Origin: Lepidodermella squamata
Lineage: Eukaryota > Animalia > Gastrotricha
NCBI GenBank assembly: GCA_047495785.1
Contig: JBLDXI010000032.1
Span: 3,348,001-3,412,000, forward strand
Direction of reading: 5' to 3'
DNA length: 64,000 bases
In this document: positions 1 through 64,000 of the stretch, piece after piece
Layout of the letters: each line of letters begins with the position of its first letter
Numbering within the stretch: the stretch's first letter is position 1
Translations under genes and position numbers: made by a program
The notes under the pieces: model-generated
What the model was told of the DNA's origin: nothing
The model's database searches: none
What the model saw: the letters and a program-made list of their open reading frames with translations, nothing else

Positions 1-3000
1 TCAACGACGCAATCAACATGTTTAGCCAGGTAATATTCGTCAGCCATAAATAGGTCACGAATAGGATAGCAGCCACGAAATTCCTGCCAAGAATCGACCC
101 GCCCGATTCGCAGCGCTTGATACCAGGGTCGTCGATAGACCCGGTTATCGTAGGTTCGGTTACCCAGGTCAGCGATGAAGTGTTGTAGACTGGGTTGAAT
201 TTCTGGGCGTAGGACATCGGGCAGGTCTTCTCGATTCTCTCGCGAGTTGTATCGATTGCCACACCGACAAGATTCCACCATCGCTTGTAGACTACGTCCA
301 TTAGCAGGGAGAAGAAATTGGGCTCTTCCTCGTAACTAGTAGCTAAAGACTGAGGATTCGCCAAGGCGAAAATTGGCGGGGCGAATGTTGCGATTAGCAC
401 CCCATAGAGCAGCAAGAAATGCAGCAAGATTGGCACCTAAAAATTCAAAAAATTACCTAAAAAATCGGGAAATATTCAGTAAACTTACAATTTTACCCAA
501 AGTCACGACAAGAATACCGATCGATTTTGATAGATAGAACACGCGGAATGATTTGATCCAGAAGAGCACGCAAGCTAGGGCGTAGAGTGTTTGAGGAAAA
601 ACATAGTACTCAATCGTAAGCGTATGACGAAGAATAAACGAGCTGACGAGGATAGCTTCAGCTAATAAGTCGAACATCACCGAATTGTAAGACCCGTGTA
701 GCAAGCGGCGAATGGTTTCAGACACGAAGGCTTTTGTATCGGAGCTGTTTTGCTCCAAAAATACCAACAAGTCCAAACCAAAGCTCTGGAAAAGTTTTGA
801 TTTTCAGATTGTCAGCTGAGTGAATAGGACTTACCTCATGCAGGGCGTCACATAGCAAACACAGGGACCAAATAAGGATCGTAAATTCAGTTCTCGTAGC
901 ACCCTCGGGATGTAGAGACGTTGTCAAGATAAATGAAGTAAAAAGCAGTAGAAAAGCGAGTAGAGCACACTATTTAAAAAATCAACCTTAAAAACAATTG
1001 AGGGAAAAAATGAAAAAGTAACGCACCGTATGAAACAGGAATTTGATCATAGGAGACGTATATAAATAGAACCAAGCTTTAGGGAAGAACAGTCGATCTG
1101 GTCCGATTCGATTACAACAACCTTGAAACTCGTATCGTATGCTTGGTTTGACCAGTATAGTTCGTTTCCCGTATAGATTTAGCGCAGTCAGCGTGTGAAT
1201 TTTAACATTCTTGCCACTACCACTTTGGAACTGAATACTGTCGCTTTTGCTCGTCGAGGTTGGATCGCGTTTTTTAATTTCAAAGTCCAGAAGAAAGACG
1301 AGGAACGGAAAGAAGGCAGTGATGTAAATCTAAAGATTAGGAAAATTTTAGATTCAGCCATTTAATCGGGAAATGTCAACGGACCAGCATGGAGCTTGTG
1401 AACGAAGCAATACGACCGTTCCAAATCCTAACCAGCTTTGAAAGAACAGCAGGTTGCTCGGTGAATCGCCTCCGTTTCCCATAGAATGCGATCTCAAGAA
1501 CTGTTCGATTTTGCCAAGTTGGCAAAGCTCGGGTCAATAAATCAGACGCACATTCGGGTCTGGCGTCGTTGCATCGAGAGATTACTTCGATGCTTCGACT
1601 AAGCCATATTCTGTTATGAAAAAATTGAGAGAAAAATCATATATAAAATCCAATAGGCTACACTCACTCGGATTGCTTGGCATAAGGCTCAACTAGGCTG
1701 ATCATATCATTCAGCTGAGCACGATAAGAAAGCTCGTTGAGGAAAATGGACGCCATAAGGGCTGTTCCGATATGATCCCGGCCATCGCGCCACAGATTCA
1801 TCGCGAACTTGTCCTGGTTTAATATCAATTGCATCAAGAAAAGATCGCGGCAACCCCAGACGTAGACATTCTTTTCATTCAACGCCCTCGCGGCCTCGCT
1901 GTCCGACTGAATAGTGAAAGGGTTGGACAGATAGCAGCCAAGCATGTCTGCCAGCAGTTCGCCAATATTGAGTAAAGAAACGTTGCATTTATTCTCGCGA
2001 ATCGACTGTTTCGTCAGCATAGTAGCGAATAGCTGAACACATCGTAGCACCAACAGCTTTTTCGGCTGACGAACTTCCTCTTCACTCGGGTCCATTTTTG
2101 ATATCAGCGTCATGTATAGCTCCTGAATCTTGTGCTGAGTCAAATATTTGTCAAGATAAACCAATTTATAGTCGGTGAATAGCTCGTAGAATTCACTCTG
2201 GCCACAAACTATTGATAGGGACATGAGGTCATCCAAGCGTGACCGCTCCATTTTTCGCATGTCGGTGTGATATTTCTCGATGATATCTTTCGCGACATTG
2301 CTCAAATCCCAACGCCTGGCAAGGTCAAACATTCGATAGACAGCCTCGTCGCGAAATAGATCTGCCTTGAAAATCGCGTTGAGTATAGCCTTATCTAAGG
2401 ATAGCTCTCGCGGGTTCCTCAGATCTACAACAGTGACGAGTTTCCGATTTAGCAGGCAGCTGTAAAGATCGTTGACAATTTCCCATTTTTTCGTTTCTTC
2501 CTCGGGTGTATCATTCCCGCTGAGTTTGGCGAGAACAGGGAAAGCAGGGTGTTTAGTAACCTCAAGGAAGAACTCTTTCGGCGCTGAATCTTCATGCATA
2601 GCTTCTCGCTCGATTCCAACAGGCTTTCGAGTTCGAGATTGCATGTAATTATACGCGTGAGCCAGCAGATCGCCAGCCCCGCCGAATCCAGTCAGGGCAA
2701 CAACAGGAGTAACAGCACCGGGATGCTCCTCTGTCCCTTTCAGGGCTAGATGAATCGTCCGCAGGGTGTTCGGACCGCCACCGACGACGAGTAACACCCT
2801 AGGAATGGATGTATGGGTCAGTTGTTCCCTTGGAGTTTGAGGCGTAGCTTCAAGCCCAAGCGATCGCGTTACGTTAGGAATTTCTCCAGCACTCCGCGAC
2901 GTCTGAATGCGCTCCTCCACCTTCTCCTCGTAGATTTGAGCTTTTTGGGCGATGTAATGCATTAAGGAGGCTCGAAATGCAATCTCCTCCCCGTACCGCT

Positions 3001-3966
3001 CTTCGACACCATTGTCGACGAGTAGGTAGTAATTATGGCCGTAATTAAGGGCCGTCCCGCCCCGCGAGTCGACAAAGTAATCAACAGGTTGCCCCCGCGT
3101 GTCGATTGGTGTCTTTTCCAGGGCGTCGCGGTGGTTGACAATACCCCATGAGGCCACGCCAAGGCAAGTTAACGGAATGTTCAACCGCCTCGCCTTGGCA
3201 CAAGCGTCGCCAACAAGTTTCATCACGCCGTTATTAGACCCACCCGTGACTAGCCACGCATCACCGCTTTCGGCCGCCCTAATCAGGCCGTTATTAAATT
3301 TTTCCGTCAGCCGCTCGTTAACACCGGTGAATTCGAGAGCGGTTCCAGTTACCTCGATCAACAACTGCGGCGGGTCGATGGCCCAGTAATCAGGGCTCAT
3401 TAAAAGCTCGCAAACTCGCTCCATGTAAAAATCGTCGGTTCGCCCCTTAAGGCGGATGTATTTCGCCGTGGCGCCGTCGACTTCAGCCATGCATTTAGGG
3501 TCGATGAATCGTATCTCGCCGTAAGAGTTGCACGGTACCTCGACTGATCTAGGCCCCTTGGGATCGTCATCTATAAAAGATTCAGGCTGATGTGAACTCA
3601 GCGGCCGACCACACCAGCAATCAGTTCTAGAAAAAATAGGCTTATGGGAAAGTCTAAATAAAATCTAGAAAAATACTCTTGAAAATTTCTGGTACATTGC
3701 ATGCGTTCGGAGACGTCGAGACGAGCTTTTTCGTATCGTAGACATTTTGTAAGCGTGAAAACTCCGCCGCGTTCGACGAAATCTTCGAAACTTCTCGACG
3801 TTGGTGGATACGCATCGACGACCGTAATTGGCGCTTCAATGTCGCCAGTTGCAAAGGTCACGGTGGGGAGAAGTTGAAGTTCTTCCGGCTAGAAATTCGG
3901 AATATTTTAATAAAAATCCTTAAAATTATACAAATTATCCTTTACCTTTTGTTTCGCTGAAGTCAT
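1..3966 (-). CDS. TRPM: TRPM-family cation channel, paralog 1 (multi-exon; 3' end runs off the window start)
   Basis: Proposed ATG at 3966 (MTSAKQK) splices in frame to PEELQLL at 3888. The exon at 1664-3490 has SLOG/MHR1-2 motifs (IEVTG, WLVTGGSNNGVMKLVG, LGVASWG, LNYGHNYYLLVDNG, GGGPNTL) and MHR3-4 (HIGTALMASIFL). Downstream exons give the TM helices, pore YKRWWNLVGVAID and S6 TNITWLNMLIAS. Confidence 0.93.
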
Positions 3967-5251
3967 AATTTCGCTGAATTATCCAGATTTAAAAACTCAA
4001 GTTGTTTGCACCATTCCTCGAAGAGATAAAACCTCAATTTTAGGAAATAACATCTAAAAAAGGCATAAAAAAATCTTTAAAAAAACATAGATTAATACCT
4101 TGGAGATGGCGCGGTTGATTAATGGCCATTTTTTGCTGGGCTCTAGCTTCATCTGAGCAGTATGTATGCATGTGCTTAATTTGGTCAAGTAAAAGGCACG
4201 CATTATGCTCAAGTATATTATGCAGAGTTAACACCCTTGATGTTCACGTAAAGTACCGCTCGCCTGTAATAAATACATATATATATGCGATAGTGAATGT
4301 GTAGGAGAAGAGCATGTATACAGGCATCTGTAACGGTTGTTGTTTTTTACCTACGGAGAAAGATCGTAAATCATCGCAGCAGAGTAGTAATGCATTCTAC
4401 TTTTTGCTGTTGTAATATACTGAGACACGAGGCAGCATTAAGGCAGCTTGGTCCATTCTTACCTCTTCTACCGTGCATGGCAAAGTGAAGAACTTATCGC
4501 ATGTTTTCCCGTCTCTGTAAAAGTGTTAGGCCTTTCATGCATATAGAATAACGCGCATTTTTGTAATATAAATGAATAGTGAGTGCTATAGTATAGGACA
4601 CGTAGCCAGGCGCATAGAAGACTGACCACTGCGTCGCATTATATATGGCCTATATATTGCCGCGCGGGCTGTGCTGTGTTTGTGCGACAGCAGCAGCAAA
4701 CAACAAACAACGCGATCGACGCGCATGTCGAGTTTTATATTGCAGCACTATTATTAGCAATTGATAAATATAAATAATGCAACTAATAATAAAGTATAAC
4801 TATACTGCCGTATCCGTATCTGAAAAATAATATAACCATTAGCTTCGCTTCCGATAAACTTCGGCAATAAAAATGGTATGCGTTTTCGAGGTAAATAAAT
4901 AAATAAAGCTTGTCATAACGAGACATCGGGAAAATTAAAAAAAAATGAATAAAAATCCGAATAAACCAAATGATGTGAAATAAACACCCTTATCGGCTTT
5001 GAAATCGTTATTTTAATCACGCCGCATGAAAAAGGTCCCTATACTTCCTGACGTGTCATACATTTGGGACAATTTTTTCAACGACAGTTATACATTATAC
5101 AACTTGGTGAGCCAGCGTGCCTCCTTTCTTTTATCTCGGGAGCGGTTGATTTTACCGTAAATTTTATTTGAGGGCTTTTCGACGATTCTCAAGCATGGCT
5201 CGCTCATAAAACTTGTCGACTATAATAATAAACAAACTGGTTTATAATATC

Positions 5252-5410
5252 GCGGGCTGTACGGATTTGCCTAGAATGGCGGAAAGGGAAATGTTGTACT
5301 GAAAAAGCTGGTGGTCCTGTGATCAGGTACGCGACTGACTTGGCGGAGATGATGCAAAAATGTAGTTTTTTCGCCATTTGTTTCTATTCTAGGCAAATCG
5401 CCCAACCCGC
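5252..5410. mobile_element. Short MITE-like element (imperfect ~25 bp terminal inverted repeats)
   Basis: gcgggctgtacggatttgcctagaat at 5252 pairs with attctaggcaaatcgcccaacccgc ending at 5410 (reverse complement gcgggttgggcgatttgcctagaat). Confidence 0.55.
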
Positions 5411-5627
5411 TGAATGATACGTGCTGCTTTCATTCCAGTTTCCGAAAATCTGTGGTCTATCATTTTTTGACATCTCAAGTAACCGGGTTTTCCATTCACG
5501 CCGTGCAAAATGAATAGCAAATAGGTGATATCATGCTCCTGTTGCGAGGCGCCTAGCAACGCCGCTGATTGAAAGAATGAAAAAGGGACTCACCTCGTAG
5601 TTCTAACGTTTTCATCCATCAGAAAAC

Positions 5628-8600
5628 ATGTCGTTTGCAATTTCGCTAGAGCAAATTGCTACTGGCAAAGATTTTGATTCGGCTTCGAAAACAGGCGATT
5701 CGACGTCCTACGACGAGAATCCTTACCAATGGCTTGAGAACACGAACAAATTCATCGAGGAAAACAACGACCTGTTCAGCGTTCCTCATGCGTGTCAATA
5801 TTTCGAATGCGCGCTCGAAAACGATGCCGATCGGATAAAGAACAAAATTGAAACGTTAATTTTTATTATTTTAATCCAACTTAATTATTGACATTTTTTG
5901 AACAGTGGATGTTGCTTATTTTGCGGGCGAAGTCCGGCGAAACACAGCGCCTGCTTCGAATTTACTACGGCATCTCCACCAACACCTTGGAAGTTCAAAG
6001 ACGCAAAAGATGCTGGGAAACTTCGAGATGGTCGCTTGATTTCGAGCCTTAGATACGACCCGTAAGCTTTTTATTTTCTCCGAAATTTATCAAAATTCAT
6101 CGTCCATTTAATTTGAAGAAATACGTGCCGCCGTTGTGGGCTGAAGCAGAAGAGACACTTCAAGAAGTCGAAGGATGCGCCTCAAAAGAAGGCCCATTGT
6201 GCCGAGTTGATGTTCTACGACCCTTACAATGAAGAGGCGACCGATAACATCTCGAAATTTCTACACATTCGAGGCGATTATTTCGATGGGAAGGATCCAA
6301 GGTACAAAACCGCGATTTGCACCATTCTGTTGGATGAGAAATATTGGGACATGCCTTACCCTCGTTTGTTGATCGAGATAACAGGCGGAACATCGATTGA
6401 CCTGATCGATCAGCCGGTTATCAAAGGCCTGAAACAGGGTATCGTAACGGCGGCCCAACAGGCAGATGCTTGGATTGTTACCTGCGGAACTGATTGCGGT
6501 GTCATGAAGATGATTGGCGACGAGGTAGATCGGCTTCGAAGGTTGGAAAAGCCTATCCCTTGCTTAGGCATTGTCCCGTGGGGTATTATCGATAACCGAA
6601 GTGATTTGCGGCCTGTTGAGAACAATGACTACGAGCCTTACGTCTATAAAGTCGACAGCAGTGAGAAGCCTTTGAAGGAATCTCTCAACAAAGGTCATAC
6701 CCATTTCCTATTCATCGATAATGGGAAGGTTGGTATTTACGGTGATGAGACAAGTTTCAGGTCGAAGTTGTTGAGTCACATTTCCGACGATGAGCGAGTT
6801 AGGGATGATAGAGGTGAAGGCATTTCTACGGTGACTATAGTCCTCGGAGGAGGTATGAGCACTCTCGAGACGATTCGCAGGTGTTTCACTGGGAAACACT
6901 TGAACCCTGTCGTCATTGTTTACGGCTTTGGTGGAACAGCTGACGTAGTAGCAGATGCTTATAACTGGGTGATCAAACATGCGTAAGTTTCGTTAAATAA
7001 TTCCAAATTATTCTTCAATATTCGAATTTATTTAGTTTTGACGAATCGGAAGAAGAGCGTATCCAAGCATGTCGCGATCCTGAACTTCGGAAATTTATTC
7101 TATCGAAAAATGATTTGGCGAAACACATCACTGGTACAGGAGAGGCAAGAGAAAAGTCGGAGAAGGAGGTCCTTGACCTAGTTATACTGGTTGTCAAATG
7201 CGCTGTTAATTTTGACCTGGTTTGTTTATTGAACCTTTTCCAAATTTGTTGTGCCAGGTGTGTAACCTAAACTAAAGGTTCCAGCACTAGATTTGCCCTG
7301 ATAGGACAAAGCTAAAATAGCTAAAATTCCGGAGTCTATGAGGGCTCCATAATCGATCAAGAAAGGAATACGACAAATCATTAAGAATCCCAATTTAATA
7401 CCAGGAAGCTCAAATTCAAAGCTGGAACCTCAATTTTAGTGGTTCAAATATTCGGAGCCTCACTTAATTTATCTCATTTATCTGTTCTATTTTTAGCTGA
7501 GCGTGGTCAATGCGCTAGGCCAAGATGCCGAGAGTGGGACAGCTCTTAAAATAGCGATTCTTAAGGCTGCATTCAAGGACGATATCTTCAAGCCTGAGGA
7601 GCCAGAGGTGGAAGAGGCAGGAAAGAAAAAGCTGAAACGGTCCAACAGTAGCGTAGAATTTAAGAAACGAGAAATGGAACCACCATCGGCCATAACCCAG
7701 CTCGAATTCACGCGGCTCTGGGACACGCCATCGCTAGCTCAGGAAATCATCAACAACGATTTTCGAAGCAGTAAAACGCTGAAAAAGCGAGATGCCAAGC
7801 CAGACCTAGCCATTCTAACCCACGAAACGTTCAAAAGTGGCCAGGCCAAATTTGTTTCGCTACTGCTCGACTCGGGCGCTGTTAACGCTGATGCCTTCAT
7901 GAACGCGCAGAATGTGGCGGAAATTTACAAAAAAGTATTTTACTTGAAAATTTCAATTTTTTTTAATTAATAAAAAATTTAGATTTTCAAAAAATCCGAT
8001 AACAAACCGATTGCGTTATTGCGATTTGTTGTCAACTGGAAACCTTCGAAGCCGTTCACCTACGATACCTTCAACGAAATCGGAGACTTTTTCGCCGGCA
8101 ATCTCAAGTGCTTCATCCTCAATATTTTCACAGAAACGCCTGAATACCAAGAATTTATCGAGACATCATTCGATTATCGATACCCCGATGTTCCAAATGC
8201 GCTGAAGCCGCATCGAAACAACTACCGAGATGTATTTTTGCTTCAATTAGCCATGGCCCATAACGACTTGGCTGTCTACTTGTGGCGAAATGGCAAGGAC
8301 CTAACGGCAACTGCGTTAATGGCTTCGATATTTCTTGGCGAGATGAGCGATTTTGCGGCTAGTTTCCGGAAATCAAACGCGTTTGCCTTGTCGCAAATCT
8401 ACAAGGAACAGTCTGAGGTCTGGGAAAAACGAGCTATTGGCGTTATGAATGAGATCGATGAGCGATATTCTGCCCATGTTGACATGATGCTGACTCGGAG
8501 ACTTCGAACCTGGCAAGAACATTCCATACTAGAGGTCGCTTTCTATGGAGATCGGAAATCATTCGTGGAGCAACCAACATTCCAGACGAAGCTCAAACAA

Positions 8601-10503
8601 ATTTGGCATGGGCAAATCGCTCAGATGAAAACTCCGATTTTGGTTAGAAAAATCAATTTTTAATCCACCTTAATTTTTAAATTAATGATTATTTTAGATC
8701 TATTTGGCTGCATTTTTCCCGCTGCTCGTTCTAGCACTCGATTTTGAGCCTGTTGTTCCGTTCAAAACTCGGCGCAAAATCGTTTTCATCTCAGATTCCG
8801 ACATTATGGTAATACCTGATGAGGATGAAGTCAAGCTGTCGTTTTGCGAGAAGATAAAATATCTCTACATGGCGCCGATGATAAAATTCATGTTCTACCT
8901 GATCGCAATAGCTTTCTTCCTCGTCTTCTTCAGCGCATTCATCCTAAGGGGCTATCTGGATCCGACAGGGCCTGACTGGTTTGAAGTCGTTGTGCTGATC
9001 TGGTCAGCTGGGATGCTGATTGATTATTTCCACGCGTACTACGCCGGCGATATTCGAATAGTTCACGAAATGAAAAAGCGGGGCGTGCCGAGAAAGGAGA
9101 GTTGGAAGTTGTTCTGGAGCACCTGCGTCATGGATCGAGCTTTCAACTTCACGGCGGGTTGGTCGGGCATCGATTTCTACAATGGTCTCATCCCAGCTTT
9201 AATCGGAATTCTTCTAATCTGCTCCCTTGTTATGAGGTATTTAGTCGAGATTTAGCATTTCCGAGTCAATGGTTCCATGTTGTTTAGGTTCACACTATCT
9301 CCAGAACAATACGTGTATCCTCGCACAACCTACGTTTTGTCTTGTCTCCTCTTCTGGATAAGGTCATTCATTAATTTCTATGCTTTCGATCAAATTGGGG
9401 CGATTGTCGCCACCATAGCAGAGCTGGTAATTGTTCTAAAAGTTGCCCTAATTTTTTGAAAAAATTTAATTCTAGTTGCCGCTTCTGATCTCGTTCTTTT
9501 CGATCTACTTCATGATTCTCGGATCTTTCGCTGTCCCAATTTACGCCTTAATGGCCCCAGTTACCGTGGATGACCCTAGCACAGGAAGTATCGCCGACCT
9601 CTTCCGAAATCAACAACCGAAATACAACGGCGTCGAGAGTTTCTTCCAACTGATTTCACGCGTCATTTATAACCGCTACTGGAATTTGGTCGGGTTTGAT
9701 ATGGACAATGCTAGGAGTGCCGTTGAAGGGGCGTGTCCTGATTACAAGAATACGTCAATCACATCGACGCCGATTTTCGATACGGACGGAACCTGCGATC
9801 ACGAGTTCAATTTCGTGGCTATTATCCTATTCGTCATCTACATTATGATGACCAACATTGTTTGGATGAATGTTCTTATTGCCTCGTAAGTTGAGATAAT
9901 TCAAAAGAAATCTTCGATTATTCGATAATTTTATCATATAGGCTGTCGCAAAAGGTGGAAGAAGTGGGGGATGAAGCTGAGAAAATTTCGAAATTTAATC
10001 TGCTGAAAGTTACGAGAACCTCGCATTATCGCTGCATCTTGCCTCCACCATTCAGCTTCTTCGAAATTTTGATCCGGCTCTTTATCCTTGTTGGGGCTAA
10101 AGAACCAATGGGTCCTGGTCCTGACAATGACTTTGGTGAATAATAGATTATTTTTAGTAATCTTTAGCTTTTTTATATTATTTTTTTCTCTTCAGTTAAA
10201 ACCCTCCCCAGCGATATGCAGCTTAATGTTGACGAAATTGAACGTGACGTGGCTGACATAGTTTTGGCTGAAGAAAAAGCTAAAAAAGCGGCGAGCGAAC
10301 CGGCGAAGGCGAAGAAGAAAGCAAAACCTCTGCGTCAACACGTCGAGGCCGTTGAGGCTAGAATCATGAAGCGACTGATGAGCAATACGTTAAGGCGGCT
10401 GAACAGGCGAGCAACTATTGATGATTCAGATGCAGTTACGGACCTGCAGAACAGCAGTGAAGATCAAGGCAAATGGGCAGAATCAAAATCGAGGAAAAAC
10501 TAG
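5628..10503 (+). CDS. TRPM: TRPM-family cation channel, paralog 2 (multi-exon, no NUDT9-H or kinase domain)
   Basis: ORF pieces 5628-5891, 6207-6986, 7503-7970, 8019-8663, 8704-9255, 9277-9459, 9476-9889, 9955-10143 and 10216-10503 join through GT-AG introns. Motifs: SLOG (IEITGG, TCGTDCGVMK, LNKGHTHFLFIDNG), TALMASIFL, pore YNRYWNLVGFDMD, S6 MNVLIA, LPPPF, and a short helical C-tail. Confidence 0.93.
7264..7444. mobile_element. Degenerate inverted-repeat insertion in the enlarged intron (7220-7497) of TRPM paralog 2
   Basis: aacctaaactaaaggttccagc on the left pairs with gctggaacctcaattttagtggtt on the right. The intron is ~280 nt versus the usual ~55 nt. Confidence 0.4.
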
Positions 10504-11363
10504 AACTCACGGAAATAGGTTAACATATTAGAACGACAAATGTGCGTCATTTAGATTACGGCGAATAAAAAAATTCTCTCCGCCAACAACACTTTGTGAA
10601 TTTGATGACGTATATGTCGCTTTTGATAACATTCCTATGTTACGTGCACGAGTTTAACCTAGTTCAGGCTTAGCCCGTCTTGCGGCTAATAGCGGGACTG
10701 GATCGCGTAGAACTTTCTCAACGTGCAAAAGTCGTGGCTCGGTGGCCTATTGGTTTCAAGCCGTTAACACGCTGTGTTACGGCAATTCTCCGGTTTTTTC
10801 GTGGATAAACAACAAGCTTGTGCGGAGGTGAGCCATAAGCCGCAATACTGGAAGAATGAAAAAAAATACGCCTTGAAGCCGAATTGAGCATTTTTTCAAG
10901 CTAATTGAACTCAATGCCTAGACAGGTTTTTATGTCAAGAGTTCAAATAGCGCTCGAACTGTCCGAATAGCCTATTTAACTCTTTTGATCGCAACGTCGG
11001 CTATTAAACACAGACATTTTTACAGCGAACACGTAAATGAGTTTACGAAACTGTACTCCAAAAATACCGCATTAGAAGCATTTGAAGCGCCATTTTTAGC
11101 TCGAATTTTAATGTATTCAGTCTGGCCATAGTTTCATTTTCGATCTGTTGAGACAACAAAATATACCGCTTATTTTTTCGCGATGTAGTAAAACCCTATA
11201 GTCTGGATGAGGCATAAAATTCAGTTCACTTTTATTATAAACACGAAAATACGTTTTTCATTCTACAAATAGCACGACATCTCAGCGTTTTTTTACCTGG
11301 TGTGTAAATTGTCTATTTTAATTTTATATAGGCTACGTTATTCATCTATTCACACAGAGGAAA

Positions 11364-12452
11364 ATGATTACAGCACTCGCCGAGAAATGCCTTTTCCCAG
11401 AAACAGTGACTTCTGACATCGAATACCTTCTGGCCGCTCTTGTCCCAATTGTCATTTATCTCCTGATTCGAGGACGGTTGGCGACGTCAAATGACGGTGA
11501 CTCAACAAATCAAACGATTGAAATACGGTCGAGAACTAATGTGGTGTTGATAACTGGAGCCGATACTGGATTCGGCTCGATGCTAGCCGTTTTTCTCGTC
11601 AAACGCGGCTACTGCGTTTTCGCAACTTGTCTGAATGCTGAAAAATCAGCTGCCACGCCCCAGTTTCTCGAGTTGAAACGGAAACATCCAGAAAATTTTC
11701 ATGTCATTCAAATGGATGTGACTAGCGATAAACAAGTTGCTGATGCAATGTTGAAGGTCTCAAATTGGCTTGAAATCAACCCTTCCTACCACCTCCACGC
11801 TGTGGTGAATAACGCCGGGATCACCTATCCTATGGTCCCGTTGGAGCTGCTATCCATGCCTTCTTTCACGAATGTCATGGATATCAATGTTTTCGGCGTT
11901 GTTCGCGTGATGAAGGCCTTCCTACCACTGCTAAGGGGTGTCGAGGGCAGCCGAATCGTTATCATGGGTAGTCTAGCCGGTGAACTGACTTGCCCGATGA
12001 TGTCGGCATATTGCGCCTCGAAATGGGCCCTACTCGCCATAGCAGACACCCTACGCTACGAACTCAGCCGCTTCGGCATTGGCGTTTCAACAATTCTGCC
12101 TGATTTGTACAAAACACAGCTAGTTCTAAACAAAACCCTTCTTCATTCATCGCTAGATAAGGAGGTTGAAAAAATGGACCATACGGTTCTCGACGCTTAC
12201 GGCGGGGAACACGGCGTTCATCTTATGAAGCAGTTCGTCGATGCGATGGAGACGAATGCGAATCCTAATCTACTCCCGGTGATCAAAGCAATGCTGCATG
12301 CGGTTTGCTCGCGCCATCCTAAAAGGCGCTATTATCCTATAAGTTGGACTTCAAGTATCTTCACGACTTTTGCAAAGTGGTTCCCGTCTATGCTTGATGT
12401 TCTAGTGGCCAAAGGCCTCGAATTTGTCGATAAGCCTAGCATCAAGACTTGA
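11364..12452 (+). CDS. Membrane-anchored short-chain dehydrogenase/reductase (SDR9C; retinol dehydrogenase/17-beta-HSD/BDH1-like), intronless
   Basis: N-terminal hydrophobic helix, TGADTGFG Rossmann motif, NNAG, catalytic YCASK, and the C-terminal HAVCSRHPKRRY typical of this SDR clade. Confidence 0.92.
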   Translation: MITALAEKCLFPETVTSDIEYLLAALVPIVIYLLIRGRLATSNDGDSTNQTIEIRSRTNVVLITGADTGFGSMLAVFLVKRGYCVFATCLNAEKSAATPQFLELKRKHPENFHVIQMDVTSDKQVADAMLKVSNWLEINPSYHLHAVVNNAGITYPMVPLELLSMPSFTNVMDINVFGVVRVMKAFLPLLRGVEGSRIVIMGSLAGELTCPMMSAYCASKWALLAIADTLRYELSRFGIGVSTILPDLYKTQLVLNKTLLHSSLDKEVEKMDHTVLDAYGGEHGVHLMKQFVDAMETNANPNLLPVIKAMLHAVCSRHPKRRYYPISWTSSIFTTFAKWFPSMLDVLVAKGLEFVDKPSIKT

Positions 12453-12616
12453 GATGACTGTGTTTAATGGACAATTTTTTTCATATTATTATTTACAACG
12501 GAGTAAGAAATTATTGCGACAAACAGGGTGAGTAATCGACGGCTTTCAACAACAGTTTTTAGTTATGATAATTTTTTAATCCTAACACCGCGACGATTTC
12601 AAATAAATAAAACTAG

Positions 12617-15600
12617 CTATTTCCGACGCGTTGGTTTCCGAAGGTTGTCAGACAACCATCTTCGGAGATCAGAGACTTGCTTCTCAAAGTGTTCCGTGAT
12701 TGCTTTTTCAGTCGAGTCAATATTGAGCAGGGCCTCTTCCTTCTCATTTGCCACCGCCTCGTCGAGTAGCACTGCATCGGCGGCTTCGCGTTCAACCTCA
12801 TCGAGACTTGCGTGAATCTCAGGGCTGTAAAATTGAGCTGAAAGATGAAAGATGAATAATTTGAATAATTATATGAAGAGATTTACCAAAATCTGAATGT
12901 TCCGGGGTGCGATGAAGCGACTTCCGGTTTAGCTCCCATAAAAAGATGAGGCACCTAAAGAAAATTTCGACCAGGTTGAGCGGGGGTGGTAGGACACATT
13001 TGTAGTAGAATGTTCGAACAGCGGTCATGTATTGGAAGTCAGACAGCTTTTTGGCATCGCTCGACGTATCGTCCACTTTTTTGGACAAACTGTGAGTGTG
13101 CCACGAGGCAAAAATTGTCGCATAACTATGTTGTAAACAACGCATTTTTTCATCCTTACGTGGCGATGAGTACATTCATCCAAGCAACGTTGGTCATAAA
13201 GATGAACACGACGTAGAGAAACACAGCCACGAAGTTGAATTGACTTTCGCAGTTCCCATTGTCGTCGTAGCGGTACAGCAGTGAGGGTAAAGTCCTATCT
13301 GAGGAGTCAGCAGAACCAGGCGAGGGGCACGAACCTTCAACAGCGGCTCGAGACTCGTCCATGTTGAACTGGACTAAATTCCACCACCGGTTGTAGACCA
13401 CTCGGCCCAAGAGTTTGAAGAAGCCGTATGGATCGCTGTCATATTTGCTTTCATGGTAAAGAGACGGAGCCATTAGAGCGTAAATTGGAACAGAAAATGT
13501 GAATAATAGGAATGCGTAGATTAGGACGAAGTAAAACAAAGTTGGCAACTAGGGAAATAATTAAATTGAGAAAATTTTCAAATAAATAGGAAATACAGAC
13601 CAATTCTGATAGATAAATCGTTATCACTCCGATTTCTTTTGATACGTAGAACATTCTGAAGGCTCGAAGCCAGAACATGACGCAAGATAAAGCGTAGAAA
13701 GTTCTCGGTATAACATAGTCAGCCGGGTTCATCGTCAGCCTAAAATAAATTCTCAAATGGAAAAAACAGCTGGAAATGAATTAATCCACCTTAAAACTAT
13801 AGCTGTTATCAGGAGAATGGCAGATAGGATCGGGATGTAGGTGTTGTAAAAATCTACTTTTGTCCATTCTAGAATATTGAAGCGATAGGCAGCGGCGGTT
13901 CGACAGCAAATTATCGCTCGCTTCCTTTTAGGAATATATAAGCACCTATTCGCTATTCCAACAGCTTCGGCGTAGGTCTAATTAACTCAAAAATAATCAA
14001 TCGAAAACAGGAATTGGGCCTTACTTCATGAGCCATATCGAATAGAAGAGCTGCAGCCCAGATTAGGACTGAACCTTCTAGGTAAGAGACGCGATATGAC
14101 TCCAAATAGCCGGTTAGTATGAAAGAAGTGAATAGAAATAGAAAGGCGACATGGAAGATCTATAGATTAGGATTCAAGACATTTGAAAATCCTCCTTAAA
14201 GGTATAGAAAATACGCACCTTGTGCCAGAAAAATCGCACGATGCTCGAACGGTAAAGCTCGTAAATGGCCTCCCACATAGAAATTCGATCGCTACTTCCA
14301 TGGTCCTTGCTCCAGGTTGGGGCCAGGCAGAAAAACGACGGTTTCAGCTCTAAAACTCTACGTTCGGAGCATGAAAGCGTAATACTAGCACTACGCTTCA
14401 ACGGCGAGACTTTGGCTTTCGGACCCTGATCTTGTAGCTTCATTTTCCCACTAAAGTCGTAACTGACAAATCTTAAATTGAAGATACCAATCACAGGAAA
14501 TAATGCCGCTAAACAGATCCAAAATGGCTTAGTATGGCCTAGAATTCGACCTCGCCAAATGTGATGAAGCTTCGTGTTAATAACCGTATGTTCAACAAAA
14601 GAACTTCTCTTGCCGAAATAGGCGATATCAAGCACAGATCGGTCTTGCCAAGTTCTCAAATACCGAGTGATGATCCAGGTCACGCGATCCCGGCCGATCT
14701 CGTCACATTTCGACAACACAGCTTTCGCTCGATTCTGCCATTCCTTTGATCTAGCCTTGTACCTCGCAGCTAGAACTGCTTCGTTCTTTCGTTTCGCGAA
14801 TGAGCACATTTCGCCTAGAAGAATGGAAGCCACCAGGGCTGTTCCGATTAAATCTTGCCCATTTCGCCAGAAATATAAGGCAAGCTCATTGCGGTTCATG
14901 ACGAGAGCGAGGAGAAAAGCGTCTCGGTACCTAGGTCGGCTATTCTCCTCATTGTCGAAGAGATTGAACAGGAAACAACCGATTTTTCGAGCGAAGACCT
15001 TCCCAGTTTTACGAAATGCATCCCCGCCGGGTCTTAAATCATCCCAGTGAATTAAATCCCGCATAAGTCTATACTCTCTCTGACTAGCGTCTTCCTTTTC
15101 CGGTGAAAATAGGACATATTCGTAGATTTTCGGCATATTTTCCGGTGATAATAGATCAGCGGTTCGATAGACCTTGTAGCTATCGAATAGGCGGATAAAA
15201 TCTTCCTGGCCATCGTCGATTGCGTCGAACATGATCCGAAGTAGCTTCGCGTTTAGTAAATTATTTTCTCGCATTTTCGGAATCTCCTCTTGATGAGCTT
15301 GCAGGATCCTAGCCGCCGATTCAACAAGATCCCACATTCGAGCTAAATGAAGCATAAATGGCACGTATTCTGGACCGTCGTACATTTTCTTCTCGAAAAC
15401 AGCGTTCAACAGGGCGTTATTGAGCTCCTGAGACGAAGCTGTTGACTGTGACTCAAAAGCTTTGACCACAGTTATCTAAGAAAAAATTCAAGTTTGAAAT
15501 TTAATGAGAAATGGAGAGCGTACCAAGTCGTTTTTCTGAGCCTCCCGAAGGCACAATAGAATATCCTGAGCCATCTCTCGTTTTCGCTGTTGTTCGGTCG

Positions 15601-16748
15601 TATCTTCGTTATCAGGCACAGCGATTCGCTTTAGATGAGGATTTTTCATAACGAGCTTTTTGATTTCGTCATCAGTCATTAAGCTGAAATAAAACGAATG
15701 AATCGGCTATTTTTTTTTTAATTTTTTCCGAACTCACTCTTCCTTTCCGACCAGTTCCCAAAGCTCAGCCAAGATATCACAGACACCACCAAATCCAGTC
15801 AAGATGACAACAGGATTTTTATCATAATTAGGATTGCCGTCCGTATTAAATTCCGAAACAGCCTCTCGAATAGTTTTCAAAGTTCCAGCTCCACCGCCGA
15901 TTGCTAACAAAACCCTAGGAAGCCGCTCCTTTGCAGGGTTAATAGTCTGAGGGATGATCCCACTCATCTCCCCAATCCTATTCTCCTCGGCATAGCGCTT
16001 CCTCGCAACGTAACTCAGCAATTTCGACCTAAAATTTATTTCGTTTCGATACGAATTTTCCGACCCGTTATCAACTAGAAGGAAGTAGTTGTGCCCGCTA
16101 TTTAATGCCGAATTAATTCTGCCAGCCTCAACTGTCATTGGGTATCGAACCGGCGGATTGCTGTCACTTTGAGGTTGAAAGATTTGCCTATGCGAAACTA
16201 TGCCGTAAGTCACGATTCCTAGACACGTGATTTCAACATTAGGGTCTATCCGCCTAGCTCGAGCCACTTCATCTCCAACTAATTGCATAACACCCTTATG
16301 GGTGCCTCCAGTTACAATCCAAGCATCGGCTTCCTTAGCTGCTAACACGATTCCTTTCCTCAAAGTCTCGAGAGACGTATGCTCGGCGTAAACTTCGAGA
16401 TTCGCGCTTCCTGTCACCTCGATGATGACGCTTGGTTTAGGCATGTTCCAGAACCGCTCGCCAAGCATAACGTCGTAGACACCGTGCAGGGTCAACTCGT
16501 CGTGCCGATCTGACAGATGGAGGAATTTCGCGTACTGGTCAGTTGCATCAGGATTTTCAGGATCGTCAAAGTGAATTTCCCCGGAATAAGCCATCCGTCT
16601 AGGTGGCCAGAGGCTAGGCTTAGTACTAATATAATCATTGACCCGTCCATTAACCTATTCAAGTTAAGGTCCATAAAAGTGACAGGGGATGATGCAAACT
16701 TACTTTGTCAGGCCCGGTAAGAGCAGACTCGTCAGGATCAGCAGTCAT
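12617..16748 (-). CDS. TRPM: TRPM-family cation channel, paralog 3 (multi-exon, short N-terminus, no enzyme domain)
   Basis: ATG at 16748 (MTADPDESALTGPDK) splices in frame to VNGRV...MAYSGEI. SLOG exon 15734-16594 (WIVTGGTHKGVMQLVG, LNSGHNYFLLVDNG), MHR3-4 at 14174-15469, pore YNRWWNLVQFNMD, LPPPLN. The last exon read from 12837 gives PEIHASLDEVEREAADAVL...RRK* (stop 12617-12619), which aligns with the tail of paralog 2. Confidence 0.92.
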
Positions 16749-17313
16749 TTTAAGCGATGAACCGATTATTAACTTTTTAGCCTGTACCTGCAGCGTTTGT
16801 AGCATTTTCCGCTTCAAAATCAATACTCGCATCTGTTGCTGCGTCTGACTTGAGGAAGAATGACAGTGTCACATTTCATGCATAAGATGAGTCATGCATT
16901 TTGAAAAATCGATCGAGTACGAAATAACCCATTATTTAATTTCATGTTTCCCTCCTTGGCCTCTTTTTATAGGATTCAAAGTGCTCTCATAGTGTTAAAT
17001 TTGAATTAGGATTAGCACCAATTAGCAGTGTATGTTTAGTTCATGGCGATTAGATATGCGCGAATAAATAATAACAACTATCGCCAAGATCGACGCGGGT
17101 CACCCGTGGAGACACCGCGATCGATGCCGGGTGCGCGTTGACAACTCCGATAAAAATCCATTTGTAAGGCGAATAAACAACAAAAAGCAGCACTGAGACC
17201 TCACACGCCTTACCCGTTTAATAAGAGTCCTTCATCAGAAACAAACAATTAGGAATAAAACCCTACTGATTCACACCCGCGCAGTCCACCTTAATTGCTT
17301 TCACGAGAAATAA

Positions 17314-20172
17314 ATGTCGAATAGAAATCGTAGCGAATCTCGAGCGAGTGTAGACTCGTATGGAAGCTCGTTCGAAAGCGACGATGGCGGTGATAGGAAG
17401 TCGCCAACTGCCTCGCCCCGCGTAACAGCTCGTTGCAAATCAGCAGCGCCTCGGAAATCTGAGCGGAATGACGGAAGTGCATCGCCAAACCGGCCGAAAT
17501 CAGCCATTTTTTACGCACCCTTAGGCCCCGAAAAGGAAACAGCAATTCGAAAGGCCTATCAATCACCGGTTAGCGGTGAAACCCGGCATGGCGAGCGAGT
17601 CATTGCTAGGTGCGACGAGGATGGTTACTTTTATCAGGGATTTATCGTCTCAAACCCGGATCCGGGTATTTACCTAGTCGAGTTCGAGGGAGCCCCGGTT
17701 AAGCGGCAACGCGTCAATAACGAGCATTTTATGCCGATGAGTGGGGCTGTCGCTCGGCCGACGATACGCGTGAATGATTTCGTCCTTGTTCAAACTCGAA
17801 ATTACGCAACAGGTCAGTTGAAATTTTAGGAAATTATTGCTTCTCATTATCAGGTGCATATTTGAATGTCTAGAAATTTCAAAAAGAATAATAGGTCAGT
17901 TTTACGTTTCTTTTTGCAGTGTTTGAATTTTAACTCAACTGAGTGATGATGGCTGATTTTTGTTTGATTGAACACCTTGAATTATTTGAACATTTCTCCA
18001 CATTTTTCAATATTTTTCACTTAATTTCAGGCCTTTATTGTTACGTGCCTGGTATGGTCGTTGCGTGCCCGCCATATGAGCCGAATCAGCCGAAATTTTA
18101 CGGCGTTTTACTGTACAACAGACGGTCCCTAATGGCATTTCGCAATCAAATAATCCGAATTAGCGAAACAAGGTACAAAGCTACGGTTATGTATATCGAC
18201 GATCAGGCTCGAGCTAATGGCGTGAAAATGATCACTAAACCAACAAAACTGCGGCCATTCAGTGCTACGCCGGGTTGTCTCACGAAAAATCAGGCTGGTC
18301 GAAGTCCAGCGGCTGCTGCTCAGTTGGATAAGAAAATTGAGAAGATGGTTTCCGAATCGCCTTTTAACTACACGCCATCGTTTTCGGAGAAGGCTAGCAA
18401 GAATAAGAAAAAGCAATTATGGCAATACCAGAGTTCGACCGAGAATGGCAATAACAATTTGCTCAGCGAAATTTTGGCTGATGGGAAAAAGCCTGAGGTA
18501 AGGGCAGAGAGTCCGCGAATTCAGAGCAGGGCTTCATTTAAGCCGCAAACAAACACGGCCGAACGAATTTCGCATCCTTACATGGAGCCTCAACCTGGGC
18601 CGCCAAGTCCGAATCCATCGAGCCGCCAGTCGAAGTTTCAACCAGGGATGACATTCGGAGAATTCAAGCTACTACAACGCAGGACTCAGAGTGCTGGCAC
18701 AAGGCGAAGCAAATCACCAGGTAAGACAAGATTTAGAAATAATCGCAATTTTTAAGATGGATTTTTTAAATTTAGTTCCGACTTCGCCCACTTCAAGCCG
18801 CAAATTCTCCGCTCCTCACGCTGATAGATTGAGAATTTCTTTCGCTGGCATTCAAACTATTAAACCAGCCGAGAGTCCAACCTTCTCTTCGGTGGCACTT
18901 CGCGAGCTCAAAAATGGCAACACTGCCCTGATTAAAGCCGGGTTGAAGTCCAACGGCCCGATCAAAGCTACAGAGCAGCTTGGAGAGACCCTACTTGAAA
19001 TGAAACATACCATCCTAGCTGTAATAGTCTACCTTAAAACCGGGTTCAAGTCGAAAATCGATAAAGCTGTGATTCAGCAAGATCCCGATGACCGTATTCA
19101 GTTATTAGAGTCTGTTCTACTATTCGACGATGGCGCCCATGCAAGTCGAACCCCTCTTCTTGCCCAGTCTCTAGTGGACTCGGGCGTTAAATACCTTGAC
19201 ATCATAGATGTCTACGTCGAGACAAAACACGAGTCGCCGTGCTTCGACTTCCTTACCTCATCTCTGAAGGGCGATGTTGTTTCTCAGGGTCCAATTCAAA
19301 CTCGCTTGTTCGAAATCGCCTTTTCGATAAGCAAGGACAAAGCTGAAAAGCTTTTCGCCTCGAAGCGGTTCACAAACTACGACCAGAACAGAATTTTCGA
19401 GCTATGCAAGAAGCATTGCTTATTCGAAAGAGCCGTGGAAAATTGTCATTCGCCTCGTGACGCTCGACTGATCTTGCGTGACCATGCTGCTGAGATGAAG
19501 CTGAATTGGTTCAAAACTTACTTCTCCGGCAAAATTTCGGAAGATTTCGAAGAAATCGTTCAAACGCTGCGTGAAATGATGCAAAATTCGGCGGGGCAAG
19601 CGACGCGTAATAAGAAGATAGTATTCTGGATTCTAGAAAATTTCTACTCGCAATGGAACACGGGCCGCATTCTTGCCGAACTTTTCGACCCAAATGCAGA
19701 TTCGGAATTTTTAAATGAACTGTTTCATCGCTTGGAAAATTCGAGAAAGGTGACGAAAACTGACATAGGCCTCAATACATTCTACGTCCAAGCCGCGTGT
19801 TTCGCCAATAAAATAAGTGAAGCGGAACAAGCTGTTAAGGACAAAACCTTAATTTACGATGGCAAGGCCGTTTGCGAGTTTTTGTGCCTGGCGAAACGGC
19901 CAACTCTGTACCGCATTTTGATGTTCGTGTGTGATCGATTTGGTCTAACCGATCAGTTGGTTCGGTTTCTGTACGACAATGACCAGCGCCATTTGGTTGA
20001 GGCCTACGTCGCGGTTTTAAATCCGGCTAAGCTCGGCGATGTGGTGAAATCGATGCAAAAAATGGCGAGTGAAAGGGGCGGCAAAGCCGCGGTATCGATC
20101 GAGTCTGATATCGAACGCTTGAAAGCTTTAGTATCCGTAGAGCAATACTCAACCTCTGCTAGATCAAAATAG
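17314..20172 (+). CDS. Predicted 861-aa fusion: Tudor-like/DUF4537-like domain, low-complexity linker, clathrin heavy chain-like helical fragment
   Basis: Exons 17314-17812, 18031-18720 and 18776-20172 join in frame (both phase-1 GT-AG introns). RVIARCDEDGYFYQG and CYVPGMVV...FYGVLLYN resemble DUF4537 (C11orf16/VWA3B). QTRLFE...FTNYDQNRIFELCKKHCLFERAVE and MFVCDRFGLTDQLVRFLYDN...YVAVLNPAKL match clathrin heavy chain repeat sequence. Confidence 0.75.
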
Positions 20173-20900
20173 AATGTATTATCCGAAATAAAATTTTCTG
20201 CGCATTATAATACCCTGTTCACTTGTAACTCTAACCTTCATTATGTGCACCTGACCTCATTAACGTGGGAAATTTATTGGTGATTATTTTTTTCATTATT
20301 GCAACCGAGCCTGAATTTTAGCTCCTGTCCATATTAATCGCGAAAACCTGACTACCTTCCAATGATTCAAGTTACCTTAAAGCCGCGAAATTCTTCAAAA
20401 AGTGTGGCAATTTGTTGCACACAGAATGATTTGTTTTCAGATTCTTCCAGGTTGAAGGCCGAGAATGAAATTGATTTAGATGTGGTCATTTCTGTGACCG
20501 CCAATTAAGGTCCCCAAAGTATGACACCTGATAAGAATTAAGTCAGTTCTGGTCGAGATAAGTTCTTTTTTATCGTTTTGCAAAATGAATCATTCATTAG
20601 CTATTTTGCATAACAAGTTCAACCTTCGAGCAATGAGCTTTGCAGCGATAACGCCAAGTGTAAATTTTAGGCTTGAATATCATCTGATTCATATTGAATC
20701 AATGCAAAATGGGTTATCTCGACCTTGAGTATTTAGCGGGAATTTTTTCACGCGATATGGCCATTCACAACAACACCCGCAAAACTCCCTTTTATCCGCC
20801 GACTGAAGATAACTACCTATTTTTGGAATCAGATAGCCGTTATCTTGCTATTTTTCAGTGGAATTAACTAACGTGAGAAATTGCCCATTAACTGAGACAA

Positions 20901-23276
20901 ATGCCATTACCAAGTTGTGCCTACTGTGGTTACAACAACCAAAATACGCTGATCTATTGCGAGCCGGTTAACCAGTGGTTTTGCAATGGCTTTGGCTTAA
21001 ATTCTGCAAGAAGTCATGTAATCGAACACCTGAAAAGAGCTTGTGGCAAAAGGCGTTGTCACGTCAACAGCTGCCGGCGACACATGTTCGCCGACACGGA
21101 AATCGCGTGTGAAAAATGTGGCTCCGGAAATGTTTTCGACTTGTTGATGCTCCCTGGAAGTGTTATTTCATTCCGCTGTCGAGCCACGGAATGCAGCGGT
21201 GACGGCAGGGACAAAAATTGGCGGGCGATTGTTGACAGCGAAGGCCGATTCATCGACGCCTTAGCAAAACCAACGCCATTCAAAACCAACGTTTCGAATG
21301 CTCACATCGACTCTGTCGAGCGGCAAATATCGCCGGAAGCTGCGATTGACGATGAAGTCAGGGCGTTGGAGAATGCGACGCAGCTGCCGCCGGCTAATAA
21401 GGTGGCTCATGAAGATGCCGGAGAGTATGTTGAACTCATCAAGAAGCAGATAGCACTTGATAGGAAAGCAAACGAGGCCGAGATGAGAAAACGCGGCCGA
21501 GAGTTGGGCGTCACAATCAAATGGCGCCGGTTGATAACCATGGTCGAAGCAAGTTTTACAGTCGCGAAAATGGCGAAAAGCCATGCGATAGTAGTCGATA
21601 ACAACCTAGGAATAGAGCTAGGCAAACCGCAGTGGTTCGCCGTGGGCAGGGTGACTAAAGTTGAAAAGAAGATGCGCGTCACAGTCATGCTGCCATTCGA
21701 CGACCAAGTTCCGATGCACGTCACGAAAGGCTTCAATATTTTCTGGTCGAATAACGATGTAACTTACAAGCGCATGCTTGCTTCATTGGAAGGATTCAGC
21801 GATATGCAAATCGTGTTGCAAAAAGCTATTCTAGGCCAGAAAGTTGACCTGTAAGTAATTGCTTCAAGGTTTCCGAACTTCCTATAATGAGGTCAATTTT
21901 ACAGGGAATTTTACGAAAAGCCTAAGCTGAAAGCTGCTCCAGGTTTGCCGCCGCTGAATGACTCGCAAAATGAAGCTGTTTCAATGGCGCTTCAGAGAGC
22001 TATGACTGTTATTGAAGCTCCGCCTGGCACCGGGAAGACAACAGTTAGCGCCGCTATTGCCTACAACTACCGCCAGCTTTACGGCCTGAAACACATTCTG
22101 CTATGCGCCCCTTCGAACATGGCCGTCGACAAAATGTGTTCGATGCTGTTGAAAGCGGGTGGGAAAGACGTGATCCGTCTCTACGCGAAAATACGGGAAG
22201 AGGACCAGAACTATCGCGCCGAGGATCCTGCCGTTGATCGCGTCGCTCTACACCGACTTATCCCCTATAAAAGAGGCAAGCCAGTTTTTCAAAAGCATGT
22301 TGAGGCGCTCAATAAAGCGAAATTCATTTGCTGCACCTGCGTCACGGCTGGCAGTTCAAGACTCCGCGACATGGCTTTCGACGCCGTCATCATGGACGAA
22401 TGCAGCCAGGCGAATGAGGCTGAAAGTTTGATCCCTCTAACTTCGGCTCAACTGCACGTTGTCCTAATCGGGGACCGCAACCAGTTGGGGCCTGTCATCA
22501 AGAGTAAGAAGCTACAGAAGTACGGCAGCAGGTCGTTGTTCGAGCGGATGGGCAGTGTCCATGGCAGCGTTTCATTGAAAATGCAGTACCGCATGCACCC
22601 CGACATAAGCGCCTTCCCCCTCAAAGAATTCTACAAAAATACTGTCGTAGATGGTGTTAGCATCGCCGAGCGTACCTGGAAGTGGCGAGTAGGATGGGAT
22701 CCTACCATTGTTTTACCGTTCGAGGGCGCAGCTTCTGTTTTCATTTCAATCCACGACGACGGGTATACCTACGAAGAAATAGCCGGCACAGCCACTTCCT
22801 ACTTGAACATGCGCGAATGCGAGGAGATTCAGCATTTGATCGAGAGGCTGCTCGATCTAGGAGTGAAACCCAGCGAAATCGGGATTATAACCATGTACGA
22901 AGGGCAGCGTGAACTTCTGGACGACTACTTGAATGAAGAGTGGTGGGATGAAGAAACGGCGCCGGAAGATATCGAATTCTACCGGAAGTTCAGTCAGGTA
23001 GAAGTTCGAACAGTTGATGGCTATCAAGGCCGCGAAAAGGAGTTCATCATTCTGTCTACTGTAAGATCAAACGTCAAAGGGAAAGTCGGCTTCCTGACCG
23101 ATCCCCGCCGAATTAACGTCGCGCTGACTAGGGCGAAATTCGGCTTGTTTATCCTCGGAGATCATGTCACGTTGGCAAAGTCTCAGCATTGGCAAAACCT
23201 GATTGAACATCATCGCAACGCTGGAACTTTCATGAATGGCCTGCCTGAGCTGGAGTATTCAGACGACGATGATTAG
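20901..23276 (+). CDS. UPF1: UPF1-like SF1B RNA helicase, divergent trimmed paralog (two exons, intron 21851-21904)
   Basis: UPF1 CH domain (CAYCG...QWFCNG...SHVIEHL...CEKCGSGNVF), LNDSQ Q-motif, APPGTGKT, CAPSN, DECSQ, GDRNQLGP, QYRMHP, VDGYQGREK, RRINVALTRAK. Confidence 0.88.
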
Positions 23277-23613
23277 GGCGAATGAAAAACTGAAACCGGT
23301 GGTCAGAAACTGACCTTAATAGCTTGCTGATCCTGCCACGTTTTTTTTGCCTGTGATTTTTTCTGTAAATTTACGCACTTTGACCCTAATAATAATAAGA
23401 ATATTTATAGCCCGTGTTGTCCTTTTATTACTGTTGAATTTGAGTCATATCACCACAAAACATCAGTAGCTCTATAATATGCGCAACAAAAGGCTCAATT
23501 CTCTACAATGAATTGAAGAGTGGCGCAAACAAAAGGTGCTATACTGTTGTTGCAACAAATGAGACTCGCATTTCCCTGCATTTTAAAGGCTTTCGCTTAG
23601 TTTGAAAAAGGTT

Positions 23614-25418
23614 ATGTCTAGCTACGAAAAACTTGCGCGTTCCCTCCGTAAAGCCATCAAGCTTCTCAAGCATACAGTTGCCGAATCAGAGACTATCACA
23701 ATCGAAAAAGAGGACAACAGATATTTCCTGGCGTCGAAAAATGACCAGCGATCGATTAGAATTTTGAATCTGGATGGAGCGATCAGCTGCCGATCAATTG
23801 AACCAATCGGACTGCTTGAGGTTTTTGTAATCAATTCCGACCAGCCCAAGCTAGATCTTCAATGCCATCATGTCTCTTTCCCGACTTCAGAGGCGCTTCG
23901 GAAGATAACTGATGAGGTTAAAGCCCAATTTGCAAATTTTGCGATTCATCGCAATATGCCGAAAAAACTGCTCATCTACCTCAATCCTCTGAGTGGCGAA
24001 AATTTCAAATCGCTATCTGTGTTTCGAAAAATTGCTAATCCTATATTCAAGCTTGCTTCGATTGAGATGGAAGTTATACGTAAGGCTAACAAAAATTCTG
24101 AAGTATTTTCTATTATTTAATCTTAGTGTTAACTACCTCTTCAAACCCTTTCAATTTCAAAGCTGACCAGTTGGAGGACGAATGGCAGCTGCCGAAAGGA
24201 TCAGTTGAAATATTAAAATCGCATCCTCAGGAAAAATCACCCACCAAGAATTTTCGGGATTTCGACGGAATAATTTCAATAAGTGGCGATGGAACTTTGT
24301 CGGAAATAGTTATCGCCGTGCTCAGGGATCTACATGGCCGTGACACTATAATCAAGCCTTCAACTGAATTTCCCAAGGTAACAAAGCCTATTTTCGGCCA
24401 AATCCCGGCTGGTTCGACAGATTCGATAGCTTTGACTATGCATGGAGATAACCATCCGCTAACTGCTGTACTGAACATTATCTACGGCGAGAATCGAGGC
24501 TTGGATGTCATTGCCCTGTTCGACTACCCTTACGCCTTTGATTCTGACGAAGCTACCCCAGCGGTTTTAGAAGAGCGATGTAAATTCGAGACCTTCTCCA
24601 TGTCTCTAGTCGGGGCTGGGTTCCAGCCCGAGGCTATTGATTTCAGCAAAAGAATTAGGCCTTGGTTTCGAAGTTTCCGCTTTGTCGCAGCAGCTGCTAA
24701 AGTTCTGATCGTGAACAAGGTGTCCCATTTATCGATTCACTACAAAGCATCGAAAATCCAACCCAAAGCAAACCATGATGTTTGCCTATTCCAGTAAGTT
24801 CAATTTTTCATGGTATATCACTCATTAATTTATTGAATCCTAGATGTGATCGTTGTTTGAGCTTTAAGAACCGAGAAAAGCTGAATATGACGTCAGAAAC
24901 ACAACCTGAATGGTCCAGCATAGGTTTCACAAATTTGATGAGTGTGGCCGTAGCTCCTAATGCAGCTTTATCACGATTCATTAAGGAGGGCGTATCACCT
25001 CATTGCCATTTTGGCGATGGAACCGTTGATTTGGTCATCAATCGGCATGCTCCAACTGCTCTGCACTACGAATCTTTGAGAAGTAAAGTCGATCGAATGT
25101 CTGATGACATGGTTCGATATTAGTTAAACTATTCATGATTAAAATAAATTTTTCAATATTTTTATAGTACGATTTGTTTAACCGAGGATTGCAAATCGTG
25201 AGATGCCACGAATTCTTCATTGAACCCGTTCTGGAACACAAGGATAGACCACTGAAATCGGCGGCTGATGGCGAGTTGTTCTTCTGCCATGGCCTTTATG
25301 GAGTGTAAGCCGAAAATTATTTGAAATATTTTTCCCAAGTTTGTGCTTAATTTTTGTTCACAGAACTCATTGCCAGCTTATTCAAGTTTTCGGGCGTGGA
25401 AGACCGCCTAAAAAGTAA
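23614..25418 (+). CDS. CERK: Ceramide kinase-like lipid kinase, copy 1 (multi-exon)
   Basis: PH-like N-terminus, YLNPLSG, SGDGTLSE, IPAGSTD, a CxxxCxxC motif across a splice (CLFQCDRC), HFGDGTVDLV, and C-terminal HCQLIQVFGRG. Confidence 0.85.
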
Positions 25419-25939
25419 CACGAACCTATGCGATGAATTCAACTATTCTCTTGCTATATAACAGAATAAAGCTATAAATTAAAGTCGGTCTTACTATGCG
25501 GTTTTATGTCGCATTGCAGGATTTTCAGAGTGTGAACAGCTGTTTAAATGAGGTAGCTTTCGATATGAAATGCACTATATAGTCCTTAAGATAAATTTTC
25601 CGATAAAACACTCGCGTGATAGCCTTTAAAAATCTCATTGGTAGTTCTTTTATATTTTGCTATATTTTTAGTAGTATGAGACACAAAATTCGGGTATGTT
25701 TACGGGTGAAAAAACAATTTTTGAAAACTACAGCGCTAAAAAACACTGGTAGTAGCTGCCGTAATAGGGATAGCTACGAAAACACGGCGCTAAAGTAATT
25801 TTACTAACAGCACCGCGCTATTAAGGTGCAGGGTAAACTTATTACCTGCATTGTTTTCCTGTGTACTGCTGCTCTAGGTAAACGTTTACGACGAAGCAGC
25901 AGCGTATTAGAAAAAACCCAATTCCTTTGACATCTTAAT

Positions 25940-27874
25940 ATGGCCTTTGTTCCAAGCTGCTACGAGCGACTGCCAAGACGACTGAAAAGCAGGCTAATCT
26001 TTCATAAGCATTCGATACCACCGAATTCGTCCTTCAGCCTGGTAAAATCGCCCAACAGCGACAAATTTTCGGTCGAATTTACGACGACTCGTGGCCAAGA
26101 GTGGTCGTTTACCAATAAAATTTTCGAATTCGAAACAGCTCTAGCAATTAATTTGATCGGCCATGGCGTTATTGAAGCTCTTATCCTTGATGCAGATCTG
26201 CCGAATCTACGACTGATCTGCCACCACATTCATTTTGTCGAGAAGGAGAAGGCCCAATTTGTTTTCCTCGAGTTGGAGTCGTTCTTATCAATCGCTCCTA
26301 CGCCTTATCCGAAGAAGCTGTTGGTTTACATCAATCCTCATAGCGGCGAAAATTCTCAGGCGCTGCATGTCTTTCAAGAAATTGCGCTACCTCTGTTTAA
26401 AATCGTATCAATTGACTTGAAAATACTAGGTTTGTCAAACCTGAGATTTTGTTTATTTAATACTTGAGTATTAATTTTTCTTAGTTTTAACATCTTCACA
26501 CAATCCGTCCAAATATCGAGGCGAGCATTTCGAAGAACAGTGGAACTTGGCTAAAGGAAGCGTTGAAATCGTGCCTTCCCACCCTCGGGAAAATTTATCG
26601 AAAATTTGTTTTGACGACTACGACGGGTTAGTTTCTCATTTTGGAAAAATTGTAACAAATTACTCAATTTTCCTTAGCATAATTTCTGTCAGTGGGGATG
26701 GGACATTTTCTGAGGTCATTCACGCCGCTCTCAGGCAACTCCACGGCGAGAACGCGAAAATTCTGCCATCAACTGAGTTCGGGTCTATCAAAAGGCCGGT
26801 TTTCGGCATTATTCCAGCCGGAACGACAGATTCAATGGCGACGACTATTTACGGCGATAACGATCCGTTCACAGCCGTGCTGAATATTATTTACGGCGCA
26901 AGTCTCGGCGCCGATGTGATGGCTGTGTTCAATTATCCGGATGAATTTGACCCGCAAGAGGTTACGAAAGAAATATTGGATGAGCGATGCAAGTTTGAGA
27001 CTTTCTCGATAAATATGGTCGGCGGTGGATTTCAGCCGGAAACTATCGACGTCAGCGAACGAATTAGGCCCGTTTTCGGCAGTTTTCGATTCGTTGTAGC
27101 AGGTCGTTGCGTAGTTCCAAAATTGAAAATTTTTAAGCTGGAATTTTTCATTTTAGGCGCCAAAGTTCTGTTGGAAAACAAGGCCTCATACCTATCCATT
27201 TTTTACAAGGCAGCAAACACCCAACCGAAAGACCACCGGGTCTTATGTGGGTTCAAGTATGGGAAAAATATCGCCCGAATTTCGCAAAATAATTAATTAA
27301 TTTAAGGTGCAATTATTGCTCAACTTTTTCGAATCGCCCGTCGACAAATATGCAGAATGCGGGTGAAAAGGGCTGGTCTAGGTTGAGTTACGGCAACCTG
27401 ATGAGCATAGCCCTACTGCCTAGTGCCGCCTTGTCTCGTTTCATCAAAGAAGGCGTCACTCCACATGGCCATTTCGGCGACGGAACGACCGATTTAGTCA
27501 TCAATCGGCATGCGCCTAACTTGTTTCACTACCTCAGCATACGAAATATCGTTAATCGAGTCTCCGACAAAATGGTAATGTCCCATTTTTCATCTTAAGC
27601 AATGGCTGTATCCTATTTATCTAGTATGAGCTGAAGGATCGCGGGTTCGAGATTATTCGGATTCACGAATTCGTGATCCAGCCGATCTTCAACCAAAGCG
27701 ATAAAGCTCTTAAATCGACATCAGATGGCGAACTCTTCCGTTGCCATTCGCTATATGGCGTGTGAGCCCATCTTAAATTTATTAAAATATAATAATTTTA
27801 ATTTAATAATAATTTATAGGGTGCATTGCCAACTGGTTAGGTTGTTTGGACGTGGTAGGCCGCTGAAAAAGTAG
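25940..27874 (+). CDS. CERK: Ceramide kinase-like lipid kinase, copy 2 (tandem paralog, multi-exon)
   Basis: YINPHSG, SGDGTFSE, GIIPAGTTD, CGFKCNYC across a splice, HFGDGTTDLV, and terminal VHCQLVRLFGRGRPLKK*. Collinear with copy 1. Confidence 0.85.
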
Positions 27875-27948
27875 CGCGTACAAAATTTATTTGATTCAGA
27901 CAGGCTACAAAAATGTGAACAACAAAGTAATAAAATGTGATGAATTTG

Positions 27949-30900
27949 TCAAGTGAAAGCTTTGATAACGCCAACAATCCAGTCTTGGTAATGGTGGACT
28001 CGCGTGTAGACACCGGGAGCATTCGCACCAGCGCAGCCTTTTCCAAACGAAACAATGCCGTGAACTTCCCATCGGCCTTTAACATAGCAGGCCAAGGGGC
28101 TGAAAAATAAATAAATAAATGAGTTTTTTTATTAGTAAGGCTCGATTTTACCCTCCGCTATCACCTTGACAGGAATCGACACCGCCTTGCTGATAGCCGG
28201 CGCAAATCATTGATTTTTCAACAAGAGTGCCGTAGTAAAAATTCATATTGCGGCAGACTTCGTTTTCAATTATTGGGACATTTGCCTGATTAAGAAAACC
28301 ATCAGCTCCTGCATTAAACAAATAAATCTTTCCTAAAATTTTATTTTCTCATAATTTATACCTGTTCTTTGCGTTGAGCCCCATCCTACAACATAACACC
28401 TGTCGGCTAGTTTCGTGTCACGTGACGGCAGGCAAGCTGGTTTTGCTATGCTAGCTTCGAAATTAAGCGGCGTTTTCAGTTTGACCAGGGCGATATCGTA
28501 CGCTTTCGGATTGGTAACACGGGTGTTGTAGTGATGGACGAATATTTTATCGACCGGTGGGTATAGAAGGGGCGATCGCTGATCCCATGCGACTTTCGCA
28601 TGTGTCGAGTGCCGACCCATCACCACCTGCCAGCCCTTTGTTTTGCGCCGATTTTGCCGGAAACAATGAGCAGCTGTCAGTAGCCACTCTGAAAATTAAT
28701 AAAATAATAATAATTTGCCAATAATACTGATAAATTAATTATTAATTAATTAAATTAATTATAATTATGAATAATTAATTAATTAGCTCACACTCTTAAT
28801 TTATTGTTAGTATCTTAATTTTTAGGCGGAGTAAACTTATGAGTAACTAATTCATTGGCTCAAATATGCCTTTTCCAACAATTTCGAAGGTTAATGATCA
28901 ATTTGAAATAAAATAAATAAAAATAAATTAGCATAGGAATCTTCGTGATTTTCAAGTGTGAAGTTTCGAAATTTGGCTCCTCAACCCTAATTAGATCAAT
29001 CAATTCCTGAATCGATATTTGAATTATTCGAATATTTCAAGGAATAGAAATCTTACGTTCGTTCAGAATCGTAGCTCCACACAAGTGGTAGCCATTGAAT
29101 AGCAACTCCGCGGCGAATGGCCATGCGCCCGGCTGGGTCAACTGGCCTCCGACAATTCGATCCGCGAATTCATCACTAGGCGAATAAGCCGCTGGTCGGA
29201 AAATTGATTCTCCACATCGGCTACTCGTCAACGGTTCATAAGCAGGGTTTCTCGGGATGACAGGCCGCGGGACAACAACGTTGGTACTCAAACTTTTTAT
29301 TTTCTTAACCTCAGTCAAGACGAAGAATCCGAGTTCAAAGCCGCGGCCTTGATCTTTGCTGTCTGAATGGAAGGTGATTTCGACCTCTCCATGGGTCAAC
29401 GCGTTCATCGCCTCTCCGATAATCGGCCGGTTCGAATCGCAGTAACGGCCGCGCCTTTTTTTACCATTACTATCGAAAAAAGCAACCTCAAGCCAGTCAA
29501 GTTTGCAGCCATCCGAAGGCTGAACGCTGAAGTCGTAGAAGCGAATCGCCACGGTTTTAATCACATGATTCGGTTCGGTGATTTTAGGCCGAATGACCCA
29601 CACGCAGGTTAGGTTACCTGGGTAACGGAAGTAGCCGAAACCTGGCGATCGAATAGCCCCGCGAAGTTCGGTCAAAACCACTCCCCCACTTCTCTTGCAA
29701 GCAGGTTGGTTCAGCATTTCTCGAGCGGAAACTTGGGCAGTCGGCGGCTTGACGCGGTTCAATGATTTGGGCGTGGTTGTAGTCGGCATCATGGCTGGCT
29801 TCGAGGCTGTTAATTGCTGCGCCAATTCAATGCTAATCGCCTTCCAATAGATTCGAAACCCGGACCCGGTATTCGCGTTGTCAGATTCGAACATGACCAG
29901 AATAGAGTTTGTAGGCGTGATGAATGAACTCGGAACACTTTGGCCACATCGGCGGGCTAAAAAGGTCAGCTCACTTTCGGTTTCTTGATTAGTAGTGTCG
30001 TGATGAGCGTAGAAAGTGACACTGTCAAATGGGCAGTCTTCGGCAAACGCGTGGTCACCAGATTCGACGGCAAAAGTTTTCGAAAATCTCACTAAAATTC
30101 TCTGAAAAATAAAATAGGTAAAATAATTTAATATTTGACAATAAATAAATTATTTTAATTTTTTATTAATTTTTAATTAATTTTAAATATTTTTTACCGT
30201 TGTTGAAGCCGTAGTAATGTACCAGATACAGCGAGCATCGTTTTGATAGTTGTTCGGATAATTCATGCTGCCGATGATGCCATCGGTTCCTTCCTGGTAC
30301 CTCGGCGATCCGCAGCCAGATTCCATAGATTGCTCGACCTTCAATTTCTTCTTCGACCGCATTTCATCGCTCGCATCGCAGTTACTTTCATCGGCCGAAT
30401 TAGGGCAATCAACATTTGCATCACAGACGTAGGACATCGGAATGCATTTCCCACCTAAGCATGAAAAATAGCCTTCCTTACACATCGATTCTGTCTCATT
30501 TTTGCTAGTTTCATCCGCCGGGGTATTCGATGGATGAACTCGTTCGAACGAAATTTTGAATCGACGATGCGGTTGAGTTAGTTTCATTTCGATTAAAACT
30601 GATTGATAAGGTTGAGTTGTAATTGTTGGAACCGAGCCGTCGCCGCAATACTGCCCGATCAGCTCCTTCTTCTCGCCATCTAAATAGGAAATTTCCATTC
30701 GATTGAAAAAACACGGTTCGTAAAGGTCGTAATCAATTGATAAATCGGTATTATTAGCCGAATCGTTGCGAGGGCAAAGGTCGACCGGAGTTAGGTCAAA
30801 GTTGTCGAAATTTATTTTAAGGCTTCTAAGGAATGAAACTGGGATCGAGGAAACGTTGCCTTTCCCATCACCGAATTCAGGCAAGTCCAAGTTTTGAGCT

Positions 30901-31349
30901 TCACCTGGATCGAATTTCAGGAGCCAAGTGCAGCTAACTGGTGCGTCGACGCAAGGTTCTGTCGAGTTTTCGGCCAAATTTTCAGGTTGACTCATCAGAA
31001 TACCTTGATGCCGTTTAGCTAGCGGGATTTCAATTGATTGCAAACCCGTAGATTCAAAGCAGTAGCTCGTAATAGAAGTTTCGATTTCCAGATGTTCGAT
31101 AGCTGTTGGTGCTTCTGTAGTGATGTTCACCGCCGATAAATTTGTCGTAGGTTGTGAAGTTATGAGGCTGACATTTTCCGAGTTCTCTTTGATCGAAATC
31201 TCCGCTGAATCATTGCTGAGAATTGTGACATTTTCGATTGGCAATAAAAAGCTGTCTTCGATAATTTTCTTATTTATCGATAATGGCTCGGCGATCTCGG
31301 CTAAAACGTTTGAGGTTAGCAAAGCTAAAGTCAACGCGATAAAATTCAT
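27949..31349 (-). CDS. Secreted modular trypsin-like serine protease (signal peptide, CUB, LDLa, CUB, CUB, S1A)
   Basis: Signal peptide [17 protein letters not shown]; CUB motifs ([26 protein letters not shown]); LDLa [23 protein letters not shown]; activation site RIVGG; catalytic triad in LTAAHC, DIAL and [10 protein letters not shown]; last exon ends [13 protein letters not shown]...FT*. Confidence 0.93.
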
Positions 31350-32045
31350 TTTTATTCTGGGAAATTTGATGAATCAATTTCAAATTTGAACTGGAGACGT
31401 CTTTATTGTTGACATAGGGCGCCATAAGTTAAATTGTCAACGTAACGATTTTTCACTTCATTCGGGCCCACAACTCGACACCTGTTGAAATTTGAATTCT
31501 CGCTTGTCCTATTTTTTCCGGAAATTTGATTTTTCCAATTTTCTTATAATTTTTTTAGACCCTGAAGATGGCCCCATAAAGCCTAAATATGTCGGAGGTG
31601 GCGCTTGAAGTTCGTGATCTTATTTTTATCACGAATTTTTGGAACCCTGGAATAAAAAACCAAAATAAGGCCACTTTGACACTTTTTCCGGCCATTTGAA
31701 ATCTGAATCTATTATTTGTGATTTTCACGCTGTAACTTGGAAAAATAACTGGTTTACGTCAAAATCTGTGTCTGCGGCTGTTAAAGGTGCAAAGGTATAA
31801 CCAATGATGCTGACCAAACACAATAACAACACGTGGGAAATGAACAAAACAACACGCGCAGCTATTGTTCAGACATGGCGGGTCGATTTTGCGCCGAGGT
31901 TGAACTAAAGTGGGCGGCTAGAAAAAACAAACACGAGCTATATTTAGAGGTTTATTATTCCAGAAAAGTCTCAAATTCAACAGTCGGTTAGATTTATGGC
32001 GGTTATGGAGTGATAAAAATAAAATTGAAAGATAAAACATAGAGA

Positions 32046-32632
32046 ATGGCCCTTAGCCTTCTAGTAACTTATTGCCTGATAACTTTTTCAAGTTTTGACC
32101 TTGCTTCTGCCCAAATTTCTGACAGCGCCAAAAATGGTATAATGACATTTTATTATCGCCATGCAATCGACTATATTCACAATTTTTAACCTTTTCAGCA
32201 ACGATTCAAAGCTTGCGATCGCTGTTTCCTAAAGATCGGGTAAACGCAGACCGAGTTGGCGTTGTTAGTTCAGATGATCAAAGCAAGCTAGTTGGGGAGC
32301 AATTGAACACGCTGAATCAGCTGCCTGCAATCCGCCTGGCCAATGCTAACCGGAGAGGGATGCGCGTGGCAAATGTTACGACCAATGCAACAGAGCAGCA
32401 GCGAATTCTCGACGCGTTCAACTCGGTGATTAAAAGCAATAATACGATTTCGATCCAGCCTAATGTTACGTTGAAAAGCGACACCAATTCCAAAGGAATC
32501 CTCTCCCAGTCGAATTTGGCTGGGGCTGGAAATTCGCAGTCGAATGTTACCACTACGCCTAAGATTGGGAAACAAAGTGGTCAGACGGTGAAACCGCAGC
32601 AGAGGATTCCTGTGGTGGCTCGGCCTGGCTAA
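32046..32632 (+). CDS. Secreted protein of unrecognised family, member A
   Basis: Signal-peptide exon 32046-32136 (MALSLLVTYCLITFSSFDLASAQISDSAKN), phase-1 intron 32137-32198, then ATIQSLRSLFPKDRVNADRVGVVSSDD...GEQLN. Many NxS/T sites; ends RPG*. Confidence 0.8.
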
Positions 32633-32983
32633 CACACCAGCTTCGATAATTTTTTTTATTACCGATAAGCAAATAAATAATTTAGTTTTTTTGCTTTCCT
32701 TCATTTTTGGCTCGGTTATCAGAACAATATGAAAAACCGCGCACAAATTGCACTCGACCGCTGTTGAGGCCAATCCCTTATTTCTTAAAAAAGGTGACTT
32801 CTTACCCAGTTTTTTCATGCGTTTCTGGCCAAGCGTGGGCGCCGATTTCGGAGCAGCCTGGAAATCAAGTTTAGCTCCTACGCCTTTTGCAATTAGAAGA
32901 TTCGAGAAGAGTCCTTGTATTGAGTGTATTTTTTCTTGCACAGATTTCATAACTTTTACTACAGCTGCGGAGATATCTATTAA

Positions 32984-34124
32984 ATGATTCGAAGGACAGC
33001 TTATCTGATCGTCCTTACCGCGCTATCGCTTGACTCTGCTTTGAGTCAAAATAAGACTGCAATCAATCGTGAGTTTCGTAATCGCTATCTTGAGCAACCA
33101 TTAAATATTGAATTTATTTGTCTCAGTTAACTTCGAAAATTTGAAGTCTCAGTTGGGCAAAGACAAGGTTAGTTCGAACAGAGTTGGCGTGAATACGGAC
33201 GAATTAGCTTCGAGAAGCGGCGACCAGCTGAATTTTCTGCAGAACATTTCGAGCATTCGCCAGGATTATGCCAAGAAGGCGAATGAAGGGCCGCCTCCTC
33301 CGGTCGGTAATGGCACCCAACTATTGCAAAGGTTCAGGGAGGTGATCGGTGGTCCTGGCGCTAATGGCAGCACAAATGACACCCAGCCAAGACCGCCGCC
33401 TAAAATTAATGCCGAATGGAGACCCAGGGGTAACGATAGTAACCGCTCGAATAAAACATCAGGGCCGCCCCCAGCTGCTCCTATAGGCATTTCAGGCTCT
33501 GGTGGACCCCCTCAGGGACCTCCTCAGGGGATCTCAGGGTCTGGTGGGCCGCCTCAAGGAGGATCTCAGGGGCAGCAGGGTCAACAAAAAGGCCCTCCGA
33601 ATAATGGCACCGGCCAGCCGCCTCAAGGCCCTCCCCAAAATAATGGCACCGGGCAGGGTCAACAACAAGGTCCTCCGCCAAATAATGGCACCGGCCAGTC
33701 GTCTCAAGGCCCTCCCCCGATGAATGGCCAACAAGGACAACAGGGCCAAGGTCAACAGGGACCGCCGCCTCAATCAAACTCGACTTCATCAGCATCGGAT
33801 GGCGGATCGAAATCGCCGCAATTGCCACCTAGCAAACCAGGGCAAGGATCTGCGAGTGGCGGGCAGGGTCAGCAGGGACCGCCTTCAGGTGGCCAGCAAG
33901 GTCAGTCAGGAAGTCAAGGTGGCACGTCTCAGGGCGGATCGGGTGGTCAAAGTGGCCCGCCTCAAGGTGGATCAGGAGGTCAAGGTGGATCAGGTGGTCA
34001 AGGAGGCCCGCCCCAGGGTGGATCAGGAGGTCAAGGCGGATCAGGTGGTCAAGGTGGTCCACCTCAAGGGGGATCAGGTGGTCAAGGTGGATCTGGTGGG
34101 CAAGGACCCCCTCCAAGCGGCTAA
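32984..34124 (+). CDS. Secreted protein of the same family, member B, with a long Gly/Gln/Pro/Ser-rich repetitive tail
   Basis: Signal exon 32984-33068, phase-1 intron 33069-33126, motif LKSQLGKDKVSSNRVGVNTDE...GDQLN, repeats GPPxNNGTGQ and GGPPQGGSGGQGGSGGQ; ends PPSG*. Confidence 0.82.
33930..34120 (+). repeat. Coding tandem repeat, ~51 bp unit (GGPPQGGSGGQGGSGGQ)
   Basis: About 3-4 near-identical copies, visible in both DNA and protein. Confidence 0.8.
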
Positions 34125-34750
34125 TGCATTTGTTGTGGCCAATTGCGGTTGAATGAGTTAAAAACTTCCATGACTGCTATATAACATAACGATGGCATAA
34201 TTGCATCCTTGATCAATAAAATATTGAAAAATTCAGGTTCAGGGTAAAATCTCTCATTCGAAATGTACGACCCGATGTCCACTTCAAAGACTAAAAGTTC
34301 ATCAATGTAAAGAAGCTTGTGTGTCATAATCGTTTGTTGAACTGCATTTCGCATCTCAGAGAATTACAAAAATCATGGGTATTTTTCATCACAATTCTGA
34401 TCTCAATAATTTCCTTGTCTTTCGTTGTCATTAGGTTTACCGAGGTATAACCATGGTGTTGGCCAAACAAAAAAAGCAATGGGGAATGTTCGAAATCGCC
34501 ATTGTTATTCAAACTTTAAAAAGATCGCCGTTGTTCACCACGGAGCCTTCCAGAATCGTCTCATTAGAATCGAAGTTCAACTTGGAAATGTTGACCTTTC
34601 ACGTTATTTATTTTTACTGCGGGGCAGTGGCCCCGGTTTTCGGAGGCGCTTCTGATGGCGGGGCACTTCCTCCTAGACAGTTGCCAGCTGTCCCCCCATT
34701 GCTCGCCGCTGGTTTTTCACCGCAGCTCTCCCGCCATCTTACGTTATAAG

Positions 34751-35223
34751 ATGGCTCATTTTTCAATGGCTCATTGCTTGGTGTTTGGTGTTGTTGGCGA
34801 CAATTTGCGACACTGGTTTCGCACAAATGTCGGACAGTGCGAAGAACGGTGAGGTCTTAGGTTATCCATTCTGGATTTGATCGACAATTGAATCGGCCTC
34901 TATATAGCAACGATCAATGATTTGCGTTCGAAATTCACGAGGCAGCAAGTGAGTGCCGATCGCATTGGCGTTGTCAGCTCGGATGACCGAAGACCGAAGC
35001 AAGCTGATCAGATTCACTGATCAGAAGCAACAACACCGTCGCAATTCAACTCAACATGGCTTTCAGAAGCGATGGTAGCTCCAGAGGAATTTTATCTCAG
35101 TCGAAGTTGCTTTAAGTCGGAAATTTGCAGTTGAATGCTGCCAGTGCCGCAAGCACAACACAGAGGGTGGCTGGTACTCAGACGGCCAAGCCAAGGATTC
35201 CGGTTGTAGTACGGCCTGGCTAA
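34751..35223 (+). pseudogene. Pseudogene paralog (member C) of secreted member A
   Basis: Retains AQMSDSAKN with the same intron position, ATINDLRSKF...VSADRIGVVSSDD, SRGILSQS and RIPVVVRPG*. Disabled by an out-of-frame ATG, a 7-nt duplication (gaccgaa gaccgaa), an internal deletion and an in-frame TAA. Confidence 0.8.
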
Positions 35224-35686
35224 CAGTTTTAGTATTGTAACAATGGCGATAATCAGAAAATAAGAAAGAAATTTCCAGCTTAATTTAGATTTAAGTATGC
35301 TTAGTTTTTCTTAGCTTGAGTGTTAACTCCAGTCAATACCCTTCTCCCTTCTCTATGGCCATGACGTGATATAGGAATTTTCATAAATAAAATAGCGTGG
35401 GTTATTTTTTACTTGTTTATTTAAAATTTCAACACGAAGTAGCGAAAAAATTTAAAAGACACGTTTTTTTATGCGTATAAAATCGTTACATCACTTCAAG
35501 GCTGGCCTAATTATCATTATGCATTATATCGGAAGCAGTACTATCGTATAATGAAAGCGTCCAAATGACCTAAGCCTAAGGAATTCCAGGTAAGCGGCAT
35601 CAAACACAGACACTTACAGGTGTATAAAATGCGAAATTTTATATCAAATTCCGAACATTTGCCGCAACTCAAGCCTTTGCTTGATA

Positions 35687-36155
35687 ATGTTTACCAAAAC
35701 ACTTTCCCTTATGTTTCTGATTTTTGCATTTCCTACGCCTTCGCCGATCAACTGTCAAACCTCGAAACTCTCAAACGGTGAGCAATTGTTTGTAAACGAT
35801 AATACATAACTAAAAACCGTTCATTTTACCCGTTGTAGCCACTATCGCAGCCACTATCGAATCGATAAAATCAATATTGGGAAAAGTTAAGGTCAGCTCC
35901 GATCGTGTTGGCGTAAACACGGACGAAAAGGCTAACAGTAAAATCGGCGAACAACTCAACGCATTGTTGAACACAACAAATACTCAGCTGCTAAAAAAAC
36001 TTGCTGCGATGAGCACGGTAAACAGCACGAATGTCAACACGAAAGCTGAAATCTTGGCTCAGTGGACTTTGAGAAGAAACAATACCGGCCGAAGTAACAC
36101 CTCGACGACGTCTACAACTAGTAAACAAGGTCTGGCATATCAATCGCTTGGCTGA
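35687..36155 (+). CDS. Secreted protein of the same family, member D
   Basis: Signal exon 35687-35777, phase-1 intron 35778-35838, motif IKSILGKVKVSSDRVGVNTDE...GEQLN; ends QSLG*. Confidence 0.8.
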
Positions 36156-36545
36156 ATTCTATGGCCGAAATTCATTCAATGCTTCAATTTTCGTCTCCGT
36201 CCCAAGGAGGTTGTAGTTTTACGCTGCTTTGCCGGCGCCGGTTTTTTTATACGTGACACAGCATTATTATTTCAACTGGTTTGATGAAGCTCAATTCTTG
36301 AATAGGTGCAAGGCCATTTTTTTCAGTAAAACAACACAAAATGTGTCTCATTGGTGTTTTCCATCTCGTGCGTCGTAGAATTTCACCCAGTTCGTGCTCA
36401 GCCTTACCCCGTGGCCAAAGACAAAAAATCCACCAGGGTTAAAATTAAAAAAAAATTAATGATAAACAACTTGACCATTTCATAAGGTGGCGTTACAGAA
36501 GACAACTTAAAACGGACAGAAATTATTGCCGCATTGCTGGTTACA

Positions 36546-36917
36546 ATGTCACATCGTATTTTTGAATATTCAACAATGGTTTTTGCCGCAATTCTACTCT
36601 TGACTGTGTTCTCTATCGTTACCATCAATGCTGATGAACAAACAACTACTGTAAATGTTACAGGTATTGCTTTCATGCTAGGTTTTGCCGAAATCATAGC
36701 ATTTGTTTATACAGCTCTCGTAGAAAGCCTTGTTAGCTCATTCGATCATGTACGTTACCGAGGAGAAATGTCCGGCTCGAGTACGATAAATCCGGACAGC
36801 TTGCTGAAAATGATTTATCAGCATAACAACATAACAACAGAATACACTGGCCCTGCTCTAGTGCCGGTGATCAACACCGAGGCGAAAATGAAGCCAGTTA
36901 TAGTCATTGAACCATGA
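36546..36917 (+). CDS. Small hypothetical membrane/secreted protein (signal peptide plus one hydrophobic segment)
   Basis: ATG-initiated ORF with VFAAILLLTVFSIVTINA, an NVT sequon and GIAFMLGFAEIIAFVYTALV; AATAAA downstream. No recognised domain. Confidence 0.5.
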   Translation: MSHRIFEYSTMVFAAILLLTVFSIVTINADEQTTTVNVTGIAFMLGFAEIIAFVYTALVESLVSSFDHVRYRGEMSGSSTINPDSLLKMIYQHNNITTEYTGPALVPVINTEAKMKPVIVIEP

Positions 36918-36952
36918 ATTCTGAGCGATGTCGATTGTCGCAGAATATAATG

Positions 36953-37170
36953 AAACAAGGTTTTTTTCCAGCTTGCTAGTAAAGCCGAAAACTAACGACA
37001 GTGAACAGTGTCGTTCACTCCTAACCTCATAGCTATCGGAAGTTCTGTCAATAAAAAAAACAAGTTTTTTTCCAGCTTGCTAGTAAAGCCGAAAACTAAC
37101 GACAGTGAACAGTGTCGTTCACTCCTAACCTCATAGCTATCGGAAGTTCTGTCAATAAAAAAAACAAGTT
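36953..37170 (+). repeat. Near-perfect 104-bp tandem duplication containing AATAAA
   Basis: gcttgctagtaaagccgaaa...gtcaataaaaaaaacaag starts at both 36971 and 37075. Confidence 0.92.
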
Positions 37171-37787
37171 ATTACATCCGATATTTTTTTTATTTTACGC
37201 GTCATGTTTTTTCGATGATTATTATCGATGATTTTACAGCTGATGGGTAACGTCGGAGAAACACTGAATGGCTATCCCTTTATATTTCGAAACATCCCCC
37301 GAGACTAGCCGTTTTGACTCAGTCCCAAGTCTATATCTGGAACCTACTTTACATTCGACTTCTTTTAAGCAACAAGGAGTTACCATTCGATGACCCGCTT
37401 AAACAATTGACGCGATTTGCTAATTTTATTTCAATTTTATTACCCAGGTCAAATCGCGCAAAATAGCTAATTGCGCGCTCGCTTCAAAACTTTATCACCT
37501 GTAGAGTGTCAACTTTCATCGCGACTCGCCGACGTGACGACTCGTTAGAAGAATCAATACTAATTTCATTTGATAGCACAGCGAGTCTTCTCATCCTATA
37601 CGTTATGCTTCAAGTTTCAGCTCATTAGATACAGAGAAAATTCAAAACATAAGGCTTTATTGAGATTTTTTACGAATTTTCTAGATGGCAATCGACAATT
37701 TTCCAATCAAAAATCAGCTTTTTAAATGCGGTAAAATTTTCTCGCAATTATTTTTAATAAATTTCACGATTTTTTGTATTCATGTAG

Positions 37788-40054
37788 TTTGGAACGATGA
37801 TCAGGTGAAGCTGAAGGCCTTATTGCAGGCGGATCCCTCGGTAAGTCTCAGTTTATACTGTATACTTACACATTTTCGCGGTAATCTTCAATTTCGCGAA
37901 TCGAATGCGATTTTTATTTTCGCTAAATTTTGAATTTACGAGGGCGATCTTCGAATAATTGCGTAAGCAAAAAATTTAAATTTTCGCTAATAATTTGAGA
38001 ATGGGTGTAGTGATCGACGGTATTTAAGCTAAGCAATTTTATCTCCACTAAATTATGTTTATCCGTAAAATTAATTTTATTTTAAGAGTTAGAGATAAAA
38101 ATAATTTTATTCTAGACTTCTGACCCCATTCCGATTGTTGCGTTGCCTGAAAATGTCCCTTTTCAACCCGGATTGTCCTGGTTTCGAGTTCAGATCAATA
38201 CAACACAAAAAACTAATATTTTTATTTTATTCTCTGGGAAGTTCGAGCTTAAAATATTTTGCGAAGCTCCAGAATCAGCCATAAATGCCGGTTTTGTTAA
38301 AATTACTAATGGGGAATATTAGGTTGAATAAAATTTAGCAGCTAAAATTTGATAAAAAATCAAGTTAAATTTTAAAAACGTGTCAGGTTTTTGATTTGTT
38401 ACTGTTGCGTCACAATAATGTGAACTTTTGACTCATTTTGAATTTTGAAGAGGACATTCAATCGGGTTATTCATTTTCGAAAAGCAAGCGAAAATGAAGC
38501 TCTTCAACCCTTTAGCTACCATCACGTCGTAACACGTGATCCGGGTATCTGTTACCAGTCCGGTCAAAAATTCACTTCTTTGCATAACATGAACAAGCAC
38601 GTTACACTTGGCCCATGTTCACACTAAATGTCATCTGTTAACCCCGTTATTTATTCGAAAAATGGGTCCAAAGATCACTCGCAAAACATGTGTCAAGTTT
38701 AGGCCTCTTTTACATAATTTATAGAAAATCAAGATGAGCTCATAAATTGATGAAAAAATACAGGTAGCCGCTGGATACTGATATGAAGCCCCAGGATTAT
38801 TTTCCCTGGAATTTTCAGAGTTCACCTTGATTTTTGAAAAAATTCTGAAAATCGGCCTCGTTTGTCGACCGTGAGTAATCAAGTGATTTGTGGTAGCTAC
38901 CAAGGTTTTGGAAACCCATTTATCACTTGATAAGCAAGTATAACGTGTTTATATTTTGCACGAACGCGTTAACTCGGGTTGGTTGGCAATATTCTCGAGC
39001 TTTTGGTTTTCAAAACTGTTCACCGCCAAAAGTGAGTAAACTCGGATCTAGAGACGTGTTTATTCATTTTTTGGAAAAATATCACGAGTTAACACATTCG
39101 GTCTAATACGAGTCGGTCCGGTAGCTAAAGGGTTAAGGCTATTACATATTTCATCTGTGGGAGAAGTATCGATTACCGATTTATCAATTTCCTACCAACA
39201 ATTTTGGGATTTTCACTATCAAGATAGAGCTTTCTCGAGCGAAACGGAAACCGCCATTTGGCAGAGATGCTCTTCAAGACAGTGGCATCAACCAGTAACC
39301 ACCGGACACCCAGGTTGAAGCGTCCCAGGGCCGAACCGGTAACAGATAGCCGGATCACGTGTGTTACGACGTGATGGTAGCTAAAAGGTTAGGGTAAAGT
39401 GTGCCGTCGAAAATTCACGTCAAAATGCTGGTCAAACCTGAAAGCCTTTATTACATCATACGCAGATTATGAAATAATGGCTAAGTTGAGATAATATGCA
39501 TTTTTTCTTAAGGAATTACGCTAAATAAATTAAAATCTTGGACCAAAATTATTTTTATCTTTAAGGAGAAAGGTCTAAAATAGCTTCGATCACTACACCC
39601 AATGTGTTTTTTGCTGATCTTGAATTCGTGAGCCAAGGTCGTCGAAATTTCACAAAAATAAAATTACCTCGAAAATGTGTACGTTAAACTCAGCTGAATT
39701 CAGTTAACATTGAATTTATCGCGATAATAGCTTGCTAATTGCGTTGACAACGACCGCGGAAATACGTCACCATTGCTAGTGGCAGCTATGAATGGCAAAA
39801 TAGGGTGCATGCGCATCCTCACGCGGCACGGTGCATCCCTGCGCCATGCGGATGCAGCCGGACGAACTGCTCTGCACTGGGCGGCTTGTCGCGGCCATCT
39901 CGAGGTTGTCAAGTACCTGGTCACCGAGTGCAGTTTCGACCCGCTGGAGACGTCACGCAAGGGCTACACCCCGGTTGATCTCAGCCGACGCAGCTGCATG
40001 ACAGCGGTTTACAACTTTCTGATGAGCGCAGCCAGCGGCATCACCCAGCCCTGA
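37788..40054 (+). CDS. Small ankyrin-repeat protein (first exon not identified)
   Basis: Exon 37788-37840 (WNDDQVKLKALLQADPS) splices in phase 0 over an 1890-nt intron to 39731 (LANCVDNDRGNTSPLLVAAMNG). Ankyrin motifs GRTALHWAACRGHLEVVKYLV and GYTPVDLS. Confidence 0.8.
37848..39692. mobile_element. Degraded foldback/inverted-repeat element spanning the ankyrin intron
   Basis: tacacattttcgcggtaat (37867-37885) pairs with 39663-39681 at 18/19. tgggtgtagtgatcga (38002-38017) pairs with 39586-39601 at 16/16. agataaaaataatttt also pairs. Confidence 0.6.
38508..39388. mobile_element. Non-autonomous piggyBac-like element (~65 bp TIRs), nested in the foldback element
   Basis: Left end CCCTTTAGCTACCATCACGTCGTAACAC... 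preceded by TCAA; right end ...GTGTTACGACGTGATGGTAGCTAAAAGG followed by TTAG. A further internal end GGTAGCTAAAGGG+TTAA lies at 39120-39136. CCC...GGG ends with TTAA flanks are piggyBac hallmarks. No transposase ORF. Confidence 0.72.
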
Positions 40055-40287
40055 AAAATCAAACCCCGAAAACAATCCAATGAAGTTTCTTTATTAAAAT
40101 TACTATATTTCGTGAATATGGTAAATAATTTTTTTGTAATTATAAGTTCAGCAAGATTCAGCCAGCAGTGATTATAGAGACAGAACTAAAAATGCATATT
40201 TTCAGTGTATGAAATACAGGTATAATAAGCAGTTCTTCATCGATCAAAAAATTCGATAAGGATAGTTAGAAAAATAAAATGTATTTC

Positions 40288-40301
40288 GTTGCCATGATAA
40301 C
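40288..40301. promoter_or_regulatory. RFX X-box-like palindrome GTTGCCATGATAAC
   Basis: Matches the X-box consensus GTHNYY-AT-RRNAAC, but sits between two convergent 3' ends, so function is uncertain. Confidence 0.3.
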
Positions 40302-40413
40302 AGATTTTCTAAAATATGTTCGCGTGGGTTAACAAAAGGAGAAATAAACATGTTATCGCTACGGTTGATTCTTTCTCTTGGCAACGGGTTTCATGTGATT
40401 ATTCGTGAAATTC

Positions 40414-43400
40414 TCAGCAGGTGAAATGGTTGGGAGCCAGCATAGATCTGGCCTCGACCACGACTTTTTGAATGCCCTTATCAGCGTCGTTCTCGTCGAT
40501 TTCAATACTCCGTTTTTCGCTGAGGAATGCGGCCAGCCAGGCCAAAGGTTGGAAATTCGACTGCAACTTGACGGCTAAATACGGCTTCTGCTTCCGGCTG
40601 ACGAGTTGCGCCTCGAAACAGCTTGTCTCACTTTTGTTGTACTCCTCGTTGTAGCAAACCAGGACAAGGTCAGCTCGGTCGATTTCCTTGCTGAGCGCAT
40701 TCTCAATGCTGATATCAGATCGGAATGTGGACGAGTCGTAGCGGACTTCGTAGTCGAAATACTCTAGAGCCCGGGCAAGTTTCTCCATCAACGGCTTGCT
40801 TCGCTTCTTGCGCCGGCAGTAACTGATAAATATCACCTTACGGCGCACTTCAATTGCTACTTTGTTGTTCTGGCGTTTCCTGAGATGAATAAAACAAATT
40901 AAGGTGGAGTTTAAGAGTAATTGAAAATCTTACTTGAGGTAGATAAAACAGCCGACAATCCCTGAACCGATGAAAACGACTAAACCAATGAGCAAGTAGG
41001 CCCACCATTGAATTTCAGGGTCCGCCTGGGTTGTATTCTCAGAAGGCTTGTTGATAAATTTCTGCGGCAAGTAAGTTGGCCTTTCATGTTTGATGACAAC
41101 CGACGCGACCTCAACATAAGGCGTGATCGGCTGTCCATTAGTTGGCAGGAGTAACGAGCAGTCGACTAGAGCATCGTAAATCGGGCTGATCCATCGACCG
41201 CTCGAGTCGGTAACTGGGCCTGATTCCGGCGTGGAAGTCTGTATTTCCCCGTTCCAGCATTGGATGGCTGTTTTGAAGGGTGAAGTGACGTTCCTGCAAA
41301 CTGCTAGACACATTTTGACGCCATCGTCCGCGGCCGAATAGTCGCTGCTGCCAGCTTTTTCAGAATGGCTCAACGCAGATTTCGCCGTCTTTCGAAATAG
41401 CCGACCGCTGTTTCTCGCCGACGGTTCCTCGCCAGCTTGAGCACTAAGTCTGGCCTCCCCACGAAATTCTTCGGCTTGCATCAGCTCCGCATCACCGGAT
41501 TGAGCTGTGAGGGGCGCAGTCGTGAGGGGCGAGGTCGTCGTTTCGGATAATGGCGTAGAAGCAGTGGTTACCTCCTCAGGAATCGGGGAGCTGCTGATTT
41601 CAACATCGCCCGTAACTGGAGGCGTTTCAGTTTCTGCTGGTTGCGAATTTGTCGTTGACTCCTCGACTGATTCTTCCAACTTACGTTCCGCTAAGGGAGT
41701 CACTGGATCAGGTGTAGAAGTAGCGAATTGCTCTTCAATTACTGGCTCCGTGGTCAGCAGTTCAGATGCATCGGATTGCGAGGTTGTAGCAGCTTCCGTA
41801 GGCTGATTATCACCTTCTGTAACAGTAGTGGGCATTGTTTCAGTTTCAGTAACAGGTTGCGGTGTAGAGGTTATCACTTCACTGATAACAACCACATCTA
41901 CTCGGCTCGGAATTGAGCTGGTTTCTAGAAAATCTGCAACGGTCGATGGGGCTGTTGAACTGCCTTCACTATCGACTAAAATTCGATCGTTCAGACGGGC
42001 TCGATCTGCAACGGTTGATGGTGCTGTTGAACTACCTTCACCGTCGACTAAAATTAGATCTTTTAGATGGGTGCTGGAGCTGATTGTTGCTTCAGGTAGC
42101 GAATTTCCTTCAGTTTCTTCAGGGATGTTCATCTCGATGATCTCTTCAGTCTTCTCGGTAACCACAGGAGGCTGAGTTGTAGCTTCATAACGCGTGGATG
42201 CGGGAACTTCTGTGGATGGCATAGGGGTTGTTTCAGCTATGGTTGACGTAGACTCACGCGGCGTAGTCGGCGGAGAGGGGTTCGTGCTTGAGATCTCATC
42301 CAGCGGCTCCTGGAGACGAATTGCTGCCGGACTGTCGTTCAAACCAGTGCCGTAGTTGTCTTCAGAGGGGGGATCGTTAGCGGCGCCAGAATCTGAATCG
42401 CCGTTTTCTGCAGGGCCATCGAAACTACTCCTCTCGCCGCCCGAAGGGCCTGCGTTGTTAGCAGCAGCCGGCGTAGCTTTTTGGGTGGTCGGCGATTCAG
42501 TCGGAGGCGCATCAGTGATTCCATTCATAATCGTCGAGCAGATGAACCGATGCCGTATCTCGGTGAGATTTGCGCAACGCGTGCTCAGAAAGCCATACTC
42601 CCCGCCAGAATCAACGGTAATCGCCGAGCAACTGTAAGCAGCAGGCGCGACTGGCTCGTTGCGAACTATCCAGCCGTCAAACTGCATCATCGTACCGTCA
42701 AGGAAGAACCACTGCTTACTTGTTGCTCCAACCCAAATTTGCACGTTGTTTTGGTTCCATTGATACAGCAGCTTGTTAATCGTGTTCTGTGTGTACTGGT
42801 AGGGAATTTTCGCGAGTTGGCCACCCTTCAACCGACACGCCCGTTCGGCTTGACTCCAAGAAAGGGAGGTTGTTGCGTAGAGATGGTAGCAAGCGTTGAT
42901 GTCACAACTAATACTGTCGACGTCTGCTGAAGTAATGAAGATTTTAGGGTTGAATTCACAGATGTAAGGCAGAGGGACAGCGCATCCGACATCGACCCAA
43001 TAATTGCTCTGGGTACTGTCGATCTGAACAGCGGCACAACTTCCGAAAACCGAGGGACGGCCAGGCTGCCAGTGGTCGAAAGATCGCTCGGCCGACGAGA
43101 AGACAATGCTGTTGAACAGACCGCCGCACATTTGATCGGTCGATCCTGAGCAGGGTACGCTGCAGTTCGAGGCCGGGCGTTTCCAGATGAAGGTGTCTGA
43201 GCAGTAGCAGAATGAGCCGTGGTGAATCGCCGCGTACAACATGCTTTGCTTTGAGCAGAAATCCATGCATTTATCGTGGCTCATCAGCGTCGACGATGAG
43301 TAGGTCTTCAACTCAGATTTCTCTGTCCAGCCGTTTTCGTAACACCCCTGGCCCCGTAACGGTCCACTCTGCGGCGCCCACTGCCACGGCATGTTGATGT

Positions 43401-43683
43401 AACGCAGGCCGGTCATAACGTCAGACCAATTTCGGGCGTAGACAGCCTTAGCGAGCTGGAACGTTTGGCTCTGAGTTCGAACCGTTGCGAGTTGTTTGTT
43501 ATTCTTGGCGCAAAATGCCTGCGCGTCGTCGAACGAGTCGATGGTTCTGTCCTCATGAAACGAGTAGCAAATGTTCTCGTATTGCTGGTCAGTCGACTCC
43601 GAGCAAGTAATGGCCGATGTTTGGCTGGAAATTGAGGCTAGCACGCCGAGTATCAGGGCGATTGATGAGGGTTTCCGTTTCAT
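40414..43683 (-). CDS. Predicted 1071-aa single-pass receptor: signal peptide, C-type lectin with inserted WSC domain, second C-type lectin, Ser/Thr/Pro/Glu stalk, TM helix, TIR (TIR_2-type) domain
   Basis: Exon 43683-40934 splices in phase 2 over the 54-nt intron 40933-40880 to give CFIYLK-KRQNNKVAIEVRRKVIFISY. CTLD motifs (CYSF, AQAFC, LATV, WVDVGC..LPYICE; SWSQAERACRLKGGQLA, IWVGA); WSC (GCY...CMDFC...CYC...CSVPCSGSTDQMCGG); TM WWAYLLIGLVVFIGSGIVGCFIYL; TIR IFISY...YNKSETSCFEA...FQPLAWL. Confidence 0.88.
41932..42065 (-). repeat. 72-bp (24-aa) in-frame duplication in the receptor stalk (ILVDxEGSSTAPSTVAD x2)
   Basis: atctgcaacgg... occurs at 41932 and 42004. Confidence 0.85.
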
Positions 43684-45326
43684 GACGATCGGGACGATGA
43701 ATGACCAAACTGCCGACGAGGCTGGCAGGCGAACAGTTTGGTACGTTGCTAAACTACAGCAATGACAAGGCTTGATGGTGGAGCATATGCGGAAAAAATT
43801 GTATCTATATGTTATATCGGCGGGAAATTCTACTGTTATTATTATTATTTTTGCTCAGGCAGGCAAGCACATAGTGCCGGCGGTTCTACATTGATCGCGA
43901 CCACCGTCCACGTAGGGTTCATTAGTTATGCGCCGGCGAGATTAGGATATTGGAAATCATTTCGTCGTGATGTCGTCGGGGCGACCTCAACTCTCGTCTC
44001 ACTTGTTATGCATAGGATAGCGAGCGCGCCAGGCTCTGGCCGCCTCGTCTTCGATCGCCTGTGTGCGCCGTGTCGCCTAAAAAATAAAAAGGTGTTTTCC
44101 CAATGGCCGGCTGTGTATACCGATCGACGGCGCACTGATCGACGAACAGCTGCTCTGCTGTAGCCGCATCTTGGCGTAATTGCACTCGCTATCTTCACTC
44201 GGTTGTTGCGCGAAAAAGAATGCGGCTATAGCAACGACGCGACTATGATGCCTTGTGGTATACTTACGCCTACTTTGTACTGATGACGGTGTTTAATATC
44301 AAGGGTTAATTACACAGAAAAACACAACTTGCACCTGATATCGCTAGGCTTCTGCTGGTGCTGTTGATTTTTGCGCGATATATGGTATGGTCTCAACTTT
44401 GAATGTATATAGTGAATATTTTATTCGATTTTCACGGCGGAGTGATAACTGAGCAAATATCTGATAGTCGGATGGGCAATATATATCGTAACAGGTACGC
44501 TCCACACCTTTGTCTACACTATAACACTTCCTTGCACTGGGCAAAACAAATACCGAAATGGTACAATTTTTTCACCTTAGAGTTTGAGTTGTAGCACCGA
44601 TCTAATAACTGAACGTGGGAAAAATTGTTAAATAAAACGGTTGTAGGAAGAAACAGGAAGTTTCTTGCGTTACGAGTTCCGAACTTGAAGTCACGAATTT
44701 CGAGTGCACTCATCATCTACGAGTGTAAAGCATTGGGTTTCATTTATAAAGCATTGCAAGCGTTCTGATTTTCTCGTCTCAGGACAAGACGTGGTACGCG
44801 GACAAGTTTTGTCTGTGAACTAACTCCATAGAGCTCTATGACTAACTCAGACAAACCTGTGCTATAGTATAAGCTATAATAAGCATGATTGAAGTAAACC
44901 GCGGACAAGGGACACCGGCGCAGACGGCAGACTCAATCAATCAATAGCTCAGTCTGGCGAAGCTCGTCTATATCCGTTCCAGGCGTGTCCAGGTTGCAAT
45001 CCACCTAAATTTGGCGAAAACCCAGGAGAAGTATGCGCTCATCTCATAAGAATAAACTGGACAGACAGACGAAATTAAGCTTCATCATTAGCTGGATGGG
45101 GTTTCTTCACTTCTGACTCATCATGCTGGATATTTCGCGTTTGAAACTGGCATATCGAGATTTTATTTGTACAACCATCCGCCTCTCGGCGCTCTAGGCG
45201 CGATAACTTATGCCACGTAGATTAGGTTAAAGTAGTCGATAAAATATTCATGTGGAAGTTTTTAGAAAAATCTGAAGAATTTACAAAACGGAGTTTATAA
45301 AACATATTAAAAACGAGCGTGTGTAG

Positions 45327-48231
45327 TTAATTGGTGTCAAATGTCATCCAGTTCCTGGGGTCGATTTGGAGGTTGTAAGCGGGCTTCGGTTGATTTCGAA
45401 TATGCCACGCTGGGCAGCGTTTTTCAATTTCATGTGCTGTATCGGTAGAAGGTGTCAGGGTCGATATGTGGTCTAGATACTTGGCAGTTACGAGTGAGCT
45501 AGCGAGACAGCGTTCGCCGTATCTCTTTAGGGCTTCATCAAACTTGAGGTCGATGCCGGGGACTCCGGCAAATGCTATGACGTCGATAGGGTGGGTTTCG
45601 TGAGGAAGGCTCAAAAGGGCTCTCAGGCAGTAGGCTTGCAGGTCCACCAGGCGGCTCAAGGATGAAGGGCTCAGGCAGGACCAGGCAGGCGCACCGTAAA
45701 GTAGGATCGGCTCCAAAAGAGTCTGGTAAAACAAAACACAAACCCTTTTGGGTAACAACTTAGTTTTTAAAATCCCATACAGAGACCCGACGCGTTGTCG
45801 GATCTTTGACGCGATTACGTCGATGTGATGCGACCAGGACAATTGTGGGGTCAGATGCAGGCCCAGATACCGCACCTGGTTGACTTGAGGGATGGCTTGG
45901 CCATACAGCTCGAGATGGATTGAGGGAGGTGTATTTCCGTAGTGGCCGAAGATGATAGCCTCGCATTTTTGCGGGTTCAGCATTAGCCGCCATCGTTTAC
46001 ACCACCTTTCGGTGGCACTGAGCCTTTTTTGCAGGCGCTTGACACAGACATTGTAGTTGTCGCCATATGCCCAGTTGATGGCGTCGTCGGCGTAAGTGCC
46101 TTTGGCGACACGACGTGCTCCGTCATCAGGGTTACAGCTTTTGGGCTGCATGTCGTTGGCATAAAAAATGAAAAGAAGCGGTGACAAGGGCGAGCCTTGC
46201 GGCACGCCGCAATAGATGTTCCTCGTTGCAGATAGCTCGCTTCCCACTCGGACTTGAAATGATCGGCCACGCAGGAAGTCAGAGACCCACCTTACTATTG
46301 GCACCGGTACCCCCGACTGCTCTAGCTTGAGACGCAGCCCGTCGTGCCAAATACAATCGAAAGCTGCTTTAAAATCCAGTAAAAGTGCAACAAGTTTCTT
46401 ACGTTTCGCTATCGAGAGGCCCACATCGCTGATAAATAAAAATAAGGGGTCGTTGGTAGAATGTAGTGGCTGAAAACCGAATTGGTGTCGTGGTAGTAAA
46501 TTGTTCAGGATTAAAAATCGATATAAAAACTTGGCAACAACAATTTCGAGACCTTTTGCAATCGCTGGCAGAAGAGAAACCGGCCTGTAGGAGTCCGGCA
46601 ACCTCGAGTCCTTACCCTCTTTGAGAATTGGGATGATGATGGCGACTTTCCACTTTTTCGGTACATAGCCGCAGTTTAAGCTGAGCTGGTACAGATACCT
46701 CAGATGTTTTGCCAAATTCTTACCTCCATGTTTCAGTAGGACGTTAGACACGTTGTCGCGGCCCGGAGCCTTCCATTTGAGCGATTTCATCATCTGCCTT
46801 ACCGCCCATTTCGGGACCCTTACCTGGACCCGCTTGGGTATGACACCTAGGGGCTTCATTGCTTCGCTTTTTGACATGTCGTCGGTAGTTTGGTCCCAAA
46901 ATCGCTGGTCTTCTGTCAAATTTGAGGTTATCGGCGGACCTTTCAGAACATTACCAAATGTTTCGGCAAGTAGCTCGCATTTGGCAGCATCGTCGGTGAC
47001 TCCTAAGCCTTTCGAGTTGGTTAAGATAGCAATTTTACGGTTTCGGCGTCGTCCTATGAGACGGCCGTTTACGGCTTGCCACGCTTGCCTTGTCTGATGC
47101 TGTTTGAATAGTCTAGCTAGCCTTTGAAGAAATTTTTCACAAGCACGAAGTTTTTCTTGAGCAATCAGAATTTTGATTTCTTTGTTCAGCCTATTCACAC
47201 TGGATTTGGCTTCGGAGGAATTTGTTTTGTCAAAAAGTCGCTGTAATTTATTTCTTTGCTCTAGTAGCGTAGCAATCTCTTTTGTGAGACGCCAGCTTGA
47301 AAGCTTGTATTCCTTACTTTTGGGTATAGTTTCGGCTGCCGCCCGCTGGATTGCTTCGACAATCGCGTCTGAGTAAGTCTCGATGCTTTCGACCGGGTCT
47401 CCTGGCTTGGGTTTAACAGGGTCGGCGATCTCCGCGAGCCAATGCTTCAGCCGCTCCTCGAAGCGCGTCCAATTGGCTTTGAAAAAGTCGAGTCTAGGTT
47501 CGTAGTTGTTTGCCGCTTCCGGGGGGTCTGGACTGGCTCGAAAGTTCACTTTAATTCTTGTGGCACAGTGGTCGCTGCCGTACTTGTCCTCGACCACGGC
47601 CGGACCCGTAAGGAGTGGGAGCACCGCCTGATTCGCCAACCATATGTCGATTTGTCGACCATAACCACTGTGCGAGAAGTGGGTTGGGGTGCCGTCGCTC
47701 ATCAGAGTGTGACCTTCCGAGTTTAGCCATGCAGCCAGGGCGGTTCCTGCTGGGTTTTTGCTGATGGGGTCGGATAACGTGGGGTGCCAGCAGTTTAGGT
47801 CGCCGGCAAATAAGCATGGTTGGTTTGGGTCGGTCGTGCCACCTAAAGCTATGTTCAAAAAAGTAAGATCAAGAGGGTAATTTGGAGAGCTGTATCCAGT
47901 TGCAACTGTGAGCTTTCGACCGTTTGAATCTGCCACTTTGAGCGCGAGCCACTCGCTGTGGTCAGTTGCGTATTGGAATGCTTCGACCACTCGAATTGAG
48001 TTCTTCACTGCTATTGCCACGCCGCCGTACATAACATTATTTGCTGCCTTTTCTTTCCTATCTAACCTGAAAACAGTAAAATTTGGGATGTGAAAATCAT
48101 CGTTATCGTCTAGCCATGTTTCGTTGATGAGCAAAATATCTAACATCAATGTTTGTATCAAAAAAAATAATCTCAGCTAATCTCAACGTTACTTTGCAAT
48201 GACCCGAATTCCATTGCCCTACCCAACACAT
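45327..48231 (-). CDS. LINE ORF2: AP endonuclease + reverse transcriptase (one-base frameshift near the 5' end)
   Basis: APE motifs INETWL, GGVAI, GDLN, SDH; RT motifs KAPGRD, YRPVSLL, QFGF, LDFKAAFD, GVPQGSPLSP, YADD, YLG. The main ORF is 45327-48161; the expected QWN start motif lies in another frame beginning at ATG 48231. Confidence 0.93.
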
Positions 48232-49811
48232 GATGACTTATCGGGAGGGGTCGATTTGTTACCTTGATTGTTCAAGTGCTTGGCCGTCGCGGGTTTACTG
48301 GGTTTACCTGCTGGGACATCCGTGCTTCGGACATAGTCCCCTGAAGTGATCTGGCCCCACTCTCTTGCGGCCTCGTCGTGTGTGGGTGCTGGCGTCTGCA
48401 TGGTGGCTAGGAAATTTGACATTGTGCGAAAGTTCACCTCAAGGCGGGATATTGCGTCGGCAAGTGTCTGGAGCTTGGAGTGAAGATCGCCTAGCAGCTG
48501 GCTCCTTAGCTTCTCGACGACAAGTGGGGCAATCTTCGTGGCGATATCTTCCATTAGCCGGTCGCTGTGAAATATCTGTTTGGGCTGGATTTGCCAGGCC
48601 GGAGTTATTGGTGGAGGAGCTGGTATGAATGTCGGTTGTAGCGGCGGCGACGCCTCGTCAGTAGGAGCTCCTGTGTCTTTTCTACCTTGAATTTTGGCAA
48701 TTTTGGAAAGAACACGCTCTTCGTCACGTTTGACTGCATTAACGACTGCCTTGCAACCACCCCAGTTCGCCGAGTGTGGACCGTTGCAATTAGCGCATTT
48801 ACGAGCACTCGGCTTGTCCTTCAGTTCGCAATCTCTGGTGTAATGCTCGCCGGCACACCATCCGCATTTTTTGACGGTTGATCGGCAGTGCTTGGTCAGA
48901 TGATCGTGGCTTTGACAAGCGTTGCACCTGATGGGGTGGTGAACAGCTTTCAACTCCTTGCCTTTGATCCTGCATATGCTGAAAAGTAACCCATCTCCCT
49001 TGGTTAATTGCTTCGCCAGCTCCACTGTTTTCATGTAGCAAAATACTTTACCATGGGTAACTGCGACGTCTTCGACCTTCTCGGCCCATTTCGTCTTTAT
49101 CGCTTCTGCTGAGATCGTGCTGGGGAACCCTGTGCATTCGACAGCTCGCCCTTCAGCCTGCGCTGTTTTACGAGCATCGTTGGACGTTGGTTTACGTTGG
49201 TTTGTCTTGGCTTCATCTGGGAAATATTCATAATATTTCTCCGTGCGATGAACTCGAATGCCTCCCCCGAAGGCGTCTTCCGCCCAGCCTTTAAGAATCA
49301 TAGCATCAGATGCCATTTCGGGGGTTTCAAAGGTGATTCGGGCTCCTCCCATGCCAAGGACGACCAGTCTGGAAATTCTGACCTTACCGTCAGTTGCTCT
49401 GTCGAGTTCCGTGATCATGTCGCCGTCATTTTTAAAATCGGGCGAAATGTCGTCGATGACTACCACGCACTTTTCGCGCGCGCGAGCGGCAGCTTGCGCC
49501 GCCTTCTTGGCATCTTCGCTTTCCCGTGATTCCTGTTCGTAGGTCGGAGTTTGGCTCATCGAGGATGCCCTCCCCCTGGTGATGGTTCCGGGAGTTTTGC
49601 GGCGAAGATCTTCGTTGGTTACTGGCTTTTTTGCCGTAGTACCTGCGCCGTTAATTACCTTTGTCGCTGGTTCTCCGGTTGGTGATGGCTGCGAGGCCCT
49701 CGACGGTGACTGTTGTCTGCTCGCTGGCGTGGAACCGCTCCCGCCGATTGCCCCAGGCAGCAGGGAACCCTTGATGGGGATGGAGGGGTTTGAAGGGTGT
49801 GCTTCAGACAT
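48219..49811 (-). CDS. LINE ORF1 gag-like nucleic acid-binding protein
   Basis: Three CCHC knuckles (CNACQSHDHLTKHC, CGWCAGEHYTRDC, CANCNGPHSANWGGC) directly upstream of ORF2. Confidence 0.9.
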   Translation of the reverse strand: MSEAHPSNPSIPIKGSLLPGAIGGSGSTPASRQQSPSRASQPSPTGEPATKVINGAGTTAKKPVTNEDLRRKTPGTITRGRASSMSQTPTYEQESRESEDAKKAAQAAARAREKCVVVIDDISPDFKNDGDMITELDRATDGKVRISRLVVLGMGGARITFETPEMASDAMILKGWAEDAFGGGIRVHRTEKYYEYFPDEAKTNQRKPTSNDARKTAQAEGRAVECTGFPSTISAEAIKTKWAEKVEDVAVTHGKVFCYMKTVELAKQLTKGDGLLFSICRIKGKELKAVHHPIRCNACQSHDHLTKHCRSTVKKCGWCAGEHYTRDCELKDKPSARKCANCNGPHSANWGGCKAVVNAVKRDEERVLSKIAKIQGRKDTGAPTDEASPPLQPTFIPAPPPITPAWQIQPKQIFHSDRLMEDIATKIAPLVVEKLRSQLLGDLHSKLQTLADAISRLEVNFRTMSNFLATMQTPAPTHDEAAREWGQITSGDYVRSTDVPAGKPSKPATAKHLNNQGNKSTPPDKSSCVG

Positions 49812-51452
49812 AACACACCAAAAAGGAGGGGTGGGGGAAGGAGAAAGGGGGGGATGGGGTTTAAGAGGCGCTTATCCCAACTGGTTGTCGGGTTTACAAG
49901 CGCCGAAAAACTAAGAAAAATGAATAAATTAATGTAAATTAGTATAAAGGAGATAGTTGGCTTAGTGCCAGTATGTTATTTTTTAAGCTTAGTGGTGTTT
50001 ATAAGAAAAGTAGGTTCGAAAAAAAGCAGAAAAAGCTCGTGCTATTCAAAACGAAAAATTTGGATTGGAAACTACGAAGCTTTATCGGCGAGACTAAGAT
50101 TGCTGGGTCTTTGCTGAGCTTTTCTCGCTTGCATTGTTGACTTAAGCCACCTTGTTATCCGGTAAAGAATTTGCTGGCATTTAGATCAAATCGAAGGCAT
50201 AAAGTCAGCACTCAGCTAATGTAAATATCGGCACATGACTGACTATTCAAATGATCAACATTTACAACATTTTCTACTGTAAATGTTATTCAAATCGAAG
50301 ACAATGATGAAATATTATAACGAAGTTTTATCTTATGATCAATAATTTATTCTCTGGTTTAAATTGCTCAGTTCATCTTCTACAGAAGACAGTTGTTAAT
50401 CCTTACTCCTCTAATGGAAATACTTCGAGGAAGAACTCACGTCACTGCGATGTTTTTTCTGATTACAGTACAGTCGAGTACGGTAGGTTCACTGTATTCT
50501 TCCATGATTCTTACACTTTTACCGTACTCGGTGTATACTCTCGGACTTTTTCCGTCGCGAACGAATAGGTTGTCATTCTTCAAATTACGTAGGGCCAGAA
50601 TTAATCAGATTTAGGGCAAATTTTAACCTTAAACTGTGTTTTAATTTCATGGAATGTGAGATAAATCAACTTGAGTTCAAAACATGGACGTTCATTCTGC
50701 CGCAATTTCATATTTTGACGGCTCAAACTTTGAGGAGAACTATGAATATCCGTGCCTATTTTCATTTTCGCAATTTATTAAAATAATTTCTAACTAATGA
50801 CATGTCAACGCGTCAATCAGCCTGATTTTTTTATTGAATAGCTTTATTTTCTGTCCCAGGCTGCAGCCTGACAGGTGCATCGGACTGCGGATTGGGCGCA
50901 TTGGACAATCTTTGTCTTTCGAGGTAAATGAACTTTTCTATGATCAAACGGGCAGGAAAAGTTCGATTAAACTATATTTTGTTGCTGTTGGCAGAGTTTC
51001 GTTTCCTCCGCAATTGTTCACGTCACCGCGATACCTTCGTAATACATAAATCCCATTAGCGTGACTATTATTGCCTGGAATTTTTAACCGCCGCCTGCTG
51101 AAAAACAACGACCGCGTCGGGAAAAACAAGAGCTCGTTCACGCGACAAGGGATAATGCACAACATATTTATAACTCTGAGCTGCTTTCAAAGCTTCGGAT
51201 TTCAGTTATGCGCGGTCTGGCGCGGGGGCGATACGGCTATATGACGGCGAGTAATTAAGCCTGATTTGTGCGCGACATAAAAACTGACACCTGTTATAAC
51301 TGAAAGCTCGCAACTCTTGGCTTGCCGTTATTTCTAGGAATCTGAGACATCGCATGGCCCGCTTTTATTGCTTAGATTGAGAGCATAGTGAGTGCAAACG
51401 CGCGCGACTTAATAATCGCCAATTCATTTTCATTCTTGTCAATTTAGAAAAT

Positions 51453-51683
51453 ATGCCGGCGACTTTCCGCCCTATTTTATTAACAATCTTGCTGTTGTGC
51501 GTAATTAGCCGCCGCAGCTTTATCACTTGCCGGCCTGTTCTACGGGTTCAAAAAGTCAAACCGATTCCAGCGAGATATCTCGAGCAGCTAGCGGCGCTGG
51601 ACGAAAGCTACCTGCGGCAACGTTACAATCTAACAGCTCTAGATGACGTGAACCACTCTAATTCCAAGCTCCGATTTTTATAG
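51453..51683 (+). CDS. Small putative secreted peptide precursor (76 aa)
   Basis: ATG, hydrophobic ILLTILLLCVI, isolated ORF followed by AATAAA near 51746. No recognised family. Confidence 0.4.
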   Translation: MPATFRPILLTILLLCVISRRSFITCRPVLRVQKVKPIPARYLEQLAALDESYLRQRYNLTALDDVNHSNSKLRFL

Positions 51684-51930
51684 CCGATCTAGTAGCCGCT
51701 ATACTCCACACTACCGCTATATTTTGTCTTCATCATTTTTTTCGAATAAATCAAGTTTTGTTTTTTGCCACGTGTTTTGTATTAATTGAAGGCTGAGGTG
51801 CGCGAACCAGCCATGGAGACGGACTGATAATAGCGCCGAAAAAGAAGACATAAATCGATAAAATATTGCGCCAGTGTTGCGAAAAGCTTCGATACCACCA
51901 ACTTTGTTTTTTTATTATCATCGCTTGATT

Positions 51931-54900
51931 ATGACTAAAATCGACGTCGAGTCAGGTCAACTCTCTAACGCTGCCGATCTTCGGAAGAAAAATGCCGCCC
52001 TTCGAAGTTTCGTAAGAGACAACTTCAAACTTCCGAACTCTTCGGATGCTAACAAGAGTTATGGCTATGTGGCAAGTGGAACTGACATCGTCCGGCCTTA
52101 TCTTCGCATTCACGGTGGGCACATGGACCTGAACCACATGGCGCACGTGTACAATGTGGTGAGCAACTTCTGGAAATTCCCGCAGCCCCGTGCTATCGTT
52201 GAAATAACCGGTTCAGCCCACCCGGCTATAAATAGACGAGACGAGTTGGCGGCATTGATCAAGTCTAAACATAAAACTTGGTTTCCTGACGGATCCTGGA
52301 TCATCACAGGCGGATGCAATAGCGGGGTAATGAAACTATTTGCTGATTCTATAACGCTCGCACGACGAAATTCGACTCTGTCGCCCACACCGCGGACAGT
52401 TTGCATGGGCATCGCTACGTGGGCGACGCTTGATTCGAAAGATCTTAAACTAATGGAATCAGCTGATGGATGTATCGTGCGACACGATGAGGGTCATCCA
52501 AATACGACTGAGGGAAATAATAAGAAACTTAACCTAGGTCACGACTGTTTCATCTTGGTTGACAAGGGCGAAACTGGCTACAATCAAGAGGTTGATTTTC
52601 GCAACTTGTTTGTCGACTATTTGTCCGAACTTGATCGAAGTGTTGACATTCCGGTTGTTCTCCTCCTAATCGGCGGAGGCTCTGCGAGTTTGAAAACTGT
52701 TTATCTAGCTGTAACTGTGAATGAAGGTGAAGCTCAAGCGTCACTAGACATAGAACCGAGGCAGGTTGTGGTTTTCAAGGGCAGTGGCCGAGCGGCTGAT
52801 GCTATTCAAACAACGATAGAAATGTTCAGCCGTGATAAAAACATACGCTTCGACGAATTCGTTGCCAAGTTCCCAAGTGATCTGTTAACTGAAATCTTGG
52901 GTGGAGCTGATTCCGACAAGTACAACGATGATGAACTAAGAAAGAGGGTGTTCGAACATTTGGCAAACATCGCCATGAGGCGGCACATGGTTCGCATTGC
53001 TGACCCTTTCAACGAGCCGAATAGCTTCCGAGTTTTTGAGCCAGTAATTATCTTCAATTATGACACGACATTTTCATGTCTCTGTATTTAGGAGGATTCA
53101 AGTTGTACCAGAACTGAAAAATTCGTCGCCGACAATTTCGAACACAGACAATGCCGGAAGTTTCAAGCGATGAAGAAAAGTGATATCAAACGATTTCTAC
53201 AAAATCGAATAGAATTGTAAGTCGATTTAAAGCATAAACCTGACTTGAGTTTTTTATTCAGTTTTCCGGATAAAAATCTTGTTTGCAAATGTGGTCGGCC
53301 TAACCACAAACCAACAAGTAACGAAGACGTCCTAGTTGAAAATGACACGTTTGAAACTCAACTGGCTGAGTGTAACACCGCTCGATGTGGAACCCTGAAG
53401 TTCGAAGCTGACCACAGTGATCCTAAATATTTCTCTCACGATTTGGCGTCTTTCGTGCCCTGCCACAGCAAGTTCTTACGGCTCTACTACGACGACTCAA
53501 AGCACGATCACCCGCTATTTTGGCTCAAACTTCAAGCCCTAATCACTGAGTACTGGAACGTCCGGCGGCCTCAAGTGTTGATCGAAGTTACCGGATCTGC
53601 GGAAGATATGCGGCATATTAACCCGAAAATTCTGCAAGATCTGCAGTTCGGCATCGTTCAGGCGAGTATTAAATCGAAGGCTTGGCTAATTACCGGGGGT
53701 ACGAATTGTGGCGTGATGAAGCTTGTTGGCGATGCGTTGGCTGACTTCCGGTCAACACATGAAGGCGCGGGTGTGCCTTGCTTCGGAATATCCACGTGGG
53801 GCATGCTCGAGCACAGAAATTCGATATTCGCACCGGAAAGGTGCAGGCAAGGAGTCGTTGAGTATCCTTTCAAAAACGATCAAGACTACGTCGCGAGAAA
53901 AGATCGGGGCAATCACTACGAGCTTAATCCCGGTCATGACTACTATATCTTCGTTGACACGGGCAAGGAAGAGCAATTCGGGCAGGAGATCGTTTTCCGT
54001 AATAAGCTGCTCAATCACTTCTCCCGGTTGCCTCCGTACAAGAGTATAGTCGAAAACAGCCAAACACCCCTCGTGCTACTGGTCATTAGCGGAGGTCCGG
54101 GAACACTTGGTACAGTAGAGGAAGCTGCTAATTCCGTAATATTAAACAACTCCACTGCGATTGAAATTTCATTCTAATATACCTATAGGCAGAAAGAAAT
54201 CAACGTAGACCCATTGTTCTGGTAAAAGGTTTCGGGGGTTGTGCTGATTTCTTGTCATACGCCTACTACAGTGTGACTGACAAGACGAAAACTGTGGATG
54301 AGTGGCTGGCTTTGATGAAGCAAGATAGCAATTTCATTGACAAATTGAATGTCGCAAAAAAGTGGAGCAACGTAGAAGAGGATTTCAGAAAGGAGGCAGA
54401 GAAATGGCGCCAAAGGCTATCAGCTGATCTTGATTCCGTAAAATGAGCAAAAATTCATCTAAATTTATTGACACTTAAATTGTTCATAGGTAACAGTTTT
54501 AGATATGGAACGTTGCTCGTTAACCGACGAAGGCCGGTTCCTTGAAGATGCGATCCTAGATGGCATTTTCAAGCTGAAACGGAAGGAGAAAGAATCGATC
54601 GAAAGTACTTTTGAGCTCTCCCTCATTTGGGACCGGGTTGATTTCGCAGAGAAAATAATCGGTGATAGCGTGCTATGCGAAGTCATCCGGGCTTCGAAGG
54701 ACACAAGACTGCTGACCAAAGCCATGACTATCGCTATCAAAAAGAACCAGCCAGAACTGTTTCAGCTGTATGTAGAAAGCGGTTTGGTCGAACCCCTCAG
54801 TTTCTTTCGTGGACTTTCCAGCAAACGCTCTGCTGTGATTTTCCACAAGGTGAGCTCCCCTTTTCAAGTTCTACCTTTCACACTGTTTTTATAGGTCCTA

Positions 54901-57212
54901 CAACACCCGACAACATGGGGAGATAGGGGACCCATTTCTCAGAGTCACTTGCACCTTCTTCAATACTTGAGTGGTTATGAACTTGTAAGCTTTTCATGAC
55001 TTGCTGACTCATTCATATTGGCTCTTTTTTACAGCGAAGAGAGTCGAGCTTCAAGCTGAATTATGAAATTGAAGACATTTCTATCCCTAAGCTGGAGGAT
55101 ATGGAAGACCTGATGACGTCAGTCTTTGATGTAAGACAGGGCTATTCCGAACGAAGGAACCTACCGCGTTTCATCGACTTGGTGAAAACTCGGCAATCCG
55201 AACTGACGATGAATGACGAGTACAACACGACGCTGAAAAATCTGATCATGCTCCAGCTGTTTCTATGCCGAGATTCTTTCGCTGTTGTAGCGTGGAAAGT
55301 TGCCATGAAAAGTGACTTCCTTGGCACGGCTGTCATGGCAAGCATTTTCCTATCAAATTTAGCTATAATAGCCCGCAAGATCCATCGGCATGATCTGGCC
55401 TCTGAGTATACAACATTGGCAGAGTAATTTTTAACAAAAATGTGCCTTGCCTTGTTTGATTCCATTTCCCTTCCTTAGGAAATGGGAAAATCGAGCGGTT
55501 GGATTGATTGACTATTTAGCTCAGGGCCAGCAGGAAGATCTTTACGATATCCTTATGAGAGGATTAAGAGTCTGGGACAATGCTAACGTTCTTTGTATGG
55601 CTTACGTCAGCAAAAAACTCGGCGTAATCGCAGCACCTTCAGTCCAGGTTGTCCTTGAAACAATTTGGAAAACAAGATGGAGTGAAAAGTACGCCATTGA
55701 CGGCGGGTCGAACTGCTTCGAATCCATTGCTAAGAAGAAATCAAAGACCTATCCTGAGGTTGAGCCGAGCTTGAGTCGGGCAAAAGAACCAGTCAAAGAC
55801 TTTATTTATCCTTACAATATCCCTCCGATAGCCAAGTTTGTGCTGTACTCAATCAGCCTGCTTATTTTCCTGTTCCTGATTCTTGGCAAACTGGTTCACA
55901 TGCCGCACGACTCAGACAAATGTGATGCTGAGTCACTTGGAATCGTGGTTGCGACATGGCTTTGGGGTTTCAGTTTCACCGCCGGGGCAGCTTTGGAGGT
56001 AAGCCCTTCCTTCTAGCATTATACCTGGCTTATAATGGCTCTTTAGTTTGCATTATCCCATATACTGTCAACGGACAACGCGATTACAATGATGGCCCAA
56101 GGATTTTTGACAGTTTCAGCTAGTCTTACATGGAACGCTTGCATGCGTGGTGATGTCAAGTAAGGAACCCTTGAAAATCTGTTTACATGGATCTAAATTA
56201 GTCGTTATTGAAGGTCCGACTCATTCCTTATCTATGAGCGATTCAACACGGCAAAGACACTATACGCCCTATCTTGCCTGCTATTTTGGTTCAAGTTGTT
56301 TCGAATCCTTCAGATTAACAAAACTATCGGGCCTAAAGTCAAAGCGCTTTTTGAAATGGTAAGATTATTATCTGCATGAATTAATTTTACGAACAATTTG
56401 CTTGCAGTTCAAAGATGTGCTCTTCTTTTGTGTCCTTCATTTTATCATGCTTTTCGCATTCGCCGGACCTATCTATGCCCTAATGAAGTTCAATCGCACA
56501 AGTGAAAAAGAATCATGGTCATTAGAGGAACTTGTAGCGTTGATTGGAAAGGTCGTCAACTACCGCTGGTGGAACATCGTTGCTGTCGCCTTGGACGATA
56601 GCAAGAGGCTGTCCTACGGCAGTGGAGCGTGCGATAAAGCCATGTCTATCGAATCTGACGAGGAGACAGCGGCTTACTTTAGACAGTACGGTCCTGGAAT
56701 TGTTGAGCCGGTTAATCATACTCAGGTCTGCAACTACTCGAATCTTCTGTCGGGCATACTACTAATGATCTATCTGATCGTAACGAATATCATCCTCCTT
56801 AACATGTTGATAGCAAACTTCGCATCAACGGTCGAACGGAATCGCATTTCAGCTGAAATCATGTGGAAGTTTGAGAGATATCTTCTGATTCGAAGTTATA
56901 CCGAAAAAGCCATCCTGCCGCCTCCTTTCAGTCTCGTAGAAATACCTGTTCTAGCTGTTCTGAAACTCTGGAGAAAGTCCAGAGGCCTTAGCAGTCCATT
57001 TGGTTATTTTTTAAAGAAATTATGAAAAAGAAATCCAAACGTTTATTTTATTGTTTTTAGCAATAACCATCCCAGATGGAGCATTGGTGCAAAAGTTGGC
57101 AACAAGTGATGACGGTTCGAACTTTGAAAAGAACAAATCAGAGCTTTACAAGCATCGCTATATGCAATTAAACAAACTGGAATGCGAAGCTGTTTGGGCT
57201 GTTGCAGGCTGA
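51931..57212 (+). CDS. TRPM: TRPM-family channel, paralog 4, with two tandem SLOG/MHR1-2 domains and a truncated C-terminus
   Basis: SLOG-1 (EITGSA, WIITGGCNSGVMK, LNLGHDCFILVD) splices in frame via exon 53092-53216 to CKCGR plus SLOG-2 (WLITGGTNCGVMKLVG, LNPGHDYYIFVD, GGPGT). Then MHR3-4, TM helices, pore NYRWWNIVAVALD, LLNMLIA, TRP box WKFER; stop at 57210-57212. Confidence 0.9.
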
Positions 57213-57822
57213 AATTTTTCGAACTTTTTCAAACACAAATGTTCTTCAATCGTTGAAATAAAGTGGTAACCGGCGGAACGGTTCCTTTTTTGGTTTGTGA
57301 TTAGGTTTGAAAATGTTGGGTGATTAGTTATTCTTCATTAGTTTATTTATCAATTATTAATCTCATTAATGACATCGCCCAGAGCATATTGATATTAAAA
57401 GTACACCATGGTCGTGATCATTAAAATCTACTAAGGCATGGAACCTGGATGTGATTCACAGCCGAGCGGCTTGGAGCCTTGCAGGAATCATTGCATGCTG
57501 AGGCAAATAAAAAAACTAGTCTAAATAATTAAAGGGCAGTATGGATTGACCGTAGTCATAACACATGTGCTTTCACGACTGGTTCGATGAATGGCCCGGT
57601 CGATAGTCCTAGTAATTTACTATAGCGCGCAATAGTTCCTTCTATTTATGAGGCAAGGACGCAGCTCCATGGCTACAAAAAATAAATAAACTTTTCACTG
57701 AGCCAAAACTACAGACACCGGTTGAATGCCGACACCGTGCTGAGCTAAATCAGAGATTTGAGCTGTAAATCTCAAACAAAATTCATAATTTGTATTGCAA
57801 ACAACTCAAAGGTGAATGCTCA

Positions 57823-60800
57823 ATGACTTCTAGGGCTGGTGTTCAAAACCGAGCAAATGAGGTGAATTTTTACGAATTTTCAAATTCTCTATTTCACCAT
57901 CAATGGCAATTTTAGGCTTCCAGGCAAATTTACGGTGAAAATCGAACAACTTTTGCTCCATTTGTCCGAACTCATTTCAGCAAACTCCCCCCGCGGAAAG
58001 ATGAAAATACCGACGAAACTCTTCCCAGCGAGCCGAATGAATCTTTCGGTAGCATTCAACTCCCCGGCGGTCCTCGGCGTCCGTATTTAAGAGTCGATGG
58101 TCAACGGCAGGATTTGGAGTATTTCGAGAAGGTTTACCAGGTTCTAACTTCTCATTGGGGACTTCCAGTTCCTCAGTTCATTCTCGAAGTAACAGGCTCC
58201 TCTGAAGAGTTTTTCCTCGACTCGGATCAAGCAAAAAATGAACAGCTACTTCTCGAACTTGAAAGCTACGTCAGACATATGGTACAAACTGAAAGCCAAG
58301 AGCATGTTTGGGTCATAAGTGGGGGTGGTGATGGAGGGGCCATGCGATTGGTCGGGCAGGCTTTGGCCGGAATTAGTCACCTTGCACCTTGCATAGCCTT
58401 CACACCCTGGTGCTCGAACCTTGCCGGCCGAGAATTACTGAGAAATGGCAGCAATGAAAGTTCAGTCCTCTATAAGCCCCCACCCAGCAACGAGAAGCAG
58501 ATTTCACTGAACATGGACCATAGCTGTTTCATTCTGGTCGATCAGGGTGTCGAGGAGAAAGGATGGGGTCAAGAGGTGGAATTTCGCAGTGCCTTCATCG
58601 ACTACGTCTGCCGGCAGAAGTTCTCCGAGCAAATACCTGTCGCCCTAGCTCTTTTCGGCGGGGGTAAAAATACGTTAAAAACAGTGAATCAAACAATTTC
58701 GACATCGCAAGAGGACCTAAATGCCGGTCGTCTCAACGATCCTCGACCAGTAATTGTATTTTCTGGAACGACTCGAGCAGCAGAGTGTATTTCATTCGTG
58801 CTAAAGTCTTACAAGCCAGAAATGACAAGTATCGACAGTCTGGCCGAAGAAATCAAAACGCGGTATATCTCAGATATTTTCGCAACTTTATCCGGTCCAC
58901 CAGAAGAAAAGTTGGTGAAAAAAGCGCTGGAGAGTTTGCGGAATATTGCTATGCGGCGGCATATGGTCACTGTCGTAAATGCGTTTTCTGAGAACCGAAT
59001 GCAACGAGTGAAAATTTCTAATTTCGAAACGCGTCTGACTCCTCAGCAGCGAACGTGCCAATTCGTGGACAACAACTTCGTTCACAAACGATGCGAAAAG
59101 TTCGAGCTGATCACGGATGATGAGAAGAAACGGATTGAGGGTAATTTGCTCAAGAAAATGAACCTCGAAAGGCTGTGCAAATGCGGTCGAGACGACCACC
59201 CCCTGCTAGATCAAGATCAGTCAAAGTGGGACCATTCTCAACGAGTTGGTACTTTGTACTTCTACGGAGATCCATCTGTTAATTCAGCCATTCTCCAGTC
59301 CTTTGTCCCGTGCTACAGCAAGTTCATACGGCTGCCGTATGACAAAGAAGCAGCCACCGACTTTTACTTCGAAAAAGTGTTGGCTTTGCTGTTCGAATTC
59401 TGGCAGATGCAGAAACCTCAGATGCTCATCGAAGTAACCGGAACAGCGACTGATATGAGGCAAGTCGATCATTCAATACTTCAACAGCTAAAGGTCGGCC
59501 TTGTTCGAGTTGCAAAGAAAGCTAAGGCGTGGCTTATCGCTGGAGGGACGAATACCGGGGTTATGAAACTGATGGGCGATGCTGTTCACGAGGACCGGGT
59601 CACCCATGGTGGTATTGGTGTCGATTGTCTTGGCATTGCTCCTTATGGCATGATGGAGAACCGGCATACAATCTTCGATAAAACAAACGTTAAAGATGGT
59701 CTTGTGAGATATCCATACAAGAACGATGAGGACTACGGCAAGAGATTTGCAAATGGGGCGGTTTACGAACTGAACCCTGGCTACAATCATTACATTCTGG
59801 TGGATACCGGTAAAGAAAATCGCTTCCAGGAAGAGATTGATTTTCGGTCCAAACTCATTGGGTACTTGTCGCGGCAAAAGCCCTTCAAAACGAAAACCGG
59901 CAGCGATCAAACCCCTCTTGTGCTCCTCGTTGTAGGCGGTGGTCCCGGCACCCTGAGAACGATCGTAGACTCCCTAAGAGCTAGTAAACGCCCCGTTGTA
60001 ATCTTGAAAGGTTTCGGGGGTCTCGGCGATTTCCTCGCAGATTTTTCGGCAAGCCTTGATGATCCAAGTCTTGCAAAAGACTTGCCGAAGCATAACTACA
60101 TCGAAGCCATAGCAATACGAGAGAAGCATACTCGCAAGAACGACGCAATCTACAAGAGCGATTTGGAAGCTGTTGTGACCGAGATTTTCAACGACAGGAG
60201 CTTGATCACGATTGTCGACATGTCTACGGCTGAATCCATGGCAGCGCAATCATTAGACGACTGTATCATTGAGGCTATCTTCAAGGTTGCCCCAAGCCCC
60301 GATAATGAAGCCGCTGGATTAGAGCGTTACGTCAAGAGCAGCTTCGAACTTGCATTGAAGTGGAACCGGATCAAAGCAGCACGTAGATTCCTTGCTGATC
60401 CAAGAGCTTACAAGGTCATCCAATCAGCAAAACTCACTGGGCCGGACGCTGGCCAACTTTTGGTAGACAAAGCGATGACATTTGCAATTAAGAGAGACCA
60501 GCCGAAGCTGTTCAAGCTTTACATTCAAACTGGCCTTGTAGAACCAAGGAAATTCTTCTACAGCGATAACCCTAATCAAGTTGCCATCGTCTATCATAAG
60601 CTTTTCTGGCATCCATCATCTTGGCTGAACCACAAAAAGGTTGTTCCAACTCGCAATCGCACGCTGTTTCAGCACATTCTGGAGGCCTACCACGGCCGGC
60701 CTAAAGTTGGAAAGAACATGGCTTTTAGGTTCAACTACGAAGCAGATTCACATGAGCCACTCTTGGCGATAATGGACGCTGTTGAGCCAGCTTTTCGGTC

Positions 60801-62989
60801 GTTCTTCTGCTTGCCCGCAACTCTGAATATGAAAGCAAAGGCGGAAATGCGAAGACTCCGACTCGACAAGAAGACTAAACAGGACGATGATTTCTTGTTC
60901 GAGCTAGCTGTTCGAGACATCTTTCTCTTGATGTTACTGCTTTCGAGGGATGAATTCGCTGTTGCTGTCTGGAGCACAGCTCAAACTGGTGATTTTCTCG
61001 GAACATGCGTTATGGCTGTCCTTTTCCTGGAGAAGCTAGCCAATGCCGCAGACGGCATTCGAAGGCGAGACTTGTACGACGACTACAAGGAAATGGCCGA
61101 GTTTGTTTACGATATTTGATAACAGATGAATTGTTTTAATTTTGAATGAATTATATAGGAAATGGGAACAACGAGCTTTGGCCATAATTCAAAGCTTGTC
61201 CGAAAGCCAATCTCAACGGTTGGGCATCCTATTAACACGGAGCTTGCGTACTTGGCATGGTGCCAATATTCTTCAAATGGCATTTCATGGCGACCGCCTC
61301 AGTATCATGTCTCATTCTGCAGTTCAAATTGAGCTGGAAAAAGTTTGGAAGGGTGTTTCAATGGAACAAGAGGCGGCCGTTAAGCCGTCGAAGAAGCGGA
61401 CACTGAAGAATATCGTTACGGCTGTCACAGGTTTTCGAGCAGCACTCAAAGCTCCTTCGACACTGTCCCATCGTGGCACCAGTGCTGCTCATGTCAAACC
61501 TGTGGTGAAGACTCACGATGTGGAGACGGGAAATGCATGCTTGTGCTGCCGAACTGCTACAGTCAATCCATGGACTCAAAAGCAACAAATTAACCAGCCC
61601 CAACAGCAGTCGGACGAAGACAAAAAGACCGCGGAATCTGTTGCGTTGTTCTACCGAACCAGCCCTCGTGTCAAGTTCACGTTCTTTGCGTTTGCTCTCC
61701 TCATCTACCTGTTTGTCTTATTCGGAGACGTCATTTACATCACCCACGAACCGCAGATTTGCCGAGTTGGACCAAGTTGGCAAATGATCTACATTTGGGT
61801 TAGCACGCTAATGTTTGTTGCCGATGCGTTCCACGAAATTCGCATTTTTGACCGAATATCATGGGACAATGGCACTACTTTGATAGGAGCCGTGCTTATG
61901 TTCGTATCCTTCATCCTGAGACTGATCTGCTACAACGTGAGTGGCGACGTAGACCCGCTTGTGTTCAGCTTCTCCAGGATTTTATACGCCATATCCAGCA
62001 TCTTCTTGTGGTTCAAATGTTTCCGTCTGCTTTTTGTGTTCAAAAAAATTGGCCCGATGGTTTTGACGTTATTTGAAATGGTAAAACTATCCTGAATTTT
62101 TTCAATCTAATTTCCAAACGAGTATCTTTGTTACAGTTCAATGACGTCATATTTTTCGCAATTCTACATTTCATCATTTTGTTTGCATTCGCCGGTCCAA
62201 TCTATGGGTTATCAGCCATGCCGCTGAATCGCGATGGTCACGGCAACACGGACGAATACTTTGCGCTAATGGCCAGTGTTATCTACGATCGATGGTGGAA
62301 CATAGTCGGCATATCCCTCGATAGATCCACCAGTTTGGGCGAGACATGCGAAAACGTCATTTCCCCAACAAAAGCCTTCGAAAAAGAGCCCGATAATACT
62401 TCCAATTCAACCGGTGTCAATGACACAAACACTTCATTTTTCGCTTTGATGACTACAACCGCTGCCCCGACAGAGGCAAGTGGGAGCTGCGACTACAGGA
62501 GCGTTGTATCGAGCATCTTGTTAATGGCCTTCCTCTTGCTCACCAATATAGTTCTGCTGAATATGTTAATCGCTAGTTTCAGTTTTACAATTAGCGAGTA
62601 TCAAGGCAAAGCCGAGGAGTTGTGGAAATTCGGCCGATATCACTTGATCCGCAGTTTCGCTGAAAAGCCAGTCATGCCTCCACCTCTGAATATTTTCGAG
62701 CTGATTTTCTTCAACTCTAACGTTTTCGGACGATGCATTCCTCATAAATGGAGCACGAGCTTGGGTGAGAAAATGAAAGTAATGAACAAGCCATATTATT
62801 GAAATATTTGAATTTTTAGAAACTCATTTTATTGGTGAGTCAGATAGCTTTGATCCTGATCTAACAGGGCGAACAGGTGAACAGGGCGATGAGAGCACTT
62901 GGGTCAACAAACGCGAGCTGTCCAAATTCCGATACCGCGAGCTGAATTGTATCGAAAAAACTGCTGCCTCGAAAATTTTGTTAGAATAA
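57823..62989 (+). CDS. TRPM: TRPM-family channel, paralog 5, with two tandem SLOG/MHR1-2 domains and a truncated C-terminus
   Basis: ATG 57823 splices in frame to 57916. One ~3.2-kb exon holds SLOG-1 (EVTGSS, ISGGGDGGAMR, LNMDHSCFILVD), CKCGR, SLOG-2 (IAGGTNTGVMK, LNPGYNHYILVD, GGGPGTL) and MHR3-4. Pore YDRWWNIVGISLD, TRP box WKFGR; stop at 62987-62989. Confidence 0.92.
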
Positions 62990-63264
62990 TTCAGGGTCAT
63001 TAACGTTCGTCAAGTGCTTCTTGCGCATCTGTCTATCATAACTATTTTGTAAACAAAAATCAGCATGAAATTAATAAAGCTCGATTTTTTTTTAACCCGA
63101 TGCAAGAATTTATCAGAATGGCTGATTTTGTTGTTAAAATCTAGAGATTTACATTTTACTCAAAAATTGCCACCGTCAAAATTACCGGGTTGCCTTTCAA
63201 CTTATTTTTAATCTTTTTGCGCCCGGGAGCTCCCTAACCGCTTGGTTGAGAGTGCGCGCTTTCC

Positions 63265-63700
63265 TTAACCCTTTCCGTGCCGACGTTTTCTCGTCGAGAA
63301 TTTATTCTCTGCAGACAATCAAGCCTTTTCATTAGCTATTTGTATTTCGCAGGTGAAATTCGGTTTTCGGCTTTTGCAATTGTTTACTTAAGCTAGATTC
63401 ACAAATTGCAAAATGTTCGCCGGGCAGAGTGTTCGCCGCGAACAAACGCTTCAGTGCGGCGAACAGATCGTAATCAGGGCGAACAGGGCAAATGTTCGCC
63501 AAAACTGTTCACAAATTCGGTGTGTTCACCGCACTCGCGCGCGACGGAGAACAATGGGCGCGCGCACCGAAACGCACAAAATTTGTTCGCGGCGAACAAA
63601 TTCGTGGATAGAAACGGTTTCTATTTGCAAATGTTCGTCGCTATTGTTCGCCGCGCAGTAAAATGTTCGCCGAAAACTGACCAGGGTGAATACAGTTTTT
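63265..63700. repeat. Possible transposon end (TTAA-CCCTTT) followed by a cluster of TGTTCGCC/GCGAACA short inverted motifs
   Basis: TTAACCCTTT at 63265. About 10 copies of tgttcgc or gcgaaca in both orientations between 63410 and 63670. No partner end seen. Confidence 0.45.
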
Positions 63701-63953
63701 TCTCAATTCTACAAATTTTCGATTTTTGTTGTCATATCTTTATTCACGTCACAATTTGGAATATAAACATATATAATTGTATAGGGATCAGGCTCACCCA
63801 TGTGAAAAATTACTGCGAAAATATGTATGACCGGAGAGGCAATATAGGATGAATATTTCACAAGGTCTTCTAAATCTAATTTGATCATTGAATGTAAATT
63901 TGATGTAAATTTGATCATTTTATTGCGTTAATCCCCAATAAAACAGGACTTGG

Positions 63954-63988
63954 GTTGCCCAGCAACCGCAAACTAAGGTCACGTGAGC
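63954..63988. promoter_or_regulatory. X-box-like GTTGCCCAGCAAC plus E-box GTCACGTGAG, probable promoter of a gene beyond the window
   Basis: Near-palindromic RFX-type site adjacent to CACGTG, at the start of a GC-richer stretch at the window end. Confidence 0.35.
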
Positions 63989-64000
63989 TGCCGCGGTAGC

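Follow-up and report, generated by a model that had tools for sequence, protein, structure and literature searches.

The window analysed here, a stretch of 64,000 nucleotides of Lepidodermella squamata DNA, contains two minus-strand open reading frames (ORFs) at the predicted coordinates, one of 917 amino acids (40930..43683) and one of 144 amino acids (40414..40848). Joining position 40934 to position 40879 unites them in frame into a single coding sequence of 3216 nt for a protein of 1071 amino acids, whose splice junction peptide reads ...CFIYLK followed by KRQNNKVAIEVRRKVIF. All features of this gene described below lie on the minus strand. Coding exon 1 (40934..43683) encodes residues 1-916 plus two bases of the Lys917 codon and comprises the entire ectodomain and the transmembrane helix, the Pfam families Lectin_C and WSC being found on the 917-aa ORF. 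It is followed by a 54-nt GT-AG intron of phase 2 (40880..40933, GTAAGA...CAG) and by coding exon 2 (40414..40879), which encodes a basic stop-transfer linker and a TIR domain and ends with the stop codon (40414-40416). If the intron were retained, the protein would terminate at YLK followed by a stop. An Rfam search of the window gave no matches.

The preliminary description of this locus had proposed that the two ORFs form one type I receptor through this intron. We accept the join, because a contig of a public run corresponds to the spliced form, and because an orthologue has the transmembrane helix and the TIR domain in a single ORF. Transcript evidence across 40879/40934 was sought in public run X1, which was taken as cDNA-like on account of a loose end with the SMART oligo and a depth of zero both at intron position 40931 and upstream of 43693. 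A 133-nt contig of this run aligns with unspliced DNA at 40772-40896 with four mismatches and eight loose letters (GCCGACAA), and it equals exactly the spliced sequence 40772-40879 plus 40934-40958. Other X1 contigs span exon 1 and stop near 43692. Run X2, which is DNA-like, is contiguous straight across the intron. The RNA nature of X1 is a guess of the tool, the run evidence consists of contigs and not of raw reads, and the intron length is divisible by three, all of which would suit the view that the ORFs are separate genes or a decaying pseudogene, joined in frame by chance. That view is nevertheless hardly credible: apart from the spliced contig and the zero depth in the intron, every insertion or deletion in the stalk is in frame, and the domains have retained 52-62% amino-acid identity between the orthologues even though synonymous sites are saturated. 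Thus, the locus almost certainly contains an intact gene, transcribed and with two exons, that encodes a type I membrane protein of 1071 amino acids.

The orthologue is encoded on metagenome contig L003; it shares about 53% identity with the present protein and has the same domain order. Its gene contains a 70-nt intron at a different place, in the stalk, and the transmembrane helix and TIR are uninterrupted. Owing to the saturation of synonymous sites, amino-acid identity per domain was used in place of dN/dS. Within the 52-62% range, the WSC domain is 61% and the second C-type lectin-like domain (CTLD2) 55% identical. The stalk lies outside this range, being only 22% identical and about 250 amino acids shorter in the orthologue. 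Within the TIR domain, the block of beta-B, BB loop and alpha-C is 83% identical, versus 26-32% in the C-terminal half. Scans of JGI metagenomes with the TIR alignment and with the ectodomain alignment retrieved no further relatives.

From the N-terminus, the layout is a signal peptide, a CTLD with a nested WSC domain, CTLD2, a stalk rich in Ser, Thr and Pro, a four-cysteine module, a transmembrane helix and a TIR domain of the TIR_2 type. The predicted signal peptide (residues 1-24, 43612..43683) was read from the sequence as MKRK, a hydrophobic core with a hydropathy peak at residue 8, and SQTSA; the start of the orthologue (P0001) is also signal-peptide-like. In the 917-aa ORF, Pfam detects Lectin_C in three stretches (E 3.6e-15) and WSC at residues 112-188 (PF01822, E 8.6e-12, 45.6 bits versus a cut-off of 27.8, profile positions 2-82 of 82). 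Two of the Lectin_C stretches flank the WSC domain: residues 49-104 align with profile positions 3-59, and residues 202-244 with positions 68-107. CTLD1 is accordingly divided into an N-terminal half (residues 26-111, 43351..43608; Cys27, 39 and 58) and a C-terminal half (residues 189-245, 42949..43119; Cys216, 234 and 242), with the WSC domain (43120..43350; cysteines 114, 139, 143, 159, 161, 174, 178 and 186) inserted between them. Both CTLD1 and CTLD2 (residues about 258-384, 42532..42912; best Lectin_C stretch 273-359, E 8.5e-9 when scanned alone) contain the six cysteines of the long-form pattern. The WSC domain therefore appears to sit in the ligand-loop region of a long-form CTLD1. Since the AF2 model of the ectodomain, built from an alignment of two sequences, has a pLDDT of 33, this nesting is deduced from the Pfam profile coordinates and the cysteine pattern only.

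The receptor had also been described as glycan-sensing, a claim that is not borne out, because the EPN/QPD and WND sugar-binding motifs of Ca2+ site 2, read by eye, are absent from both CTLDs. The corresponding places are taken by RPS and WVD in CTLD1 and by EPV and FLS in CTLD2, and the substitutes in the orthologue are nearly identical (RPS and WQD; EPV and FTS). The two CTLDs are followed by an acidic stalk of about 400 amino acids (residues 386-790, 41314..42528), for which the term mucin-like seems fair, given that Ser, Thr and Pro make up 38% of it. It contains a 72-nt tandem duplication detected by TRF (41932-42071), and run X2 carries in-frame length variants of it. Next comes a juxtamembrane module with four cysteines (41014..41313; Cys792, 796, 809 and 842), whose motif MCxAxCRNVTS...IQCW...CSLL is conserved in the orthologue alignment and which has no match in Pfam. 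The single transmembrane helix (residues 893-916, 40936..41007, WWAYLLIGLVVFIGSGIVGCFIYL) is the sole strong hydropathy peak (2.44), and its WWAY is kept in the orthologue. As it is followed by KKRQNNK, the positive-inside rule points to a type I topology. The Pfam scan of the ectodomain showed no LRR and no Ig family; besides Lectin_C and WSC, there was only a weak match to Xlink.

WSC and CTLD domains occur together in the ectodomain of polycystin-1, and KREMEN is another animal protein with a WSC domain. A word-index protein search with the 917-aa ORF returned only a fragment of the orthologue and a weak match to a mannose receptor, the sole named match, and the nearest Atlas neighbour of the ectodomain is a rotifer cluster with WSC and Lectin_C, which serves as a lead only. 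Unlike in polycystin-1, KREMEN and proteins of the mannose receptor type, the WSC domain here is nested in a CTLD, and those proteins have no TIR domain. The fungal cell-wall integrity sensors Wsc1-3 have a WSC head on a heavily Ser/Thr-rich stalk, cross the membrane once by a helix and end in a short tail for signalling. The same order of WSC domain, stalk and helix in the present protein recalls these Wsc1-type stress sensors. On the one hand, this might indicate a non-immune sensor of contact, of the matrix or of mechanical strain, or else a mediator of adhesion, in which the TIR domain is an intracellular coupling module only; the missing sugar-binding motifs, and a stalk whose length varies between orthologues and between runs, as for a spacer or spring, would agree with such a role. 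On the other hand, homology to the fungal proteins is limited to the WSC domain, the likeness being one of layout with proteins from another kingdom that have neither CTLDs nor a TIR domain, and TIR domains are overwhelmingly linked to immunity or cell death. A non-immune sensor is, in our opinion, unlikely.

The TIR domain (residues about 931-1064, 40438..40839) was delimited by Pfam, an AF2 model and structure matches. The 144-aa ORF matches PF13676 (TIR_2) with 47.2 bits versus a cut-off of 28, over profile positions 1-119 of 122, and in the Pfam scan no match to PF01582 (TIR) was found at E below 0.1. The AF2 model (pLDDT 92) has beta-A to beta-E and alpha-A to alpha-E in the order of the flavodoxin-like TIR fold, and it matches solved TIR structures with Z values of 14-16.6 and rmsd of 2.2-3.0 across about 130 residues (Foldseek E about 1e-5). 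Its BB loop, RYDSSTFRSDIS, was read from the sequence and lacks the Pro-Gly of Box 2 (RD..PG). A single-sequence search of the PDB with the TIR domain recovered no TIR, and it took a family profile to do so. In the Atlas, the closest clusters are TIR_2/ThsB-like ones of bacteria and TIR_2 clusters of rotifers and haptophytes, and by sequence the domain is related to TIR_2 proteins of animals, namely rotifers, lancelet, snail and tunicate.

The best sequence relatives belong to an animal TIR_2 family present in rotifers, molluscs, lancelets and fish (Hurieva et al., bioRxiv 10.64898/2026.04.20.719644; hereafter, the preprint). The family consensus, hIMISY...VWxD...S..C..E..YA...GWLG, shares with the present TIR domain the Glu, the S-x5-E spacing and the lack of a Trp before the Glu. 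Identity to this family is 20-30%, and several of its near-invariant residues are lost, both here and in the orthologue (W46 to Arg, C86 to Ser, Y92 to Leu, and G113 and G116 to Ala); G54, where the present protein has a Ser, is a majority residue only (33 of 61 family sequences). Those of the 142 relatives found that were scanned combine the TIR domain with a kinase, ARM or ubiquitin domain or consist of a TIR domain alone, the kinase-TIR group including two receptor kinases. Among the 142, a hydrophobic segment directly before the TIR domain occurs in the orthologue only. With SARM1/TIR-1, AbTir, SPARTA TIR-APAZ, RPS4 and RUN1, the present TIR domain has in common the TIR_2-type fold (Z 14-16.6) and a Glu at the homologous alpha-C position. 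It differs from these animal, bacterial and plant NADase TIRs in having no SAM, ARM, NB-ARC or Ago partners and no Trp at Glu-4, and in an identity of only 10-19%.

The Glu in question, residue 1006 (codon 40612..40614), lies in YNKSETSCFEA at S-x5-E spacing, as the preliminary description had it. Two observations place it at the catalytic position. Firstly, the family profile, in which this residue is E89 of the 154-aa query and a Glu is present in 60 of 61 sequences, aligns it with the corresponding Glu in the TIR motifs of RPS4 and Roq1; a TLR TIR has its Glu in the same column as well. Secondly, it falls within the alpha-C helix predicted by AF2 (84-95), and it is kept in the orthologue (P0003). 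[quoted passage not shown] The residue is necessary, not sufficient, and hence not diagnostic. Data in the preprint illustrate this: of 61 animal TIRs with the Glu, only 12 showed activity in E. coli; TLR2, IL-1R9 and IL-1R10 keep the Glu, facing outwards; and the TLR2 TIR has the Glu and no activity. The preprint also states that activity depends on the Glu, and that the TLR4 TIR produces cADPR.

With family membership assigned by reading sequences and not by tool alignment, about 5 of the 15 tested members of the animal TIR_2 family are active (Table S4 of the preprint), namely rows 139, 144, 145, 146 and 153, for which cADPR was made or NAD+ was depleted. In all five, the VWxD motif has retained its Trp, at position W46, where the present protein has an Arg. 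The present TIR domain has a Thr four residues before the Glu and a Ser at the BB-loop Gly position of the family. In SARM1 (W638) and AbTir (W204), a Trp is located four residues before the Glu. We considered its lack here as an argument against catalysis and rejected it, because none of the five active family members has this Trp either.

The overall build recalls the Toll-like receptors and the IL-1R family, which likewise have a signal peptide, an ectodomain, a single transmembrane helix and a cytoplasmic TIR domain. The natural model for the present protein is that, as in these receptors, a ligand activates it by drawing TIR domains close to each other. We infer that it serves as a sensor at the cell surface, specific to its lineage. 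Binding of a multivalent ligand or surface to the CTLD/WSC head would gather the receptors into clusters, clustering would bring the TIR domains together, and the assembled TIRs could use Glu1006 to turn NAD+ into a cADPR/ADPR-type product. Several TIRs of the same family do so in E. coli, and we favour an enzymatic output as the leading reading, with a probability of roughly 0.4. Alternatively, the clustered receptor might act in the manner of TLR/IL-1R receptors with MyD88 or MAL and nucleate assemblies between its TIR domain and those of cytosolic proteins, and the Glu might be kept for structure or as part of an interface, NAD+ chemistry having no physiological part. This possibility, tentative as it is, has to be taken seriously. 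MyD88, MAL, IL-1RAcPb, IL-18R-beta and Hydra TRR-2 match the model as well as the enzymes do (Z 14.6-15.9); the majority of tested Glu-bearing animal TIRs are inactive; several family-invariant residues are lost; and the best-kept block, that of the BB loop and alpha-C, is also the classical TIR-TIR interface. It is countered by the active enzymes in the same family, and by the absence of a PF01582 match and of the Pro-Gly in the BB loop, which make MyD88 coupling in the manner of TLRs unlikely. The earlier suggestion that the receptor signals enzymatically rather than through a MyD88 scaffold cannot, however, be drawn from the fold, which enzymatic and scaffold TIRs match equally well (Z 14-16.6).

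Animal TIR receptors are taught as sensors with LRR (TLR) or Ig (IL-1R) ectodomains. The contrast with TLRs drawn in the preliminary description holds for the ectodomain, which here consists of CTLDs, WSC and stalk instead of LRR or Ig, and the TIR domain differs as well, in family and in BB loop. As to enzymatic output, the contrast is weakened by the cADPR production reported for the TLR4 TIR. Another invertebrate case of a membrane TIR protein that is neither LRR nor Ig is provided by Hydra TRR-1 and TRR-2, the TIR of TRR-2 being one of the top structural matches (Z 15.9). The TRR proteins have almost no ectodomain, and none for sensing, and they have been proposed to partner LRR proteins made as distinct chains (PMC6321704), unlike the present protein, which has sensor head and TIR in one chain. 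Searches of the literature, among them ones for CTLD-TIR, lectin-TIR and WSC-TIR, and of databases yielded no paper or match that joins a CTLD or WSC domain to a TIR domain, and in the literature and protein searches no named receptor with a CTLD, WSC, transmembrane and TIR build was found, in agreement with the initial impression of an unfamiliar architecture.

In the same window, the receptor gene is surrounded by no fewer than four or five genes or gene fragments that encode TRPM2-like channels with SLOG nucleotide-sensor domains. It is conceivable, if improbable, that the receptor is a surface-ligand-gated NAD+ cyclase/hydrolase, its TIR being switched on beneath the plasma membrane when the CTLD/WSC heads cluster, whose local ADPR/cADPR-type product opens channels of this kind. 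If so, a direct route would run from an extracellular ligand via a nucleotide messenger to the influx of Ca2+, in parallel to the logic of the bacterial TIR-SLOG (Thoeris) systems.

The gene is transcribed and conserved between two species, and it links a CTLD/nested-WSC head, carried by a mucin-like stalk, to a TIR domain of the type seen in SARM1 and bacterial TIR_2 proteins. Should the TIR domain not be catalytic, the protein would be a further example of the free shuffling of TIR modules in invertebrates, useful for annotation and unsurprising. If it is catalytic, the isolated TIR domain with a Glu1006 mutant as control would make a compact test construct, and the protein would be a membrane receptor that directly converts an extracellular signal into a nucleotide messenger, an idea that has now been raised for TLR4.

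The receptor gene is transcribed and conserved, and its product is a type I membrane protein whose head combines CTLD and WSC domains and whose tail is a TIR of the TIR_2 type. ORF calling placed an ectodomain ORF of 917 aa at 40930..43683 and a TIR ORF of 144 aa at 40414..40848, both on the minus strand, in agreement with the preliminary description, and its proposal that the two join in frame through a 54-nt GT-AG intron is confirmed by a single coding sequence and a spliced contig. The long ORF ends in TAC CTC AA followed by GTAAGA on the donor side, and the acceptor side, 54 nt further, reads TCATCTCAG followed by G AAA CGC; joining 40934 to 40879 gives one CDS of 3216 nt encoding 1071 aa. 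In the protein across the junction (GIVGCFIYLK-KRQNNKVAIEVRRKVIFISY), a hydrophobic helix leads through a basic stop-transfer stretch into the TIR domain. Two public sequencing runs, X1 and X2, were aligned to 40300-43800. X2 resembles genomic DNA, with an even depth that extends across the intron and into the sequence upstream of the gene. X1 is cDNA-like: a SMART template-switch oligo is present at one loose end, and it has no coverage upstream of 43693 or at intron position 40931. Its evidence consists of contigs, not reads, and its RNA status is the tool's guess; within these bounds, the suggested transcript check across 40879/40934 found the spliced junction. Firstly, a 133-nt X1 contig was placed on 40772-40896 with four mismatches and eight unaligned letters (GCCGACAA), and the spliced sequence (40772-40879 plus 40934-40958), when forced on unspliced DNA, gives the same four mismatches (40880, 40885, 40887 and 40888) and the same eight letters. 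The aligner chose the unspliced placement because exon 1 and the intron have similar 3' ends over 17 nt. Secondly, another X1 contig starts at 40933 with four unaligned letters ahead, as expected from a spliced molecule. Rare intron-retaining molecules might exist beside the spliced form, and the chance that the gene model itself is an artefact is negligible. The cDNA-like coverage ends about 10 nt upstream of the ATG (43693), with the SMART oligo on one contig at 43614, and the receptor mRNA may perhaps be trans-spliced near its start codon.

When the cytoplasmic part was used as query in an exhaustive HMMER search, one close relative emerged, the metagenome protein P0003 (E 2e-52, 54% identity), whose alignment begins at the second residue past the splice junction. 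P0003 is a single uninterrupted ORF with a 4-Cys juxtamembrane motif, a WWAY... transmembrane helix, a basic linker and a TIR domain. The sister contig of the one encoding it, L003 (5308 nt), has the ectodomain upstream as well, in ORFs that join in frame via a GT-AG intron of 70 nt, which differs from that of the receptor gene and lies in the stalk. Thus, the whole architecture is conserved in a second species, with differing intron positions. Amino acid identity is 61% in WSC, 55% in CTLD2 and 62% in the TIR core, and 22% in the stalk. Synonymous sites are saturated, so that a dN/dS ratio could not be computed and the protein conservation reflects selection. A second gene on L003, 1.6 kb downstream (4173-4867, two adjacent ORFs), looks like a small secreted C-type lectin.

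In the ectodomain, Pfam identified Lectin_C (E 3.6e-15, in three stretches) and WSC (E 8.6e-12) in the 917-aa ORF. Separate scans matched residues 49-104 to Lectin_C positions 3-59 and residues 202-244 to positions 68-107, with a complete WSC domain (residues 112-188) in between. Together with the Cys counts (3 + 3 in CTLD1, 8 in WSC, 6 in CTLD2), this would be consistent with a CTLD of the long form into which a WSC domain is inserted where the long-loop region starts. The AF2 model of the ectodomain, from a two-sequence alignment, has a pLDDT of 33. The preliminary description envisaged glycan sensing. By eye, at the EPN/QPD and WND sites of Ca2+-dependent sugar-binding lectins, CTLD1 has RPS and WVD and CTLD2 has EPV and FLS (RPS and WQD, EPV and FTS in the orthologue). 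Since both CTLDs lack these motifs, glycan binding through them is not indicated; the WSC domain could be a carbohydrate binder. The stalk is acidic, with 38% Ser+Thr+Pro, and carries a 72-nt (24-aa) tandem duplication at 41932-42071. Length variants in X2 (41603-41638; 41697), a repeat step of 36 nt and an insertion of 9 nt, keep the reading frame; the stalk is polymorphic in length yet in frame, and that of the orthologue is shorter by about 250 residues. The receptor might also be a non-immune contact or mechanical sensor with the layout of fungal Wsc1, which we consider unlikely.

The receptor TIR matches TIR_2 (47.2 bits in the 144-aa ORF, cut-off 28) and is a member of an animal TIR_2 family whose signature is hIMISY...VWxD...S..C..E..YA...GWLG; the Pfam scan gave no match to the TLR-type profile PF01582. 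The orthologue alone, among the 142 relatives recovered, has its TIR immediately preceded by a transmembrane helix. AF2 predicted a confident TIR fold (pLDDT 92) from the 61-member family alignment. Enzymatic signalling instead of a MyD88-type scaffold, as initially proposed, does not emerge from the fold comparison: with Foldseek and VIA-align, the enzymatic TIRs SPARTA TIR-APAZ, RPS4, RUN1, SARM1 and Cat1 and the scaffold TIRs Hydra TRR-2, IL-1RAcPb, IL-18R-beta, MAL and MyD88 are equally close (Z 14-16.6), and the modelled fold cannot discriminate between the two functions. Likewise, the block spanning beta-B, BB loop and alpha-C is 83% identical between the orthologues (26-32% in the C-terminal half), which fits both readings because this block forms the NAD+ pocket when a TIR is an enzyme and the main interface when it is a scaffold.

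The Glu of YNKSETSCFEA (residue 1006, codon 40612-40614, minus strand) is almost invariant (60/61 family sequences). The claim that it is the retained catalytic Glu holds for its position, which the family profile puts on the motif Glu of RPS4 and Roq1, but not for its diagnostic value, as the Glu of a TLR TIR aligns equally well. The literature agrees that this Glu is not diagnostic of NADase activity: TLR2, IL-1R9 and IL-1R10 have it without detectable activity, and only 12/61 Glu-bearing animal TIRs produced cyclic ADPR in E. coli (Hurieva et al., bioRxiv 10.64898/2026.04.20.719644). Of the TIRs in Table S4 of that preprint that we assigned to this family by reading, five were active (rows 139, 144, 145, 146 and 153: lancelet, bdelloid rotifer, coelacanth, herring and oyster) and about ten others were inactive. 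The Trp at Glu-4 is absent in the five active relatives too. Near-invariant residues are changed in the receptor TIR and its orthologue (W46 to R, C86 to S, Y92 to L, G113 and G116 to Ala; numbering of the 154-aa query), and their loss would count against NAD+ activity; the W46-position Trp is present in 5/5 active relatives. G54, a majority residue (33/61), is Ser in the receptor TIR. Ligand-driven clustering would bring the TIRs together, and Glu1006-dependent NAD+ processing by the clustered domains would then yield a cADPR/ADPR-type product, an output to which we give a probability of roughly 0.4. Pure TIR-TIR scaffolding to cytosolic TIR proteins is an output only a little less probable.

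The receptor gene is flanked on both sides by TRPM-type channel genes or gene pieces, at least four or five in number, that have SLOG (LSDAT_euk) and TRPM2-like domains (1664-3490 and 14174-16594 on the minus strand; 6207-9255, 51874-54177 and 55447-62802 on the plus strand). In bacterial Thoeris, nucleotides made by TIR domains are sensed by SLOG domains, and ADPR gates TRPM2, so that a functional link between the receptor TIR and these channels is thinkable; it is very improbable, because in an animal genome the closeness of two genes says little about such a link. A non-LTR retrotransposon (LINE; 45327-49811, minus strand) lies about 1.6 kb upstream of the receptor start codon, with a 944-aa AP-endonuclease and reverse transcriptase ORF and a 530-aa ORF1-like frame ahead. 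An ankyrin-repeat ORF (39773-40054, plus strand) converges on the receptor 3' end, and X1 depth at 40300-40416, three times that of the coding region, suggests overlapping 3' UTRs. On the orthologue contig L001, an ankyrin gene is on the opposite (5') side. A UPF1-like helicase in two ORFs, two diacylglycerol-kinase catalytic-domain ORFs and a CUB/LDLa protein (20901-23276 (+), 24126-27296 (+), 29037-31349 (-)) are ordinary neighbours.

In topology the receptor is like TLR and IL-1R, but it belongs to neither group, because LRR and Ig domains are absent and its TIR is not of the PF01582 type. That the architecture matches no named receptor was upheld: the CTLD/WSC plus TIR build was found neither in the protein word-index search nor in the JGI metagenome scans, nor in any paper located by literature search; in the Atlas, where it is likewise absent, the closest cluster is rotifer WSC plus Lectin_C without TIR. 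It does not appear in the part of the domain table of Hurieva et al. that was available (bioRxiv 10.64898/2026.04.20.719644). Large, shuffled TIR repertoires are already known from invertebrate genomes (PMC6321704), and a catalytic receptor TIR is now proposed even for TLR4 (bioRxiv 10.64898/2026.04.20.719644). Two metagenome relatives, P0123 (5'-nucleotidase-C and ANF-receptor ectodomain) and P0150 (DUF285 ectodomain), are receptor tyrosine-kinase-like with two TIR_2 domains at the end. Receptor tails with TIR_2 domains are thus not confined to this gene and its orthologue, and these proteins represent another unusual attachment of TIR domains to a surface receptor.

What the first reader, a model, noticed from the sequence alone, without database searches (positions are those of the whole stretch)
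57916..60220. TRPM channel with a tandemly duplicated SLOG/MHR1-2 sensor in one uninterrupted exon
Seen: two full sets of SLOG motifs (xEVTG, GG..G.M, LN..H..ILVD, E..FR, GGG, VIV..G) in a single ORF, so the architecture cannot be a splicing artefact. The second copy keeps the TRPM N-terminal Cys motif (C..F...CKCGR), which suggests the first copy was prepended. Copy 1 is more derived (SGGGDGGAMR, IAFTPW, SGTTRAA). Known: described TRPMs have one MHR1-2 per subunit. Inference: eight potential nucleotide sites per tetramer, allowing two-ligand gating or a decoy/regulatory copy.
Basis: partly seen in the sequence, partly recalled or inferred. Interest (0 to 1): 0.82.

Follow-up and report, generated by a model that had tools for sequence, protein, structure and literature searches.

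The report
TRPM channel genes with doubled SLOG domain
Two neighbouring ion-channel genes of the TRPM family in a small invertebrate each carry two copies in series of the nucleotide-sensing "SLOG" domain, where all described TRPM channels have one; the doubling is real, old and transcribed, but what the extra copy does is untested.

Summary
One open reading frame (57916-61100, exon 2 of a five-exon gene) contains two complete LSDAT_euk/SLOG (MHR1/2) domains. Pfam gives E 1.3e-27 for copy 1 and 2.8e-42 for copy 2. MHR3/4, a six-helix pore domain and a TRP box follow.

The upstream tandem paralogue (gene A, 51931-57025) has the same two-copy layout. Three other TRPM genes in the window have one SLOG each. 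Copy 1 of A pairs with copy 1 of B, and copy 2 with copy 2, so the domain doubling predates the gene duplication.

cDNA-like contigs cover both copies and confirm two downstream introns. AlphaFold folds copy 1 as a full MHR1/2 (pLDDT 84). A low-confidence linker of about 80 residues joins the copies and holds the TRPM Cys motif.

Copy 1 evolves about three times faster than copy 2. Even so, it keeps all three side chains that contact ADP-ribose in TRPM2 (aromatic, Arg, Arg). Copy 2 has Gly at the second Arg.

An exhaustive search found no copy-1 orthologue elsewhere. It did find independent parallels: a brittle-star double-SLOG TRPM model and channel-less octopus SLOG arrays. I found no paper describing any of these.

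The scan holds this same stretch once more under its own id (s1-431999), and no equivalent on other DNA.

Verdict: a new variant of a known kind.

The parts
57823..57861 (+). Gene B predicted exon 1 (ATG, 13 codons)
   Evidence: An in-frame ATG is followed by a 54-nt GT..AG intron (57862-57915) that keeps the frame. The N-terminal length to the FVR..F motif matches gene A. The exon is not covered by the cDNA-like contigs, so it is predicted only.
57916..61100 (+). Gene B exon 2: one uninterrupted ORF holding copy 1, linker, copy 2 and most of MHR3/4
   Evidence: The frame is open. The 3' end is fixed by an RNA joint 61100>61159 with GT..AG ends. Run X2 shows depth above zero in every bin from 57894 onwards.
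57943..58980 (+). SLOG/MHR1-2 copy 1 (fold boundaries; Pfam core 58123-58932)
   Evidence: Pfam LSDAT_euk E 1.3e-27. AlphaFold2 gives pLDDT 83.9 and pTM 0.86, folded over residues 10-355. Foldseek matches TRPM3/2/7/8 MHR1/2 at E 1e-18 to 2e-20, with TMt 0.69 to the isolated TRPM2 MHR1/2 crystal structure 7aov.
58990..59241 (+). Inter-copy linker (about 84 residues), containing the TRPM pre-MHR Cys motif at about 59056-59199
   Evidence: pLDDT is below 50 over residues 359-442 of the two-copy model. The Cys motif was read directly and matches the N-termini of P0001, P0019 and P0160. The Cys-rich region is a TRPM feature absent from TRPS (PMC13143021).
59245..60288 (+). SLOG/MHR1-2 copy 2, in the canonical position next to MHR3 (Pfam core 59320-60066)
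   Evidence: Pfam LSDAT_euk E 2.8e-42. The closest solved chains are the TRPM2 MHR1/2 structures 7aov, 6co7 and 6drj, E 4e-30 to 4e-29. The model shows the same order of secondary-structure elements as copy 1.
60301..61100 (+). MHR3/4 region (continues into exon 3)
   Evidence: Pfam PF25508 TRPM2-like domain, E 1.9e-4 here and 7.1e-5 in exon 3. Each piece is below the gathering score because the domain is split by the intron. tblastn to relatives' MHR3/4 gives E 9e-21.
61159..62079 (+). Gene B exon 3: end of MHR4, S1-S5
   Evidence: RNA joints on both sides: a 58-nt intron at 61101-61158 and a 56-nt intron at 62080-62135, both GT..AG. Aligned with TRPM transmembrane domains.
62136..62764 (+). 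Gene B exon 4: pore loop, S6, TRP box (WKFGRY)
   Evidence: Pfam Ion_trans E 2.6e-5. The S6 and TRP box align with TRPM2-like proteins.
62820..62989 (+). Gene B predicted last exon and stop; mRNA end near 63047
   Evidence: A 55-nt GT..AG intron (62765-62819) gives a C-terminal peptide conserved with gene A (NK.EL.K.RY..LN). A SMART cDNA oligo plus T-run appears as a loose end at 63047. The intron itself was not among the joints shown.
51931..54437 (+). Gene A (tandem paralogue), N-terminal half: copy 1 (exon 51931-53043), linker exon with FV..NF..C motif (53092-53216), copy 2 (53262-54135 and 54189-54437)
   Evidence: Pfam LSDAT_euk E 1.7e-27 for copy 1 and 7.1e-36 for copy 2. The in-frame GT..AG introns of 48, 45 and 53 nt give a 787-residue product without stops. 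A1 and B1 are 32% identical, A2 and B2 49%.
54505..57025 (+). Gene A, MHR3/4 and channel exons
   Evidence: tblastn with gene B pieces finds colinear matches. Exon boundaries were not worked out.

Best explanation
Genes A and B are two old tandem paralogues of a lineage-specific TRPM cation-channel subfamily. In this subfamily the whole N-terminal unit (pre-MHR motif plus the MHR1/2 SLOG domain, about 400 residues) was duplicated in tandem before the two genes separated.

Shown:
- Both copies are complete SLOG/MHR1-2 folds in one reading frame.
- Both copies are covered by cDNA-like contigs.
- Both copies have been kept open in two paralogues that are now only 32-49% identical.
- MHR3/4, S1-S6 and the TRP box are intact.
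- There is no NUDT9H domain.

Inferred:
- Copy 2 is covalently continuous with MHR3, so it takes the canonical place in the cytosolic ring of the tetramer.
- Copy 1 hangs from it on a flexible linker of about 80 residues. It acts as an extra, faster-evolving ligand-sensing or regulatory module.
- Copy 1 keeps the aromatic/Arg/Arg side chains that clamp ADP-ribose in TRPM2. Copy 2, like all single-SLOG TRPMs of this lineage, has Gly at the phosphate-binding Arg. Copy 1 is therefore the more likely nucleotide binder.
- Functionally this would resemble vertebrate TRPM2, which also has two nucleotide-binding domains per subunit (MHR1/2 plus NUDT9H). Here the second site comes from doubling the SLOG.
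For: Two LSDAT_euk hits in each of genes A and B. The reading frame is uninterrupted in B, and the introns in A are in frame. Run X2 shows GT..AG intron-skipping joints, a SMART-oligo/poly(A) loose end, zero depth in the 57500-57893 bins upstream of exon 2, and depth across both copies. Differences between the runs and the window in 59173-61029 fall almost entirely on third codon positions (my count). A1+B1 form a clade at 99/96 support and A2+B2 at 100/99. Copy 1 folds at pLDDT 83.9 and matches TRPM MHR1/2 structures. In the two-copy model both domains fold with one-to-one secondary structure, the linker 359-442 is below pLDDT 50 and pTM is 0.48. Residue mapping against hsTRPM2 Y295/R302/R358 (PMC6759353) used the drTRPM2 alignment and hmmalign. 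It gives W/R/R for copy 1 of B and Y/R/R for copy 1 of A, against F/R/G for copy 2 of both genes. The channel core and TRP box align with TRPMs.
Against: There are no functional data. No single contig or read spans copy 1 to copy 2, because the contigs are about 90-350 nt. Exon 1 and the start codon are predicted only. Copy 1 has long branches (1.4-1.8 against 0.5-0.6), and in gene B its b5-a3 loop and a7 N-terminus are altered (GGGDGG and GGGKNT), which could equally mean relaxed constraint. The Arg equivalent to R358 is also conserved in TRPMs that do not bind ADPR, so it does not prove binding. The Ca2+ site of TRPM2/4/5/8 is only half conserved (E and N kept, Q>I and D>T). The two-copy model rests on 13 sequences, so the absence of a predicted inter-copy contact is weak evidence.
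Confidence: 0.68

Rival explanations
1. Copy 1 is a functionless remnant: a tolerated N-terminal extension left by a tandem exon duplication and drifting under relaxed constraint, while the channel works through copy 2 alone.
For: Copy 1 evolves about three times faster than copy 2. It has lost the Cys motif and the GGPGT turn. Its Pfam score is lower.
Against: About 1,100 nt have stayed open in two paralogues that diverged to 32% identity. The core motifs and the three ligand-contacting side chains are retained in both genes. The fold is confident. The C-terminal helix-strand of copy 1 (NIAMRRHMV) is almost identical between A and B.
Confidence: 0.14
2. The main product is a normal single-SLOG channel. 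Transcripts mostly start or are trans-spliced in the linker, and copy 1 is either a separate small SLOG protein or a minor isoform.
For: Other agents' notes say this genome uses spliced-leader trans-splicing (unchecked). Gene B has an in-frame Met just before CKCGR. Contig depth dips in the linker bins at 58879-59272.
Against: There is no stop codon between the copies in B, and none in A after removal of in-frame GT..AG introns. By my estimate, chance would leave a linker of about 130 codons open with probability about 0.002, and it is open in both genes. Gene A has no Met at that place. Depth over copy 1 (12-26) is no lower than over copy 2 (4-21), although contig depth is a poor measure.
Confidence: 0.1
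3. On origin: copy 1 is not a self-duplicate of copy 2. It was captured from another, earlier-diverging TRPM paralogue, by fusion with the 5' part of an upstream gene in a tandem array.
For: Copy 1 keeps the ancestral GSGR state. Copy 2, the three single-SLOG genes of the window and the metagenomic relatives all share the derived GFGG. Copy 1 is sister to all of them at 87/89 support. The locus is a tandem TRPM array.
Against: The AU test does not reject a clade of A1, B1, A2 and B2 (p 0.137). The long copy-1 branch can be pulled to the base. No donor-like single-SLOG gene with GSGR was seen in the window.
Confidence: 0.25
4. Assembly or annotation artefact: two genes or haplotypes were wrongly joined.
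For: Several multi-SLOG database proteins look like such fusions: P0016, P0019, P0035 with near-identical copies, and P0014.
Against: Two diverged paralogues show the same order of parts. An independent DNA run (X1) and the cDNA-like run (X2) both tile the region. The copies are only 28% identical, so no collapse or duplication error can have produced them.
Confidence: 0.02

Closest known systems
TRPM2-type channels (nvTRPM2, drTRPM2, hsTRPM2; PDB 6co7, 6drj, 7aov, 6puo)
   Same: N-terminal Cys-rich motif, MHR1/2 SLOG, MHR3/4, six-helix channel and TRP box. Copy 2's best solved matches are TRPM2 MHR1/2. Copy 1 keeps the residues equivalent to Y295, R302 and R358. Human TRPM2 also has two nucleotide-binding domains per subunit (PMC6759353).
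   Different: There are two MHR1/2 domains in series instead of one. There is no NUDT9H domain and the C-terminus is very short. Copy 2 has Gly at R358. The S2-S3 Ca2+ site is only half conserved. Identity is only 22-35%.
Single-SLOG TRPM genes of the same lineage (window genes at 1-3535, 6252-10071 and 12942-16633; metagenomic relatives P0161, P0162 and P0029)
   Same: They form one clade at 97/94 support, share the GFGG substitution with copy 2, and have compact genes with very short introns.
   Different: They have one SLOG each. No copy-1 counterpart was found.
Amphiura filiformis (brittle star) RefSeq model XP_072049890.1 / XP_072049892.1 (P0160/P0039)
   Same: The same architecture: SLOG (107-355), SLOG (443-699), MHR3/4 and channel, with a short C-terminus.
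   Different: It is an independent duplication, because its two copies are each other's nearest relatives at 100/99 support. There the first copy keeps the Cys motif and the second has lost it. It is a computational gene model only.
Octopus 'uncharacterized protein' SLOG arrays (P0012, P0013, P0283, P0284, P0286; O. sinensis, O. vulgaris, O. bimaculoides)
   Same: TRPM-type SLOG domains repeated head to tail with a period of about 360 residues.
   Different: They have three to four copies and no MHR3/4 or channel domain. They arose by a separate duplication history.
Bacterial SLOG sensors such as Thoeris ThsA (SIR2-SLOG)
   Same: A SLOG domain acts as receptor for a NAD-derived nucleotide signal made by a TIR protein. 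This rests on established knowledge and on abstracts listed. A TIR-domain receptor gene lies in the same window.
   Different: The effector is different, there is no channel, and no homology beyond the SLOG fold was tested here. The link is an analogy only.

Membership tests
TRPM channels | N-terminal MHR1/2 = LSDAT_euk SLOG domain | tested here: met
   PF18139 scores 237 bits against a cut-off of 25.7, in two stretches. Both copies pass separately. The copy-1 model matches MHR1/2 of TRPM2/3/7/8.
TRPM channels | MHR3/4 region (Pfam PF25508 TRPM2-like domain) between SLOG and channel | tested here: inconclusive
   The hits are 22.1 and 23.5 bits on two exon pieces, each under the 27-bit cut-off. 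The spliced protein could not be submitted by reference. Colinear tblastn matches to relatives whose products carry PF25508 give E 9e-21.
TRPM channels | Six-helix channel domain with pore loop, followed by a TRP box (WKFxR) | tested here: met
   Ion_trans scores 24.0 bits against a cut-off of 25 on the exon-4 piece alone. The alignment with TRPM2-like proteins shows S1-S6, the LLNxLIA S6 motif and WKFGRY.
TRPM channels | Cys-rich segment before MHR1/2 (separates TRPM from TRPS; PMC13143021) | tested here: met
   C-x12-C...CKCGR..H lies before copy 2 in gene B, and the same motif is in gene A. It is absent before copy 1.
TRPM channels | One MHR1/2 per subunit (the architecture of all described members) | tested here: not met
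   There are two per subunit in genes A and B. This is the point of difference, so I file it as a variant.
ADPR-gated TRPM2 subtype | ADPR-contacting residues in the MHR1/2 cleft (hs Y295, R302, R358) | tested here: inconclusive
   Copy 1 has W or Y, then R, then R. Copy 2 has F, R, G. Presence of the side chains does not show binding.
ADPR-gated TRPM2 subtype | C-terminal NUDT9H (Nudix) domain | tested here: not met
   No PF00293 or PF25969 hit on any gene B piece. The protein ends about 100 residues after the TRP box.
ADPR-gated TRPM2 subtype | Ca2+ site in S2-S3 (E, Q, N, D) | tested here: not met
   The alignment shows E and N kept, Q>I and D>T. It is a MAFFT alignment of divergent sequences, so confidence is moderate.

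The most novel reading that the evidence does not exclude
Copy 1 is an autonomous second receptor for a NAD-derived signal (ADPR, 2'-deoxy-ADPR or a cyclic ADPR isomer), possibly one made by TIR-domain receptors such as the lectin-WSC-TIR gene 15 kb upstream. Under this reading, these channels would be the output of an animal TIR-to-SLOG signalling path analogous to bacterial Thoeris, with two differently tuned ligand sites per subunit.
Probability: 0.07. Interest if true: 0.9.

Novelty: new variant of a known kind. Interest (0 to 1): 0.55.

Why it matters
MHR1/2 is the orthosteric ligand site of TRPM2, and every solved or described TRPM has it once per subunit. A natural channel with two such domains in series offers a ready-made experiment on how SLOG ligand binding couples to gating. 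The two copies have been kept for a long time in two paralogues, and their clefts are differently equipped.

The finding also shows that the TRPM N-terminal module can duplicate. It has done so independently in at least three animal lineages: this one, a brittle star, and octopus as channel-less arrays. The most recent family-wide evolutionary survey (PMC13143021) does not mention this.

The practical value is modest until ligand binding or electrophysiology is done.

Tried and rejected
- Word-index protein search with the two-copy region: it found only single-SLOG TRPMs at 28-35% identity.
- Taxon from a UPF1-like helicase ORF: the best hits were about 40% identical and spread over fungi, protists and animals, so they gave no information. 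The organism stays unidentified by my own tests. Other agents' notes suggest a gastrotrich, which I did not check.
- Search for the assembly accession of the brittle-star model in papers: nothing found.
- First mixed alignment for the two-copy fold (A2): MAFFT stacked nearly all rows, including gene A copy 1, on copy 2. I discarded it for a 13-row alignment made mainly of two-SLOG segments (A3).
- Fixed pseudo-dimer of the two copies: no confident arrangement was predicted (pTM 0.48, linker below pLDDT 50). This is not evidence of absence.
- Several multi-SLOG database proteins were considered as precedents and set aside as probable merged gene models. These are oyster P0016 (SLOG...MHR3/4...SLOG), jellyfish P0019 (the whole MHR1-4 doubled), P0035 (near-identical copies) and sturgeon P0014 (flagged as a contaminant).
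- Ka/Ks between A and B: not attempted, because synonymous sites are saturated at 32-49% protein identity.
- A script printed a long read-through by mistake after a mistyped donor pattern. It was corrected, and nothing was taken from the faulty output.
Full report
**What is at the coordinates**

The window comes from an animal genome with compact genes and introns of 45-58 nt. I could not identify the organism myself. Notes by other agents suggest a gastrotrich that uses spliced-leader trans-splicing (unchecked).

The frame entered at 57916 stays open to 61119. Pfam finds LSDAT_euk ('SLOG in TRPM') in two separate stretches of this ORF. Scanned apart, 57916-59100 scores E 1.3e-27 over profile positions 12-265 of 266, and 59101-60300 scores E 2.8e-42. 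The two halves match each other at 28% identity, E 6e-23.

**Gene model**

The cDNA-like run X2 gives two GT..AG joints, 61100>61159 (58 nt) and 62079>62136 (56 nt). It also gives a loose end at 63047 made of a SMART cDNA oligo plus a T-run. Depth is zero in the 57500-57893 bins and above zero in every later bin through both SLOG copies.

I predict three further features:
- A 13-codon first exon at 57823-57861, followed by a 54-nt in-frame intron.
- A 55-nt intron at 62765-62819.
- A last exon ending at 62989, whose peptide is conserved with the paralogue.

The product is about 1,647 residues. In order it holds the pre-MHR motif without cysteines, SLOG copy 1, a linker with the TRPM Cys motif, SLOG copy 2, MHR3/4, S1-S6, the TRP box WKFGRY and a short tail. 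There is no NUDT9H, kinase or long coiled coil.

**The surroundings change the picture**

tblastn with gene B pieces shows five TRPM genes in the window. Three have one SLOG each (1-3535 minus strand, 6252-10071 plus, 12942-16633 minus). The gene immediately upstream (gene A, 51931-57025) has two, like gene B (Pfam E 1.7e-27 and 7.1e-36).

In gene A the two copies are separated by three in-frame GT..AG introns of 48, 45 and 53 nt. Removing them gives 787 residues without a stop and the same FV..NF..C...CKCGR linker. A1 and B1 are 32% identical, A2 and B2 49%, and B1 and B2 28%. The domain doubling is therefore older than the A/B gene duplication. Both copies have stayed open in two lineages for a long time.

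In the stretch 59173-61029, differences between the public runs and the window fall almost entirely on third codon positions (my count). No such differences were listed for copy 1.

**Structure**

With a 63-row alignment, AlphaFold2 folds copy 1 at mean pLDDT 83.9 and pTM 0.86. Foldseek matches it to MHR1/2 of TRPM3, TRPM2, TRPM7 and TRPM8 at E 1e-18 to 2e-20. It covers 339 columns of the isolated TRPM2 MHR1/2 crystal structure 7aov with TMt 0.69.

The two-copy model is shallower (13 rows, pLDDT 67, pTM 0.48). It shows the same succession of strands and helices twice. Residues 359-442, the linker that holds the Cys motif, are below pLDDT 50. The picture is two complete modules on a flexible tether, with no confident mutual packing.

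**Ligand-site residues**

[quoted passage not shown] Its phosphates meet R358 and the N-terminus of helix a7, and a ribose meets R302 (PMC6759353).

In the drTRPM2 alignment, the Tyr-to-Arg and Arg-to-Arg spacings (7 and 56 residues) equal those of human Y295/R302/R358. This fixes the equivalences. The hmmalign mapping gives:

| Domain | Y295 position | R302 position | R358 position |
|---|---|---|---|
| Copy 1, gene B | Trp | Arg | Arg (TTRAAE) |
| Copy 1, gene A | Tyr | Arg | Arg (GSGRAAD) |
| Copy 2, genes A and B | Phe | Arg | Gly (GFGG) |

The three single-SLOG genes of the window and the metagenomic relatives also carry GFGG. Copy 1 of gene B has altered loops (GGGDGG and GGGKNT), while copy 1 of gene A is closer to canonical.

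By these markers the distal, faster-evolving copy is the better-equipped nucleotide site. This is the reverse of a 'decoy copy 1'. The Arg is also conserved in TRPMs that are not ADPR-gated, so this is suggestive only.

**Origin**

In trees of SLOG domains:
- A1+B1 form a pair at 99/96 support and A2+B2 at 100/99.
- Both pairs fall in a clade at 97/94 with the window's single-SLOG genes and with compact eukaryotic genes from metagenome contigs (P0161, P0162, P0029). Those relatives have one SLOG each.
- Copy 1 is sister to all the others at 87/89.
- An AU test does not reject a clade of the four A/B domains (p 0.137).

Copy 1 has long branches (1.4-1.8 against 0.5-0.6). The GSGR/GFGG character agrees with an early split. 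Two origins remain open: an old tandem self-duplication followed by acceleration, or capture of the 5' part of an earlier-diverging neighbour in the array.

Both copies are preceded by an FV..(N)F motif, so the duplicated unit was the whole N-terminal module. In the brittle-star case below, it is the first copy that keeps them.

**How unusual it is**

An exhaustive HMMER search of 1.84 billion cluster representatives with the two-copy region gave 1,377 hits. Among the best 150 listed, every best-scoring stretch lay on the copy 2 part of the query. No orthologue of copy 1 showed up.

Domain mapping of those 150 hits, of 11 from the earlier word search and of 114 more TRPMs found few multi-SLOG proteins:
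1. Amphiura filiformis RefSeq models XP_072049890.1 and XP_072049892.1. They have the same SLOG-SLOG-MHR3/4-channel layout, and their two copies are each other's closest relatives (100/99), so the duplication was independent.
2. Octopus 'uncharacterized' proteins from three species, with three or four SLOGs at a period of about 360 residues and no channel.
3. Several probable merged gene models (oyster, jellyfish, an ENA contig, a contaminated sturgeon record).

Full-text searches for doubled, tandem or second SLOG or MHR domains returned nothing relevant. The 2026 family-wide survey of TRPM domain gains and losses does not mention such an architecture. The architecture is rare, undescribed in the papers I could search, and recurrent.

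**Mechanism**

*Shown:*
- A transcribed, intact TRPM gene pair with two SLOG/MHR1-2 folds per subunit and an intact channel core.

*Inferred:*
- Copy 2 is continuous with MHR3 and occupies the canonical position in the cytosolic ring.
- Copy 1 is a tethered extra sensor or regulator that could bind an ADPR-like nucleotide and act on copy 2 or a neighbouring subunit. This would parallel the way NUDT9H supplies a second nucleotide site in vertebrate TRPM2.
- The S2-S3 Ca2+ site is only half conserved, so the Ca2+ co-activation typical of TRPM2/4/5/8 cannot be assumed.

*Rivals:*
- Copy 1 is a drifting remnant.
- The main isoform is single-SLOG and starts in the linker.
- Copy 1 was captured from another paralogue.
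- The arrangement is an artefact. This last is effectively excluded, because two diverged paralogues and independent DNA and cDNA runs agree.

**Limits**

- The contigs laid were short, so no single molecule is shown to span both copies.
- Exon 1, the last intron and the start codon are predictions.
- The organism's identity and possible trans-splicing at 57916 were not tested.

Noticed in passing
window 1-3535 (-), 6252-10071 (+), 12942-16633 (-): Three further TRPM-like genes, each with a single SLOG. With genes A and B they make a five-gene TRPM array in 64 kb. All three carry GFGG where TRPM2 has the phosphate-binding GSGR.
   Followed up: partly
window 40414-43683 (-): A receptor-like gene with WSC and C-type lectin domains, a Ser/Thr/Pro-rich stalk and a transmembrane segment (917-aa ORF), followed by a 144-aa ORF with a TIR_2 domain (E 3.8e-12). 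It lies between the TRPM genes. TIR enzymes can make ADPR-type ligands of SLOG domains, but no link to the channels was tested.
   Followed up: partly
window 45327-49811 (-): An apparently intact LINE. One ORF carries an AP-endonuclease and a reverse transcriptase (944 aa), and an upstream 530-aa ORF1 has no Pfam match.
   Followed up: partly
P0012, P0013, P0283, P0284, P0286 (Octopus sinensis, O. vulgaris, O. bimaculoides): Conserved 'uncharacterized' proteins made of three or four TRPM-type SLOG domains in tandem with no channel domain. I found no paper on them.
   Followed up: partly
L001:10001-49054 (Amphiura filiformis, CM076868.1): A RefSeq TRPM model with two SLOG domains that arose independently of the window's. 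Here the first copy keeps the Cys motif and the second has lost it.
   Followed up: partly
L002-L005 (ENA metagenome contigs, ERZ27333047 and ERZ23486787): Compact eukaryotic contigs whose single-SLOG TRPM genes are the closest relatives of the window's TRPMs. One is very close to the window gene at 1-3535. They probably come from an animal of the same group living in the sampled habitat.
   Followed up: no
window 23602-24797 and 25940-27296 (+): Two neighbouring pairs of ORFs with clearly similar sequences, suggesting a tandem gene duplicate (shared motif GDGT.SE, and the ORF pairs resemble each other throughout). Not scanned against families.
   Followed up: no
window 33108-34124 (+): A long ORF of low complexity rich in Gly, Gln, Pro and Ser, with repeated GGSGGQGG and QGPP units. 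Not examined.
   Followed up: no
window 62136-62764: The pore loop of gene B carries an insert of about 60 residues rich in Asn-x-Ser/Thr sites between the pore helix and S6, compared with other TRPMs.
   Followed up: no
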